Source of the DNA: Oikopleura dioica
Taxonomy: Eukaryota > Animalia > Chordata
NCBI GenBank assembly: GCA_907165135.1
Contig: OU015568.1
Span: 12,090,001-12,154,000, forward strand
Reading direction: 5' to 3'
DNA: 64,000 bases
Part shown: positions 1 to 64,000 of the stretch, one piece after another
Position numbering within the stretch: the first letter of the stretch is position 1
Layout: every line of letters starts with the position of its first letter
Notes under the pieces: model-generated
What the model saw: the letters and a program-made list of their open reading frames with translations, nothing else
Told to the model about the DNA's origin: nothing
Databases searched by the model: none
Program-made: the position numbers and the translations under genes

Positions 1-2160
1 CCCTAAATTAAATAATCAAGGAACTGGGCTGAGACGGCCCGAAGGGCCGTCAAGCCCTTAAATTAAATAATCAAGGAACTGGGCTGAGACGGCCCGAAGG
101 GCCGTCAAGCCCCTAAATTAAATAATCAAGGAACTGGGCTGAGACGGCCCGAAGGGCCGTCAAGCCCCTTAAATTAAATAATCAAGGAACTGGGCTGAGA
201 CGGCCCGAAGGGCCGTCAAGCCCCTTAAGGGTGTCCCCAACGATTTTTTTAAAACAGGCTATACTTTGAGCTATTTTTTATAGGACTTCCTGAACGCTTT
301 TCGGCTAAAAGAAATATACTCATTATTATTTAGACCCTTTTCTATGCCATAAATTTGGCAGAATTTTGAAATTGTAATCTTTTAATCCCCTACTTCAAAG
401 AGTTCTGATTTTTCTATTTTGACCAATCTTTGAGGTCGTTTTTCTCGAGTTCTACAAATTTAATTTTTAAATTTCGACCAGATCCTGATTCTTTGAACGC
501 TAATCTATGCCATTAATTTGACGGATTTTTAAAATTTCTCTGTATGCATCAGATACGATGCATTCTTTGGAGTAACGATTTTGCTGAAGCTTGAGCTCGA
601 TTCTAGCGCTGTTCCTGAAATTCAATTTTTCTCATTTTTACAGGGATAATAGTTTGATCTATTTTCAATCTCACGGTACGCTTAGATTTTGCGTTGATAA
701 GACCCTTAATCCCTTTTTCCGGCGCCAAAGTGCAGGTGTTTGCGACTTTTGGCGCACTGTTTGTAAGTGAAAAATTTGTGCTATCGTATTGATATAGGTA
801 TCATTGAATAGAGAATTTTTCAAGCTATCAGAAAATATACAGGTCGATATATAAAATCGAAAGTTTGGAAATGACCCTTTTTACAATGCATTTCTATCGA
901 GCCGTAATGCATTAGCGCTGTCATAGAAACAGTAATATCTCGAGAATCAGATGAGATATTTCAGATCTGAAAAAAGCTCTAGAATCAGCTTCCTTTAATT
1001 AACTCAAAAAAATTTGGTCATCAGACTAAGATTAGTCGAATCCGATCGTTGGGGACACCCTTAAATTAAATAATCAAGGAACTGGGCTGAGACGGCCCGA
1101 AGGGCCGTCAAGCCCTAAATTAAATAATCAAGGAACTGGGCTGAGACGGCCCGAAGGGCCGTCAAGCCTCTTAAATTAAATAATCAAGGAACTGGGCTGA
1201 GACGGCCCGAAGGGCCGTCAAGCCCTTAAATTAAATAATCAAGGAACTGGGCTGAGACGGCCCGAAGGGCCGTCAAGCCCCTTAAATTAAATAATCAAGG
1301 AACTGGGCTGAGACGGCCCGAAGGGCCGTCAAGCCCCTTAAATTAAATAATCAAGGAACTGGGCTGAGACGGCCCGAAGGGCCGTCAAGCCCCTAAATTA
1401 AATAATCAAGGAACTGGGCTGAGACGGCCCGAAGGGCCGTCAAGCCCTTAAATTAAATAATCAAGGAACTGGGCTGAGACGGCCTGAAGGGCCGTCAAGC
1501 CCCTTAAATTAAATAATCAAGGAACTGGGCTGAGACGGCCCGAAGGGCCGTCAAGCCCCTTAAATTAAATAATCAAGGAACTGGGCTGAGACGGCCTGAA
1601 GGGCCGTCAAGCCCCTTAAATTAAATAATCAAGGAACTGGGCTGAGACGGCCCGAAGGGCCGTCAAGCCCCTTAAATTAAATAATCAAGGAACTGGGCTG
1701 AGACGGCCTGAAGGGCCGTCAAGCCCCTTAAATTAAATAATCAAGGAACTGGGCTGAGACGGCCCGAAGGGCCGTCAAGCCCCTTAAATTAAATAATCAA
1801 GGAACTGGGCTGAGACGGCCCGAAGGGCCGTCAAGCCCCTTAAATTAAATATTCAAGGAACTGGGCTGAGACGGCCTGAAGGGCCGTCAAGCCCCTTAAA
1901 TTAAATAATCAAGGAACTGGGCTGAGACGGCCCGAAGGGCCGTCAAGCCCTTAAATTAAATAATCAAGGAACTGGGCTGAGACGGCCTGAAGGGCCGTCA
2001 AGCCCTTAAATTAAATAATCAAGGAACTGGGCTGAGACGGCCCGAAGGGCCGTCAAGCCCCTTAAATTAAATAATCAAGGAACTGGGCTGAGACGGCCCG
2101 AAGGGCCGTCAAGCCCCTTAAATTAAATAATCAAGGAACTGGGCTGAGACGGCCCGAAGG
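1..2160. repeat. Tandem satellite, 55-56 bp unit (TTAAATTAAATAATCAAGGAACTGGGCTGAGACGGCCCGAAGGGCCGTCAAGCCCC), interrupted at 229-1060
   Basis: About 4 units at 1-228 and about 20 units at 1061-2160, near-identical, no spacers. Each unit holds the inverted repeat GACGGCCC-GAA-GGGCCGTC. The array probably continues left of the window. Confidence 0.97.
229..1060. mobile_element. Non-autonomous DNA transposon (MITE), TTAA-flanked, Kolobok-like termini
   Basis: Perfect 16 bp TIR GGGTGTCCCCAACGAT (229-244) / ATCGTTGGGGACACCC (1045-1060). TTAA on both sides (225-228, 1061-1064). No ORF in the track. RR..YY ends with TTAA TSD fit Kolobok; piggyBac starts CC. Confidence 0.85.
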
Positions 2161-2844
2161 AACTTTCCGTTAAAGGGCACTACCGCACGAGGTAACAATG
2201 TGTCTATAGAGAGCATCGTCTGCACTTCCTTTTGGTGGTCTTGGTTCGGTTGTGGGTCGTTGTGGTTTCGAGTTATTCGACCAAATGTCCGAAACTTGTG
2301 GTATTTTTCCGAAAAATATCGCTATTCTACCATCAAAAATCAAAAATTTTTAATTTCCACTCATTTTTAAGATTCCCTTCTATTTATGTATATGGTCACT
2401 TGGTTTCAGCGTTTTTTAACAACACGTTTCTGGCCGAATTCCCACCAGCGCAACCCCATTCATACACAATCGTGTCGTATGTTTCCGCGAGTAATCCGGG
2501 ATTCTCCGCTACCCTTTTCTCCGATTCTACTCGCGTCGCGGGCTACTCGCGATTTTCCTTTACTCATTTACCCGATTTACACGCACGGGTCTCCGCGCGA
2601 GTAACCCTTGTAAAAAACTGCGGGTTACCCGGAGAAAAATTGCGGGTAATTTCGAAGGACTCGAAATCAACAGCCATGGTTTGCAGTTCAAATATAAGTA
2701 AGGGTGGTCAAATTTTCGACATTCAGGAGTGGGAAAAAGGGTTTTAACGTTCAATTCTAGATTCTAGAACCGAGATTCTAGAAAAATTCGCCGTCTGTTC
2801 GGCGTGAAAGTTTCAAACGAAGCAAGAATCGAAATTTGACTACT

Positions 2845-3460
2845 GTCACTCAGAGAGATACATGAAAATGACTTTTTCGGAGCAAAATTCTACCCCCCAT
2901 GTTTCTTGTGCTCATCTGAAAGAGCAACTCCCGAGTAGTCGATTCATATAGTTTTGAGGGTCTGAGTCATCATAAATGACGTCATAGGCTCCCCTAAAGA
3001 AAAAATCCTTTGACGCCCTCTATCTCCGAAAATTTTCGAAAAAGTATGGTGATTTTGGTATCATTCGAAAGCCCAGCTCAAACTGTGGTTGCGCACCCGG
3101 TTCGCAGCCGAAAATTCTAAGCAAAAGAATATATTTATAAGCGTGAACTTTTTAGTAAAATTTTTTTTTTCGTCGTTTTCTCTTGCGCACCAACTGCGCA
3201 ACCACAGTTTTGGCTGGGCTTTCGAATGATACCCATATCTTCATACTTTTTCCGAAGATTTCTGGACATACAGGGCGTCAAAACTTGTCATTTTCAGGTA
3301 CTTGAGGCGCTAGAATCGGACATTTTTCAAAGCTTTGACGCATAAAAATCGTACAATTCGACTCCTCAGAACCTGCGCTACAAGTTGAGCACAAAAAATA
3401 TTGAGGTCCCGATTTTGCTCCGCAAAAGTCATTTTCATCTATCCTCTCTTTATGGGACAT
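2845..3460. mobile_element. Foldback/palindromic MITE-like element
   Basis: Long imperfect inverted arms, e.g. GAAAATGACTTTTTCGGAGCAAAAT (~2864) vs ATTTTGCTCCGCAAAAGTCATTTTC (~3412), and GGTATCATTCGAAAGCCCAGC (~3057) vs GCTGGGCTTTCGAATGATACC (~3212). Ends and TSD not resolved. Confidence 0.65.
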
Positions 3461-3587
3461 TTAGGGGGTAAATTCTTTCAAATTAAATGAGTAAAGAAGA
3501 GGGGTTTCTCTATCTTATTCCTTGTAGAAAAGTTTTTTCGGAAATCAAGATCATAATTCCTTTAAATTTATGAAGAGTTCCCTTTAT

Positions 3588-4051
3588 CAGAGTTTGAAAA
3601 AATGGCGAGCGCGAGCGAGTGAGCGAGCGCTCATGCTCACTCGCTCACCATAAAATTCCGGGCCGCCGCTCCCGCTCACTCGCGCTCGCCAATAGTCATT
3701 TTTAGTTTATTCATCCTAGAGACAAAGTATTACTATATTTGACAAATTTTTCTTTATTTTATCTAAGATAAGTAAAAGACTCTTTTACTCGCATTAGAAT
3801 GCTCTTTTTTGTCTTCTATAATTAATTATGCGTTAAAATTTGAAATTAATAGGATTTTCGAACAAATATTCGCTAAAAAGTTCCCCAAAAAGCTGCGAGT
3901 GAGCGCGAGCGAGCGAGCGAGCGCTCATGCTCGCTTACTCACCGGAAATTCCTGGGGTCTGCGCTCACGCTCGCTCACTTACGAAATAATTGAAGAGTGT
4001 CTGCTCGCGCTCGCTCACTCACGAGAGTCATGATTATTTTTTCAAACACTG
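3588..4051. mobile_element. Non-autonomous hAT element (464 bp)
   Basis: TIR CAGAGTTTGAAAAAA / TTTTTTCAAACACTG (1 mismatch). 8 bp flanks CCCTTTAT (3580-3587) and CACTTTAT (4052-4059) match 7/8. Subterminal GAGC/GCTC repeat clusters at both ends. Confidence 0.82.
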
Positions 4052-4404
4052 CACTTTATAAAGAGTATGGAAGTCTGACCCTTATCATTTGGAATGAGGA
4101 AAACCGATCCATCATTTTTCTCCGGATACGCCCCTCTTTGATAGCCAGGCGCACTTTCATCCCTTCTTTACACTTGCTCCGGTCTCCCGCGGAGTCTCTT
4201 CTTTCGCGGTGCGCCTTCTGGTGATCTTTTCCAATCGTAATGCAATTTGCTCAAGCTTTTTTCTTCATCGCACTTTTCTAACTCGTTTATCCTTTTCTCC
4301 ATTTTCCACTAGAGGCGGTTCTCCTCGTTGATTGCAGCTCCCCGAGAATTGGGGCCGAGATTTGATTTATATTTTTTCTTTCTTCATTTGAAAAGAATTT
4401 AAAA

Positions 4405-5742
4405 ATGGAATTTCATTACGACGCCGACTATCAATATCAGGTAATTTGAAATTTAATTTTACACCAGGCGGAGAGAGAGAGGTAGAGCTAAATTAATTTT
4501 GTATAATATGATCACTTTGATAACTTGATAAGATAGAGAAGAATGAGATTATTTTCAGGCAGAGATACAGAATGCAGCTATTTGGCCCTCGCAGCTGATT
4601 TACAGACCACAAGACGAGTCCTCTGCACTACAGGTTTGATAAAAAGGCTTTTCGAAAGTGGAGCAAGAATTAAGATTCCCGGACTGAATGAAATTGACCC
4701 TCGGAGTGATCAGAGTTTCTGCTCGACAGCTTCATCAAATTCTACTTCAAGTCGAGAGAATCTTGCGCTTGAGCGTCGAAAACAACGAAGAATAAGGTAT
4801 GAAAGCGTCGATATAAAATCTAAATTGCCGCCTAAGATGACTGAAAGTCCATCATTTATGGGCTTGCTAGTCTGAATTCGCCTTTCTCTTATTTCGTATT
4901 CGTAGAACGACATTTTCAACCGCTCAGCTGAGAGAATTGGAAAGAGTATTTCACGAGACGCACTATCCAGACATCTACACAAGAGAAGATTTAGCCAGCA
5001 GAATTGATCTAACTGAAGCTCGAGTTCAAGGTATGATTTAAAAAATGAAGGAGTAAAAAGAAAAGGGTTAAGTTTGGTTTCAAAACCGCCGCGCAAAGTT
5101 CCGGAAGCAGGAGAAACTTTCAAAAGCGAAATCGCCCAGCGAAAAAACAGGCGGCGGTGCGTTGATGAGCGAAGCTGGCGCCGCGGGCGATGCCGCTGCC
5201 GCTACAGGGGCACTCGCCGGAAGCGGTGCGAGTGCCGCCTCGAGTGATGCCCAAGTCAAGCTCAGGTCAGTGCGAGCTAATTGAGATTGATTGCTTCGGC
5301 AAAACGCGTGAGAGCGTAATTGGGTTAGCATTGGCGGAGCAAGGCTTTTGTTAATATTTCAAGTCCCGTCGAGAGTATTGTTTTTAACTTGCGATATTCA
5401 GTCCGAAAACGCCAAAGTCATCATCGCCAAAGACTGAAGCTTCAACGATTCCAACTCCTCCCACAGCTGGTATTTTTATTTTTCCATTTCAGCTTCGCCA
5501 TTTTCAGATCATGTCTCATTCGCCTCTCCCTACAGCATCTACTCATCCTACGATCCGTTTTCCATGACTTCAGCTGCTTATGGAACTTCTAGACATCTTT
5601 ACGAAGAGCATATGCGCCAAGTAAAATGATCATTTTATCATTTGTGATTCAATACTTTTAGTATTCGTCACCATCTTCTCTAAAAACTGAGCTTCCACCT
5701 GATCTACCCGTTCAAAGTCCTGTCTATCGTGATGAAAATTGA
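4405..5742 (+). CDS. PHOX2: Paired-class (Q50) homeobox transcription factor, Phox2 ortholog, multi-exon
   Basis: Spliced homeodomain [61 protein letters not shown] (introns 4797-4905 and 5031-5072) closely matches PHOX2A/B. Stop 5740-5742; AATAAA near 5777. Confidence 0.92.
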
Positions 5743-5992
5743 GTAGCAAAAGTGTTTAATGTTCTATTTTATTGTAAATAAAAATTTCTTAAAAATTATT
5801 CGTTAACAATAAGCTAAACATAAGTAACGTTTTTCAAAGTTTTCAAATAAAACAAACAATTGACCGCCTATGAGTCGAGCAAGTTATACGACTTTGTGTC
5901 TTTTTACGATCAACTGGCCATGACGGGCGGCTAAAATAACGGTGAATCATTTATGAAAGAATTGTGTATTTTTCAAAACGAGTCAGAAAAAA

Positions 5993-7444
5993 ATGAGAGT
6001 TCCAGTTTCTTTGTTGTCTCTTATCGGCCTTTCTAGCGGCCAGACTTGTACGGATCTTCCGACAAAGTCTTCTTCTGAGTTTAGCACAGAATTCTACGAG
6101 TATGCCTGTACGATTATTGCGAGAGTAGAAGAGAATCAAATAGCTGACCCAGCAACAGTATGTGCGACTGTAAAGACGCGATGGGAGGCTACAGTCACAA
6201 GCACAAAGATGTATTTTACTAAGGACTTTGAGAACACCGTCGCGCCAAGTATTGACGCTAACAGTAAGTAATTCTGAAGAAGAGGGGTTATAATACATTG
6301 TTTCAGATAGAAACGTTGTTCCGTATTCTGTAAAAATGCAACTGATTGACGCTGATTTCAATTACGACAAATCTCCAACAGAGTCTGATTTCCAAGATAA
6401 ACTAAATGAGCACTTAGAAGACTACTACATCAATAGCGACTTCTTCGATAGAATTTATGTTGAGTCTGGCGGCTGTACTCAAACAGGTATTGCTCGTTTT
6501 ATCATAACTTAGTAACTTTATTTATTCGGTATGTCTTCTACTGTAGTGTTTTAGATTTCAAACCGTTGAAGCCTTCCGATGTTACTCCTGTAACAACCGA
6601 GCTTGATAAATTCCAAGATTCTGCGAAGGTTTCTGGGCAAGTGAAACTCGACAAGGCTTTTGCAACCGAACCCAAGCCTCTTTTTATCTACGACGAAGCA
6701 AAAGTTGGCCCGGACGCTTCTTCATACGAAAAAAGTTTGATTGTTTCAAAACTCAATGACGAGGTTGTACCAGATGTATTCCAACAGGTTAAAAATGCCC
6801 TTCTTCCTTGATTTCAAACATACGTTCAGCCGGATGACGCGGAATTCAAATACTACGAATATACACTTAGCAAAGACATAGCCGATCCTGAGGTTATCCT
6901 GCTGGATTACACAGCTTATTACGCCCCAATCGGAAACACAACACTCAGTGAGGCACAGACAGAACAAATAAGGTACTGAACTTTTCGTGAAATTTCAAGT
7001 TTTGGAACGCGAACGATTATTCAGATTGGATGTCGAATCAAAATTTAACGATTACGTAAATCGGGGCGATACATTTATTTCGTCGATATCGGAAGCTCCA
7101 ACTGCAGAATATGGTAAAAACTTATGTGTGAACTCTCTTGCAATATTCTTTTTAGTTCCGCGACAATTGAAAGCAAACGAAATCTACCGGGCGAATATAA
7201 TTACTCTGTGTGTAACCCTAGCCGTGGCAGCTCTGCTCGTGATCCTCATCGGGGCCGTCGTTGGCGTCGCTTACAAAGATATTCAGAAACGTAAGACTCT
7301 CCTGTTTAATCCTCTGACAAACTTAAATTCTCAGAAGTTCGTCCGCCAGTGGGCGTTGGTCCTTCTGGGCTCACAGTCAAGCCGCTGGAATCAATGTACA
7401 CAGTGGATACAACTAGAACCGCTACGAATACAATGCGCTTTTGA
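5993..7444 (+). CDS. Type I membrane protein with SEA-like ectodomain, multi-exon
   Basis: Signal peptide MRVPVSLLSLIGLSSG; ectodomain segments reminiscent of SEA modules; TM LCVTLAVAALLVILIGAVVGVAY; short GT-AG introns. Domain call by eye. Confidence 0.6.
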
Positions 7445-7507
7445 GACTGTAAATTTGTTAAAACTCTGCATCAATACATTCCAATCAGCATTTTATTCAC
7501 ATTTCTT

Positions 7508-10240
7508 TTACAAAATTATACAGCAGGAATCTTCAGAATTAGCTTCAGGGTTTTTCTGAAGTTCATTTCGAGCTCTATCTTCCTTTTTGTGATACAATTT
7601 CAAAATATACATGGTCAGGAGCACCAAAATGACCGATACGATGACAGATGCAAATGCTGGGGCCCAGGATAATGGCTAAATAAAACGTCAAGTTTGCTGT
7701 TCTTGTGTTAAAAATACCTCTGAGCATCCGATTTTGACCCCGTTCAGAGCTTTTACAAGGTCATTCGATTTCGTGCAATCATTGTTGTCCAAAAACGTGC
7801 AGGTTTTCGGAAGAGTTAGAAATTTTCCTTCCATACAATTGTACGAAACACTCTTCTCTTCCTTGGTCATTTTTTCAAGGTAGACTGGCTCGTAGTATTT
7901 TGCCTTGTAAGCATCAATCTGAGGCCAACCTTGAATAGTCGAATTCGGATGTTTCAAGTGAACGGCAAGGACGAACAAGAGTTCTTGTTCATCGAAAAAA
8001 GCTTTGCTCATGTTGGTTTTCAACATCACATTTATTCAAAACAAACATATGTTAAATGTCTCAATCCATTCCTTATCACGTCATATCCGTCTTTTTCCCG
8101 CGGTTCCTCTTGCCACCCTTCTTTTTGCCAGGCATTGATGTACCAAGATTCAAAAAGGACCGGATAATCGGCATTAATCTCGTAGTGAGGGTATGAGTAA
8201 AGCAAGCCAGAGGGCGTCACAGCAACGACTCTGTATTGACCAGGACAAGTTTCTGATTTTCTCAAAATTTCTTGCAGTCCATCGAATCGGTAAATATCGA
8301 CGAGAGCCTGAGTCGTCAGACAGCTTTTCTGAAAAAATGATGTTTTCTTTTTCTACAGAACTTACATAATCTTCCCAGCATTCCTTCATTGTTGCTTTTC
8401 CACAGTTTACGTTCAAATTGATATATTCGTCCCCCACATCAAACGCATCGAGCATCTCATCTCTTGACTCGAACTCATTGAATCCATCACTGAATCTAAG
8501 TTCCTCGCCTCCGGGTATTTTCTCGACCGCATCCATGAGGAGAACTGGTGAGTTTTTCTCTCCGAAGCAGACTTTTTGATCCATAATCAAACTGCACTCT
8601 GATTCCTCAATGTTAAAAAGAGGATCGGCGCCCGATTCATAAAGTTGTGCCCACTCATCTAATACAGCTTTTTCGCCCTCATGATACTTTACAACCATGA
8701 GTAGAAAACTAGCAGCTGAGTTAACTTTGAATATCTCGTAGTCATCGTTCGATTTAGTGTCTTCAGATCCCTCAGATATCATTTCTTCAACGTCCTTCGC
8801 AAAATCTGAAGAGTCCCAATTTTCATAGAAAAAATCCATGTCATCGTATGATAAACTTCCGCAATTATCTGTCTCCTCTGTTTTATTCTTTAATTTCTCT
8901 TCGTATTGCGGTGTGAGAGTCTTTGGATGGTAAACGAAATTGCCAAAGGAGTCCAGGAAGAAGATTTCTGATTTGAATTTCGAGTCAAAAATGCCCTTGA
9001 ACAGTGGATTCTTCAATCTTGGGCCTCTAGTCAAGATATCGATGTCCAGCCCTATGATACCCGTTTCCATCAATCGAGAGACTGTATTTATTTCCCCGAA
9101 TCTAAATGCATCGTTGTATTGAAGACCGAGCACCGAGGTGCTGTTTTCTTCACTCGGCTTCTTTGTCAATTTACTGAATTTGAGATCCCACAAAGTCGCG
9201 TTCAGAGAATTAAACTCTTCTAGCGTCTCCTTGAAGCTCCAATCTTCTCCTAAACGAAGATCATCGTCTTCGCAGGTTAAACAAGCAGCTGAGCCATCGC
9301 AGGTTTCAATTTCTTCCGTAAAGTTGCACTTGTGAAGATCTTCCAAAACTTCGAAAATTCTCGTCCCCTCGAACCCGCTAAAGCTCTTTTCTTTGCAGTC
9401 TTCTCTGAACTGAACTTTTTTGTTTCTTCCTTCTTGGGCGTCAAGGAACCACGGTCGAATTCGGGGGTCATAAGCATTGCACGAAGTGGGAGTAGACTCA
9501 CAGGGGTAGACGTAGTGATAACCGTCGAATGTGCCAAAATATATTCCTTTTAAAGCATCACCAATTGTTGCAGAAGCATTTTCAAATGCATCGCGAATAG
9601 GAGATATTAAGGTTTCGTCATCACAACTGAAATAAGGATCGAACTTTTTGAGACGGAAAAATCTGCATCTACGCTTTTGGATCCCTTCCTGTACGTAGGA
9701 ATGTACGAATTAAACTGGTCAAAGGTCCGTGGCGAATTTGGCGAAACTAGTTCACACAAAAGCTCTCTTTCCGGAAGAATCGCTTCACGGCCATTTTTAA
9801 AATCAAGAGCGCCAGAATTCGAATCTGGATCAACTTCGAAGTTTTGCCTTTGATTTCCGCTAATTGAGCAGGACGACTGCCACTGTACTTTTACTTGCTT
9901 ACAGTTACCCGTAGGCGTCCGCTCAAATGCTTTCACCACGTCGTCGAGCGCGTCGTAAACTTTCATAAAATTTCTTTCGACGTCATCTTTTATTTGTTCG
10001 ACGATTCTTTTTGAATCCACTGGTTTCTTTGAACCTTCATTTCTTTACGCGTTTTTAAAAAGTGCTTTTTTACTCAATTGTTCTTGAAGAAAAAAAACGA
10101 GTCCTGAACTGCTCAGCAAAATTCGTTGGAAACTGTTTTTCAATTATCTTTCTACAAGTCTCTAATCTTGAATCCGACATTTTCATCGATTAAATTCAAA
10201 AAATAAAGAAGATGGACAGGAGTAGTGATTGAATTCGCGG
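7508..10240 (-). CDS. Cache-domain (alpha2delta/CACHD1-like) single-pass membrane protein; 5' end approximate
   Basis: The frame upstream of ORF 8174..9346 reads IYFGTFDGYHYVYP...AYDPRIRPWF, a Cache-type motif; second Cache-like segment FFLDSFGNFVYHP. C-terminal TM, then tail ending SCCIIL-stop at 7508-7510. Confidence 0.72.
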
Positions 10241-10879
10241 ATTAGAAAAGCGTAACAAAGAATTTACGATCTTCTTTCCGCGACGAATAAAAGACAGGTG
10301 TTTTGAAAGGGAAAATGTTTTTTATTATTTTCTGGATGATTGGCAAAGATGAGTCTTCAGGACTCAGACGAACGGAAAATTAATATGCTAATTCGGGATC
10401 TAAAAATCACTCGCGCGGAAAATCTGAATCGCAAAAAGAAAAAGAATCAATAAAGGAACCCCTTGACGCGCTTTAATTTTAGGGAGATACCGCTTTAACC
10501 TATTTTTGCATCGATCCGCGATTCCGGCATCAAACGCGGATTGATATTTACAGGGGAAATAATGCATATTTGAGCGATTTTAAGGATATAACAGCGAAAA
10601 GAGCTGAGTATTGACAAATAGTTGTTATATTTAAATCATAAATTCTGATTATCAGACGCCTTTAATAAGAATTTCTATCATTCACTTAGAGTTATTAATT
10701 AATTACTAATTAAAAATCTAAGCCTGAGATTGCTAAAAATTCCAATATATTATCAAATAAATTCATGTCTGGCTGGCTTTCTGTCAAAAGTTCCCTGTGG
10801 CCTGAATTTCCCCGAAAAACTGCTTTTCTCAGCAAAATCAGCCAATTCTAAGGCACTCTGTCGCCTCCTGGCGGTTCTG

Positions 10880-10990
10880 CTTGCCTGGGGAAGTGGCTGT
10901 GGGCGAGGCCGCGCGCGCCGCTGATTGGCTCCCGCGAACTGGTCCGTCTGCTCGGCCGTCGCTTTTCTCTTTCAACGCTCTTTCTCCCCT
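10880..10990 (+). promoter_or_regulatory. GC-rich promoter-like segment with reverse CCAAT box upstream of the PNRC gene
   Basis: GC-rich island in an AT-rich background, CTGATTGGCT at 10921-10930, followed by a pyrimidine-rich leader. Positional inference only. Confidence 0.35.
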
Positions 10991-11291
10991 TTCTCACCCG
11001 TGCGAGTTTACGTATCTCTTTTTTGAATCTTTCTTTTTTCGAGAAATTTCAAAGCCTCAAATTTCGACGCGAAACACTAGTAGCCCTGAAATTTGAACTT
11101 TCAACGAAAAATCTCAAAAAACTCATTTTCTTTTTCAAGTTTTTATTCAAATCGTTTGAATAAAAATAGAAGAAAGAAGAGTCACGAGAAGATTCATCCA
11201 AAAGAATCAACTGCCAGAAATAATCAGAGCATTACTTTACGCAAACTTACTTTTTCGACGGAAAATCACTAGAAGCGACCTCATCTTCAAT

Positions 11292-11989
11292 ATGGGTGAG
11301 TCATTATTGATCATTATACTGTAGTTAAAATTTATACAAAATCAATTTTGTTGATAGAATCGTTGTCAAATGCTATCTCTAGAACTCAAAAAAAAAATAA
11401 TTCTGAGCTTGAAAAATTTATAAAAAGAGTTTACAAAAATGAGTCTTTCAAAACACAAAATTGGTTAGTAAATCAATTATTGTACTTCTATTTTTATTAA
11501 ATAAATTGAGTGGGGAACATTTTTTAAAACCAATAGTGCGAAATATTTTTGCTGTTTATTTAGTGTTGAAATAAGTTTATTTATCGATTATTTTCAGGTA
11601 TGCAAAAAGGAAACAAAGGACGAAGCTCCCCCTCGCGATCATCTCCGATCAGCTCGGTCGGGTCTGGCTCCGAGTGCGATTCATTCGCCCGCGGCCAAGT
11701 GATGTTTGTCTCGACGCCCCGCAGCCGCAAGTTTTCCTCGCGCTCCGGAACGCCGAACGGGAAAGTCCAGTTCCGGAACCGAGTGAACTCAGCCTCCGAT
11801 TCTGACGGCTCGGCCGAGCGTTTCGCCGGCGCGCGCTTCAACTCACCCCCGAGTCCCGCCGCCGTTCCCCTTCCACCGATGGAGTGGCTCCAGTCCGTCC
11901 AACCCAAACCAACCAAACCTGCTTCTAACGATGAGCTCTGCCAAGCGCTGGCCAACAATCTGAAAGAGATGCTTAACTTCAAGGCGTAA
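11292..11989 (+). CDS. PNRC: Proline-rich nuclear receptor coactivator (PNRC family)
   Basis: ORF 11600..11989 has FAGARFNSPPSPAAVPLPPMEW (PNRC motif YAGAKFSxPPSPxxLPxPPxHW) and C-terminal LKEMLNF. Possible micro first exon ATGG|GTGAGT at 11292. Confidence 0.85.
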
Positions 11990-14407
11990 TCGACGCCTCA
12001 TCAGTTCAACCTTTTACATCCCAACAATTTTCAAACAAAATGCAAACTGTATCGACCCGATGAAAAATCAACCATTGAAGAGTGTCAACCCTCCCAGTCA
12101 ATGTAAGAAATTAATTTATCTCTTCAATTAATTAATTCACTAAGCGTTTCTCTTTGCAAAAATCACGTCGTAGATGATATTGATTTATTCTTTTAGATTT
12201 CACATGTGGACTGGCAGGGCCGCTTTTATTCTTCACCAACTTTTTTCTCATCTTGGATACAACTTTCTTCAAACGAGAGTGTCCCTGTGTTCCAGCAAAA
12301 AATACTTCCTTTGCGTTCAAGTTCACGTCGCGCCTCTCTCACTCTCTATCAAGCCCGCTCACGTGGCTGTGGATCACCGCAAGCCCCTTGACAGTGACCG
12401 CCGCCTGTGATGGGTATGACGATTCGATTCAAGACAAGCAAGTCGACACTAACAGCTTACTCTTCCCCTAACTACCCTTTCGAGAAACTCTCCCCACGCA
12501 CAAAAAGGCAGATGCGTTCAAAATCTTACATTTAAACTCCTCCAAAGTTCCATTGTAAAATCGTCTTTTCTCAAATTTCCATGTAATCATATGTTTCCTA
12601 TAATTCCTAAAACGCAATGTAAGATAAAATTTAATCATCGATACACATTAAAATATCCAGACCTTCGGGTCTAGAGAACCTGCTGCCAATTTTTGCCCGT
12701 TTTTTTCTTACCACTCATCACATGCTGCTAACCTCAAAACTAGCTCGACGGGATCCTGTGACCAGCTGGCCAGAGTCCCGCTCGTCGCGCAACACCCGAG
12801 TTCGAGATCGAACTCTGGAGCCCTGTTCCCAGCCAGTTTTCATGTGTCCAAACCCGCGAACCACAAATTTAATCAAGTGCGAATGCAAATTCACACGTCT
12901 GTGTCGACCCTTGACTCAATGTCGAAGTTTTACTCTTTTTCCGTGCTCTTTGGATCTCCCTCGGAGCTTTTTTCAAAGCTTCGATGCAAATCTTGATTGC
13001 TCGGTAAATTTATATACTGCCCGTTTTCACTAAATCCCTGGGACTTTGTCTACCCACGCGATAGTTTTTCTAGCGCTTGGCTGTACCTAAACCTTTGTAA
13101 CATAAAGCAACGGCTTCAAGTTTAAACAGTGCCTGGGTAAACAAGATTCTAGGGTTTTCTTCCTCCCCCCACCCCGCACCCCGGTCGTGTTGACAAAACG
13201 AGAGTCGACCTAAGACCAACATTGATCCAGGTTAACGCCCCAGCCACGTGCTATTAACAAACAATCACATGTCTCAATGGCGCACACCACGTTTCCTTTT
13301 TTCCTTTTTGTGTATTTCGTTTAAACGAGCTGTGTAACGCTGTGCGCTACGCATTTTTCGTCCGCGATTCAGACATGTCTATTTCATTTCGACCATTATA
13401 TTTGATTTTTTAAATATATTTTAACCAAAAATTGCCCGTGACGCCAAAACAAAACCTGTCAAAAAGTGTTGGTTTTATGTCCACTTTTTCAACGCGTCCA
13501 AAAAAGCCCCCAACCAACTTCACACACGTTTTAAACTGCGATATTTTTTAGCTTCATTTAGCAAAAGTTGTTAGAAAATTCGATTTTCGCCACAAACACT
13601 GACTCACAAGTGAAGCCTGAAAGCCTTGCTATCGCAAGTTGCCCAGTTCTTTTAATTTCTGTCGAGTTAACACAACAACTTCCTCCAGAAAGTAATCCCA
13701 AGACTCTCTGATAAAATCATTTTAAGAGAATATTTTATTTGAGAGTTTTACGACCACTTACCAATTCGAACTTCTTTCTGATGTTCTACCTCTTCCAAAA
13801 ACTACTTTGGCTCTTCAATAAAGAACCTCTGTTCTGGTTCTTAACCTGATCAAATTAATTTATTTATGACGATCTGCTCCTCTGTTCAAGACCATACTCC
13901 ACCTATTACCTTTCATACTCTCCGTTAATTCACAAAAAAAAACTTCAAATTACTTCAAATTCTCCTTTTATAAGCTTTAGGATGCTTATCATTCGACTGA
14001 TATCTAATTTAATTACGACTTTATTATTATACTCTTCCGTTTCTTTTTCCGCTCCCTCAGTTGCCTTGTTAGGATAGAAAATTCAAATTTGGAAAAATGA
14101 AATAAATTATTTGGAAATATTACTCTCAATGGTATTTTTCGCAGTTGGAAAAACACACAAAAAAGCATTCACAAAATTCGTCTTTATTGCAAATGGTCAA
14201 AAATAGACCGTAACGGGTCAATAAATTTGACGATAAAGGACCTCCGAACGGCGCTAACCATATGTTTTCAACGCTTGTTTTCTCCAAACAAAAAGTTAAA
14301 AAGCTAATTTTTTGTTGTTCTAAGCTCTAAATATTGCCAAATAGTCGGAACATGGTATTCAGCTTTATAGCCAGCGCTTTTATAAATTTTATCAGATTTC
14401 GTGCATC

Positions 14408-17400
14408 ATGAAGTCGAAAAGGCTGCTATATTTCTTTTTTCTTGTAGAGATTACAGAAGCACTGGACGAATGTAATGACCCAGCTCTCAATGGATGTAAT
14501 GATCGTGCTCCACATTTTTTAATTTCTTAGTGAGATGTTCTCTTTTAGTATATTTTCTCTTAAAATTTAGCAAATAAGAGCATGTCAAAAGACGGATTTT
14601 CCTGGCAATTCATGCACAGAAAATGATGACACTGTGCCACTTGATTATACCTGCACTTGTGATGAAGTTTCTTTTACCGGTACTGGCTCGATTTTTTGTA
14701 CAGATGTTGATGAGTGTAATCGCTTTCCGTATCCGTGTGGTGACGCAAGTTGTTTTAACACTCTTGGTTCTTACGAATGTGAATGTAGTAATCCTGATAG
14801 AAATGCGCTTATTGGAACATCACCATGGCAGGAGTGTATAAGCATGTGTGAGACAGGAATCCACTACTGCAGTCACGCTGGATGCAACTGTGTTCACGAT
14901 ATTAACGGTCTCACGTTTTCCTGTAATTCTGGATACGAGCTATCTGGTACTTATGATTGCGAAGATATTGATGAATGTCAGACGGGAGATCATGATTGCG
15001 GAAACGATCCTGGCATGACCTGTTATAATAATGTGGGCAGTTTCGATTGCATGTGCGACGGTGGATATGACTACACCGCTAATCCTACGCCAACCTGCAC
15101 TGATCAGAACGAGTGCACCCTTGGAACACATCAGTGCTGCGAAATCGGCTGCGATTGCAACAATATCAGCGGAGGATACACTTGTTCCTGTCAAGCTGGT
15201 TTTGAAACAGACAACACTCTCTACGGATGCAAGGATGTTGATGAATGTGCGACCGGAGTTCATGACTGTGGAACCGATCCTGGAATGAATTGCGTCAATA
15301 ATGTCGGCTCTTTCGATTGCATTTGCGATGAAGAATACAGTAATGCCTACAGTTTTCAAACCGGAAAAACTTGTGTCAACGTTGATGAATGCACTCTTAA
15401 TACTCACAACTGCTGCACTCATGCGGGTTGTTCCGGATGTACTGATACAGATCCGGGATTCACTTGTGCATGTGATGCTGGTTACCAAGGAGACGGAACT
15501 TCTTGCGCTGAAATCGACGAATGTGCGACCGGAGCTCATAACTGCGGAACGGATCCTGGTATGAATTGTGTAAATAATGACGGATCCTTCGATTGTATTT
15601 GCGATGAAGAATACAGTAATGCCTACAGTTTTGTAACCGGAAAAACTTGCGTCAACGTTGATGAATGCACTCTTAATACTCACAACTGCTGCACTCATGC
15701 AGGTTGTTCTGGGTGTACTGATACAGATCCTGGATTTACTTGTGCATGTGATGTTGGTTACCAAGGAGACGGAACTTCTTGCGCTGAAATCGACGAATGT
15801 GCGACCGGAGCTCATAACTGCGGAACGGATCCTGGTATGAATTGTGTAAATAATGACGGATCCTTCGATTGTATTTGCGATGAAGAATACAGTAATGCCT
15901 ACAGTTTTGTAACCGGAAAAACTTGCGTCAACGTTGATGAATGCACTCTTAATACTCACAACTGCTGCACTCATGCAGGTTGTTCTGGGTGTACTGATAC
16001 AGATCCTGGATTTACTTGTGCATGTGATGTTGGTTACCAAGGAGACGGAACTTCTTGCGCTGAAATCGACGAATGTGCGACCGGAGCACATAATTGCGGA
16101 ACGGATCCTGGTATGAATTGTGTCAACAATGACGGATCTTTCGACTGCATTTGCGATGAAGAATATAGTAATGCCTACAGTTTTGTAACCGGAAAAACTT
16201 GTGTCAACGTTGATGAATGCACTCTCAATACTCACAACTGCTGCACTCATGCGGGTTGTTCCGGATGTACTGATACAGATCCGGGATTTACTTGTGCATG
16301 TGATGTTGGTTATCGAGGAGACGGGACCTCTTGCGTTGACATCGACGAGTGTGATGAAGATACAGTAGCTAATCTCTGCGGTGCTGATTCGCTTCTTTCC
16401 TGCATAAATAATATTGGCTCTTATGACTGTAGCTGTCTCGACGGCTATGATATGGTCTTCGATAGTGGCCTCGGTGAAGAAACGTGTGTTCAAGTCGACG
16501 AATGCGTCGATGACAATCTTCACGACTGCGTCACCGGCTTTACGGGAATCTGCACTGATAAGGATCCTAATGTTGATGGTATAAAATTTGAGTGTGGATG
16601 CATTGAAGGTTTTTATGGAAGTGGTTTCGCCAATGGACAGGGTTGCATTCAGGAGCTCGACGAGTGTACAATGGGAACCCACAATTGTGCTGCTGATGCT
16701 GATTGCTTCGACACACAGGCTGCCTTTATTTGTACATGTCACCCTGGTTTTACTGATGATAATCTTGACGGAACAAGTTGCACGAATATTAATGAATGTA
16801 CAGATGGAACTCACAATTGTGCACCTGATGTAGATGGCGGCGTTTGCACTGACAACCCAGGAAGCTTCGAATGCTCTTGTGACAACTCAATTGCTTATGG
16901 AGATGGACTCGCTGCTGGAACTGGGTGTACACTCAAAGTTGACGAATGCGCTGATAACACTCATACTTGCGACGCCAATGCTGCCTGTACGGACACCCAG
17001 GAAGCGTACACATGCACTTGCAACGCTGGATATGACGGTCCTGGATTCATTTGTTACCAAGTCGACGAATGCGCAGAAAAAGGACTTGATATCTTGGGCA
17101 CTGCTGGTGTTCTTGTTGGCACAGAAACCAACTATGCTGATTTCGTTGCCCAGCTTGATACGATGTCAGGAATGGTCAACGGAGTCGTAGGTTCATTCCA
17201 TGGAGCACTTGAAGATCAATTCAATATTGAATCAACATTCACTATTGGAAATACAGGCGGTGCCGAGAAAGTTCTCTTCAGCTTGACTGGTGCGACCAAC
17301 CAGTTTATTCCAGATCTACCAGTCGACACCAGAGACTATTTTATGAGCTTTGAAGTCGTCCAAGACGCCTGCTCCGATCCTGCACAAGATGCGTCGAGTA

Positions 17401-18689
17401 CTTGCACTCTGACCGTAGCTTATGAGACATTCTTGGGTGGATCAGAAAAGAGCGCAACGATACCGTACACTCTCAATAATACTTGTACGGACTATACTGT
17501 GGCGGACGGATGTCCAATGTCAGTCATGATTTTGATCAATCGCCAGGGCATAGCTATTAATGGTACCGTTACTTATTCCATGGTTGTTGATTTGATCACT
17601 CCTGACGGAAACGTCGCCTCAACTGCTTTTGTCGACAATAACGACCACAGAATGACCGAGTTCCGATTCGTCAGAGAAGGTGATTCAGCCGCGCTTATCA
17701 GTTCTTTCTATATTAATCAAGCTGGGTAAGACACATTTTGCTTCCTATTTGTGAAATTTTCCTAGATCTGAAACCAACAACTGCGATGATGACGGTGGAA
17801 TCTGCACAGATACAATAGGCTCTTTTACATGTGATTGTGATCTCAGCACACATTTTGACAACAACAGTGACGAGCCCGGAACCGACTGTGTTGGCCTTGT
17901 CGACGAATGTACTGTTGGTGGACATGATTGCCACCCGACCGGTGGAGTGTGCACCGATTTGGACGATGGTTGGTCCTGCACCTGCGCCACGACACACTTC
18001 GATCTTAATCCTGATGATCCTGGAAAACAGTGTGATCAATTACTACCTTGCGATGCTCGACTTATTGGCGACGTTTTTGATGATTCCGCCCTCAGTCCAC
18101 GGGGCTTTTGGGATTGCAAGTAAATAGAAGTGTAAAGTAAGTCAGCCTTATGTAAAATTTATAGCCGAGGAAGCAAGAAAACAACTTGTAATTATATCTG
18201 CCCTGTTTCTGAAGCAGTCGGTGTTACAGCTTCATGCAAGCACAAAAGCGGGTTGTGGAGAGATCCTACTCGTCCATTGACCTGTAATTTGCCACCAACA
18301 TGCGATCTTGCTGCTCTTGAGACTGAAATCACCGATTTCTTGGGCCGCATCGGATCAAGTCAGTGCTAAATTGATTCAACACAATCTCATGTTTTAAGCT
18401 TATGTTTTCAACGAAAACGACTGGCAGATTGATGGACTTCAGGAGGACAATTTCCTTAGAGGAAGATGGAATTGTGGAAATTCCTTCTTTACCAAGAAGA
18501 TTCAATTCAGCGTTAGAACCAATTTATAAGTGCCACTTCTTTATAAGTATTTAGTGCAACCGAAAAGATGGAGGTACTCGAGCTGTATGGAAATTCAAGG
18601 GTGATCCGAGTGATCATCCAGACGTCTGTCAAGGAATCTTCCGAAGCGAAGGCCTTGAAGTTCGATCGAAATACGTCAAAAAAGCTTGA
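14408..18689 (+). CDS. Secreted calcium-binding EGF-repeat matrix protein (fibrillin/oikosin-like) with non-EGF insert and sushi-like C-terminus
   Basis: Signal peptide MKSKRLLYFFFLVEITEA at 14408; ORF 14634..17729 is mostly cbEGF (D-I/V-D-E-C...N..GSF.C.C); further EGF and Cys-rich exons to the stop at 18687-18689. Confidence 0.88.
15244..16347 (+). repeat. Coding tandem repeat, 276 bp (92 aa, two EGF modules) x about 4
   Basis: Near-identical units; shadow ORFs start at 15658 and 15934, exactly 276 bp apart. Confidence 0.93.
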
Positions 18690-18904
18690 AAAGTCCTTTA
18701 TACTGTTCAAGCCAAGGTAAAAAAAATACAATTATTCGATTTTTCGTTTTTTTATTCAATTTATGAATGAAGGACGATATCGCAAAAATATTTACAATAA
18801 TAAAAAGTGAATAATAAAATGTTCGGAAGAAGTATTTACACTGCTCAATCTGGAAATATAAGATTCTAGGCAAAACTGGATTCGTGGGCGAGCACTGGTT
18901 CTAG

Positions 18905-21900
18905 TCACGATACAAAGCTAGCACCGGAGCTGAGCAGCGTCTGTCCGCTTGAAGTGTAGTCGATGAATCGATGTGGATCACGGTTGAAGTGTTTTCTGTT
19001 TTCGTAACGCGTATTCATCCGATTTTCCGAGTTCAAGGGTCCCCAGTGAGAAGTGGGCTCGCAAGCAGCCTATAAATATTGATAGAAATGAGCGAAACCT
19101 TGAAAATTTATACCTTGATGGATCCTTTTTTGATGATATGATGAACGGCCATTATAGGGATGAAAAGAACAGAAAAGAGGATGAGCCCAATCGCTGGGTA
19201 ATTAGTCCAGCTTGGATAGACGTAGTTTCCAAGACTGCTCACCTTCCAGTTTGCAAGCACAGCGATGAAAACTCCCTAAATACGCACAATAGAAAAATGA
19301 ATATTTGCGAATATTTCTTACAGTAAGAAGGGTTGGCGAAACGAACTTCCAACACACTCGCCAAAACATTCCAATAGGTCGCTTGATCATGATTTGAATA
19401 TCGCTGCAGAAGTTGTCAAGACCGTAGATGTAGCAAATCGAAATCATCTCGACGACGGAAATAACCAAGAGTGCTAGAAATTTTCTTTATATTCAAAAGC
19501 GTAAAAAATCTTACCATAAGATCCTCCAAAGTCATCAAAAAGCGTGAGAATGTAAAGACCACCTCTTGTCGTCATTGGGAGTCCAAGAAGGAAAAGGAAA
19601 ACGCAAAGAACCCCAGTAAATGAAGCTTGTTTTTCTCGAAGCTAGAATCAATGATGAAATCAATTACATAGAAAGACTTCTACCTGTGGAAACGCATCAG
19701 AGCAGCAAGTGATGATTGTGTTCAATGTTGCGAACATAGTTGAAAGACCGAGCATGAGCAACATTGTGAAGAAAAGCACGCTCCAGATGATTGATCCCGC
19801 AGAAATCTTAAGAAATACGTCAGACAATCAGCAGAGCATGAATTTATCAAACCTGTGTAAGTGCTTCTGGATAGGCGATAAAAGCGAGTCCTGGCCCTTG
19901 ACGAGCGACGTCTTCAACTTCCACGCCCATGCTGTGCGCCATGAAGCCAAGATATGAAAAGATCGTTAACCCGGCGAAAATTGATGTTCCTGAGTTGGTC
20001 AGGACGACAATTAGGGTGTCCCTAGAAATTATAATTCATATCAATATATTCCAAGATCATTTTACCGGACAATGTTGTTATGGAAGTCATTGTAGCTGGC
20101 CAGAGTAATTAATCCACCCCAGCTAGCGGAAAGCGAAAAGAAAATTTGAGTAGCCGCATCTTTCCAAACCGACATATCCTTCAATCGTTCCCACTCGGGT
20201 GTCAAAAAGTACTTGATGCCGTTCAAAGAACCCTCTTTTGTGAGACCAACAATAAGCAAAGTTGTGAGGACAACGTAAGGAAAGGTTGATGTCACATAAA
20301 CTGCCTTTCCAGTTGACTGGATTCCTAAAAAAAGCAGGGATAGAGTTCCATTTTCTGTAAAGAAAAGCTAACCTTTTGCTAGGCAAATGAAAAGAATGAT
20401 GTAAGATATCAGGAGGTAGACGACGAGATCTGTCTTTGGGAGTCCAATGTCTTCAATAGAATCCGACATATCCAGGATGTGATTTTCGAAGTATTGCTGA
20501 GACGGAGCTTCCCGATTCGTGTGGTTTAATTGACACATTGATGGAACTAAATGTAACTCATAATACCAAATCTCTCATAACTCAAGTTTATGATTTCCCT
20601 AAATTTATGTGAAATGGTGACTTACCTTCAAGAGTTTTATTCGCTTGTATACTTCTGCATTTATTCAACTTCTCCACATCCATGCATTTTTCATCGTTCC
20701 ACGGATTGTCGCAATTTGCCCAAGGAAGCTCTCCAGTAGTGAAAGACTGAAGCGACTCGAAGAGGTATCGGAGTGTGTAGGAGATGATCACGTTGTAATA
20801 GCATCCGATGATAGTCGAGACGGCGACCATGGCATATCCGATGCCCTTGAAGATGGGGACGCCGTTGAAGGCCTTGATGGGTCCTTGCGAGCAGAATTGT
20901 CCCAGTGCAACTTCAAAGAGGAATATTGGCAAGCCACATATCAGCAAGCATATCAAGTACGGTATCAAAAACGCTCCACCACCGTTTTTGTAAGTCAAAT
21001 ACGGAAATCTCCAAATGTTGCCTAGGCCGACAGCGTAGCCAACCATCGAGAGCATGAACTCGATCTTGTTGCCCCAGCTTTGGCGGCTAGGCAGAGACTA
21101 AAATATCATGTGAGTAAATGATTGAGTTTACGTGTTTTTTTAAAAATATAAATTGAGAGAGCGCGGCGGAAAATCCAGTCTTCTGATCGATTTTGCCCGA
21201 GAGGGAGAGTGTCAGTGCCAGTGCATAAAGGGCCAGACTGGCCATGGTTCTGCTGACATGGCCAGAAATCACTATCTAAGCGCGGGATTAGCTCAAACCA
21301 AGGCGAACCTTGACACTAAATTAATGAAGCCGTTGTATAGGTCAATAGATGTGTCAGTCCTCAATCAAGGTCGGTAGAAATTAATGATAAGGACAAACGT
21401 TCAATTACAATTTCAATCAAAACTTATTTTGTATCCTGGTGGATTATTCTGAGCCCAGTAAATCCCAAGGGATAAAAAAGAAGAGCTCGCTTAAAAATGC
21501 ATAAGAAATTATAATGCTTGGACTGACCCTCCCTCTCGCGAGTTTGAGCTTGTATTTTTTGTTCTGAAAGATTTACGAAATTATTATATTCGCAAATTCT
21601 TACGTTAATTCATTTTTTGAATTGCCTCGATCAAGCGCACGCTTTTTGGAATTACAGATCGATCCGAAAATCGATCGTAAATCCGCTAAGCAACCCCACT
21701 CTAGCAAGTTGGTTGGTGGTACTCTTGGTAAACCAGAGTAGTCATCTCTTCTCTAACTAAGCGTTTCTCTTGGTGTCTCTAGTGGATGTACCTTTTCTGA
21801 TAGACTCTCTTCCGGATCATTGTCGGCAGCGGAAGCCATTCGATTCGGCAGATTGCTGCTTTTTACCTAAAAACGCATTTAGCTTTGGTGAATTTTGCCG

Positions 21901-21975
21901 TTGAGGGAGTTGCGGGGAAGTGGCTGAAAACTCACAATAGAACCGGAAGAATAAGAGTCAAAAGACGAAGATGGC
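18905..21975 (-). CDS. SLC6A5: SLC6 Na/Cl-dependent neurotransmitter transporter, glycine transporter GlyT2-like
   Basis: [30 protein letters not shown]; [32 protein letters not shown] close to GlyT2; C-terminal PTSHWGP..RY; many small GT-AG introns. Orthology to SLC6A5 vs SLC6A9/SLC6A14 needs phylogeny. Confidence 0.85.
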
Positions 21976-22552
21976 ATTGCCAGTCCGTTTTTCAGCCCTT
22001 TCTGCATTTTTGCTCTTTTAGGTTTTATGTTTATTTTCGTCGATTGAAATAAAGAATTCAGAGTTGTGTGCTGTTCTTCGTTTTTCAATACACTGATATA
22101 GAACCAGCGCAGAGCCGCAGCTTTTTTATAGGCGCTCGCACGCCATCCAGTGAATCACTCAGCGAGTAAAGGAATTTTTTTGGGTTTCGGAAATTTCCCC
22201 ATGATGCTATTAGAATTAAGGGCCTATTCAGCTAATGTTTGTTTAGTCATCGCGTCAATTAGTAGCGCCTCACGCGCACAATTAAATAAATAGTTATCAC
22301 ATGACCTCACAAATACACGGAATTCCTATGGAGAATCAAGCTTCGTAATAAAAAAGTGAGCAAGCTATAATAATAAGCGGAAAGTTTTGAAGTCTGCAGA
22401 ATGATAAAAATAAATTCTTCATCGTTGAATGTTCGAATTCTTACCGCTATTCACAGAAAACTACTGATCATGAAGGAATTAACCGATACTTTTAGCGAGT
22501 TCTTAAAAGTCTAGAAACTTCTCTAGACCTTCTGGTAGAAATCGTGTTGACC

Positions 22553-22727
22553 TTACATTGACATAGGGCAGCTACGTTTCATGATCATGCTCAACCCTCG
22601 TTTTCCGCGGTAAAAGCGCGAACCGACAATCTGCCAAAATCAAGCCAAGTAATTTCAGAATCAGAATTACCTGAAGACGCATGGCTTCGACAATTTGACC
22701 CTCTCTCAATGTTCTCTTTTCTTCCAT
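22553..22727 (-). CDS. Putative small spliced ORF (about 44 aa, MEEKRTLREGQIVEAMRLQ|IVGSRFYRGKRGLSMIMKRSCPMSM)
   Basis: TATAAATA about 40 bp upstream of the ATG; canonical in-frame GT-AG intron; no family recognised. Confidence 0.35.
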
Positions 22728-23038
22728 GATTGCAGAAATCTGTCCCTTCCTTCTCTGTGAAACATGTATTTATACAGACGCTTGACGAATGTATAAGGGG
22801 CAATAAAGAGTTAAATTATAAAATGCAATAAACTGCAATTATCTGCGGTTCAATTCAGACACGCGAAAATCAGCACACGAACGCGTGAAAAAAACTTATT
22901 TAGCTGGAATAAATCACGGCCGAGGAATGAAAAAAATTGACATGGAATTTATTGAGTAACTGTAAAACTGTATAAAGGAATAAAAAATGGTACTTTTCAC
23001 ACTGAACGCGTAGTCGTCATCGTTTTTCAATTTCGAAT

Positions 23039-24475
23039 TCAAGAAAAGTCGATATCGCATGGAACGCCTTCCAACATCACTTGTCCATCTTAAAATAATT
23101 ATCGAAGGAACGATCGAGACTTTTTTGAACCTGGACAGCATTTCTGACCGCGGCGAATTTGTTTCAACGCGGGTGCACTTCCGCAACAACCGATGACGTC
23201 GCCCAGCTTCAGAGCGTCCTAAATCCACTTTTTACTGTTGTTCTAGTTTATATGGCCGAAAAATTAGGATCATTAAAAGAAACAGTGCATTCTGATCGAA
23301 TTACTGCTAGTTCTTTTCTGCTTTTTTTCGCTATTTCGTTACTTGGAATGTTTTGCTGACCTTGAAACTGAGACCTTGACCAAGACGGCTATCATCTGAT
23401 GCTTCGACAAAATCATCCTCAAAGAGCCCGACATCAATTCGGGGATCATTGTTGATCGCTTCTTTCTTTCCAGCGCGACACATGTCTGACAAGAACCAAA
23501 ATTAATAATAAAGGCTAGACTTGATCTTCACCTGGGCTGGGATTTTCCCCGAATTCGCGATGGTAGTCAGCATTCCAGACTTTTTCACGACTTGCAATTT
23601 TCTTTGCGAGCTGAAGATCACACTCACATCGATTCCTCTTGCAACTTCCGATCGGGTCCACTGAAAAATAAATAAAAATTGTCCAAAAAATTAATCAGAA
23701 AAGTTCATCTTTGATAAAAGAAACTTACTGCAAAGAAGATATCTCTCCCCATTGTCCAACTTCCCGGTCATCTTGTAAAGCTCCTCGTCGCAGCTTTCTT
23801 GTTTATGAACACAATTGAAGCAAGTCGTGTACTCCTTACAGGCAGCATCAATGCCATCTACTGGCTTTCCATAGCCTACTGTACCTGAGTCCTCTGGCAA
23901 ACACCAACAACCATAATTACAAAATTTAACAAATGAATCTTGGTTTCGAAGGAGGAACATGAGTGCGTACTTTAACTGAATATACCTCGTCATCTGTTGT
24001 CTGGCAGACATGACTGCTTTTGAACCCGTTCGGAAGCCAATTTTTTCTTTATCGAAATTTTTCATTTGAGGATAAAATTTCTTACTGTCGAGAATCTGTG
24101 CTGCGATCATTGTCAATTGCTTATTTCTAAATTCTCCTTGACCCTAAAGGACCTTTTGATTATCCAGTTTTAAATTGAACTTGGCAACGAGCAGCAGATT
24201 ACATGTTTGTATAAAAAACGAAAGCTCAGTAAATAAAATCGGCGCCGAGCGGATTTAAACAATCTCGTCAGATTTCGCGCAAATCGCATTAAAAAATTAT
24301 CATTTGAAAAATTTCCTTCTGGCATGTTTTCCGTGATTTTGCTCCAAGTTTCGGCCCAATCTCCTTCAGTGAAACCCTCAAAGTCCATCTCTTTCTGGAT
24401 CCTTTCGTACGGCTTGAGTTCTGCGCCGAAGCTGACTGTGGCTGACAATAGAGCGAAAGTGTTTGAAAATTTCAT
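23039..24475 (-). CDS. Secreted phospholipase A2-fold protein, predicted catalytically inactive
   Basis: Signal peptide MKFSNTFALLSATVSFGA; NYGCWC...GYGKPVDGIDAACKEYTTCFNC (sPLA2 Ca-loop and active-site helix, HD replaced by YT); C-terminal GCCG..KCCPDG exons. Confidence 0.78.
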
Positions 24476-24824
24476 GGTTTTAATGAACTTGCTTGCTTTA
24501 AAAAATAAAACGTCTCTGATAGTTTATTTCACGGCTTTTTCTATCCAACGATTTAATGACTCTCACAAAGACGATGCTGTGGCCAGTTGATGCTCAAAAT
24601 CGGTCACGCTCAATTTTCACCGATTTCGAGAGTTTGGCGCCAACGAGCTTGCTCGCGGGAAACAGGAACTTGTTACAAGCCTCGTAAAGCAAATTTCGCG
24701 CTGGGTTCTTGAAAAATAAAATTGTCTCGCCACTTGTTCAAATCAATTAGAAGCCTTTTTGTTCAGAATTAGCTAATCTTATTTCCAAATGAATAAGAAA
24801 TTTTGTGTGTTTAAATTTATTACA

Positions 24825-25950
24825 GTCATTCCGACTCGGATCTTATCTTCATCTGTTTCTGCACTCGTGTCATTTTGAAGCTGAAGGAAAATAAACACAT
24901 TAATATGCAAAAAAATGAAAATAGAGTACCTTCCATGATCGATCCGTCTCTGCGGTTGGAGGAGCTTTTTAGAACCACTCTTCGATTTCGACTTTTTCGA
25001 GACTTTTTCTTCTTCCTCTATAACCGTCTTCGCGCGCTGAGAATATTTTTAACGCCTTCTATTTTCAAACTCTATTTTTACCTGCATCGTCGCTTGAATT
25101 CGCTGGTACCTCGCGGGATTGATGAAGCGTTCTTTGTCTGGACACGTGACTCGTGGCAGCTGGACTGGATCGTTTAGGTTGTCGCACTTGATTGTCGATA
25201 AACTTGAAGATTATGATTTTAAAGAAGTAGTAGAATCAAACCTTTGCAAATTTTCATTTCTCGTGACTTTGAAGTAGCTAAACGTTAATTTTTCTTTGCA
25301 ATTTTGGCAGAAACAGGTTGCCCTAAAATTTCTATTCTTGCGTAGGAAAATTAGTTTTAGTACCTGAAACCATGTCTCATAATTCAAAGTTTACTTTATT
25401 TTATTCTTTCCTATTTTTTCTGATTCTTCAAGTCCTTCTCTATCTCTCTTTTGCAGCAGTTCTAAAAACTGGAGTGTTAAACCAAAGTGAAAGAAAAGTA
25501 GATCAATTATTCACATTCGCTGCGAAAGGAAATCTGGCATCACCTGTAGCTTGACTCGTACTGTAGTGTAGAAGGTTTATTCGTAGAGACTGCTAAAGCG
25601 TATTAGCTAAAGTAAATATATAAAGAGTCGCTTTTCTGTTTTGAGCGGGTCGAATAATTTATAAACGCGCTCGTTCTTTCGATGAAGAGTTATGTACTGA
25701 GCTCGGGAACAGACAGGATACAGATAGACACTAATGGGTACAGGCACATTCACGCGCCTCTCCGGGTCTTGAAGGACGAGCAGAATCAATTATTTATCAT
25801 AGTTCATTTAAGAAGAATGCAAACTTGTATAACTGCATATTTTTTTACTCAATCAATGTTGACTGACGATTTTCTCTATTTTTGTGGAGAAATAAACTCT
25901 GTCCAGACTTCATTTGGCTGTCTGAACCCTTGGCATAATTAATGTGGATT
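24825..25950 (-). CDS. Probable small multi-exon gene of unknown function
   Basis: Open in-phase exons joined by short GT-AG introns (e.g. ...QRIQATMQ|RAKTVIEEEEKVSKKSKSKSGSKK...). 5' exons not resolved. Confidence 0.35.
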
Positions 25951-26255
25951 ATCCCTTATCTTCTTTTAAGCGACGCCGAAAGCGAAAACCTTTTAGCGCA
26001 CTGAACTAAGCCCAACTTACGCCTAAACCCCTGTCAAATACAGTTTAACAAACAAGCAGTACAAGGTGATTTTGAAGAAATAATGCATAGCAACTATTAA
26101 TAGAAAGAACTTTTTTGGAGCGGTTTTATCTAGGTAGACTAGGGAAAATTCTGATACTAAAAATAAACGCAACAAGCTCCAAATTGAGAGTCTCGATTTC
26201 ACGTCTCGTTTTCACTTTCATTCTTCAAAAAAAAAAAATTGAAAGGAAAAAAGAG

Positions 26256-27824
26256 ATGAAATTATTTATTTTTTGTCTATTCCGCAAAAACTTGGCACAA
26301 CTCGTTCACCAGTGTGAGATAGCAGATTTAGGAGAGAATCAGAATAATGGAACATACGAGTGCGATCATTTCACGTGCGAGCTCAAATGTCCACATGGGT
26401 TTTACCCGAATGGCGGAACAGGTAAGATAGTTTCCTTGCTAGAAAATATTTACATGGGGATTGAGGCCACTCGACCTGCGTCCCTCGCCCAGGAGGCTGG
26501 GGCTGGTCCCGTCGAATCGGAAAGTGCTCGACTTGTTCTGACTTAGCTCTCCCCGACGAGCTACAGTCCTCATGCGTCACTACCAATAACGGGCAACGAG
26601 TCTGTAATGTCTCATGCAAAAACAAGCAAGCAATAAAACCGCGAAACAACGACAAGACGATCGTCGCGTGTAAATGCAATGTCGGTCGGCGCAGCGGCTG
26701 CCACTGGGTCAGCCCGGGGAACGTCATCGTCGACGACAGGGAAAGAGACGAGCAGAATTTTATTGGCAATTGGTATTGCAACAATTTACCGCTGATGGAC
26801 GATCTCCAAGACTCGAACATAAAGTCGGAAGAGAATGAAGATGGACATCCTGTTTTTAGGATTCCTCCGAATTTGAAATGCCCGAGCTCGAATCCAGAAA
26901 TAGGCGAAATTGACAGAATCTACGGAGGTGTATCGGCGATTCCTCACTCATGGGAACGTGGGTCAAAATAGATTTTCCTGAAGTTTTTGCTTTGATATCG
27001 ATAGCGCAAGATTAACTAGAAAATTTTTTTGACTCTAAACAGCCTTGGATGGCTTCTCTTTGGTTTGGAAGATTCGGATGTGGAGGAACAATAATTGGCG
27101 ACAAAACAGTATTAACAGCAGCCCACTGTTGTGATGGATACAAACGAAAACTCAAGAAAATCCGGTGGGATCATTTTAAACGTTCTTCTAATAGAATAAT
27201 TCGAATCATTCAGGGTCAAGTCAGGAGACCACAAATACTTCGAACACGACACCGGGGAAGAAGAACATCGCGTTAAACGAGTTTTTGTTCATCCAGGATA
27301 TTCGAGACGAACCATGCAAAATGACATTTGCATCTTGGCCGTGGAGGACATGGGTCTTGATCGAAAACCGACTGCCGATCGAGCTTGTCTTCCTGAGCCT
27401 GGTTGGCTTCCGGCTGCAGGAACTCGCTGTTGGGCGGCTGGCTGGGGAGTGACCGAGAAGGGCACCTTTCCGACGGATTTGCAGGAAGTCGACCTGGATA
27501 TTCTAACAAATGAAGAATGCGCAAACGGCGGAAATCATGGGAAGATAGATGAAAAGACCATGTTTTGCGCTGGTAAAAAAAATGTTAATTTAGTTCGTCT
27601 TATATTGATTTCAAGGTGGAGAAGGAGGTAAGGATGGCTGCCAAGGAGACTCTGGTGGACCCCTAATCTGCAAAGATGAAACTGGGAAGATCCCGATCAT
27701 CACCGGCGTCACATCCTGGGGATTGGCATGCGGCGTTGCCGAAACCCCCGGTGTCTGGACAAAAGTCAGCTCATATCTTGACTGGATAGGCAAAGTTCAA
27801 AATTTCGTCGATCGTGCGCTGTAA
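26256..27824 (+). CDS. Trypsin-like (S1A) serine protease with N-terminal Cys-rich/sushi-like modules
   Basis: [13 protein letters not shown]|[26 protein letters not shown] (intact His-Asp-Ser triad, Asp189-type pocket), [20 protein letters not shown]; signal-like MKLFIFCLF. Confidence 0.92.
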
Positions 27825-28064
27825 TACCAATTAATCTCTGTGTTTGTGTTTCCACGTTTTTCATTGTGTCCACTACGTTGCAAATTGAATAAAAAACAGC
27901 GTCTTGCGTGAATTTGAAGTGCACCTGAATTCCAGCGCCGGGCGAACTTGATTGTGGTGGTTAATGACAATCGAATTTTGGGGTTTGACAGTTTCGAGCG
28001 ATGAAAAGTGAGCTAGGTGTGATACGAGTTTAGAGTATTCTAGGTTTCAAAAATACAATCTCAT

Positions 28065-30572
28065 TATTCGATTAATGTGGTTTACTATTTGTCATAAAAA
28101 GATTTAAAGAAGAGAGAGGCTTAAGAGGATTACACTCAAAAACATTGAGTAAGCGCTGGAATCTTCCGCTTTATCTTTCTTCTTCTTTTTCTTTTTGTCA
28201 TTTTCGACTTCTTTAATCGCGTCTTCTATGTCTTCTATCATATCTGGACTGGGAGTGGTCATTTCAAAGAGATCTTCATAGGCAGCTGTTGTTCCGATGA
28301 AATCTTCATTATCTTAAAAAAATATTGGTGTAATATATCTACATTGAGCTTACTGTCACCAGGTCTTGCGAAAATTGGCGGTGGGGTCTCTTTCTTCGCT
28401 GGCATTGTTGGTTTAGGAGCTTTTTCTTTTTTAGGCTCATTGTCTTGTTGACTTTCAGTAGACGTGGAGAAAGTTGTCGGGATCGGAGTTGTCGTTGTTT
28501 GCTCTTCTTCTTCCTCCATTTTCTTTTCAGGTTTGCTCTTTTTGGGCTCTTTCGTTGTCTTTTTCGGCGCTTTTGTTGTTTTCACGAATTCTGGTAGACT
28601 TGCCTTTGTCTAAAACTGGATAAGAAGGAATTTTAAAGTCACTCTTACTGTAGTAGTTGTTCGTTTAATCGTTTCGACTTTCTTATTTTCTTCCTCAGAT
28701 CCAAGTTGTTTTGGTGGCGAGAAATTTTCAATCCTTCTTTTTTCATCCACAGTCAGTTTACTTTCCGGAATCTTTTTGCATGAAATTTCGTCGAGTTCAA
28801 CTACACGGTCAGTATAAGCTCCACTAGATGCTTTCAGCTGTCTCCATTCGTCACCGATGCAAGCCATCAGCTGAGGAGATTGACGCTCATATCCTGGTAG
28901 GCAACGGAGCTCGCAGCTTCCACCTAGAAAAATTTAAAAGAAAGAAGAAAAGAGAGATACTCGCCTTCCGTGATGATTCCAATGTTTTGATTTTTCTCGT
29001 CGGTGCATCCGAAGAACCAGATACCTTCAGGATCAGGCTTCGGGAAAGTACAGTAGTTCTTCTGGCAACTGATCTGCCCTGGGTCATCTGACCATCCGCC
29101 GAACATACCATCTTCGCTACAACGATTAATAGGTTCGTAACCAGGAGTGACCATGTATCCTTCCATACAAATTAAATTGCACGTAGATCCCATGTAGAAT
29201 GAGTCTGAACAGTTCCAAAATCCAACCGGAATGCCGCCTCGAAAAGGGTTCTTCAGAGTTCTAGCGCAGCCGAGAAATGGGGTTTTGTCCGAACATTCGC
29301 CACGGAACCATGTGATGTCATCCAGAGCAAAATCGCCCTGGGGTGAGCGCCCACGGACAGCTTTGAAGATGATGGATGCTTTGACAGCAGAAGCAGGGAT
29401 ATTTTTGATTGGGTACTAAAAAATGTGAAGAATATATTTCGAGAATTCTGAACCTGGAAAGGAAGCCAATCATCCACAGGAGGTTGTGGAACTGACTCTT
29501 GATTGATCATGCCAATTGAAACCATTTCAATTCGTTCATCATTTTCATCATAATACTGAATAAAAGTCTCCATCTGGCCGAATTCATCGCCATACAAAAC
29601 AGCATAGAACTGCAGGCAGTAATCGTCTTCTGGGGCAATTCTAATAAAATAATAAAATAAAATAAAGTTAAAGACCCCTACCCGTGCGGCAGAATTGAAA
29701 ATACAGCTGTATCACCCTTTCGACGAGGCTCTGATGTATCGAAGTAAGCATAAGTTCCATATACAGACATTGTCGTGCGATCTCGTCTTGGTCCAGTTCC
29801 TGAAAAATTAAGCAGAGGATTCGTTATCGATTGTTACCGATAGAAGTAGTATAGCCACGACCAAGCATCCATTCAAAAGTTTCTGGAAAAGCTTCGTCTC
29901 CTTAAAACTTTAAAAAATATAAATTCATCGTCTAAAACTACCAGTATGATCAATTTGCGAACCCCAACCATCCTCAAAGTCGATAAAAATCTCGTCGAAC
30001 TGGTCTTCGGCTAACTGCACGAGTTCTTCCTTCTTGTCATGGATTTTCCAGTTGATGACAGCTCCTCTGCCATGTTCGTAATCATCAGATACGAAATGAA
30101 TTTTTATCTCATTCGAATTTGTTTCAGTAAAGCCCATCGGCCGCATTGCTCCACAATATCGTCGCCAGAGAAAACTGGGATCTTGTTGTGTTACGAATTC
30201 TCCATCGATTTTCTTTTCTACTTCGATATAGTCAAACGGGCAAAAAGGCGGACCTGGCTCAAGATCGAGGTAAGCGATTTCGTATGCGATCGTGTACTTT
30301 TCATCGGTGGAAATGATCCAAGTACAGTCAGAGTCGTTACTGTAATAGTGATTCTCGAAGTTCGGGGTCGCAATCTGGCCGGTCACTGGATCGGAAAATA
30401 CGATTTCTTCATTGCAGGTGCCTTCAACTTCTGCCTGAAAATTCTTTCTCTGCAAAGGATCCTCTTTTGGATGATTATGCTGCCACTTGAAGCTTCTTGC
30501 GGGCAGATTATCTTGTGCATCCGTCCTCTGCAAAAAGAATAGTATCGGAAAAATCATTGTATTAAATTTCAA
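28065..30572 (-). CDS. Secreted/anchored CUB-MAM-sushi protein with Thr/Lys/Pro-rich stalk; 3' end approximate
   Basis: CUB in ORF 29925..30572 (GQIATPNF..YSNDSDCTWII..CPFDYIEV); MAM motifs (TGPRRDRT..GTYAYFDTSEP, GDFALDDITWFRGEC); sushi-like exons (CNLICMEGY, CIGDEW). Confidence 0.8.
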
Positions 30573-31028
30573 ATCATTCAGAAATATTTTTGGACATAAA
30601 TCTGTTTAAACTTGCCAAGAGGCAGGAAGGACGTAAACAGGAGGAGAACCAACGCTTCCATGACAAATTTGTCGGTGAAAAGTCGGATCAAAGGGATAAA
30701 GGCGGAAAATAATGCTAGAAGCTTCTTGCTGGCTTCTTTCAACGTAACTGAAGACTCATGGGCTGGGCAGAATTATTATTTGAAATAATTTGTCTCCAAA
30801 TTTAAGTTTATTTTTAAGTTTACAAATGTCTCTAGAATCAAACTTGTTGTTCACCGAAATTCTCTGAAACGGTTATTCTTCGAAAGAAAATTTCAAGAAA
30901 AAAAGGAACCCTCGTTTGAGAAGAGAGAATCCCGTAAGTAGTACTTACTAAGTACAGTTGCAACCTTTCGATTTTTTTTCTTTACAAATGTTTAAAAGGT
31001 ACTCGATCTTTGTAAACGCAAACATCGA

Positions 31029-34000
31029 ATGGGCTCAAAGCCCTCAAAATCAGTAGGTCCGCTTGAACACTTCAACATAGCCGAGATTCAAGCAATCGAG
31101 GACGAAAATGAATCTGCTCGAGCCAAACAGGTACGAAATTATCTTTGTCAATGATTTTCATCAGTTTAATAAGCTTTTGGTAATCAGACAAAGGAACCTC
31201 AGGCCAGAGTTCCAAAACACGCGTGCGTGCGTGCGCACGCGTGCGCGTGTTTGCGTGCGTGCGCACGCGCACGCACGCGCACTCGGATTTTGTGATTTGC
31301 TGCGCACGCGCACGCACGCGCACGCGAAGATTAAGATTGCGCACGCGTGCTTGATCGTGCGCGTGCGAAAAAAATTTTAAAAATCTTTTTTTATCTCTAG
31401 AATATTTATTTTTTTCTCCCCTGAGGCGTGTTTACATCGATTTGTGGAGACTTGAAGCATATTCGTGTCTCTAGAATTCAATTCTAGCTGTTTTTAATTG
31501 TGCTGATAGAGTCATTTTAAAATGGACACTCCTTGTTCATCATCAAAGAGAGCTCGATTGGACCGAGAAGAGATAAGAGATGCAAAACTTGAAAAGCTTG
31601 TCAAAGATTTTCAGGAACGCGTTTTTTTTGGTTAATTTTTTGGGATCCCCAATAAAAGCAAACTATATTTTTTTTTAAGTAATTTCAATTGGGGGCCCCA
31701 AAAATCTTTTTATTTTTAATCGTTGAATTGAGAACCCCAAAAATTACAAACACTTTTGTCAGGCGGACGGATTTCTTATCTCCGGATTCGAATATGAGCC
31801 TGCTGCCAAAGACGGATATTTTTACTGCATCGGAAAACGATGTGCTATTGGAAAAGTAAAAGCCTTACGCAACGGAAATGATCCAGTCACAAAATGGACG
31901 AAATCATCAATTGATCGTCATATTACCTCATGTCACAAGCCAGAAGCAACGAACCAACCAGATATACTGACTGCATTGAAAAATCCGAAAAAAGAACTTG
32001 ACCACTCGCGCGACGAAAAAAACCGAGTAGCTCAGCAAGTGACGTATCTATGTTCGGATTTGTATATGCCCCTGAGCAGCGTTGAAAAGTAAGAGAATTT
32101 TCTTTGGGTCCCCCAAATTGGGGGCCCCAATTTTTTTTTCAGGATAATTAATTGGGGGCCCCAATAATGATTATTTTCAGGGATCGCTTTAGAGAAGTAT
32201 GCCGCACGTTTTACGAACTTGGAGCGCAGAAAAAAAACGTCGAATCTCTTCTCGTGTCAACTTATTTCCTGGAAAAACAACTTGAATTTTCGGCGTGTGA
32301 GATTACGTCGAAAATTGCGTCAAAAATGGACTATCTTGTTGAAAAAGGTCTTATTCATGCTGAAATCGATGCTAAATGTGTTGGCGACAAGACAAAGGAA
32401 ACACAAGAATCAGCTCATGGAGTACTCCTTGGTAATTCAGATATTTGGGAATCCCAATAATTTTTTTAGGATTCTTACGCCAAGATGGTTCCAGAATATA
32501 TTATTTGAGCGCGTTCGATGCGTTGGATATAAAAGCTAACAAAGATTACAGCGAAGTGATAGCTGGTAACTTAAAATAACATTATTTTTTGGGACTCCCA
32601 AATTGGGAGCCCCAATTTTTGGGACTCCCAAATTGGGGGCCCCAATTTTTGGGAACCCCAAATTGGGAGCCCCAAGTTTTCCGGAGCACGACTAACATAA
32701 ATATTGTTAAGCTCATGCTAGAAAGACTCTTCAAAAATATGGCATTCCGGAGGAGCAAGTCGAACTTATACCACTGAGCACAGATGCTGGTGAGGTCAAG
32801 GTTGGAAAGCTCATCTCGGATTTATCGTGCATTTGTATTTCGCATACATACAATCGTCTTGCGGAACATTATGTCGAATACGCACAGAAGTATTTCAATT
32901 TGGATACAAGATACGAAATAACATTAAAAAATTCGCGGAATCATCCGAAAAGCGATGTTCGAAAGAAGTTGCCGCTATCCACCCTCCAGAATGCCTTCGA
33001 AGTCTCTCTGATTATTTCTATGGACGACCGCTTAATCAGCAAGACAAAATTCTGTACGAATCGATCGATTACAAATCAAGAAAACATAAAACGTATCCAA
33101 TTCTTCATGTAAAATAATTAACATCTATTGGGTCTCCCAATATTGGGAGACCCATTTTTTTTTGTAAGCTTCATATTTGGGGCCCCAAAATAAAACGTAT
33201 TTCTAGCGAACATCGGCCATCAGATGGGAGAAAAATCTCTATAATCTAAATGCAATGTTGGTATGGGAATCTACTGTCAGAGAATTCTCGTTGCCTCATC
33301 ATCCCTATAACTATCTTTTGCCTTCGCCATTGCCAAGCTTCAATTACATAAGAGCCAAACGACTTATCGGAAACGAAATAATGCGTCTAAATCTTGCTCT
33401 TCAAAAACTTCGTCATCAGTTGTGGACCAAGTTCACTCTTTCTCAATCCTGACAAAGTTCCTAGCATCCTGCGCCGAAGGCATAACAGACACAGATTATC
33501 AGGTAACTTAAAATAACATTATTTGTTGGGACTCCCAAATTGGGAGCCCCAATTTTGGGAGCCCCAAATTGGGGGCCCCAAGTTTTCCGGAGCACGACTA
33601 ACATAAATATTTTTAAGCTCATCGTCGGCAAACTTGCGAGAGGAGCCTATTCCAAACTCTCAGCACTTATGTTTCAAGAATTCTGGCTTGACGGAAAGAG
33701 TATTACGAAAACAGATCCTTGCAGAATCGCCAATGTTAATCTCAGTGGAGAATATCTGTTCCCGCGTCGCCAAAAACTAACCTTCGGATTCTTTACGAAG
33801 CATTTGAATGGGTCAAAAGATGGATTTTTCAAAGAACAAGCAAAATATGTTACAGAAAGATGCAAGGACTTTCAAAAATATGCCCGCGAATACATCACTA
33901 TGATTGACCGAAAAATGCCAGGAGACATCGCGGAGCCTGTGTTTCAGCAGTCTAATGGAAATGATTCCTCTGATGAGGATGATTTATCAAGCAGTCAAAG

Positions 34001-36226
34001 TCAATCATCTTCTCTCTCAACAAGCGTTGAGAATCTCACACTCTCTCCAGTGGAAAGAGAAATGCTCAGGTACAATTAATTTTATTCGACAATAAAAAAA
34101 TTAAATATTGGGACTCCCAAATTGGGGGCCCCAAAGTTAACAATAAAAAAATTAATATTGGGATTCCCAAATTGGGGGCCCCAAAGTTAACAATAAAAAA
34201 ATTAATATTGGGACTCCCAAATTGGGCGCCCCAAATTTGACAATAAAATAATTAAATTTTGGGACTCCCAAATTGGGGGCCCCAAATACAACCTTCAAAA
34301 AAAAATAATTATTGGGAGCCCCAATTAAATGAGATAACTTCTTATCTTTCCAGATATGAAGCCCTGACAACGGAAGAGTATAACCGCACACAGGTGAACA
34401 TCAGAGTGAAGAAGGACGATGTTAACTATGTTTCGATATCAATGAAAGCTTTTTGGAATGACGAGAAAATTGCTTCGGAGTTTCCTCGACTACGAAAAAT
34501 AGCAGTCAAAGTGAGTTTTTAAAATTCTGTTATGATAATTCAAAATCAAAGGTTCTTTCATGCCCGGCAGGGACTCAAGAGCTGGAGAGAAGGTTCGGAG
34601 GAACTTCGGAGTATATAAGAAATCCGAAAAGAAATAGAATCAGCTGTGGACGAGTGCTTGAGCTTGCTCAGTATCAACAATACGAATCTGTTCTAAGTTA
34701 TCTTGATAATTTGCCTTAATTTGAAAAAAAAAATGTCTCTTCTAATTTATAAATAAAGTATATTATTTTTCACAAATTGACTTTCGCACGCGCACGCACG
34801 CGCACGCGAAATTTTGGATTTTGACGCACGCGCACGCACGCGCACGCGAAAAATTTTCGTTTTTTGGAACTCTGCCTCAGGCATAGGAGTATCATTTCTC
34901 GGCGGACACTAGGACACAGGAAGACGATCAGGTCATCGATTTTTGAGGATGTTGCCCTTGAAGACTTGTGTGAAGCGGTAAGACCAGTTGGCACTCGCAT
35001 CAATGCTTATTTTCTCTTCAGTCTGGATTAGAGTGCGATGAGGTCGAAAAAACTGGCCGCGTAAAAGCAAAATGCAAAGAAGAAACTCTCAGAAGACTAA
35101 CAACTCATGAAGCTACTAAAGAAGTTTTTCAGGTAATAAGGCTCGCTAAATTTAATATCTACCAATGTCATTTTTAGAATAAAGAGTCGTTTCAAAAATT
35201 CATGGACAGTAGAATGGGAACAAAAGAAGAAAACCCAGCAGGAGGAGGAGGAATGCTGCTGAACCCAAATTTTAGACTCGATATCACAAGATCAAACTTG
35301 TCGTTTACAAGATCAAACTTAAGCCTTTCATATGTAAGTACAAATGTAAAAATTAGTTAACTAAGGTTTATCTTTGCAGTCAAAGAGCAACACAGAAGTT
35401 GCAGAACAAAGTCATGAATCATCAGAATATAAACGAGCAAATACAATAAACAACCCGCTAAAGCCGTGGAGAGAATATGAAATAATGCCAAGCATAAGAG
35501 ACATGACAAGCGAACACACACTTGACGATTGTAGGAATGGGGTAAAACGAACATTTCTGCCAAATTGGTTCTACTAAAATTTCAGACTGAAATAGTAAAA
35601 TCCCAAAAAAAAGCAAAAGACGAGTATCAAAGATCATGGAACCTATGAAACAAAAACCATTATCCGAAGAGTTTTATACGTAAGTTTATAAATATCTTTT
35701 ATTTTAAAAGATAGTATATCTTTTTACTTGTTACTGATAGTTTTTAGACCAAATTTTGGACGGACTTCAATAGGGCCAATGATGGAGAGTGGCATTTCCA
35801 TCACTCGAACCGACACGAACAACAAGAGTCATTCTATCCAACGCGGTCGGAGTAGCTACATAGGGCCAGCTGGGCGCAAATCGGTGCTTACGAACCATGT
35901 GACGGGCAGATCAAGTGTGATAACGGATAGGAGTAGAAGACAAAGTATCGCGATAGACGCTCTCAAGGACCGCCGGACAAGCAAGAAAAAGAGAAAATCA
36001 ACGATGGAGCCGAAGACGATCTACTCGCTCGATCAGGACTTTAAAAGCACTCTTTATACGACCATCAGGTATAGAAGTGTAAGTATTTGCTAGCAACTTT
36101 TTATTTAGTCCCGAAAACCGGAAAAAAGTGTCGATCGCATGTCGCGTGAATGAAGAAACACTGATGATGGCTGAGTCCATGACGAAATCTAAAGAAAAGA
36201 AGAAAAAAATATGTCCGTTCTTCTAA
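31029..36226 (+). CDS. Host gene of unknown function interrupted in exon 2 by the hAT insertion
   Basis: Exon 1 31029-31130 (MGSKPSK...), 34 bp intron, exon 2 from 31165. Removing 31205-34882 restores the open frame FNKLLVIRQRNLRHRSIISRR. Further small exons reach a last exon ending KEKKKKICPFF-stop (36224-36226); whether all downstream exons belong to one gene is inferred. Confidence 0.6.
31522..34719 (+). CDS. hAT transposase, 9 exons, about 747 aa if two single-base frameshifts are corrected
   Basis: Exons 31522-31620, 31763-32088, 32181-32431, 32470-32565, 32712-33108, 33207-33502, 33618-34069, 34354-34510, 34552-34719. BED-like finger (YCIGKRC..SIDRHITSCH), LQKYGI..STDAG, CISHTYNRL (CxxH), AIRWE, and dimerisation motif FWNDEKIASEFPRLRKIAVKVLSCPAGTQELERRF. 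Confidence 0.9.
31640..34325. repeat. Dispersed intronic palindromic 13-mer TTGGGnnnCCCAA, about 29 copies in transposase introns 1-7
   Basis: Counted by eye, including degenerate copies: intron 1 x3, intron 2 x3, intron 3 x1, intron 4 x6, intron 5 x3, intron 6 x4, intron 7 x9. None in intron 8. Confidence 0.92.
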
Positions 36227-36488
36227 CCCAAGCTTTGCCGTGAAAGTTTTTCGACTGCCATTTATCGAATTTTTGATATTTTTAATAAAATAATGTTTTT
36301 TTTAACATTCGGTTTGTTTTCTGGAGCGGTCGGTAGTTTTTGATGAATAGGACATCCGCAATAAACGAAAATTTCTGACAATTTAGAAATGACGGACCGG
36401 TTTACGAGGGGGCAATGGGCCGGAAAGAAAGTGTGGCTTTCGTGCGAAGCTGCTGTCAGTCCGCTAGGCAAATCCAAATTTCGAGAAA

Positions 36489-37297
36489 ATGGCTTGTAGA
36501 GGATACGTGTGCATTTTAACAACGCTCTGTAGTATCCAGCTTGCTTTAGCAGTGGCAGTTCTGGGCATGTCAATCTATGCGTTTGCTCAAGCACCTGTAC
36601 CAGAGAATACCGCGCCCATCGTTGGATTGTGCGTTTCTTGCCTTGCAGCTGGGACCAGTATTTTCGGAATCCTCGGAACAATTTGTGGCAAACGACTGAT
36701 GGTTATTTCACATGGCCTGTGCACGATTTTTGTCATCGTTGTAGCTGCTGTTGGCCTTGTTCTTTCTTCGCTCGCTGCTGCTCAAGTCAGCTATTTCCAA
36801 GGACTCGTCCTCAAAATTCAGGTATTTCGAAAACCCATGTCACCTTGATAATTTTGGCTATTTAGGAAAATCTGATCGACAATGCTGTTATCCCGGATCA
36901 AATGAACGCGATCGAGATTGACAAGGACTCTGATCAAGAAGATCGAGCTGGACTATTTTATGATGGCTTTGACGTTCCAGATCAGTACTTTTATTTAGGA
37001 AAGGGTTGAAGAATTTAACATATTTTCATATAAAAAAAGAAGAGTGGATTAAAACCCTTTTTCAAAGACGAGTTTTACTACAACCAAATGTTCGAAAACA
37101 TCACCGTCGACTTGAAGTCAACTGACCCCGAAGATCTGGACCCTGAACCAATTGAAATTATTCTTCTCTCTCCTACTCAACGGCAGTATACGATCTTAGC
37201 AGCTATCGTCTTCGCTTTTACTTTCATTATCTACGCCTTATCTGGCTATTGTGCATTTTCATATGTTCGAAACTTTGGTGAACTTATCGTACTGTAA
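36489..37297 (+). CDS. Four-TM tetraspanin-like membrane protein
   Basis: Three hydrophobic helices in ORF 36489..36848, an acidic loop, and a fourth helix YTILAAIVFAFTFIIYALSGYCAF in ORF 37088..37297. Confidence 0.62.
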
Positions 37298-37336
37298 ATA
37301 AATTGTGGACAATCAAGTGCTGAAGAGAGTTTATTC

Positions 37337-40300
37337 TTAGTAAAGATAATAATAATCAAAAGTTTCGATAGGACAAAGTTCCGTTTCACATGGTTCGCTT
37401 GTATGAATTTTGTAAAAAGTATTCGTGAGTTTCCAGCTTGCGAAGTCACCAACCGGCACTCTCTCTCGTGAACGGGAGGATTGACCACAAGTTGCGCTAA
37501 AAAATGACGAAAAATAACATTCCCTATTTCGAACCTGCATTCGCCCCATTCTGTCCAACTTGAAAAGGCACATTTAGGAATCGGCGGAATCGCCAGCCAC
37601 TCTGCGGCAGTATCTTTGCGGGTCATCGGAACAACTCTGATGGACCCTCTTGCTGACAAGTAAAAATTACCACCAGGGACGAGAATTCGCGTCCATGGAA
37701 TATCCCCAACGTCTTCGATCAACATTTCGAACATCGTCAACTCTTCTTCTCGGGGACCGAATCCTTCCATCCCATACATTGTAAGATGCTTTTTGTAATC
37801 ATCACTGTATCCCATGTAAAATTCGCCCGAATTAGTTGTGAACTTTAACCGAACATTTTGGAAATCAGATGATTCTGGCGTGTCAAAACAAGTGAGGGTA
37901 AGAGTGGAGTCAATATCGTCGTAGAAACGCATTGTGTCAACCATGTCTGTTATACCATTTTGCATACCTAGACGAAAATGTTATCAATAAATCTATAAAA
38001 ATGTGAAAAACCTAGAAAAGCTGTTTCTTTGATTGAATAAAGCATAATGTCAGTGCCACAAAGATCTTTCATTGACGGCTGAGAAGTTTTGACACAATAT
38101 TCTGGCTCAATGTACTCCTTTGTTGTCGTCGTTGTCGAGGTAGTTGTTGTTGTTGATGTTGTGGAAGTGGAAGTAGTGCTGGTAGAAGTAGTCGTAGTTG
38201 TTGTAGATGTTGTTGTTGTGGTACTCGTTGTTGATGTTGTCGTTGTGGTCGTTGTAGTACTTGATGTTGATGTAGTCGATGTTGTAGTTGTCGTTGAGGT
38301 CGTCGATGTCGTAGTTGTTGTGGTTGTGGTGGTGGTTGTAGTTGTCGAGGTAGTTGAAGTAGATGTTGTAGTAGATGTTGTACTTGTCGTAGTTGTAGTC
38401 GTAGTTGTAGTCGTTGTCGTAGGCCAATTTCAATAAGAAGTTGAAAACTTAAAACCAAAAACCCCCCTTATTTTAGCTCATTGGAAAGAGCATGAAAAGT
38501 TATTCCAGAAAAAGTAGTCTTGTATGCTGAGTCATGTCCGATGACGTCACAGACATTGATTGAAGTTCCAAAAGTCCCAAAACTTTCGGACGCTCTCATT
38601 TTTATTCTACTGAAGGAAAATTAGAGCTCGAAGATGAAAAATGATCGTCTTACGCTCCTTTATGCAGGCCTGCAGAAATATATCTTATCAATAATGTAAA
38701 ACTATTTTTTCTAGAGATGTAAAAATTTTTTCGACTCAAATTTTTTTCATTTATGGTTGCCTGCGTAGAGTGGCCTAAGACGGTCAAAACCCTGTATCTA
38801 ATGTTTTTTTCCGAAAAATATTTTAGGAATAAGAGCGTCCGAAAGTTTAGAAAATCTGGGACTTAAGTCATCGATAATGACGTCATAATCTATGACTAAG
38901 TCACTTTACCTAATGTTTTCTAGTGTAACTTTTTATGGGGATTCCAATCAGACAATAAAAAGGGGGGCTTAGGATTTGAAATTTCTACTCCTTATTAAAA
39001 TTGGCCGTAGTCGTAGTTGTAGTTGTGCTTGTGGTGGTCGTTGTTGTTGATGTGGATGTCGTCGTGGAGGTTGTAGTTGTCGGTTCTACAGTTGCTTCTG
39101 TAGTCTCGTTTGTAGGAGAACGTCCAAAATCTTGTGGCTTTGGTGCGAATGCAATCGTTTCATTGGTGCATTCGTCCTCGGAACAAGTTATATTTCGTTT
39201 TCGCTCGCCTTCGCATTCTCCGTCCAGAATGCCACAGATAATGATACAATCTCGCTCCTCTACTGCCTCACAGCTCTCATCGCAATCGGTCGTTTGCCTC
39301 CAATCACTCCATACAGTGTACGCTTGTTGATTGCAAGGCCTTGAGATGGAGTGAAAATCAAGGAATATAACTTACTTACTTTGTTTCCACATCATTTATT
39401 CTATTGCCAGTGCACGTTTGAATACGCTGACTTTCTCCGCCACAACTTGAAGCAGAACATTCCGTCCAATCAGACCAAACACAGTCCTCTCAAAAGACTC
39501 TTTAGTAAACGTAGACTTACTCTAAGTACCGCATAATATCTCGTCCCCATAATTATCTAATGCAATACAGGGCTCGTTGTCTTCCTCAAGCATTCCGTAG
39601 CAGAACCTTCTTCTCTGTCTGAATCCATTTCCACAAACAGCGTCACAAGCATCCCATTCCGTCCAATCTGACTCACATCGAGTCGATTTGAAAGCATGGC
39701 AGTTTGCATCTCTAATGATATTTACTCCCAAAGTAGTTCGCTTTTTCACATTTTCGCGTGAACTGGCTGACCGAGGAACTTTCATCAATTGTGGATAAGA
39801 AAATCCATCAATGAATCTTCTGTGCTTAGCTTCATACTCGATTCTTGCTTCAGATTTACTCGGAAAATCATGAATTTTCCATAAATCTCTACCAACGCAA
39901 GGGCTACTCTCGCGGCAATGCGAACCAATAAGGCGATCCGATTCGTGATCCTGCAGTTCCTGTTAACTAGAATGCTTTCTTGGCTACCTTGATAAGTTTG
40001 AGATTGTAAGGCTCATTGTACAGAACGGCTACGTTTTCTCCATCCTCTGGGTTGCAGCAAATGGTCCACAGAGAGTCATCCGAGGGTTCGATGTTGTGCG
40101 ATATGGAACGATATGTGACTTTACTATCGTTCTCATTCTGAAAAAAATTTTGTTGCTTTATTCTCAACAAGCAAACCTTGTTTCTTTTTAATGTAAGGGC
40201 CCTTCTACGGTGATTAGTCAGCTGGACGACTTTATTGCAAATTGTCGCTTTCCATCGGATTTTTAAATGATATTTCATTCGATATAATTTCTTTTATCCG

Positions 40301-41521
40301 CTTCCTGATGAACATGCAACTTCTTTTTCCGCCTTCCCCACGCACTCTCTGTTACACGAAGGATCCTGGTTCTCCAAAACAATGCACTGTCTTATAAGTT
40401 TGCATCCCGAATCGTCTCTCTGCCAGTCAGACCATTCAGGTGGAGTACAAGCAGTACAATCAGCCGATTCTGAAGTCTGCTCGCTTATGTGATAGTTGGG
40501 ATGTTTGTCAAGGAAATACATGTCGCATTTTGAAGATACGTGCCGACTTCGAGTTCGTTTGCCATTTTCTTTGCACGACGACCAACTGTTCCAATCGTGG
40601 TTTTTAATGGTTTCGACCAAAGGACAAGTTTGATACTCAATGAGTGGTTCAACGCAGTTGGCGTCGTTTTTGCACTCTCGTCTACGGCTTTGATTGCATA
40701 TTCCTTCATGACATGTGCCCCAGCTCGACCACTCCGACTGACCAAGATTTAAAATCAGCGATCATTTCATTAACACTAAGAGATCATCAAATCTTTGTAG
40801 CCCTAAATATGCATCTTCAGTATTCATCATCTCGAATTTGAACCCAGTTCCTCTGTTATATTTGCAAGGTGCTGTCGTAAGTATTCCTCCGGCGATCCAC
40901 TCTGTCATACAGTGAAGACTCGTTGATCTTCAGTTTGTTGAAGTTTATATTTTTTTATGTTTAATGCTTCTTACTTGGTTTTCTGGGCAGAAGAGATAAC
41001 GTAAAGACCGGAATCAGCTCCGGCGTCGTCTTCGATGATTTTCCAGTAAGAATTTTTTGAAATATGGTCTTCAGATTTCAACTCGACGCCACTTTTTTGG
41101 ACTAAGCGCAAGATTTTCGCTGCCATTTAAAACAAAAACTCAAAGACGATTTATTACTCCATTCCCATAGTTCTTCCAACGCAGATTTCTATTATTTTCT
41201 GACGTGAATATAAACTTTGTGGTGCTGCCTTGTTTGTCAGTCTTGCAGTTGACATACCATTTGAATCCTGGGCCGACATTTTGCTTGAAAATAAAACATG
41301 GAGAATCTACCTAGGCTTAAAAACTCACATCAATCAGTCGCGGACGCGTCCCGCCGAGATCGCCATTTAGGTATTTTTCCGAGTCTGTCTTTATAAATAT
41401 CTCTTAATTTCTCGTATATTTGTTGGTTATTTCTCTAAAATTCTCTACCTTTATTACATAAATATGTCACATCAAAAGCTTTGCAAGTCTCTATAAAAAA
41501 CCAAGACGAGAAAAGTCTCAT
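37337..41521 (-). CDS. Secreted thrombospondin type-1 repeat protein with Thr/Ser-rich mucin stalk, interrupted by a MITE
   Basis: Signal-like MRLFSSWFFIETCKA at 41521; TSP1 motifs (WNSWSSC..RTRSR, WTEWDACDAVCGNGFRQRRR, WTEWGECSATCGQSSRSRER); long Thr/Ser codon run at about 38120-39100. Confidence 0.78.
38422..39006. mobile_element. 585 bp MITE, PIF/Harbinger-like, inserted in the Thr-coding run
   Basis: TIR GGCCAATTTCAATAAG / CTTATTAAAATTGGCC (15/16); 3 bp TSD GTA (38419-38421, 39007-39009), though a 5 bp CGTAG parse is also possible; long imperfect internal inverted arms. Confidence 0.85.
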
Positions 41522-41804
41522 TTTCAGGTTCAGGGTTGAGAAAAGGGACCTAGCGGAGAAATTAGAACTCAATGTTTGTTTAGATCAGAGAATGGAAAAG
41601 CCTAGAGAAGTCGAAGACTGAGATACGGTAATTTTTTTCGTTTCGAAATTTTATCCTGCGTAACGAAATAAATCTCTTTAAATCTATTTCAGCAATAAAA
41701 TTGAAATAGTTTTGGAAGGTGTTGTGGTCTGAGAAACTTTAAGTTTATTTGTTTTGCATCAAATATGTTCTTTGTTTGTATTAAAAGCTTATACAGAAAT
41801 GCTT

Positions 41805-44016
41805 TAGTCGACAGCTACATAGTTGCATTCTGTCTTTGGCGTGAAGTGTCGGTTCACCGCGGTCATTGGTTTCTTTGGAGGGTCCATCAAGGCAAGGAGG
41901 TTTTTGTAAGGACAAACTCGAAGAGCTGAATTATTTTAGCAATATTTCTTTTCGGAGAAAACTTACGTATACTCTGATATCGACGCACAAGAGGTTCGGG
42001 AGCAATGAGTTCGTGAGTGACTGGGAAAGTTGTAAGCAAAACAACGAACCAGACGATTTCGTTTTTCTTAATAAATTTTAATAAAAATCTAAGAGGACCA
42101 TATCACCTCCTCTCGTCGCTCAATATTGATGACAGCAACAACTCCTTGAATTTCCAATAAAATTTTCTCCAATTTGTCTTTCTGGAGCCACTGAATTCAA
42201 ATTTCTGATACTGAAATCAAGGAAGAGCACAGACCTCGAATTTTCTTCCTTCTACATTTCGCTCAAAAATTTGCGTTAAAAAGTATCCCCTTGCATTTCT
42301 ATTCCGGTCCTCAAGTTGCAATAGTACTTTCAGTCTTTGCAAAAGTAGTTCTTTTTCACCATCTACCGGCATTCCTCTATAATTATTGAGTTATGAATAC
42401 ATAATATTTTGATGCCGTTACCGTATACGCATGTTGAATTGAAGATCTTCGTAGGTTAATATTGGCAAATTTTCAAAGTTCCCTCGTTTCAAAGCATTAT
42501 TAAGACGATCAGGAGTGTTCGGATTATCATAACGCGGTCGCACAGCCCGTGCGGACGAGAACTGTCTCGGAGGTGGATTTCTATCTGTAAATTGTCTTGG
42601 CGGTGGTGGTCCAAGTTCTATGGCCACTGGCCTTGGCCCTCTAGGATCTACTTGTTGACCATATTTCGGAACCATTGGTTGCGGTGTGTGCCTATTAGCG
42701 ATAAAAATTGTCATAAAATTCAGGTATACCGTTGAATAAATCGATTATCTGGTGTCCATTCTCTCTTGACTGGCCTCTCTGCTTTTGAGGGAGAAACTAG
42801 TGGAGCAGGACGATTTACAAAAGCAGGTGGCGGGGGCAAGTACGGAGCTGGTACTTCAGCGTTTACTTCTTGTTTGACATCCGCAGAGGGGGCGGTGAAC
42901 GATTCAGGGGGAGAACGAGTTGCAGTGCCGCGAAGCCGCCTTGCCACTTGTTCATAATGTTCTCTTTTAAAGAGTTTTCTAACCATAAGATTTATTCTTA
43001 AAATGGCACGTCTTGTTCTGTCTCTGTTTTCAGCCAATACAGACGCTTGAATTCGAAACTCTGCCTTGAAGAACTATGCCTCTTTTTAGGCTCTTCGTCT
43101 TCGCAGAAGAACATATCACACACCTTACAGTAATATCCCTGCACATTAACTATCAGATGTTGAGCGAATGGCTCTTGATTGTATCCATTCAATTCAAGAT
43201 CTAGTTCATCAGGTTTAATTGCCAATTCGCTCGGCATTGTCATTTTTGGACGCATAAAAGCAGCAAGCTGGTCAGCTACAGTGAAAGGATTGACGATGCC
43301 AGTCGATGAGCTCGGAGCCTCCTCATCGATTTCCCCTGGGATTTTGAATGTTTCACGATAATGAGTTGATTTGTTTGTAGACCTACAGATTGTAAATGCA
43401 GGTAAAGAAACAGATAAACTTACGAGAAGTCACTGATAATTCCTATCAAATCACCATCTTCATCAAAGTTTTCATCATCCAGGTTAACATCATCCGCAAA
43501 AGGATGGACAACCGTCTTCGTGACTTCCTGCTTCATTTCAAAAGGAGCAGGAGCGAATATGCGCTTCTGCATTCTTGGATGGGCCTTTCGGAAAAGAAAT
43601 TCTTCTTTCGGTGCAGGCTTTACCGGCCGATTCACTTGTGGAGAAATCGTTCTTTTTGCTCTCGGATCGCGAGGGTCCATAGGTTTGCCTTCCTTCCGCT
43701 TCCTCCTTGAAAAGTGATCAAAAATGGAACAAAAAGAGAAAAGGGGACCTTCGTTCAGATTCGACTCTCTTAGCCTCATCTTCACTTTCCATTTTTTGTA
43801 GCTGTTGATTAAGGAAATTCAGCCTTTCCTTGATAGGATCCCTGCGCATCGATAACAAACAGTGAAATCATAAAGGAGTACAGCATCCTCAAAATCCGCT
43901 TCATGAAGTCTTTCTCGCGCAGAAGTAGAGAGGCTACCAATTTCACCGAAAATGTGTGAATAGAAGGTGACATAAAACGCCTGTTCAACGTCAGATGCCT
44001 GCGCGATCTCGGCCAT
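41805..44016 (-). CDS. Nuclear protein with matrin-type zinc finger and SAP-like motif; 3' end approximate
   Basis: VQGYYCKVCDMFFCEDEEPKKRH resembles the matrin-3 C-terminal finger; spliced LTYEDLQFNMRIR|GMPVDGEKELLLQRLK resembles SAP; Pro/Arg-rich linkers. Confidence 0.6.
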
Positions 44017-44467
44017 TTCTGATTATTCAAGTGGGGCCATCTCTACTCGAGGATACTTCGAGGGTTGATGGACCCACTTTTCAGTATTTTCGGGTGCCTT
44101 TGCGGTAATTTTGAGTTGCTTTGAAAAAAGAAATATGGTTTGCGGAAAAATATTTTCTATCGATGTTCCTGACACTCATGATCTCAATGATCTAAGAACA
44201 GAAATACTCTGAAAGAATAAGAATTGATAGAAAAAGTTCTTTCAAGAGTTCATTAAGCTCGACGCAGTTTAGTTTTATATTCTACAGATGTAAAGGGGCA
44301 CAGGAATAAAGCAGTGAAAGCAACTTTGGCACTTGAAAATTTTTTCTGAAATTCGGCGGAATTCTTCACGGACGGATTTCTCTGAATGCAGAAGTGGCTG
44401 GTCAAGAGGCCGCGGCAAATCAACAAATTAGACCTTCGAGTTGTTCATTTCACTTTGACTTTGCTCG

Positions 44468-46046
44468 ATGAAGATTGCGAGGAGTATATTTCGCAGTATT
44501 CTTTTTTTCCAGCTCGTTGAGTCGCAAGAGAGAAGGTTCGGTGATCATCTAAAATGCATATTTTACTTCTTAGAACGTCTTTATTCACTGAGGAGCAAGC
44601 TCAGAGGCTGGTTGATGAGCACAATTACTATCGGCGATTTCAGAATGCTTCAGACATGGAAATGATGATTTGGGATCAGGACTTGGGTAAGTTTTTTTAA
44701 GAACTGAGTAATTCACCGTTAACTTTAGCGGATGCGGCTCAAGAATGGGTAGAGAGCTGCGAGTGCTCCGCATTATGTGAACATGGCTTTTCTCCTGATA
44801 CTAGTGGTCGATACGGAAACAAGCCTTGGTTTCATCTTGGGTTCAATGACGAGCAAAGATTTGGACAAAATTTGTATTTTTCTTTTATGGACAACGAAAC
44901 TATCACAAGTGACCCGATACGCCAGTGGCACGGGGAGATAAGAGCGTATAGTTATGGATCGCGAACTTTTTTAGGTAGTATAAATTTCATTCAAATTTGA
45001 ATTTATTATTCTGTAAGCGCCTGAGCTTGGAAGGCAAACTGACGAACAGTGCCGACCTGGTGCAGTTTGTGGCCACTACACGGCACTTGTGTGGTCGACC
45101 TCGACTCGCGTCGGTTGCGGGTACACTTTTTGCGTGCGGAGAGCACTTTATGGTAAAAATAAACTAAGGTATCATGTTTGCGAGGGAATGACGAATGTCA
45201 ATTGTCATTATGGCCCGCCTGGTAATAAGGGAATAATGCCCGTCGGAATTGGAAGGAAACCGTTTCGCAAAGGTGGGCAATCTTGTGAGGACTGTGAATC
45301 TGGCCATGGATGGGTAAGGAAAATCATCGAAGTGCTTGTTGTCTATTTTTAGTGTGATGATGGTCTTTGCATTGAATGTCCCGATGGAAATTGCGACTGC
45401 CCGATAGAATGCAAAAACTGTGGAATTCTGGACGAGGACACCTGTCAATGCATTTGTGCACCAGGATGGGATGGAATTGCGTGCCAAAGACCTTGCGATA
45501 ATATGGAAGAATCCTGTGGAGCTAGCCCTGGAGTACCGCTTAGGTAAAGAATAGTGATAGACAATCTTTAATTTTCCAAGCATGGCTTGCACAACCGATG
45601 AATACCCACGATTCCCGAATTTTCTCTGCCGCCACGCTTGTGATTATTGTCAGTCTGTTGACCGTAAGAAACAAAGCTTACTGTGAGTTTTACATTTTAT
45701 AGAGGCAACAACTGTGTCGTCACTTTGTTGTGGTGGAAAATTGTGCTATAATGAGGGCTACTTGGACGAAGAAAATTGTGAATGTGTTTGTCCGTATGGA
45801 GGGCGTTCTGAAGGTATTGATAGGTTTAAACTTGACCGAGGACAACTTAACTAAGACTGCAAGACTGAAGAAATGCTAACCACGAAAGCACCAGAACCTG
45901 ATCGACAAAACAACTCCGAAAAAGGAGGAAAGTCAGTAGCTTCTCAACAAGCACATGATGATCCCGAGTCACAAAAACAGATCAGCGGCTGTAATGGGAT
46001 GAAGTTCTCAGTTTTCATGGTCACTGTATCTTATTTGTTCGCATAG
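44468..46046 (+). CDS. CAP (SCP/CRISP) domain protein with EGF-like and Cys-rich C-terminal modules, possible GPI signal
   Basis: HNYYRR..DMEMMIWD, FGQNL, CGHYTALVWSTSTRVGCG, CHYGPPGN; EGF-like CICAPGWDGIAC; hydrophobic C-terminus, stop 46044-46046. Confidence 0.85.
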
Positions 46047-46349
46047 TCTGTTATAACTTATAAGTTATGACTCAATAAATTCTATTTTTCTATGAATTGG
46101 ACTCATGAAAACGAATCGATGGCTGAACACGCCCTCCATTTTAGCTTGATTGAATCTCAACTTTGATGTTACTTTCAATTTCTTAATTGCGCCAAAGGCG
46201 CGGGATGAAGTCATTACAGAGTCCAAAAACGTAGGGCGAAAGAGAAATAACTTGGAATTATCATGTACACACCTTCGAGTTTCTCGACTTTTGGAAAATA
46301 CGAAGATGATAAATATGAATCCGGAGGAGGTAAAACTAACTAAAACCCA

Positions 46350-49300
46350 ATGATAGAAAGGCGGAATTCAGTTTCTGATTCGATGTACAGCTCGATGGGA
46401 GGTGATGTAAAAAGACCTTATGCTCCGCCAAGACCTCGACAAAAATTCACAAGCGTCTCTCAAAGCCACTATGAAAGCGATTACACGGACGACGGAGAAT
46501 TCTACGCAGAAAACGATCCCTACGCTGGACATGAACGGTACATTCATTAATTAGTCTGAAATAACTTTTTGTCGCGTGGTAATCATCTCTTGAATATTTA
46601 ATCACTAGCGGCATTATATCATATCATCCCGATGAGTACTACGACGAAGTATACAGCGATTCTCATTATCAGGTCAATTATGACATAATATAAACTTTTC
46701 GTTAAGAGCGCTAGAGAGCGGCAGAAAAATCAGACGGTATTCGACTTTTCAATTTTTATATTTAGGGCGGATTGCCGCCGCCACAAGCTGCGCACCCGAA
46801 CCTTCACCACCAGTTATTGTTGTTAAAACTTTCATTTTTGTGACAGGCGGGCACACTCGACTAAGCGAACCGACATGACAGTCCATGTTGGAAATCAGCA
46901 GAGCTACGACAGGGAGAGTCTAAGGTTTGATCCAGAACGCAGAATGCGCGAAATATAGTAAGAGGTTTATTTCAGATCGCTCGAAATAAGAATCAACCCT
47001 GATAGAGAAAATTCTATTTATGCGAAAGCTTCTCAGCTGAGAACTCACATGTTTGAAGGGTTCGCAGTCCCTTCGCCTTTTGGCTTCGGGACTAGGTATA
47101 AAAGAGTTATCAACAATAGTCAGCACGTGTCATTTAATTCAACGAAGAATGCTTTCTCCCAAACTGTGTCTGAATCGAAAACCCGAAAACCAGCTCCTCA
47201 AACAGGTAAGAACATTATCATCATTTATTCTACCGCTGTTTAGGAGGAGCTATGGTGGCAACCGGAAACTTTATCATCATACTGATTATTCTCCTTTTAC
47301 TATTGGTTGGATCATTAGTCGCCCTAACATTCATGACAATCCGATACAAAAAAGTACTCGAGAAAGGGCCGAAGATCACCAAAGAAGTAGTGAACAAGGT
47401 CAGATACAAAACGCTAATCGATGAAACCTGCGAGAACAAAGGTAACGCGCTACACACTTTTAAAGGCTTTAAAACGCACTATGCAGATTGCATTCGGACA
47501 GCGAACCACATTGTCTCCAATATTGACGCCGCTGTCGACCCGTGTGAGGATTTTTACGAGTATGCCTGCGGCGAGTGGTTTGAAAATAATCGAATTAGGA
47601 AAGGGTTTAACTTTTGAAAAGTCTTAAATTTATGATATTCAATTATTTTCTCCTTTGAAAGTGCGGGTGACTACAAATACTCAGTTTGGACGAAGATAGA
47701 ACAAGCTAATGAAAAGCTGTTACACGAGCTTCTCATCCAGCCTGGCCCAGAACCAGAAGAGGACATGGCAATGGTTCGGAAGGCAAAGCAGCTTTATGAA
47801 GATTGCCGCCAAGAAAACGAGCTAACTCGAATTGGGCTCGACCCATTGGTACTCGATATAATGGCTCTGGGCGGGTGGCAGCCATTAGGGAACTGGGATA
47901 AGAGTCGCTGGGATTTTCAGAAACTCTTACTTGAAGTTATTGGTCTTCATTCCTCCAGTGCGCTCTTTCTGATCACGACGATGAGAGATCCGATTTTGAC
48001 TGACCGATATTCCCTGGTTATCCGCCCTGGTGGTCTCACTTTGCCAGGGCTTAACTTTTACCTTCAATCCCACACTGATTCTGGCTACGCTCGGGGCAAT
48101 GAAAAAGGACTGGACCAGTACACTATCGCATACAGAAAAGCTGTTGACTCGGTAATAAAACTTCTTGGAGGAAAAGGAGAACAAGATGTTGTTGACCAGA
48201 TAGTATTCTTTGAAAGAGAGTTGGCAAATTTAACGGCGAGGGTTCCGTATGATACACAAAGGTTATCAGCTCAAAATTTGAACGAGATTCTTCCGTCAAT
48301 TGGTAATTTAATTTATTCGTTTTGCCTTTAATAGTTATTCAGACTGGCCTTGGTTCATGAGAGAGCTAGTGGAGCTTGGAGGAATAAGCTTCGAAAATCT
48401 GGGCGAGCTAAAGATTTTAGTGAGCTCTGTGACCTACTTGAAGAAATTATCCATTCTGATCAGCGAGACTCCGGTGGAGACACTGCATAATTATCTTATT
48501 TGGAGAATCGTGGTGTCTAAAACTCCGTATCTGACCATGGATTTTCGTCATATCTTCGATAAGACGAGCTATGCCATTATGAGAGGCAATTTTACGGTAA
48601 GAAGTTAATGCGTTCCAAATTTACTTATACATATACTGACTTTGAAAATGGCATCTCTTGTTAAATGATGATTTTATAAGTGATATAAAAATAAAAACAG
48701 ATACATATATTATGCATAAAGAGACATTGTCTGTTAGAATATTTTGATCTCGAAAGTCCTAAGCTATCAATCAAAAATAAGTTCGTCCGCCAACAAATTC
48801 TCTTCATTAAAATTAAATTCAGCCAAACCCACGATGGAAAACCTGTGTTAACGAAGTCGTCAGCCATTTTCCGCATACTATCGGATACATGTTCACACAA
48901 AAAACCTTCCCAAAAAGTGCGAAAAATAATGTCAAGTCAATTATCCAGATGCTGAAAGATTCATTTATTGAAAACCTGAAGAACATCACCTGGATGGACC
49001 CTCAATCGAAAAATTCTACTATTGATAAGCTGAACGCGATCAACTTTAAAATTGGGTACCCAGATTTTTATGACGAGTTTCCTGAGAAACTAGCAAGTCT
49101 GGTCGAGTTCGACGTCATCCCTGGGGATTATTACACGAACATAAGAAGATCTAACGAACATCGTGTGATGCTGAATATGAGACGCTTGCAAAGGTAAGCA
49201 TCATCTATAATTATCTCTGCGAACTTTCTTAATCCAGTCCAATCGGTAAAGATGACTGGGAGTCGTCGCCTTACACTCGTGATGCTTACTACGCGGTCCG

Positions 49301-50011
49301 TGCGAACGAAGTCATCTTCCCCGCTGGTGTTCTTCAGCCCCCTCTCTACAGTCACAACAGCCCTTCAGCAGTCAACTTTGGAGCAGTTGGATCACTACTC
49401 GCGCATGAAATTTTCCACGCATTTGATAGCTACGGTGCGGGCTTCGATGCAGAGGGGAATTCGAAAAACTTGTGGACCGATGATACAACGAAAAAATTTC
49501 AAATCGATTCTTCATGCGTGAAAACTTCGTATCAAGACTATCTGCTTGAAACTGAACAGGTAAAATTGTTCAAAATCGCCAGTAGAAATGAAAGTTTCAG
49601 TCATTTGAAACGCAAGTATTGCAGACAACCCTTTTCGAGAACCTGGCGGACATGGGTGGCGTCCACATATCGAAAATGGCCTTCGATGAGTACAAGCGAA
49701 TAAACAACATAAAAAATGAGATCGGTCTGCCAGGATTGAATGAGACAACGCAAGACCAGGTGTTTTTCATCTCCTTTGGGCAAGCTTGGTGCTCAAAAAT
49801 GCCGTATCCAACTTATTTGGAACTGCAAATGAGACAGGATCCTCATGCGCAAGAAAGATTTAGGGTGGTTAGTTCGCTGAAACACGCAACGGACTTTTCG
49901 GATGCTTTTAAGGTTTGAAATTTACTCGAAAAAAGATCATGACAAATTAAGTGCCCTGCGGAATCGCGAATGAATGTGCCAGATGAAAAAAAATGTCGGA
50001 TTTGGGGCTAG
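46350..50011 (+). CDS. M13 zinc metallopeptidase (neprilysin/ECE family), type II membrane
   Basis: TM IIILIILLLLLVGSLVAL; DPCEDFYEYACG; KLNAINFKIGYPD; NEVIFPAGVLQPP; HEIFHAFD (HExxH); ENLADMGG; DPH..RFRV. Confidence 0.93.
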
Positions 50012-50202
50012 AAAATCTATTTCTTTCCATAAAAGACTGTAAAAATTAAAACAGGTTCCGAAATAAATTGAAATTCCAAAATAACTGGGTGTTGTAGTTA
50101 TAAAATCACGTGATGTTTTTGAGGATGCATGAAATTCTCTAGAACAGGGATGGGATGAGCATATTTTGAAGATGAATACGATCAGTTAGGAAAAGTTCTT
50201 AA

Positions 50203-51688
50203 ATGGACAGGGGTACATGGAACAAACGCGTTCGATATCAAGGAGGACCTAACGTAAGTGTACTCTGAATTTTTTTTTGCACAATACCATTTATTAGCGG
50301 TCTCAGCCGAGTAGTTCCACTACAAGGCCGCTGGTCAATACCGCCGGTCCAAGCAGACCGTCGTCTCACACAACACCCGGATCAAGTACCGCCACCGCGC
50401 CGCCCCAACGCCGAGTCCCTCCAGCAAGTGCCCGGCCTTTTGTTCCAAAAGATAGACCCCGACAATGGGCAAGCTCGATTCGCTCCGAAGCTGGATCCGC
50501 TGCTTCCTCAAGTAATTCTGATACACTGATTCCAAAGCAAGCTCCCTTGTCGAAAGCTGCTCAAATCAGAAAGTTCCTGGAGTCGCGAGGAATCATTATC
50601 GAAAATACGAGAAAATCACTTGGAGAGGGTTCTTTTAGCAAGGTAATATTGAAAACAAGAATCCTTCCGTTTACACAAAATTTAGGTCTACAAAGCTGTC
50701 CGTAATCGTACCAGCGAAATGGGCGATGTCAAAACTCCCGTAGCCGTCAAGATCATCGGTAAGGCATAACAAACTGTTCAAATCTTAACCGATTTTAGAT
50801 CGAGCAAATCTAGCTGAAAACATGCGAGAACACTTTCTCCCGCGCGAGCTTGAGATCATTCGCGCTGTCCGCCACTCGAACATATGCCGCTTACATTTCA
50901 TCATGAGCATGACTGACAAAAACACCGATAAAATTTTTATCGTAAGTACCCAACTCTTGATTATTCTCTGATAGCGCTTTCAGATATCAGACTTATACGG
51001 TGGCGGTGACCTCCTTGACTATATAATGGCCAAGGGGAAGTTCAGTGAGCCGAGATGCAGAAAGCTTTTCAAGGACATAACGAGAGCAGTTGCTTACTTG
51101 CACAAGAATGGAATCGCACATCGAGATCTCAAAGGCGAAAACGTTCTTCTCAGATTCAACGAAAAGGTAAACGATAGTGGCCGACAAAAAATCATATATT
51201 TTCTAGGAGAAACCTGACAAAGCAGTAATTACTGACTTTGGCTTCGCGCGACGTGTGGATCCCCAAACACGCTCATCAACCTTCTGTGGTTCCACAGCAT
51301 ACGTGCCTCCGGAAATTCTGGAGAACACGCCCTACCATCCCTTTATCTCAGACTGCTGGAGCCTGGGCGTCATTTTGTACATTATGATCTGCGCGTTTAT
51401 GCCCTACGACACGAAGGATACACGAAAAATGATCAAGTGCCAACGCGGAAAGATGAACTTCTATCACATGCAGGGACAGATCATGCCCGTCATTGAAAAT
51501 CTCATCTGGTAAGGAACTTTGGGAAAGAAAAAAATTCATAAAAACTAAGCCGACTGATGAACCCAGACATCAATACGCGAATCACCGCTGAAAAAGCTCT
51601 TGAATCGCCCTGGCTGAACGGAGTCCGGCCCCCACGAGCGAAACGCCCAAGAATTGAAAATGCAACCAATAACATTCAAATTGGTTAA
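50203..51688 (+). CDS. TSSK: Ser/Thr protein kinase, TSSK (testis-specific kinase)-like
   Basis: GEGSFSKV, VAVKII, FLPRELEI, HRDLKGENVLL, TDFGFAR, TFCGSTAYVPPEIL, SDCWSLGVILYIM; FLPRELEI and TFCGS are TSSK-like features. Confidence 0.8.
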
Positions 51689-52078
51689 ATAACCCTTCCT
51701 ATCATTCTTTCACTCTATTTTTCATTCTATATCTTCAATTCTGTACTCGATTCTATTTTCATATTTACCTCAATTCTATTCTGATGGACGATGTTCTTCA
51801 TGAATCTTCTTCGTAATATATTCTAAAAAATAAAGTTTCAATTCATTTGATCCGCGCGTTTTGTGTTGATTTTTGCAATGGAGAGGAAATGCAACTGAAT
51901 TTAGTGCAAGCAGGCTTTAGAAAATGAGACCTTACATCCGGATGAGTCATGTGTTGAAGACATAGAAGACTCACACGAATAGTTAGTCCGGGAATGTTAT
52001 CGTAAATGAGGAATTTCTTTATTCACAAAATTAAGGAGACATGTAATTGGGCAGTTGAAGATTTTTGTTTCAATGAAC

Positions 52079-53289
52079 TTATAAATGATGGTCAGTGTCA
52101 GGAAGACGGAACTCAGAGAGAACTTTACTTTCAATTTTCTTGCAGCCAAAAGCCGAGAAGATCGGCGTATCTTCAGGGAAGAAGATTACTTCTTTCTCAA
52201 TTACGTCGATCATTTCGTCGAGGTCGTCGTACCCGAGCATAGAAGGGTTGCCGCCTTTGTTCAGGTAGTTAGAGTAGATGGAGTCAGCGATGCATTTTCG
52301 CACGTGTTTTCGTTCCAAAGGCAGAAGTGGAAGGTGGTAGTCAATTAAGCCTCGTTTAACAAGAAGAGAATCGTGCATCTGTAAGAGGATAAACAAAGAT
52401 TCAACGATTAACATCTAGAATCGCTATTTTAAATTGTTTCATCCTTTCATCGATCCATCTTCGCTCAAAATATACGGCATAAGAACCTCGTCCGCTCTGC
52501 GCAAGCTGATCGTTTCGCGATCCTCTCCATTCTCGTATAAATCTTGCGCCCAGTCGACCACTGGCTCATCGCCTTCGTACAGAAAAACGAAGATACTTCT
52601 TCCGATTTTCTTCGCCGCAGGACTTCCGTGCGCCATGAAGTGCATCAATCCGTCTAGAAGTCCTGGCGGAAATCGACGCGCTTCATCGAAAACGAACAAA
52701 TTTTCGCCGCATAAAGTCGAGTTCCCTAAGCATCTCTTTACTCATCCTGATAAAAATAAAAAGCTACCTTCGATCCATGATTGCATGTCTGCAATATGCA
52801 ATTTCAAATTGTCCTCACTCGTGAAATGATACGCGCTCGTCATATAATGAACAAAAACCGATTTCGTTCCAGCAGTAAACATCGAGTTCGCCAGTGTTCT
52901 GGTTATATAATTCTTTCCTACTCCTGTTGGTCCGTGAAGCATCATTACTAGTGGCTTGTCGTACTCTTTTTGAGGGTCACTCCAGCGATTTCCAATAGCG
53001 TTTAGCAAAATTCGCGTGGCGAAAGGCTGCCCATAAATGCTATCTCTGAGATTTTCGCGGAGCTCAGTCTTATTTCGCTTTATCCACCTTAACGTCTTCT
53101 TAAATTCTGTTCACTGTCATTTTTTCACCTATCGTTGCAACACTCATAAGATGTACACTCCATGTACTCGTATAAAAGAAGACCAGCAGGAGCCAGCGCG
53201 GCTACTCCAAATTTTACCGCGAAAGGAATAGCCGGCAATAGCGCCGAACAAAACCCTAATAATCCCAAAATAACCGCTCCGATTTTCAT
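52079..53289 (-). CDS. TOR1: Torsin-family ER AAA+ ATPase
   Basis: KPLVMMLHGPTGVGKNY (torsin-type Walker A ending KN), FVFDEA, IDYHLPLLPLERKHVRKCI, FSAFGCKKI; signal-like N-terminus. Confidence 0.92.
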
Positions 53290-53533
53290 TCTATAAATTT
53301 CAATGAAAATAGCAAATTATAATCAGGCGAGTAATTGATTATCAGTAGTAATCAGAATATTAGTTAGAAATTGATGGTTTGACTCTCTTTTTTCTCTCGA
53401 TCTATGCAGCAAGTTGAGTGAGCGGTCGGCGCGGAGAAAAAGCAAGGGCCGTTTGACCGGTACTCCTATTGGGTAACGGCACGAACGGTTGGAGAGGTTA
53501 CACAGGTCAAAAACAAGATCGAACCATCAAAAT

Positions 53534-53895
53534 CTAGGAGGCTTGGCCCTGTTTCTTTTCCCATTGCGCAGGTGTGTATGATTTTTGGGAGAAGGCATGG
53601 AGACGAGCAATCTGCTCGGAGAGAGCTTCATTGACGATCTTATGCTTTTCTAGGGTTTTCTTTCCTTCGAAGATATCCTAAAAATAATTAATATTAAGCA
53701 TGGCGGTGGAGATATCTACAGAAACAATGATGACTTGATAAGATGTTCCACATGTTCCCAGATCATCCACTTCGCAATGGACAGGATTGAACTTTTCCAT
53801 GATCACTTTTCTCATATCATCTGAACTAAACATCAATAGAAGGCTCTTCTTCGAGAAAAAAACCTTGAGTTATCTCTGTCTCCACGGCGCCACAT
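53534..53895 (-). CDS. BOLA2: BolA-like protein 2
   Basis: Spliced MRKVIMEKFNPVHCEVDDLGTCGTSYQVIIVS|DIFEGKKTLEKHKIVNEALSEQIARLHAFSQKSYTPAQW matches the BOLA2 pattern. The start may be the internal ATG near 53815. Confidence 0.88.
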
Positions 53896-54093
53896 GATTT
53901 CGTCGCACACTTTTCGCTCATTCTTAGATAGAATGTGTCAACTTAAAAGTTTGTTACTTGTATTTTACTTCGGTGAGGAGACAATTACACTAAATGTTTT
54001 AAAAAAGGAAGATTGCACGGACAAATTCATAAAATCAAAGTCATTGTTAGCAAGAAACTATCAGCTACTATTGAACTCAAAAGAGTGCGAAAT

Positions 54094-56017
54094 CTACTTG
54101 GCGCCCCATCCGAGCCAGCCGCCAAGTCTTCCTGTGATTCCTTTAGCTTCGGCGGACTGTTTCTTCTCCACTTTATCTTCGAGATTCGGGAAGTCAAAGA
54201 CTAAATTGACGGTGAGACGCATTCTAGAGGTAAAAGAAGCGAACCTTTGTCTCCGGCGATGTCAAAAAGTGTCGCTTTCGCGGGAATCGGCTTCAACGCA
54301 GGAGGGAATTCAATTGTCCCGAATTGAGCGCCGAAATCGCTGAGATTCTTGAGCACGTTTTCTTTGTCGAATGAGCTGTCTGAAATTTTTCGGTGAGGGG
54401 AGAAGGCTCCTGTTCCCGAATACCTTTTTGAGTAGACTGAGTTGCGGGGAGTACAAGCGCAGCTTGAATTGAAGAAGAGAATGATTGAACTTGAGAGGAG
54501 ATCGATGAGTGAAGAGTTCTGGTTGCTTCGCGTTTCGGCTCCGACGCTTCAAGACATTGACGAGCTTTGAGAGTCAATGCGCCTGCTTCTTTTAGTTTTC
54601 CCATTTCAAACGCCTTTCAAAATCGTTGAGCATCCGTGATCTACTTAAGATTTTACCTGTTGGGATTGGTAGTATCTACAGGCAGCCAAATACGTGTTCT
54701 TTTCTGAGTCGAGCTCATCTCCAAGCTCAGAGTTATCAGCTTCGTAGCATTTCTTGATGAATTCAGAAATATACTGGACAGTTTGCTCGTAAACACGAGA
54801 GAGCTCGTTCATTTTCGATGCGTTTGAGGCAATGATTCCATATCGACCTGAAACATGTTAAAAAGAGTGCGTCGAAAAACGCCTTACCGAGTGTAACTTC
54901 CAACTTGATATGGTTCAAATAAAGGAAAAGATCATTCTGCGGTGTCTGACCCTTTTCAATTACAGTTCTATGAGCAGCATCAAGTCTAAGCTCCCCTTTG
55001 ACTGTGTCGATCGCTTCTCCAGCTTCCATCAGCATTTCTACGTATTTATCCTGAAGCTCTTCCGCAGCAATATCGCCGATCCCATCCATGAACTCGCGAT
55101 AATTGAGCAAAAAGACCCGGACGGACTCGTTTTTCACTGCAATCTTTCTTCCACGCCACTCGGTTACGTTCAAATTTTCCGATTCTTCTATTTTCAACTT
55201 GGCCAAGTGCTCCGAAACTTTTCCATCGATCAGCTGGTTGCCTTTGCCGATAAAGTCCTGCATCTTTGCTCCATCGGATGACTCGTTCAAATTGTACTGG
55301 CAGTAGCGGAGAGAAGGCTCGATCTCTTGCGACGCCTTGGAGTACACTTCTGCTTCATCAGCTGCTAAAGTTCCAGCGAGAGAATTGTAAATCGTTTGCG
55401 CGGATTTGAACTTGGCAAAGCAGACAGGCCAGTCTTGCTGCTCGAACGCCCAAGTGGCGGTGATAAATGCACAGTAAGCTTGGACTTCGAGTGTTGTTCG
55501 CGAGTCGCATTGATCAGCAATAGATTCGAGGAGGGATGTAAGTTCGTTAGCTTTCTTGGAAGCTTTTCGGAGCTTGTTGCGCATGTGATGCCGAGAGCGA
55601 GCTCCGTCGTCGTGCTAGAAAAAAAAGGTGTAAAAATTCATGACTGCTGTTCGTTTACCTTGAGCTCCATCGAGTAGGCCCAATCCTGCTCGATTCCCAT
55701 GATGCATAAGTGGACGAAAAGAGCATTCTGCTTCGCTTCATATTCAGTGACTTTTCGAGGCACAACGCGTTTCTTTTCGCCCTGGCGAAATTTCAGAAAC
55801 TTGCGAATTCGTCGGCAACGGTTGTTGCAGTAACGACGGTAGCGCTGATAATCGCGGTGACGGAGACCATGTTCTTGCTGAGCGGCTTTGAGCATTTGGA
55901 GGACTAGCGGTAATTTATCAGCGAGAGAACAAAATTTAAGAAGTTACCTGGAATATTGTAGAGTTGAATTTCCTCAGCTTCTGCATCTTCAACGACTTGC
56001 ACCTTCTCCGCTGTCAT
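54094..56017 (-). CDS. SRP68: Signal recognition particle subunit SRP68
   Basis: LKAAQQEHGLRHRDYQRYRRYC..RRIRKFLKF, LEVQAYCAF, IEPSLRYCQYN, C-terminal GITGRLGGWLGWG. Confidence 0.93.
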
Positions 56018-56185
56018 TCTAAAGGACAGAGATAAGGATTTTTCAGCAGATTTACCGATAGATCCTCAAGTTCGAGCGTAATCTTTCCCGTTATCGCGAA
56101 CGGTTTTGATAAAATCTAAGGCGCCCTTGAGTTCGGTGGCAGAGTAAGTTCGAAAATTTGTTTCAATCATTACTGAGCATTAAAA

Positions 56186-56785
56186 ATGAATTACGGAGCA
56201 TTAAAAAGAGACTCGAGAAGCCGAAAAGAGTACAGTATGATCTTGAAGATGCAAGCTCTTTTGGCCGAGCTCGGCCAGAATCGTCAAAATGGAGATGTTT
56301 TCTACTTCTCCAGAGATTATCCCGGATTCCGAAGATATGCTCGAAAAGAAAACGACGTTTCGATTTTGATGACAGACTACGTATTTGCTGCTAAATTTCT
56401 CTCAATTTTGTACAGAAAACAAAGTCCACCCGCTATTGGAACGAGGTTCATCACTGACAACCGGATGAAAATCTTTATAAAACACCTTGAACAGCTCAAG
56501 AAAATTTCGACTATTATCGGCCGAAGCAAAGAAAAACTCCAAAATTTTGGCGAAAAAGTGGAAAATTTGATCAAAACCAAGTTGCCCAAAGAAAGCACTA
56601 AAATTTGCCCAATTTGCTTAGCGACCTACGATAGTGAAAATAAGCAGCATTTCTGCTTGTCATCTTGTGGTCATCTCTTTTATACTCCGTGCTTCAACAG
56701 GCTGGAAACTCTGAGGCGACCGATTGGCAAGAAAGATGTTACAAAAAGAAATAGTGTCAAACCTTATCTTGAAACTCATTTCTAA
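56186..56785 (+). pseudogene. Intronless ORF with degenerate RING finger
   Basis: CPICLATY...SCGHLFYTPCF..LRRPIGKKD: the CxxC after CGH is YxxC and the final CPxC pair is missing. Confidence 0.5.
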
Positions 56786-57189
56786 AAGCTCAGGTATTTT
56801 TCGTATAAAATCAGTGAATTAATTCGTAAAATTAAGTATGCGAGTCAACTTCAAATCGTCTCACCAGAAATGGATTTTCAATCGACATGGCATAGACTGC
56901 ACATAAATACCCTCCTGTAAAAATTTATTTAACTTAAAAATGTACATTTTCTATCTAAACATTGTGAATATTACTGTTTTGTATATCCTTCTAAATGTAA
57001 CCGAAATAATATATGACATGTCCACTTGATAAGTTGTTTTGGCACTTATTCGTAAAAAAGGGGTCAATTTCAATAAATATTAATTTATTTGAATGAAGGC
57101 ACACGCTTGTTTTTTGTAGCAGCAATTATACAAAAAAGAAAAGCTTGAAACTGATAACTGAAGGTTTTTGAAGTTAAAGATGAACGTAA

Positions 57190-60100
57190 TTGAAGAATAA
57201 GGATTTGAGCAGTGAGAAGTGCGTCTGTTGGAGGCCAGATAAATTTGGAGATACTTTGAAGTCGGGTATTTCTCGTAGCTCTTCGAGTTTTGAATTGAAA
57301 ATATCGTAAGATAATAGAAGACTGTCCCCTCCCCAGCGAGGCGTTCCGAGGAAGTTTAGGGTAGGAGTTTTCGCATTGCTAGAATGTCTTTTATTTACGA
57401 TTCGGACTTGAAACTTACCTTAGACTTGGAAAGACAAATGCTTCAAGAGGGAATGTAACTTGCTTCAAAAAAGCATATTCTGCGAGTAAGCAAACATCCG
57501 TCTTAGAGACACAATCCTGTGACGATTCTTGAGATGTAGCCAAGGGTTGAGGGAAGAATTTCGAGGCTCTTTTCATTTTTCCATTTTCTCTCGTAATCGG
57601 CAAGTTTCCAGTCAGCACCAATTGCTCCAAGCTGAGGTCAAGCTTTGTCGCCGTTGAGATTGAGAATAAACTGCTGTCACTTCTGTTCGAATAGAGGTTT
57701 AAACCTTGTTGGACGTCGGAGAATGTTTGGAATGATAATTTCATCGTTTGTGGCAAGATTCGCGAGGTCATCCTTTTTGTGCGTTCCAAGTGGTACAAGT
57801 GTGATCAACTCGTCTGGTTCCAGGGATGAGATTTTGCAAGCGTTTCGATGTGGATATTTCCCGCCAATTACGAGCAAGTAGAGGGCATCTGAACTGATAT
57901 GTGTGCGTATGGTTCTTTGGCGCCTCTCAACCGATTTTCGCGAAAAGAGATCCACCAGGCACAAGTTCGCGCCCGTGTGATGCTCTGCTCTGATAATTGG
58001 ACAGCTGAAGTGCTCCCAGCTGTCTGAGTTCTTGCTGTGTCGGCAACTGTAGAAGTCAGAAATATATTCATTCCAATCGATTTTAGAACATGAGAAGCGG
58101 ATAAAGTCCATACCCTTGGCTGGCCCTTCCTCACCCGCGGAGTACTTGCCGTAACCGCCAATGATGTAGATAAAATCTCCGGCGCTCTGGAGTTAGGTGG
58201 CGAATTTGTTCAAGGTTTGAACAAAATTATCTTCATAAACGAGCAATCGAAAATATTGCCACCTTTCCTGATGATGAACTGTTTGAACTCCCGCATTCCA
58301 CACCCTTCTTGGCAAAGCAGGGAGCGAAAACCACACAGCATACGTAACAGAATATGCCCAAACTGACTTTTTGAGCTCTCCTCCGAAAAATATCAGCATG
58401 GTCCCGAAATCTGACTGTAAAGGCACCATATGGCCAGCATCGCCGGGAAAGTTCATGTCGGGAATTTCAGTAATGAAGTTGAAATCTTGGTAATAAGGGC
58501 TTTGTTGATAGATACACGGCTTGTTTATTGAATTTCGCGCGACCAAAAAGATTTTTTCGGGAAATCGCGGGTTCGATCTGAAACCATTCTCACCAGAAAA
58601 GAGTGCATCCCAGCACTTCACCGTTTCAAGACCAAGTTCATCCATGAGCCAGGACCAGTGCTCATCATTTTTCCAATTTTTCGGGGGCGTTTCAGTCACA
58701 TAAGTCGACATTGACGTGACAAGGCGTGAGTAGTTCTCGTCGTCGTCACTCATATTTGCGTCAAGCCACTTTTTAACGCCGGAAATGATCGCACGGTCGT
58801 CAAGAATATAGAGGGTAGTCCTTCTAATGATCCTGCGGAGAAGAGTCTCGCTCAGCTGCACCCATAAACGAGATTCGATTGCTGAGGTGAAATGAACATC
58901 TATGAAGTCGTAGAGGCGATCAGTGTTGAATACGGGCAGTTCGAAGATTTCCTTCATGCCGATAATATATAGGGCAAAGTCAGGATCGGTTTCGTTTTCG
59001 CAAAAGGTCTCAATTACTTTTTCCATAACCCTCGGCTCCAGTAGAAATACTCCAAGACTAAAGACCTGTAGATAATCATGAATCGTTTCTGGAATGCGAC
59101 CTTCTTTTATGTCAACAGCTACTTTGACCGCCTGGCTGTCAAAAAGTGGCAGTTCGACTTCCGTTTCGTTCCAACATCTCCTTGCCCAATTGAAATATTG
59201 AATTCCAGTGAGCGATTCATTCGGCAGCGATAAAACGCAATCGGAACAAATGACAAACGTGGTTTGGACTTCCCCCTCTACGTCTTCGTAAATATCGGAA
59301 ACGCAATCAGAGAAGGTATCTCCGTCTGAGTCATATTCTAGCAACTGTTTCTTTTCAACTTCTTCAACCCTGTCGATGTGTCTATAAATTCGTTCGTTAA
59401 CTTTCGCGACATTAGAGATATCCTCATTGTTGATTTCAACATAAAGGATGCCTGCTTCATTTTCATTCCTCTCTCCTCTCTTTTCCTCAAGTGCTGGAGT
59501 CGGACAGTAGTAATTTTCATAATTCAACGGCCAAACAGCAAACGAGCCATTCATTGACTCATCGAACGCGCACCACCAGGTTCCGATCAGCACGGCGCCT
59601 CGAAAACTTCCCTTATACTCGATGGTAAGGCCTGTGCTGAGGTAGTTTTGCGAGAAACGGAAGTTTTCACGTCGGAAGGCAGTGCGAGGGTGTATTGAGA
59701 ACGGCTGGTCTGCATCAATTCCCAGGCCGATTACTGAAGGGATGAACTGGAATCTAAAACCAACGGTTGAAAGATAGAACTTCAAGTGAGTTTACCTGGC
59801 TTTTATCTCTGAGTGCCCAACATCAATCATTTCTCCATTATCCAACGACCTACCAAGCGCAAATCCCTTGTATTCAATAAAATCCTGATAAGCAAGCAGC
59901 GCCATTTCAAATGGAACGAAAAACGCTTTTGGCGGAATTTCAAGCGCCGCTGATTTCACTTCATTTTTACACAAACTTCTAAAGCCAGGGAGCATTCGTG
60001 TTCGATAAGCAGCAATGATATTGATGACGTTGAGGTCGTAGTTTTTCAGATTATAGTTGAGGAGGAAATTAAGGGTGTCTTTCACTTCGGTTGGCAGCGA

Positions 60101-60889
60101 AAATAGTCTTTTTACTTCTGCCTTGACTTTTTCAACAGCAGCATCAGGTGGAATAGCGGGATCGAGAAGCTTGTCTACTAATTTTCCAGCGGCTAAAAGA
60201 GAATTAAGTCGAAAGAAATAAGCTTTTCCAAACCTAAATTAGATCTTTTTAAAAATTCGAATCGTTTTCCAAAATACTCCAATACTGTCAACATAAACGC
60301 GTCGTGTCCGTAATCATAGCTCGTTTTAGCCGGCTCATTTGGATCTGGCAGCTTTTTCCTCACAGACAGAATCAAGGTGCTCATTTTGATAAAGTAATCT
60401 GCCGGGTCGTCCATGGTCAGCATCATTCGCTGCTCATATCTGTTCGCTTCTCGTCGAGGAAACTTTGTTCCGATGCATGAGAGGAGATAAGAGAGCTCAT
60501 TTTTAAATCGGTCTCGGATCCCAGAGTCGATTGATTGCCGCATTCTAGGTGAAGAAATACCATTCCATGAGAAAATGACACTGAGGTTCTTGATCTAACA
60601 AGAACTCATAAGGACAGAATTCGTATTTGAACAAGAGGCAAATTCCCTGTCAATCAGGATTACAGTCTTAAGCTCTTTGCTCGTACGAACTTGAGAAGTT
60701 TCTCAAGAAGCTGTAAATCAACAAATAATTCTGGAAGTTCCAACTTTTGAAGCATCTTTCCCAACCCTTTTCGCAGTCAATAAAAATCGAAAAGCCAGTT
60801 CTATCGGTATCGAAGAAACAGTACACTAAGCGGAAAGTAGGTTTATTTGATCGGCAGCCGTCGTAATTCGACAAGATTGGCAAAGTCAC
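57190..60889 (-). CDS. Divergent BTB-BACK-Kelch (KLHL-like) protein with long N-terminal extension; ends approximate
   Basis: ORF 58193..59785: BTB-like (QYF..WNETEVELPLFDSQAV..VD), BACK-like (FIDVHF..LSETLLRRII..AIISGVKKWL), Kelch-like GG repeats (LIFFGG, YIIGG, LLVIGG). Confidence 0.7.
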
Positions 60890-61827
60890 CGCGTTGTTAG
60901 TTTAATACCTACTACCTTTCTTCTATTCCGGAAGTTGCAAAAAAGCGCAGCCACCAAAGATCGCGCGTGAGTTGAAAGGTAGCTCAAACTTCACTCAGTG
61001 CGCTCCAGTCGTATTTGGTGTTCACACGTCGCGCACGCGTTTTTTACTTTTTTCAAAATTACACTTCCTCAAAACACAACCGTGCCATAATTTTCAGAGC
61101 TTTTTACGAAACAGAGTCACATCATACACTGGTAAGAGCTTTCAGAGAAACCCCAACCGATAGATACCTAACCCTTTAATCTAATCTCGGACTTATATCG
61201 TGAAAAGGCTCCTTTACAATCGTAAACCCTCCACCTGATGATATTCCAAGCAAGAAAACTATTGTACAGCAAATACAGCACTTCAAAGAAAATGAATTTT
61301 GTAGAAAAAAAAGGAAAATCAATAAAGTCCGACTGCAATTAGAACAGTCGTCTCTAAATTAAAAAGAAAACACGGCCCGTCCATAAAGTAAATCAAAGAT
61401 AATTAGCCCTGCAAGTGATTAAATCACTCCTTCAGACAAACCTGGACTTATAATTATCCCTCAATTTATAGGGCCATTTGAAGATGAATCTTTCTGGAAT
61501 TCGCATTTTGAGAAAGTAGACGGTTTTTCCTGATTTTGAGCGGCAACTACGCTTGAATCAGTCCCTGTTATTGTTTCCGAAATATCTTAGATGCACCTGT
61601 CAAGACATATCAAATGGATATGCAGTTTAAAGTGCTTATGCTTATCGCTTGATTGCTCCGATCAAAATAAGCAGAATCTAATGCGCGTGTTGAGTGTGTG
61701 TTCCAGACGAGAAATTACTCCTTTCCTCCCCTTTATTTTCATTCATTTTCAATTTAGAGAGAAAATTGAACGGAGCGAAAAAACGAGTTTTTCATACGAG
61801 AAGAAAGAAAGGAAACAGTTGAAATCA

Positions 61828-62010
61828 TGGAAGAGAACGACTTTCAAATCGACTCGCTTACAGCCCTTGAAAATTTGGTTCAAGAAGTTGGGTAAGATTC
61901 TGGATCAAAATTTGCTCAGGGCTAATCTCCTTTCTTCAGTAAGGACCAAAATCATCCCTGGCACAAGATCGAGGAGGTGTTTGAAGACTTCCCAGATTAC
62001 TAGGCTCAGT
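61828..62010 (+). CDS. Possible small acidic spliced ORF (MEENDFQIDSLTALENLVQEVG|KDQNHPWHKIEEVFEDFPDY)
   Basis: An in-frame GT-AG intron starting at 61892 joins two open exons; no family recognised. Confidence 0.25.
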
Positions 62011-62399
62011 TAACTGATCTAATCGTGATCTTCATTCTTGGGGCTCAAGAAAGATTGAAGATGCAAATTCTCTCGATGAAAAAATAAAATAACTCTCTGC
62101 TCAAGCGTACCTCAATCATTCCCTCCCTATAATTGTAAATCTACTGTATTCACCCCGAGAAAAATAAAAACAAAACTGTTCACGTTCTTGTTCGTTCTCG
62201 AGTTTATGAATTGCACCTTTTTTGGAAACAAGGGAAAAATGAATAAATTATCACAAGAATGAGCAGTAAGGTAAGATACAGTTACAGTAACGAAAGGAGA
62301 ATTTGTTCACAATGTTGTAGGCTGCGGCATTTGAAAAATTTTCTGCGTGTCGTAAGGTAAACAATCTAGCATAATAGTGAATGATTTTAGATCACTAAA

Positions 62400-64000
62400 A
62401 GCTACCTTTTAAATGTTCCATTTGCAAGATAACACCATTTTTCAATCTAAAAAGCTTAAGCTGTTCCAGATCTTTGACTTTCTGCTTCATTTGTAAGAGT
62501 AAATCCATTATTTCAACTTCAGTCTTGTCCTCTGCCCAGCCGAGAACGTCTGCTTCAGACGTTGCTTCTGCGTGTAATTCCTAAAGCAAGTTACAATCTG
62601 TCCACTAGAAACAGTCTCTTTACCAATATCTTGTCTCTCATTTCAATTTTCTTTCGCTCCAACCATCCGAAGAAATTCGGTCTTCTGAAAAACTCCCGAT
62701 ACAGTGATGTCCAGTCGCCAGTTATTGACGATGTCAATTGGGGTCCCGATCGACTCAAGCTTTGTAGAAATGTTTTCACCTAAAAGAATTGATAGGAAAG
62801 GGGAAAGTAAAGAGGGGGAACTTCGAAAGGATGAGGCGGAGGAGGAGGTTTAAAAGGGTCGATTTGCTTTTTCAATGGCATAAGCGAGGAGATGTATCTT
62901 TCCAGGGGAAACTCAAAGCTTCTCGTCAGCGTTGCGAAATATCTAAAATTCGTGAACAGAGGGCCCTTGGATTAGACAACAAACCTTCTGATCATTGCAG
63001 AAGCAACTTCAGGTGGCCTTCTGGTGTTACTTAAAACATTCTTCACGACTTTTTCTATGCTGGCCTTGTCCTTGTCCAAATAGCCAGTATGTTTTGAAAA
63101 GAAGCCAGGATTGAGTTCGAGCGTTTTGATCTTGTCCAGAGATTTAGTCTTCTTGGACATCTTGTCGTTCAAACCACCGCATTTCAAAACGTGTGGCCAC
63201 TAGAAAAAATGTGTGGGTTTGAGAGAGTGAAATAGTCTTTTACCTTGGTAAGAGTTTTGCAGAAAAATGGATTCGTGACGCCAAGCATAAGCCCTTGGCG
63301 CCGTTTATTTTGATCGGTTGAACTGTCGGAATTATTGGTGAATGGCTGCGTCAGATCTTTGAAGTCAGAGTCGTGGATAGTAAAGTAAGGCCGCATTTCG
63401 TTACAGTAATGAAACGGCCTTATGAGTGAGGTAAGCCCTAGAACAGCTTGAGAGCACTGCTCAGGCGTCGCAGAGACGACCAGAAGTGGCTCACCAAGAA
63501 GAGTTAGCTCCCAAAGAACACCAAGATGATAGAAGGCGGTGTAGAGAGGACGGTAGAGATCGAGATCGGATATTTGAGGAATAAGAGTTGTTCCGCGGCT
63601 TGGAGCCATTGTCGGAAGGAGTTGATTGGACTCGACGGAGCTGTAGATTCGATTTTATTTTTCGAAATCAAGGAAGATAATATCTCACCGAACAGTTTGC
63701 GCCTCTCCGTACGCTGGCAATCTGACTCGCAGAACACTTCCTAAAAAGGGCAACTCCATCGTTTCACCCGCGATGGGACTGGGCCATCTATTAACCGCAG
63801 CCGCCATAGATTCTAGTGCCGCTTCTCCTTTGGAAAAGAACTCGGGCGCGGTGAGATCGATAATGTGTCGGAACAAGTTGTGGAATGGTAATTGAGATAG
63901 GATGATAACTGCTTTTTGATAAAAGCCACGGTGGATGCTTGCATCGCGTACTTGGCGGAAAAAGGCAATGCCGGAGAAATGACGAGTTTCTGGCTCGAGG
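62400..64000 (-). CDS. DENND6: DENN domain protein 6 (FAM116), 5' part outside window
   Basis: [55 protein letters not shown] match DENND6A/B motifs. 3' end approximate. Confidence 0.9.

Follow-up and report, generated by a model that had tools for sequence, protein, structure and literature searches.

The origin of new introns is still debated, and Oikopleura is among the few animals in which there are signs that introns have propagated recently. Near-identical introns have been reported in O. dioica, and intron transposition by reverse splicing was proposed for them (Denoeud et al. 2010, as summarized in PMC3609843, PMC3443670, and PMC4122922). Same-gene intron duplications are known from fungi (PMC3609843), and in the fungus Mycosphaerella homologous introns lie mostly at pre-existing positions (PMC3443670). 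The introner-like elements of fungi and the introners (Micromonas, protists) are thought to multiply and then to decay to ordinary introns (PMC3609843, PMC4540971, PMC9860276, PMC11282704). The locus described here is a single hAT transposon in a window of 64 kb, that is, the whole stretch of DNA that was analyzed. Seven of the eight predicted introns of its transposase gene carry the palindromic 13-mer TTGGGNNNCCCAA.

The locus resembles the O. dioica near-identical introns, as these are described in the later summaries, in its genus, in its GT-AG borders, and in having two introns (introns 4 and 6) that are alike while their exons are not. Compared with the same summaries, it differs in that a transposase gene is affected in seven of its eight introns, and in that a short palindrome in tandem units, not the whole intron, is conserved. 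Older positions are occupied, as in Mycosphaerella (PMC3443670), here in introns 2, 5, and 6. The element was compared with P0001, an annotated O. dioica hAT transposase from the Y-specific region of OKI2018_I69 (CAG5101471.1). P0001 belongs to the same protein family and has four intron positions in common with the element, whereas its introns (n = 9) are all plain, 40-45 nt long, and without the motif. Among the seven introns with the motif, intron 3 measures 38 nt and the other six measure 92-284 nt. Such greater length than the norm, together with canonical splice signals and predicted stable folds, is also found in introner-like elements and introners (PMC3609843, PMC4540971, PMC9860276, PMC11282704). 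The copy numbers of introners, however, range from tens to thousands, spread over unrelated genes, whereas the repeat here was found in one gene with about 108 kb sampled, and the intron borders here are without TIR or TSD signatures.

The MITE-derived non-canonical introns of Fritillaria borealis (Henriet et al. 2019, as cited in PMC11282704) are likewise found in a larvacean tunicate, with inverted repeats and a link to DNA transposons. In the account given there, they have non-GT/AG ends, TIRs at the borders, TSDs, and species-specific positions in host genes; in contrast, the hAT element has GT-AG introns, internal palindromes, and three ancestral positions. A MITE-derived intron of the Fritillaria or Micromonas type was rejected as a candidate, since the palindromes are internal and the borders have neither TIR nor TSD. 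Internal inverted repeats, which are shown on maps of Tol2 vectors, can sit within a hAT element (PMC1635535). Tol2 differs in having a single long repeat pair and not a multi-intron family. We take its internal repeats to lie in an intron. The locus is a local example of the reported O. dioica near-identical introns and not a new kind of system. The earlier note on this DNA had put forward an element-encoded intron system that it did not recognize as described, and to call it undescribed is too strong given near-identical introns, same-gene duplications, and structured introner-like elements (PMC3609843, PMC3443670, PMC4122922). The present scope is one locus of a phenomenon that has, in general terms, been reported before. 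Within 3.7 kb, the locus combines the copying of a complete intron (the 4/6 pair), repeat-bearing introns at ancestral positions, candidate new introns, and tandem growth, and the outgroup gene P0001 fixes which intron positions are old.

The element is 3,670 bp in length (31205-34874) and carries all motif-bearing introns. It is flanked by an 8-bp target-site duplication, CCTCAGGC, the right copy (34875-34882) being identical to the left one (31197-31204). The 13-bp left TIR, CAGAGTTCCAAAA (31205-31217, forward strand), matches the right TIR (34862-34874, reverse strand) perfectly. The hAT TIR consensus starts with (C/T)A(A/G)NG, and CAGAGTTCCAAAA agrees with it at both ends of the element. 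Repeats of the GCGCACGC type were observed subterminally on the left (31218-31382) and on the right (34782-34848), and the left ones are presumed, from hAT biology, to be the transposase-binding region. Hence the hallmarks of hAT elements are present (8-bp TSD, TIR starting with CAGAG, and subterminal repeats), and the perfect TIRs and TSD indicate that the insertion was recent.

The transposase gene is on the forward strand and begins with an ATG at 31522. Exon 1 (31522-31620) is followed by exon 2 (31763-32088), a BED-like Cys/His region aligned by BLASTP to P0001 residues 66-147 (E = 3e-5), exon 3 (32181-32431; BLASTP to 151-236, E = 2e-11), and exon 4 (32470-32565). Exon 5 (32712-33108) corresponds to the putative catalytic core (DDE, RNase H-like; phmmer to 271-332, E = 1.9e-5). 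Next come exon 6 (33207-33502), exon 7 (33618-34069; BLASTP to 502-624, E = 4e-18), exon 8 (34354-34510; BLASTP to 660-695, E = 1e-10), and exon 9 (34552-34722; BLASTP to 696-736, E = 1e-11), which ends with the stop codon TAA. Exons 8 and 9 thus align to P0001 660-736, the hAT dimerization region (PF05699), and exon 8 forms the start of this C-terminal region; the exon 8 piece alone gave no Pfam match. P0001 itself matches the Pfam profile PF05699 above the cut-off at residues 675-729 (E = 2.5e-8), matches the Hermes transposase (E = 0.005), and lies inside its own transposon with subterminal repeats. All exons of the element were colinear with P0001 at about 30% identity, which supports, at the level of sequence, the earlier proposal of a hAT transposase with eight introns. 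The intron coordinates proposed with it give no continuous frame. With these coordinates, the reading frame is broken twice in the predicted coding sequence: the end of exon 5 (phase 2) does not fit the start of exon 6 (phase 0), and a frameshift lies within exon 6 at about 33357-33400. The sequenced copy of the element may be dead or mis-assembled.

Exact TTGGGNNNCCCAA was found 26 times in the window, compared with 0.08 matches expected from shuffles. The copies span 31640-34324, and all of them are inside seven introns of the element: 2 in intron 1 (31621-31762, 142 nt), 3 in intron 2 (32089-32180, 92 nt), one in the center of intron 3 (32432-32469), 6 in intron 4 (32566-32711, 146 nt), 1 in intron 5 (33109-33206, 98 nt), 4 in intron 6 (33503-33617, 115 nt), and 9 in intron 7 (34070-34353, 284 nt). 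Intron 8 (34511-34551, 41 nt) is without the motif. When one arm mismatch was allowed, 3 more distinct degenerate copies were detected, at 31728 in intron 1 and at 33143 and 33176/7 in intron 5; all 29 exact and degenerate copies are located within 956 nt of introns. In the remaining 2,714 nt of the element (exons, UTRs, and termini), none was detected even when 2 arm mismatches were tolerated. The exact motif was absent from the other 60.3 kb of the window, where one 1-mismatch match and eleven 2-mismatch matches represent background. It was also absent from about 48 kb of other Oikopleura DNA (L001, L010, L011, and L012), the motif-free Oikopleura DNA sampled amounting to about 108 kb of a genome of roughly 65-70 Mb. 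These counts bear out what the earlier note had described, namely 1-9 copies in seven of the eight introns, frequent doublets, whose order proved to be always the same, and no copy in the exons or the host introns of the window. Relative to the genome, the sample is small.

Two basic forms of the repeat were recognized, a one-palindrome unit of about 38 nt and an inverted doublet of 27-30 nt. Three 38-nt units resemble one another, and introns 1, 2, 3, and 5 are built of similar units. The layout palindrome(s)-T9-spacer-palindrome is common to introns 1, 2, and 5, with an internal T9-AAG in intron 1 (31668-31679), T9-CAG in intron 2 (32131-32142), and T9-GTAAG in intron 5 (33155-33168). All nine CCCAA-A-TTGGG doublets, and the perfect inverted doublet of intron 5, point the same way with respect to transcription. 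The palindromes lie inside the introns, at a distance of 13-38 nt from the 5' splice site. At the intron borders, neither TIRs nor TSDs nor consistent flanking direct repeats were detected, apart from an 11-nt repeat at intron 5. Intron 4 contains 3.2 copies of a 30-nt unit (32586-32680) and intron 7 contains 3.9-4.6 copies of a 50-nt unit (34089-34324), and the units of these tandem arrays match at 92-93%. When the array span, taken from the motif coordinates, was subtracted from the intron length, 25-67 nt remained, which is close to the O. dioica median intron of 48-51 nt (PMC8008620) and to the introns of P0001. The long introns grew through amplification of the 30- and 50-nt units. RNA folds of introns 2 and 4-7 were far stabler than those of shuffles (z = -3.4 to -6.2), and z was -2.0 for intron 1 and -0.8 for intron 3.

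Copying between introns is directly visible in introns 4 and 6. The two introns are 96.5% identical from the first to the last base, with 4 mismatches and one unit indel. The identity runs from the GT through the AG, and the exons on either side are unrelated, matching at 9/20 and 11/20 positions. In the comparison with P0001, introns 2, 5, 6, and 8 shared codon and phase with introns of the outgroup: intron 2 with that in codon 148, intron 5 by its 3' end with the phase-0 intron at 399/400, intron 6 with that at 499/500, and intron 8 with that at 695/696. No P0001 intron shares the position of intron 1, 3, 4, or 7, although one is 10 nt away from intron 4; these four may be lineage-specific, candidate new introns, judged against a single outgroup, with which gain and loss are inseparable. 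Because the introns of P0001 are motif-free, at least three motif-bearing introns (2, 5, and 6) predate the repeat; therefore, the repeat invaded or replaced older introns. The comparison with P0001 divides the idea of the earlier note that these introns descend from one founder. It holds for the contents, which share ancestry in the 4/6 pair and in the similar units of introns 1, 2, 3, and 5, but fails for the positions. Downstream of introns 4 and 6, the first 5 exon bases also agree (CTCAT), which is not predicted by pure reverse splicing.

We consider that intron-to-intron copying within the hAT lineage, followed by tandem growth in place, explains the locus with a probability of about 55%. 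A short repeat that resides in introns and forms hairpins, with the 13-mer as its core, would have spread from intron to intron inside one element lineage. It would have overwritten or invaded the existing introns 2, 5, and 6 and may also have founded introns 1, 3, 4, and 7, and the 30-nt and 50-nt tandem units would have multiplied in place, probably via slippage at the palindromes. The likeliest copying route appears to be intron transposition, in which a spliced intron would reverse-splice into the same transcript, often at a used junction, and reverse transcription and recombination into a DNA copy would follow. No demonstration of reverse splicing in vivo is on record (PMC3443670). The arms are likely kept because the hairpins would compact oversized introns for a spliceosome tuned to introns of ~45 nt; alternatively, the hairpins may take part in the copying step. 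Only one copy of the element family was found anywhere, so that this history is reconstructed from a single locus and a single distant homologue. If more copies are present in the source genome, the order of events and the RNA- or DNA-level route would be readable from them.

An origin at the DNA level is possible but rather doubtful. Gap repair from a sister or homologous copy after repeated hAT excision, with template switching at the short palindromes, would have copied intron patches and made inverted and tandem duplications, and selection on the transposase would have kept the intronic changes; otherwise, a tiny palindromic insertion element would have targeted AT-rich introns. A repeat that is limited to the transposon and missing from the host DNA of the window is expected with element-specific DNA breakage, and nested palindromes and tandem arrays are typical of slippage and template switching. 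Moreover, the doublet of intron 5 is a perfect inverted duplication, the 11-nt direct repeat brackets this intron (33086 and 33190), and the CTCAT that both exons share just downstream of introns 4 and 6 is consistent with a patch of DNA. The half-motif also resembles the TIR of the element at 10/13 positions (shuffle p about 0.01), but this likeness is effectively one non-independent sequence. The 4/6 identity, however, ends within 0-5 nt of both splice sites, which would be rare for a random patch, and the common orientation of the doublets relative to transcription and the units without flanking target-site duplications also speak against copying of DNA.

The arms TTGGG/CCCAA vary at 0/200 sites, compared with 11/60 in the center of the palindrome (p = 5e-8), for copies that were found by their arms, with ascertainment bias, and are not independent. 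Variable sites amounted to 18% in the center and 34% in the flanks. This invariance is the only hint of function that the sequence gives, and the arms are a simple target for splicing experiments. A selected cis-signal, which the earlier note had named as an alternative, would consist of hairpins gating splicing by tissue or stage, of long hairpins feeding a small-RNA pathway, or of sites for a dimeric protein, a host factor, or the transposase, as an intronic control array. With regard to intron retention of the P-element IVS3 type, tissue-specific and controlled by bound splicing repressors, the sequence is neutral. Fixed arms around a variable 3-nt center, with variable flanks, correspond to a hairpin whose triloop is free to vary or to a dimer site whose spacer is, and one motif is retained even in the minimal 38-nt intron. 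The predicted folds of the arrays are long, imperfect hairpins (about 25-50 bp), and the T/G pairing in ACT/GGC doublets would be tolerated in RNA only. Nevertheless, such a signal seems unlikely. Rfam gave no family at the gathering score, with sub-threshold, generic miRNA-hairpin matches only, and the homologous P0001 is without the motif, which is accordingly not needed for the family. Among the copies, there were no compensatory changes that would point to selection for pairing and not for the sequence as such. Furthermore, 1-9 copies per intron and their spacing look like neutral minisatellite growth, and this copy of the element is frame-disrupted.

It is likewise improbable, in our view, that the ~38-nt palindrome-cored mini-intron is a self-propagating introner-like unit, born in a DNA transposon and spreading via the transcript of the element. 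Such a unit would have both founded and overwritten introns, with the TTGGG/CCCAA hairpin as a cis-element for copying or for element-controlled splicing. If true, the birth, replacement, and growth of introns would all be readable in one gene of an animal.

That the segments are not functional introns, but local simple-repeat insertions in a dead copy with fortuitous GT...AG borders, is very improbable: the two frame disruptions and the exon pieces that are singly below the Pfam threshold would agree with it, whereas, once the segments are excised, the exons align with P0001 in a colinear manner and without gaps at each junction, annotated P0001 introns share codon and phase with four of the junctions, and the perfect element ends point to a recent insertion. 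Indeed, GT-AG ends and T-rich 3' ends were observed in all eight introns, and none of their lengths is divisible by three. The homology and the GT-AG ends together suggest that the segments are genuine spliceosomal introns.

The transposon at 31205-34874 is a DNA element of 3,670 bp. Perfect terminal inverted repeats of 13 bp (TIRs; CAGAGTTCCAAAA) bound it within a perfect 8-bp target-site duplication (TSD; CCTCAGGC), and subterminal GCGCACGC-type repeats lie at both ends. These are hallmarks of hAT elements, and the element was therefore read as hAT. Single exons of its gene gave no match in Pfam; hence, the family assignment was made through a homologue. When exon 5 was searched by phmmer against 1.84 billion representative proteins, the sole match was P0001 (CAG5101471.1), a 764-aa protein from the Y-specific region of O. 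dioica OKI2018_I69, in which PF05699, the domain for hAT dimerisation, is recognised (E 2.5e-8) and which also matches the Hermes transposase. The window exons are colinear with P0001 at an overall identity of ~30%: exon 2 aligns with residues 66-147, exon 3 with 151-236, exon 5 with 271-332, exon 6 with 401-450 and 464-497, exon 7 with 502-624, exon 8 with 660-695, and exon 9 with 696-736. No second copy of the window family was found in the protein collections, either by phmmer with exon 5 or by word-based searches with P0001 and exon 7. P0001 itself lies inside a transposon with 22-nt subterminal repeat arrays (GGGACTTATTTTACACAGAAAA) in inverted orientation (4698-4848 and 7790-7893 of its locus, L001), and this transposon belongs to a different hAT family.

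Subsequently, the eight predicted introns were examined (31621-31762, 32089-32180, 32432-32469, 32566-32711, 33109-33206, 33503-33617, 34070-34353, and 34511-34551). Once exactly these segments are excised, the coding sequence aligns with P0001 without gaps at every junction; all eight have GT-AG ends and T-rich 3' ends. None of their lengths (142, 92, 38, 146, 98, 115, 284, and 41 nt) is divisible by three, for which the chance expectation is ~4%. Furthermore, four junctions coincide with P0001 introns in codon and phase: intron 2 (codon 148, phase 2), the 3' end of intron 5 (399/400, phase 0), intron 6 (499/500, phase 0), and intron 8 (695/696, phase 0). On these sequence grounds, we take the eight segments to be real introns. 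The reading frame of this copy is broken twice: exon 5, which ends in phase 2, does not fit the phase-0 start of exon 6 (33100-33110), and there is a frame change within exon 6 at about 33357-33400. The two disruptions could be real lesions, which would be very recent given the perfect TIRs and TSD, or single-base assembly errors.

The repeated motif is a palindromic 13-mer with TTGGG/CCCAA arms and a 3-nt centre. An exact pattern search of the 64-kb window for TTGGGNNNCCCAA gave 26 copies versus 0.08 expected, all within 31640-34324. When one mismatch was allowed, three further distinct, degenerate copies were found in the same region, together with one unrelated match at 29955. By compartment, all 29 copies fell in the 956 nt of predicted hAT introns. 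The remaining 2,714 nt of the element held none, even with up to two arm mismatches, and the 60.3 kb outside it showed background only (one 1-mismatch and eleven 2-mismatch matches). The eighth intron (34511-34551, 41 nt) is motif-free. The earlier note had described one to nine copies per intron in seven of the eight introns, usually as doublets, and had noticed none in the exons or in host introns of the window; the exact-match counts bore out the first point, the doublet form proved correct, and the compartment scan agreed with the absence from exons and host introns. The motif was also absent from ~48 kb of other Oikopleura DNA (the P0001 locus and three further loci, L010, L011, and L012), and no described hAT or palindromic intron motif was found in the Oikopleura literature. 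A doublet scan of JGI metagenome contigs returned eight unrelated sequences (other satellites, a plant-like contig, and bacterial contigs), none with hAT similarity. In two JGI contigs (L003 and L005), which are not Oikopleura-like and are without hAT similarity, TTTTGGGTCTCCCA-type satellite units contain the half-motif. The half-motif matches the hAT TIR at 10 of 13 positions (shuffle p ~0.01), a comparison of effectively one sequence and so a lead only.

The nine P0001 introns are 40-45 nt long, and the motif occurs nowhere in the 12.7-kb locus. Motif-bearing introns 2, 5, and 6 stand at the positions of such plain P0001 introns. As these positions are common to hAT lineages of only ~30% identity, they predate the lineage split, whereas the repeat copies are still 92-96% alike. 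We infer that introns 2, 5, and 6 were already present when the repeat invaded or overwrote them, and so do not owe their origin to it. The other motif-bearing introns, 1, 3, 4, and 7, have no counterpart at the same position in P0001 (the offset is 10 nt for intron 4 and about 22 nt for intron 7). Because all four of these lineage-specific introns carry the repeat, they may be gains by repeat-bearing introns; alternatively, they may have been lost in P0001, the single outgroup.

Copying between introns was most evident for introns 4 and 6, which are separated by four substitutions and the presence or absence of one 31-nt unit. Their identity runs from GT to AG, whereas in the flanking exons only 9/20 and 11/20 nucleotides agree. 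Introns 1, 2, and 5 have a common layout of palindrome(s), a T9 run, a ~12-nt spacer, and a palindrome. The internal T9 run has an acceptor-like YAG end (31668-31679, 32131-32142, and 33155-33168), so that each of these introns resembles a pair of consecutive units. A length of 38 nt with one central palindrome is common to the second half of intron 2, the second half of intron 5, and all of intron 3. Tandem growth is seen in intron 4 (30-nt unit, 3.2 copies, 92% matches) and intron 7 (50-nt unit, 3.9-4.6 copies, 93% matches). When the array span was removed, 25-67 nt were left per intron, which is near the O. dioica median of 48-51 nt (PMC8008620) and the length of the P0001 introns. The earlier proposal that the introns descend from a single founder is thus supported for their contents, which share ancestry, and fails for introns 2, 5, and 6, whose positions are older than the repeat.

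The best-supported reading is that a hairpin-forming, intron-borne unit spread among the introns of this hAT lineage by copying and was then tandemly amplified. The copying route would be intron transposition through reverse splicing, the mechanism put forward for near-identical introns in O. dioica (PMC3609843, PMC3443670, and PMC4122922). This route fits the way in which the likeness of introns 4 and 6 stops exactly at the splice sites, the single orientation of the doublets, and the limitation of the motif to introns. It also fits the use of pre-existing positions, which has been reported in a fungus for homologous introns (PMC3443670). A less probable alternative acts at the DNA level, with template switching during gap repair after hAT excision; it would explain the confinement of the feature to a transposon, and it fits both the CTCAT that forms the first five exon bases after introns 4 and 6 and an 11-nt direct repeat on both sides of intron 5.

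Gene conversion seeded by the 13-mers was rejected as the main homogenising force because 13-mers are too short to seed homologous recombination. hAT excision footprints were dismissed by reasoning as the palindrome source, since footprints duplicate the 8-bp target directly and the units differ. A recursive splice site in intron 1 was also discarded: the apparent AAG/GTAATT junction shares its G and so is not AG/GT.

The doublet consists of a 13/14-mer and its inverted copy, which match perfectly in intron 5. Predicted folds were much more stable than those of shuffles, with z values of -3.4, -6.2, -5.1, -4.5, and -5.5 for introns 2, 4, 5, 6, and 7, respectively. With respect to transcription, a single order is kept by all nine CCCAA-A-TTGGG doublets (introns 2, 4, 6, and 7) and by the inverted doublet of intron 5. 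Among these ten doublets, variable sites numbered 0/200 in the arms, 11/60 in the three-base centres, and 41/120 in the flanks (arms versus centres, p = 5e-8, with copies that were found by their arms and are not independent). Ascertainment bias from the arms is limited, as only three degenerate copies exist. The doublets showed no compensatory variation, so selection on pairing is inseparable from selection on sequence, and no Rfam family was matched beyond sub-threshold hairpin noise. The invariant arms hint at a function: they might compact the oversized introns, take part in copying, or serve as a binding site. A resemblance to NF-kB, NFI, or EBF sites was considered, but the spacing or half-sites seem not to fit. 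The sequence neither favours nor opposes the analogy with P-element IVS3 drawn in the earlier note.

Near-identical Oikopleura introns and same-gene intron duplications are among the closest known kinds. Introner-like elements have length, structure, and canonical sites in common with the hAT introns; however, they occur in many genes, a spread that was looked for and not found for this motif in the Oikopleura DNA scanned. Fritillaria MITE-derived introns have TIRs and TSDs at their borders, whereas no such signatures were found at the borders of the hAT introns. Three things are new: the setting, a gene for a transposase in which seven of the eight introns take part; the short palindromic core, which does not vary; and a clear division of the intron positions into ancestral and lineage-specific ones.

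A plus-strand coding exon at 31029-31130, which begins with MGSKPSK (myristoylation-like), ends at GT ~75 bp upstream of the hAT element. The element apparently lies in sense orientation within the first intron of this host gene (context 31029-31130 and 34883-34970), and its eight splice-site pairs could interfere with splicing of the gene. The host lineage was assessed with a minus-strand BACK-domain ORF at 58193-59785, which shares 98% identity with an ORF of the ENA metagenome contig L010; in nucleotides, this contig and the window are 97.5% identical. When the window BACK protein is compared with the O. dioica OdB3 orthologue and with that of another ENA metagenome contig (L011 and L012), identity is only 69-71% (69% for OdB3). 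The order of the BACK-domain gene followed by SRP68 is conserved in the window (54763-59785), OdB3, and an ENA metagenome contig. The contrast between 69% and 98% identity indicates that the window comes from a distinct Oikopleura lineage, well separated from OdB3.

Other repeats were also observed in the window. A 56-nt minisatellite at 1-228 and 1058-2160 (about 4 + 20 copies, 97-99% matches) has within its unit a perfect palindrome with an 8-bp stem (GACGGCCC GAA GGGCCGTC); hairpin-cored tandem repeats are thus not unique to hAT introns in this genome. It is interrupted at 229-1062 by a segment of ~830 bp with perfect 18-bp inverted repeats (AAGGGTGTCCCCAACGAT / ATCGTTGGGGACACCCTT) and TTAA on both sides, which resembles a non-autonomous, piggyBac-like element that targets TTAA. 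A 1,031-aa open frame at 14634-17729 encodes at least 11 calcium-binding EGF domains and includes four 276-nt tandem copies of 95% identity (repeat 15243-16353). At 38194-38417, a 9-nt repeat (GTAGTTGTT) in about 24 copies gives low-complexity open frames on both strands.

Follow-up and report, generated by a model that had tools for sequence, protein, structure and literature searches.

Two copies of one intron sequence at different positions in the transposase gene of an Oikopleura dioica hAT transposon

The window analysed, a stretch of 64,000 nucleotides (64 kb) of the Oikopleura dioica genome, contains a hAT-type DNA transposon with a transposase gene inside it. The element ends in a perfect terminal inverted repeat (CAGAGTTCCAAAA, 13/13; 31205-31217 on the plus strand and 34862-34874 on the minus strand), which is flanked by an 8-bp target-site duplication and followed inward by subterminal arrays:

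31205-34874, plus strand: hAT-type DNA transposon, 3,670 bp
31197-31204, no strand: left copy of the 8-bp target-site duplication, CCTCAGGC, identical to 34875-34882
34875-34882, no strand: right copy of the target-site duplication, CCTCAGGC, matching the left copy at 8/8 positions
31218-31370, no strand: left subterminal arrays of (CGCACG)n type, an inverted mirror of those at 34785-34848
34785-34848, no strand: right subterminal (CGCACG)n arrays, inverted with respect to those at 31218-31370

Because the terminal inverted repeats and the 8-bp duplication enclose the gene, the two introns considered here are in a gene within a mobile element, as an earlier note on this DNA had claimed. In the 64 kb the 13-bp repeat occurs at the two transposon ends only, where the extended match is 17/18, and no second copy of the element was found in the window by self-BLAST or by searching with the repeat. 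The 8-bp target duplication, the short inverted repeats starting with CAGAG, the subterminal arrays and a transposase homologous to a protein with the hAT dimerisation domain are shared with the hAT superfamily; the intron-rich transposase gene is a point of difference.

The exon pieces of the transposase gene are collinear along their length with an O. dioica hAT transposase, CAG5101471.1 (here protein P0001, gene L001), at 23-51% identity, and with this divergence and different ends the window element constitutes a new family relative to it. The last two exons match P0001 residues 660-736 at 49% and 51% identity, and the Pfam match PF05699 (Dimer_Tnp_hAT) in P0001 covers residues 675-729; single window exons returned no Pfam family at E up to 1, the dimerisation domain being split by intron 8. 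Modelled with GT-AG introns, the reading frame suffers three breaks, each of the frameshift type, which leaves no intact frame of the kind an autonomous copy would carry; non-canonical splice sites could absorb at most two of the three breaks. Rfam and tRNA scans of the 64-kb window gave no match. The gene is laid out as follows:

31522-34719, plus strand: transposase gene, modelled with nine exon segments and eight GT-AG introns
31631-31762, plus strand: intron 1, 132 nt, two palindromes
32089-32180, plus strand: intron 2, 92 nt, three palindromes, matching the codon 147 intron of L001 in codon and phase
32432-32469, plus strand: intron 3, 38 nt, one palindrome; the relative has no intron here
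32566-32711, plus strand: intron 4, 146 nt, phase 1, six palindromes and an ACTAAC branch-site-like motif
32586-32680, plus strand: tandem array of intron 4, a 30-nt unit repeated 3.2 times with two 13-nt palindromes per unit
32712-32716, plus strand: CTCAT, the first five exon bases 3' of intron 4
33109-33206, plus strand: intron 5, 98 nt, one 13-nt palindrome and a perfect 26-nt palindrome
33503-33617, plus strand: intron 6, 115 nt, phase 0, four palindromes
33526-33586, plus strand: tandem array of intron 6, a 29/30-nt unit repeated 2.1 times
33618-33622, plus strand: CTCAT, the first five exon bases 3' of intron 6
34070-34353, plus strand: intron 7, 284 nt, nine palindromes
34089-34324, plus strand: tandem array of intron 7, a 50-nt unit repeated 3.9-4.6 times
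34511-34551, plus strand: intron 8, 41 nt, no palindromes and unstructured, matching the codon 695 intron of L001 in codon and phase

Seven of the eight introns carry the palindrome TTGGGNNNCCCAA, and together they hold all 26 of its copies in the window, where 0.08 would be expected. That such palindromes are a general trait of introns in this genome was considered and rejected, as the other introns of the window have none; L001 (14.7 kb), with nine GT-AG introns of 40-45 nt, also has none. Similarity among the palindrome-bearing introns is mostly partial: intron 2 matches intron 4 at 94% over 33 nt, intron 1 matches intron 2 at 85% over 41 nt, and intron 4 (32572-32615) matches intron 7 at 88.6% over 44 nt that include the non-palindromic leader, the array unit of intron 7 resembling introns 4 and 6 in their 5' leader and first pair of palindromes. 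The predicted RNA folds of intron 4 (-61.7 kcal/mol, z = -6.2), intron 7 (-85.7 kcal/mol, z = -5.5) and intron 6 (-40.5 kcal/mol, z = -4.5) are strongly stable; for the short L001 introns and window intron 8, z lies at background, between -0.6 and +0.25. For a species whose intron length distribution peaks at 47 bp (PMC4122922), introns 4 and 6 are also long.

Introns 4 and 6 align end to end, from GT to AG, with four substitutions across 115 common columns; the first 22 nt are identical and the last 36 nt contain one mismatch. Their sole difference in length, 31 nt, corresponds to one 30-nt tandem unit. The 5' 22-mer and the 3' 27-mer each occur at these two sites only in the 64 kb with up to three mismatches allowed (0 expected), so that a check for further copies, which the earlier note had proposed, yielded none within the window. 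Retention of either intron would lead to a stop within 2-4 codons, and neither length is divisible by three. One sequence is present twice, as introns 4 and 6, and of the pattern covering seven of the eight introns this pair is the fullest instance; the near-identity, the palindrome counts and, under the GT-AG model, the phases given in the earlier note are all borne out. Tandem and palindromic repeats are hard to assemble, and a mis-joined repeat-rich stretch could in principle make one real intron appear twice. However, each copy sits between different exons, collinear with the homologous protein, the copies differ from one another in sequence, and chance resemblance is excluded by the uniqueness of the intron ends, which makes an artefact or coincidence extremely improbable.

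The limits of the copied tract coincide with the splice sites, give or take 1 nt at the 5' end and 5 nt at the 3' end. Identity of the flanks, 10/20 upstream and 11/20 downstream, is at background level except for a shared G in position -1 and CTCAT in positions +1 to +5, in agreement with the earlier description of the flanks as unrelated apart from CTCAT. For exon positions paired at random in this gene, an adjoining match run of at least five bases has P = 0.0015 if one side is considered and P = 0.003 if either side counts; coincidence may still account for the common CTCAT. All that would speak for a segmental (tandem) duplication of an exon-intron block with later divergence of the exons is this pentamer and the shared G. 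That explanation, against which the earlier note had also argued, is refuted, and its probability is close to nil, because the flanking exons of the pair each match another region of P0001, four in all, and the flanks are at background beyond 5 nt.

The age of the intron positions was judged by comparison with L001, the only relative detected, and is thus a two-gene comparison. A full HMMER search with exon 5 gave P0001 as its single match, a word search with exon 7 gave no match, and word searches with P0001, whole or C-terminal part, returned P0001 itself only. Introns 2, 5 (on its acceptor side), 6 and 8 project onto the L001 introns at codons 147, 399, 499 and 695 in the same phase, and the L001 introns at matching positions are short and unrelated in sequence to those of the window. 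Just upstream of site 6, exon DNA of the window and of L001 is identical at 13/20 positions. Because L001 has an intron at the identical codon and phase, the site of intron 6 appears, on this comparison, to be an ancestral intron position. The nearest L001 intron to intron 4, at codon 268, is 1 nt away when the alignment is counted from the N side and 10 nt away when it is counted from the C side, with phase 1 in the window against phase 2 in L001, and exon 4 (alignment score 27) is too poorly conserved to be aligned by itself. A pre-existing intron at site 4 is likely; the unlike position and phase count against replacement there.

Since intron 6 shares the L001 position exactly and intron 4 comes within 1-10 nt of one, at least one of the copies appears to have replaced an older short intron. 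A true gain would have a recipient without a prior intron; here site 6 is occupied in the relative, and at most one of the two sites can be new. The earlier claim of recent intron copying therefore stands as regards the copy relation and falls as regards a pair of new introns. Replacement or homogenisation by a copied intron, rather than the creation of two introns anew, is the best reading of the pair.

Several features of introns 4 and 6 recall the introner-like elements of fungi, with which they share unusual length, a stable predicted structure, ends that are partly complementary, and a downstream pentamer common to both sites (PMC3609843). A mobile intron carrying its own splice signals might thus have inserted twice in the gene, perhaps with a preference for CTCAT. 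However, the fungal elements are spread over tens to hundreds of unrelated genes, whereas the window introns are confined, as far as seen, to one (PMC3609843). There is no third copy of either end in the 64 kb and nothing comparable in L001, the palindromes are absent from the other introns examined, and site 6 already held an intron in the ancestor. Neither intron is flanked by a direct repeat of the target-site kind, and duplications at other offsets, including TTAA and GCT, were rejected, none being consistent at both sites. Among collections that barely sample the organism, a metagenome scan for the double palindrome yielded eight loci, all of them unrelated (14-nt satellites, a plant-like contig, chance sites), and the intron 3' end had zero matches in prokaryote genomes and viral contigs. 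An exact look-up of two neighbouring window ORFs, for an orthologous or empty site, gave no record. An introner-like origin is accordingly given little weight.

Two routes by which one intron could be laid over another were weighed. In the first, an excised intron would enter a transcript of its own gene by reverse splicing, preferring a spliced junction, then be reverse-transcribed by the enzyme of a host retroelement and recombined into the gene, replacing the older intron. The copy runs precisely from GT to AG, the phases differ and the exons are unrelated, as this route would have it, and site 6 is exactly an old junction. Near-identical introns and intron transposition are reported for O. 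dioica (PMC3443670 Table 1; PMC3609843), and the suspected reverse-splicing events of one fungus are mostly at pre-existing intron positions (PMC3443670 section 6). On the other hand, reverse splicing should bring no exon bases, and five are shared (P about 0.002); the similarities among introns 1, 2, 4, 6 and 7 are partial and at the level of modules rather than whole introns; the hAT element encodes no reverse transcriptase; and site 4 is offset from the L001 intron by 1-10 nt. An RNA-mediated origin is held to be somewhat unlikely, though a good deal less so than an introner.

The second route, intron-to-intron copying at pre-existing positions by repair at the DNA level, is tentatively favoured, at a little under an even chance, and a DNA-level route seems the most likely of the mechanisms. 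The intron present in two copies has a 22-nt 5' part, a variable array of 30-nt units predicted to form hairpins and a 36-nt 3' part with the branch-site-like ACTAAC, and the transposase gene around it appears to owe most intron positions to an older hAT ancestor; a copy would have been laid over at least one earlier short intron. The palindromic arrays, prone to breakage and template switching, are the sole homology that the introns share. If a fork stalled or the DNA broke within one array, repair may have drawn on its counterpart in the other intron, 0.9 kb distant, with synthesis running outward through the unique intron ends and resolution at short common matches, a G followed by GTAA at the 5' end and a T-rich tract with AG and CTCAT at the 3' end. 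Slippage would later have turned three units into two, or two into three. Thanks to the hairpins, these over-long introns can probably still be spliced where introns of about 45 nt are the norm, because the predicted unpaired remainder is about 58 nt.

The identity that reaches 5 nt into the 3' exon and the modular, partial similarity among the other introns both speak for the DNA route; against it, the 5' limit of the identity coincides exactly with the splice site and the whole intron is included, which the RNA route explains without extras. Repair at the DNA level needs pre-existing consensus ends or selection to account for the precise 5' limit. Of the two mechanisms offered in the earlier note, the DNA copy guided by microhomology suits the exon identity and the patchy similarity at least as well as reverse splicing does. 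A further reading, that a hairpin-built, self-propagating intron module took over nearly all introns of the transposase and travels with the transposon, introns 4 and 6 being its latest whole-intron copy, is more doubtful than either route.

Spliceosomal intron copying is known only from indirect cases, chiefly near-identical introns within one gene, which have been reported in few animals, O. dioica among them. Near-identical intron pairs with unrelated exons, read as intron transposition, were described in this species by Denoeud et al. (2010), as relayed in citing papers (PMC3443670, PMC3296678, PMC3609843, PMC4122922); the earlier note, too, mentions homologous intron pairs within a gene in O. 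dioica. The window pair is alike in its near-identical introns and unrelated exons, and represents a variant of something that earlier work had described in this species. Set beside the pairs of Denoeud et al. (2010) as those citing papers present them, it is distinguished by a hAT transposase as host, at least one copy apparently at an ancestral position, two to three times the usual length, and palindromic arrays in nearly all introns of the gene. Same-gene intron duplications in fungi (Collemare et al. 2013, PMC3609843) likewise involve near-identical introns of one gene with no exon duplication; unlike those of the window, they are no longer and no more structured than ordinary introns. 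In Mycosphaerella, according to section 6 of PMC3443670, homologous introns are mostly at pre-existing intron positions, as here; the organism belongs to a different kingdom, and that section describes no palindromic arrays.

The window introns share with those of Fritillaria borealis an appendicularian genome and ends able to pair, and differ from them in being GT-AG introns with no target duplication, in a single gene. Henriet and colleagues reportedly found in 2019 that the introns of Fritillaria borealis, of non-canonical type, stem from miniature transposons dispersed through the genome, and that their ends can pair and so bring the splice sites near each other.

A copy at an intron position older than the copy itself argues for replacement and against gain, and a copy embedded in a gene-wide spread of palindromic modules points to a local, possibly DNA-level, process. 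As the host element is of a kind capable of being multi-copy, other family copies could show the states before and after by sequence comparison. Confined to this locus, the pattern would be a curiosity; if family-wide, it would be a tractable record of intron turnover. Were the self-propagating module real, the transposon family would offer natural, dated replicates for the stepwise replacement of introns in an animal.

Introns 4 (32566-32711, 146 nt) and 6 (33503-33617, 115 nt) of the transposase gene can be aligned over their full length, with all 22 of the 5'-terminal bases the same, one mismatch in the 3'-terminal 36 bases and four substitutions in 115 shared columns; their sole length difference is one extra 30-nt tandem repeat unit in intron 4 (3.2 vs 2.1 units). 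The exon flanks are of background similarity (10/20 upstream, 11/20 downstream), with the exceptions of a G directly 5' of GT and of CTCAT directly 3' of AG; for exon positions of this gene paired at random, at least five adjoining matches in a row are found at a frequency of 0.0015 when one side is specified and 0.003 when either side counts. A single intron sequence is present twice, 0.9 kb apart, with the copy ending within 1 nt of the 5' splice site and within 5 nt of the 3' splice site. The earlier note had described the pair correctly in every checkable detail, including the six and four palindromes and phases 1 and 0, and its view of the flanking exons as unrelated apart from the downstream CTCAT also held, with the G at -1 now added. 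Its two end sequences are indeed shared, with no further copies in the 64-kb window: allowing up to three mismatches, the 5' 22-mer and the 3' 27-mer each have two sites, both in the pair, with 0 expected, ruling out chance identity of the two introns.

The gene lies in a transposon with the following features.

31205-34874: element of 3,670 bp, delimited by a terminal inverted repeat and target duplication
31218-31370 and 34785-34848: subterminal (CGCACG)n-type arrays, inverted relative to each other
31522-34719, + strand: transposase gene, with eight GT-AG introns between nine exon segments

The ends form a 13-bp perfect inverted repeat (17/18 when extended) with no other occurrence in the window, and an 8-bp perfect direct duplication, CCTCAGGC, flanks the element. 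Together with the inverted arrays, these are hallmarks of a hAT-type DNA transposon. The arrays are candidate transposase-binding repeats unrelated to the intron palindromes. There is no second copy of the element in the window. The element is inserted in the intron of a host gene, and host and transposase genes are both on the + strand; the host exon 5' of the element (31029-31130) starts MGSKPSKS..., which is myristoylation-like. The window comes from a compact animal genome, and neighbouring ORFs encode cbEGF, CUB, SRP68 and M13 peptidase domains. The ORF at 14634-17729 runs uninterrupted for 1,031 codons with 11 calcium-binding EGF stretches, an unusual length for one exon in such a genome, and a 624-codon ORF antisense to it is probably spurious. 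Long imperfect arrays of 9-nt periodicity (GTTGTNGTN) at 38110-38450 and 38990-39080 have open ORFs on both strands.

No Pfam family was found in the window gene when its exons were scanned singly, and a word search with exon 7 returned no relatives. With exon 5 as query, a full HMMER search of 1.84 billion representatives returned a single match (E = 1.9e-5; 62 residues at 40% identity), to CAG5101471.1 (P0001) of Oikopleura dioica, assembly OKI2018_I69, which has a hAT dimerisation domain. By tblastn and exon-wise alignments, the window exons are collinear with most of P0001 at 23-51% identity, and the last two cover its dimerisation domain; on this similarity the window gene is a hAT transposase and belongs to a family other than that of P0001, whose ends differ. 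Under the GT-AG model the reading frame is broken three times, always by frameshift, once within an exon and twice as junction phase mismatches, the latter perhaps reconcilable by non-canonical splice sites; the exon pieces are otherwise free of stops. At the locus carrying the P0001 gene (L001), subterminal inverted repeat arrays of about 100 nt with a 22-nt unit (5698-5848 and 8790-8893) flank the gene, and this element, in the Y-specific region of the Okinawa assembly, looks like an intact hAT copy.

Intron positions were compared by projecting the window exons onto P0001, with this one gene as outgroup.

P0001 gene, L001 6001-8678: nine GT-AG introns of 40-45 nt; splicing yields the annotated protein exactly
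Window intron 2, L001 codon 147: codon and phase both the same
Window intron 4, L001 codon 268: off by 1 nt (N-terminal anchor) or 10 nt (C-terminal anchor); phase 1 vs 2
Window intron 5, L001 codon 399: position the same on the acceptor side
Window intron 6, L001 codon 499: codon and phase both the same
Window intron 7, L001 codon 635: no more than about 10-15 codons apart, in an indel-bearing region
Window intron 8, L001 codon 695: codon and phase both the same
Window introns 1 and 3: no L001 counterpart

Conversely, L001 alone has introns at codons 83, 203 and 310. Conservation of the exon lying between the two anchors near site 4 is too weak for it to be aligned alone. Upstream of site 6, the two genes agree at 13 of 20 exon positions and both read AG|GT at the exon's end, and the L001 intron there is 41 nt long and unrelated in sequence to window intron 6. 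As projected, chance cannot account for four exact coincidences among sets of eight and nine introns, and thus the site 6 intron, judged against the one outgroup gene, predates the split of the two hAT families. Recent gain of both introns is contradicted by the codon and phase that site 6 shares with the L001 codon 499 intron; an older intron was overwritten by at least one copy. Segmental duplication is ruled out by the background flank identity and by the exons aligning along P0001. An assembly artefact is unlikely, since the introns differ by four substitutions and the exons are collinear with P0001.

The pair belongs to a wider pattern in the gene. Against an expectation of 0.08, the window has 26 sites of the 13-nt palindrome TTGGGNNNCCCAA, and all are within transposase introns 1-7 (2, 3, 1, 6, 1, 4 and 9, respectively), with none in the exons, the remaining element, the other 60 kb or L001. 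The palindromes are paired, each pair forming a longer imperfect palindrome; the pairs constitute the 30-nt tandem unit in introns 4 and 6, and in intron 7 a 50-nt unit, part of which is related to the non-palindromic leader at the 5' end of introns 4 and 6. Likeness among the other introns is confined to segments (intron 2 vs 4, 94% over 33 nt; intron 1 vs 2, 85% over 41 nt). The palindromic module is common to the introns of this gene, through exchange or inheritance. Intron 5 contains a perfect 26-nt palindrome (33129-33154) of a sequence variant unlike those of introns 4 and 6. In two metagenome contigs (L003, L005), a 14-nt unit, TTTTGGGTCTCCCA, that resembles half of the intron palindrome is repeated as satellites over kilobases; the contigs come from an unrelated organism, and the resemblance is probably due to chance.

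Strong structure is predicted for the palindromic introns, with folds of introns 4, 6 and 7 reaching -61.7, -40.5 and -85.7 kcal/mol (z = -6.2, -4.5 and -5.5); window intron 8 and the short L001 introns stay at background level. The minimum-energy folds of introns 4 and 6 both pair the 5' intron end with the 3' end, because leader and tail are partly complementary.

Intron 4: leader 32577-32587, tail 32700-32710
Intron 6: leader 33507-33513, tail 33611-33617

Which terminal stem is predicted depends on the one G/T difference close to the 3' end. Without their arrays both introns would be about 58 nt, near the O. dioica intron length peak of 47 bp (PMC4122922).

As to how the copy arose, a DNA-level route is tentatively favoured. 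The arrays are the sole homology between the introns of the gene. Palindromic arrays are prone to breaks and template switches. Such an event in an array would be repaired from a neighbouring intron, with synthesis running outward through the unique intron ends, and the copy would resolve at short matches common to introns and flanks, so that both the sharing of five exon bases and the partial likeness among the other introns would be explained. Neither is explained by the RNA route, in which the intron is reverse-spliced into a junction that had already been spliced, then reverse-transcribed and recombined; this route is less likely, though it accounts for the exact 5' bound and for the keeping of the old position at site 6, and is consistent with an inference in a fungus (PMC3443670). 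CTCAT itself starts the exons after introns 4 (32712-32716) and 6 (33618-33622), the spliced site 4 junction reads GCTCAT, and the exon after the L001 codon 499 intron also starts GCTCAT (7797-7802). CTCAT at site 6 may thus be ancestral exon sequence, although the L001 match is offset by one base and so may be chance.

Near-identical introns in O. dioica have been interpreted as intron transposition, as cited in PMC3443670, PMC3296678 and PMC3609843. Within what citing papers relate of these cases, no description was found of a transposase-gene setting, of an ancestral position for at least one copy, or of a palindromic module limited to the introns of one gene. In fungi, same-gene duplications are of ordinary length and structure, and introner-like elements are long, structured and high-copy (PMC3609843). 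That the pair stems from a genome-wide introner is improbable; length and structure fit, but copy number in the sequence seen gives no support and a target duplication is missing. By class, the Oikopleura pair is a same-gene duplication, and its physical traits are those of the introner-like elements.
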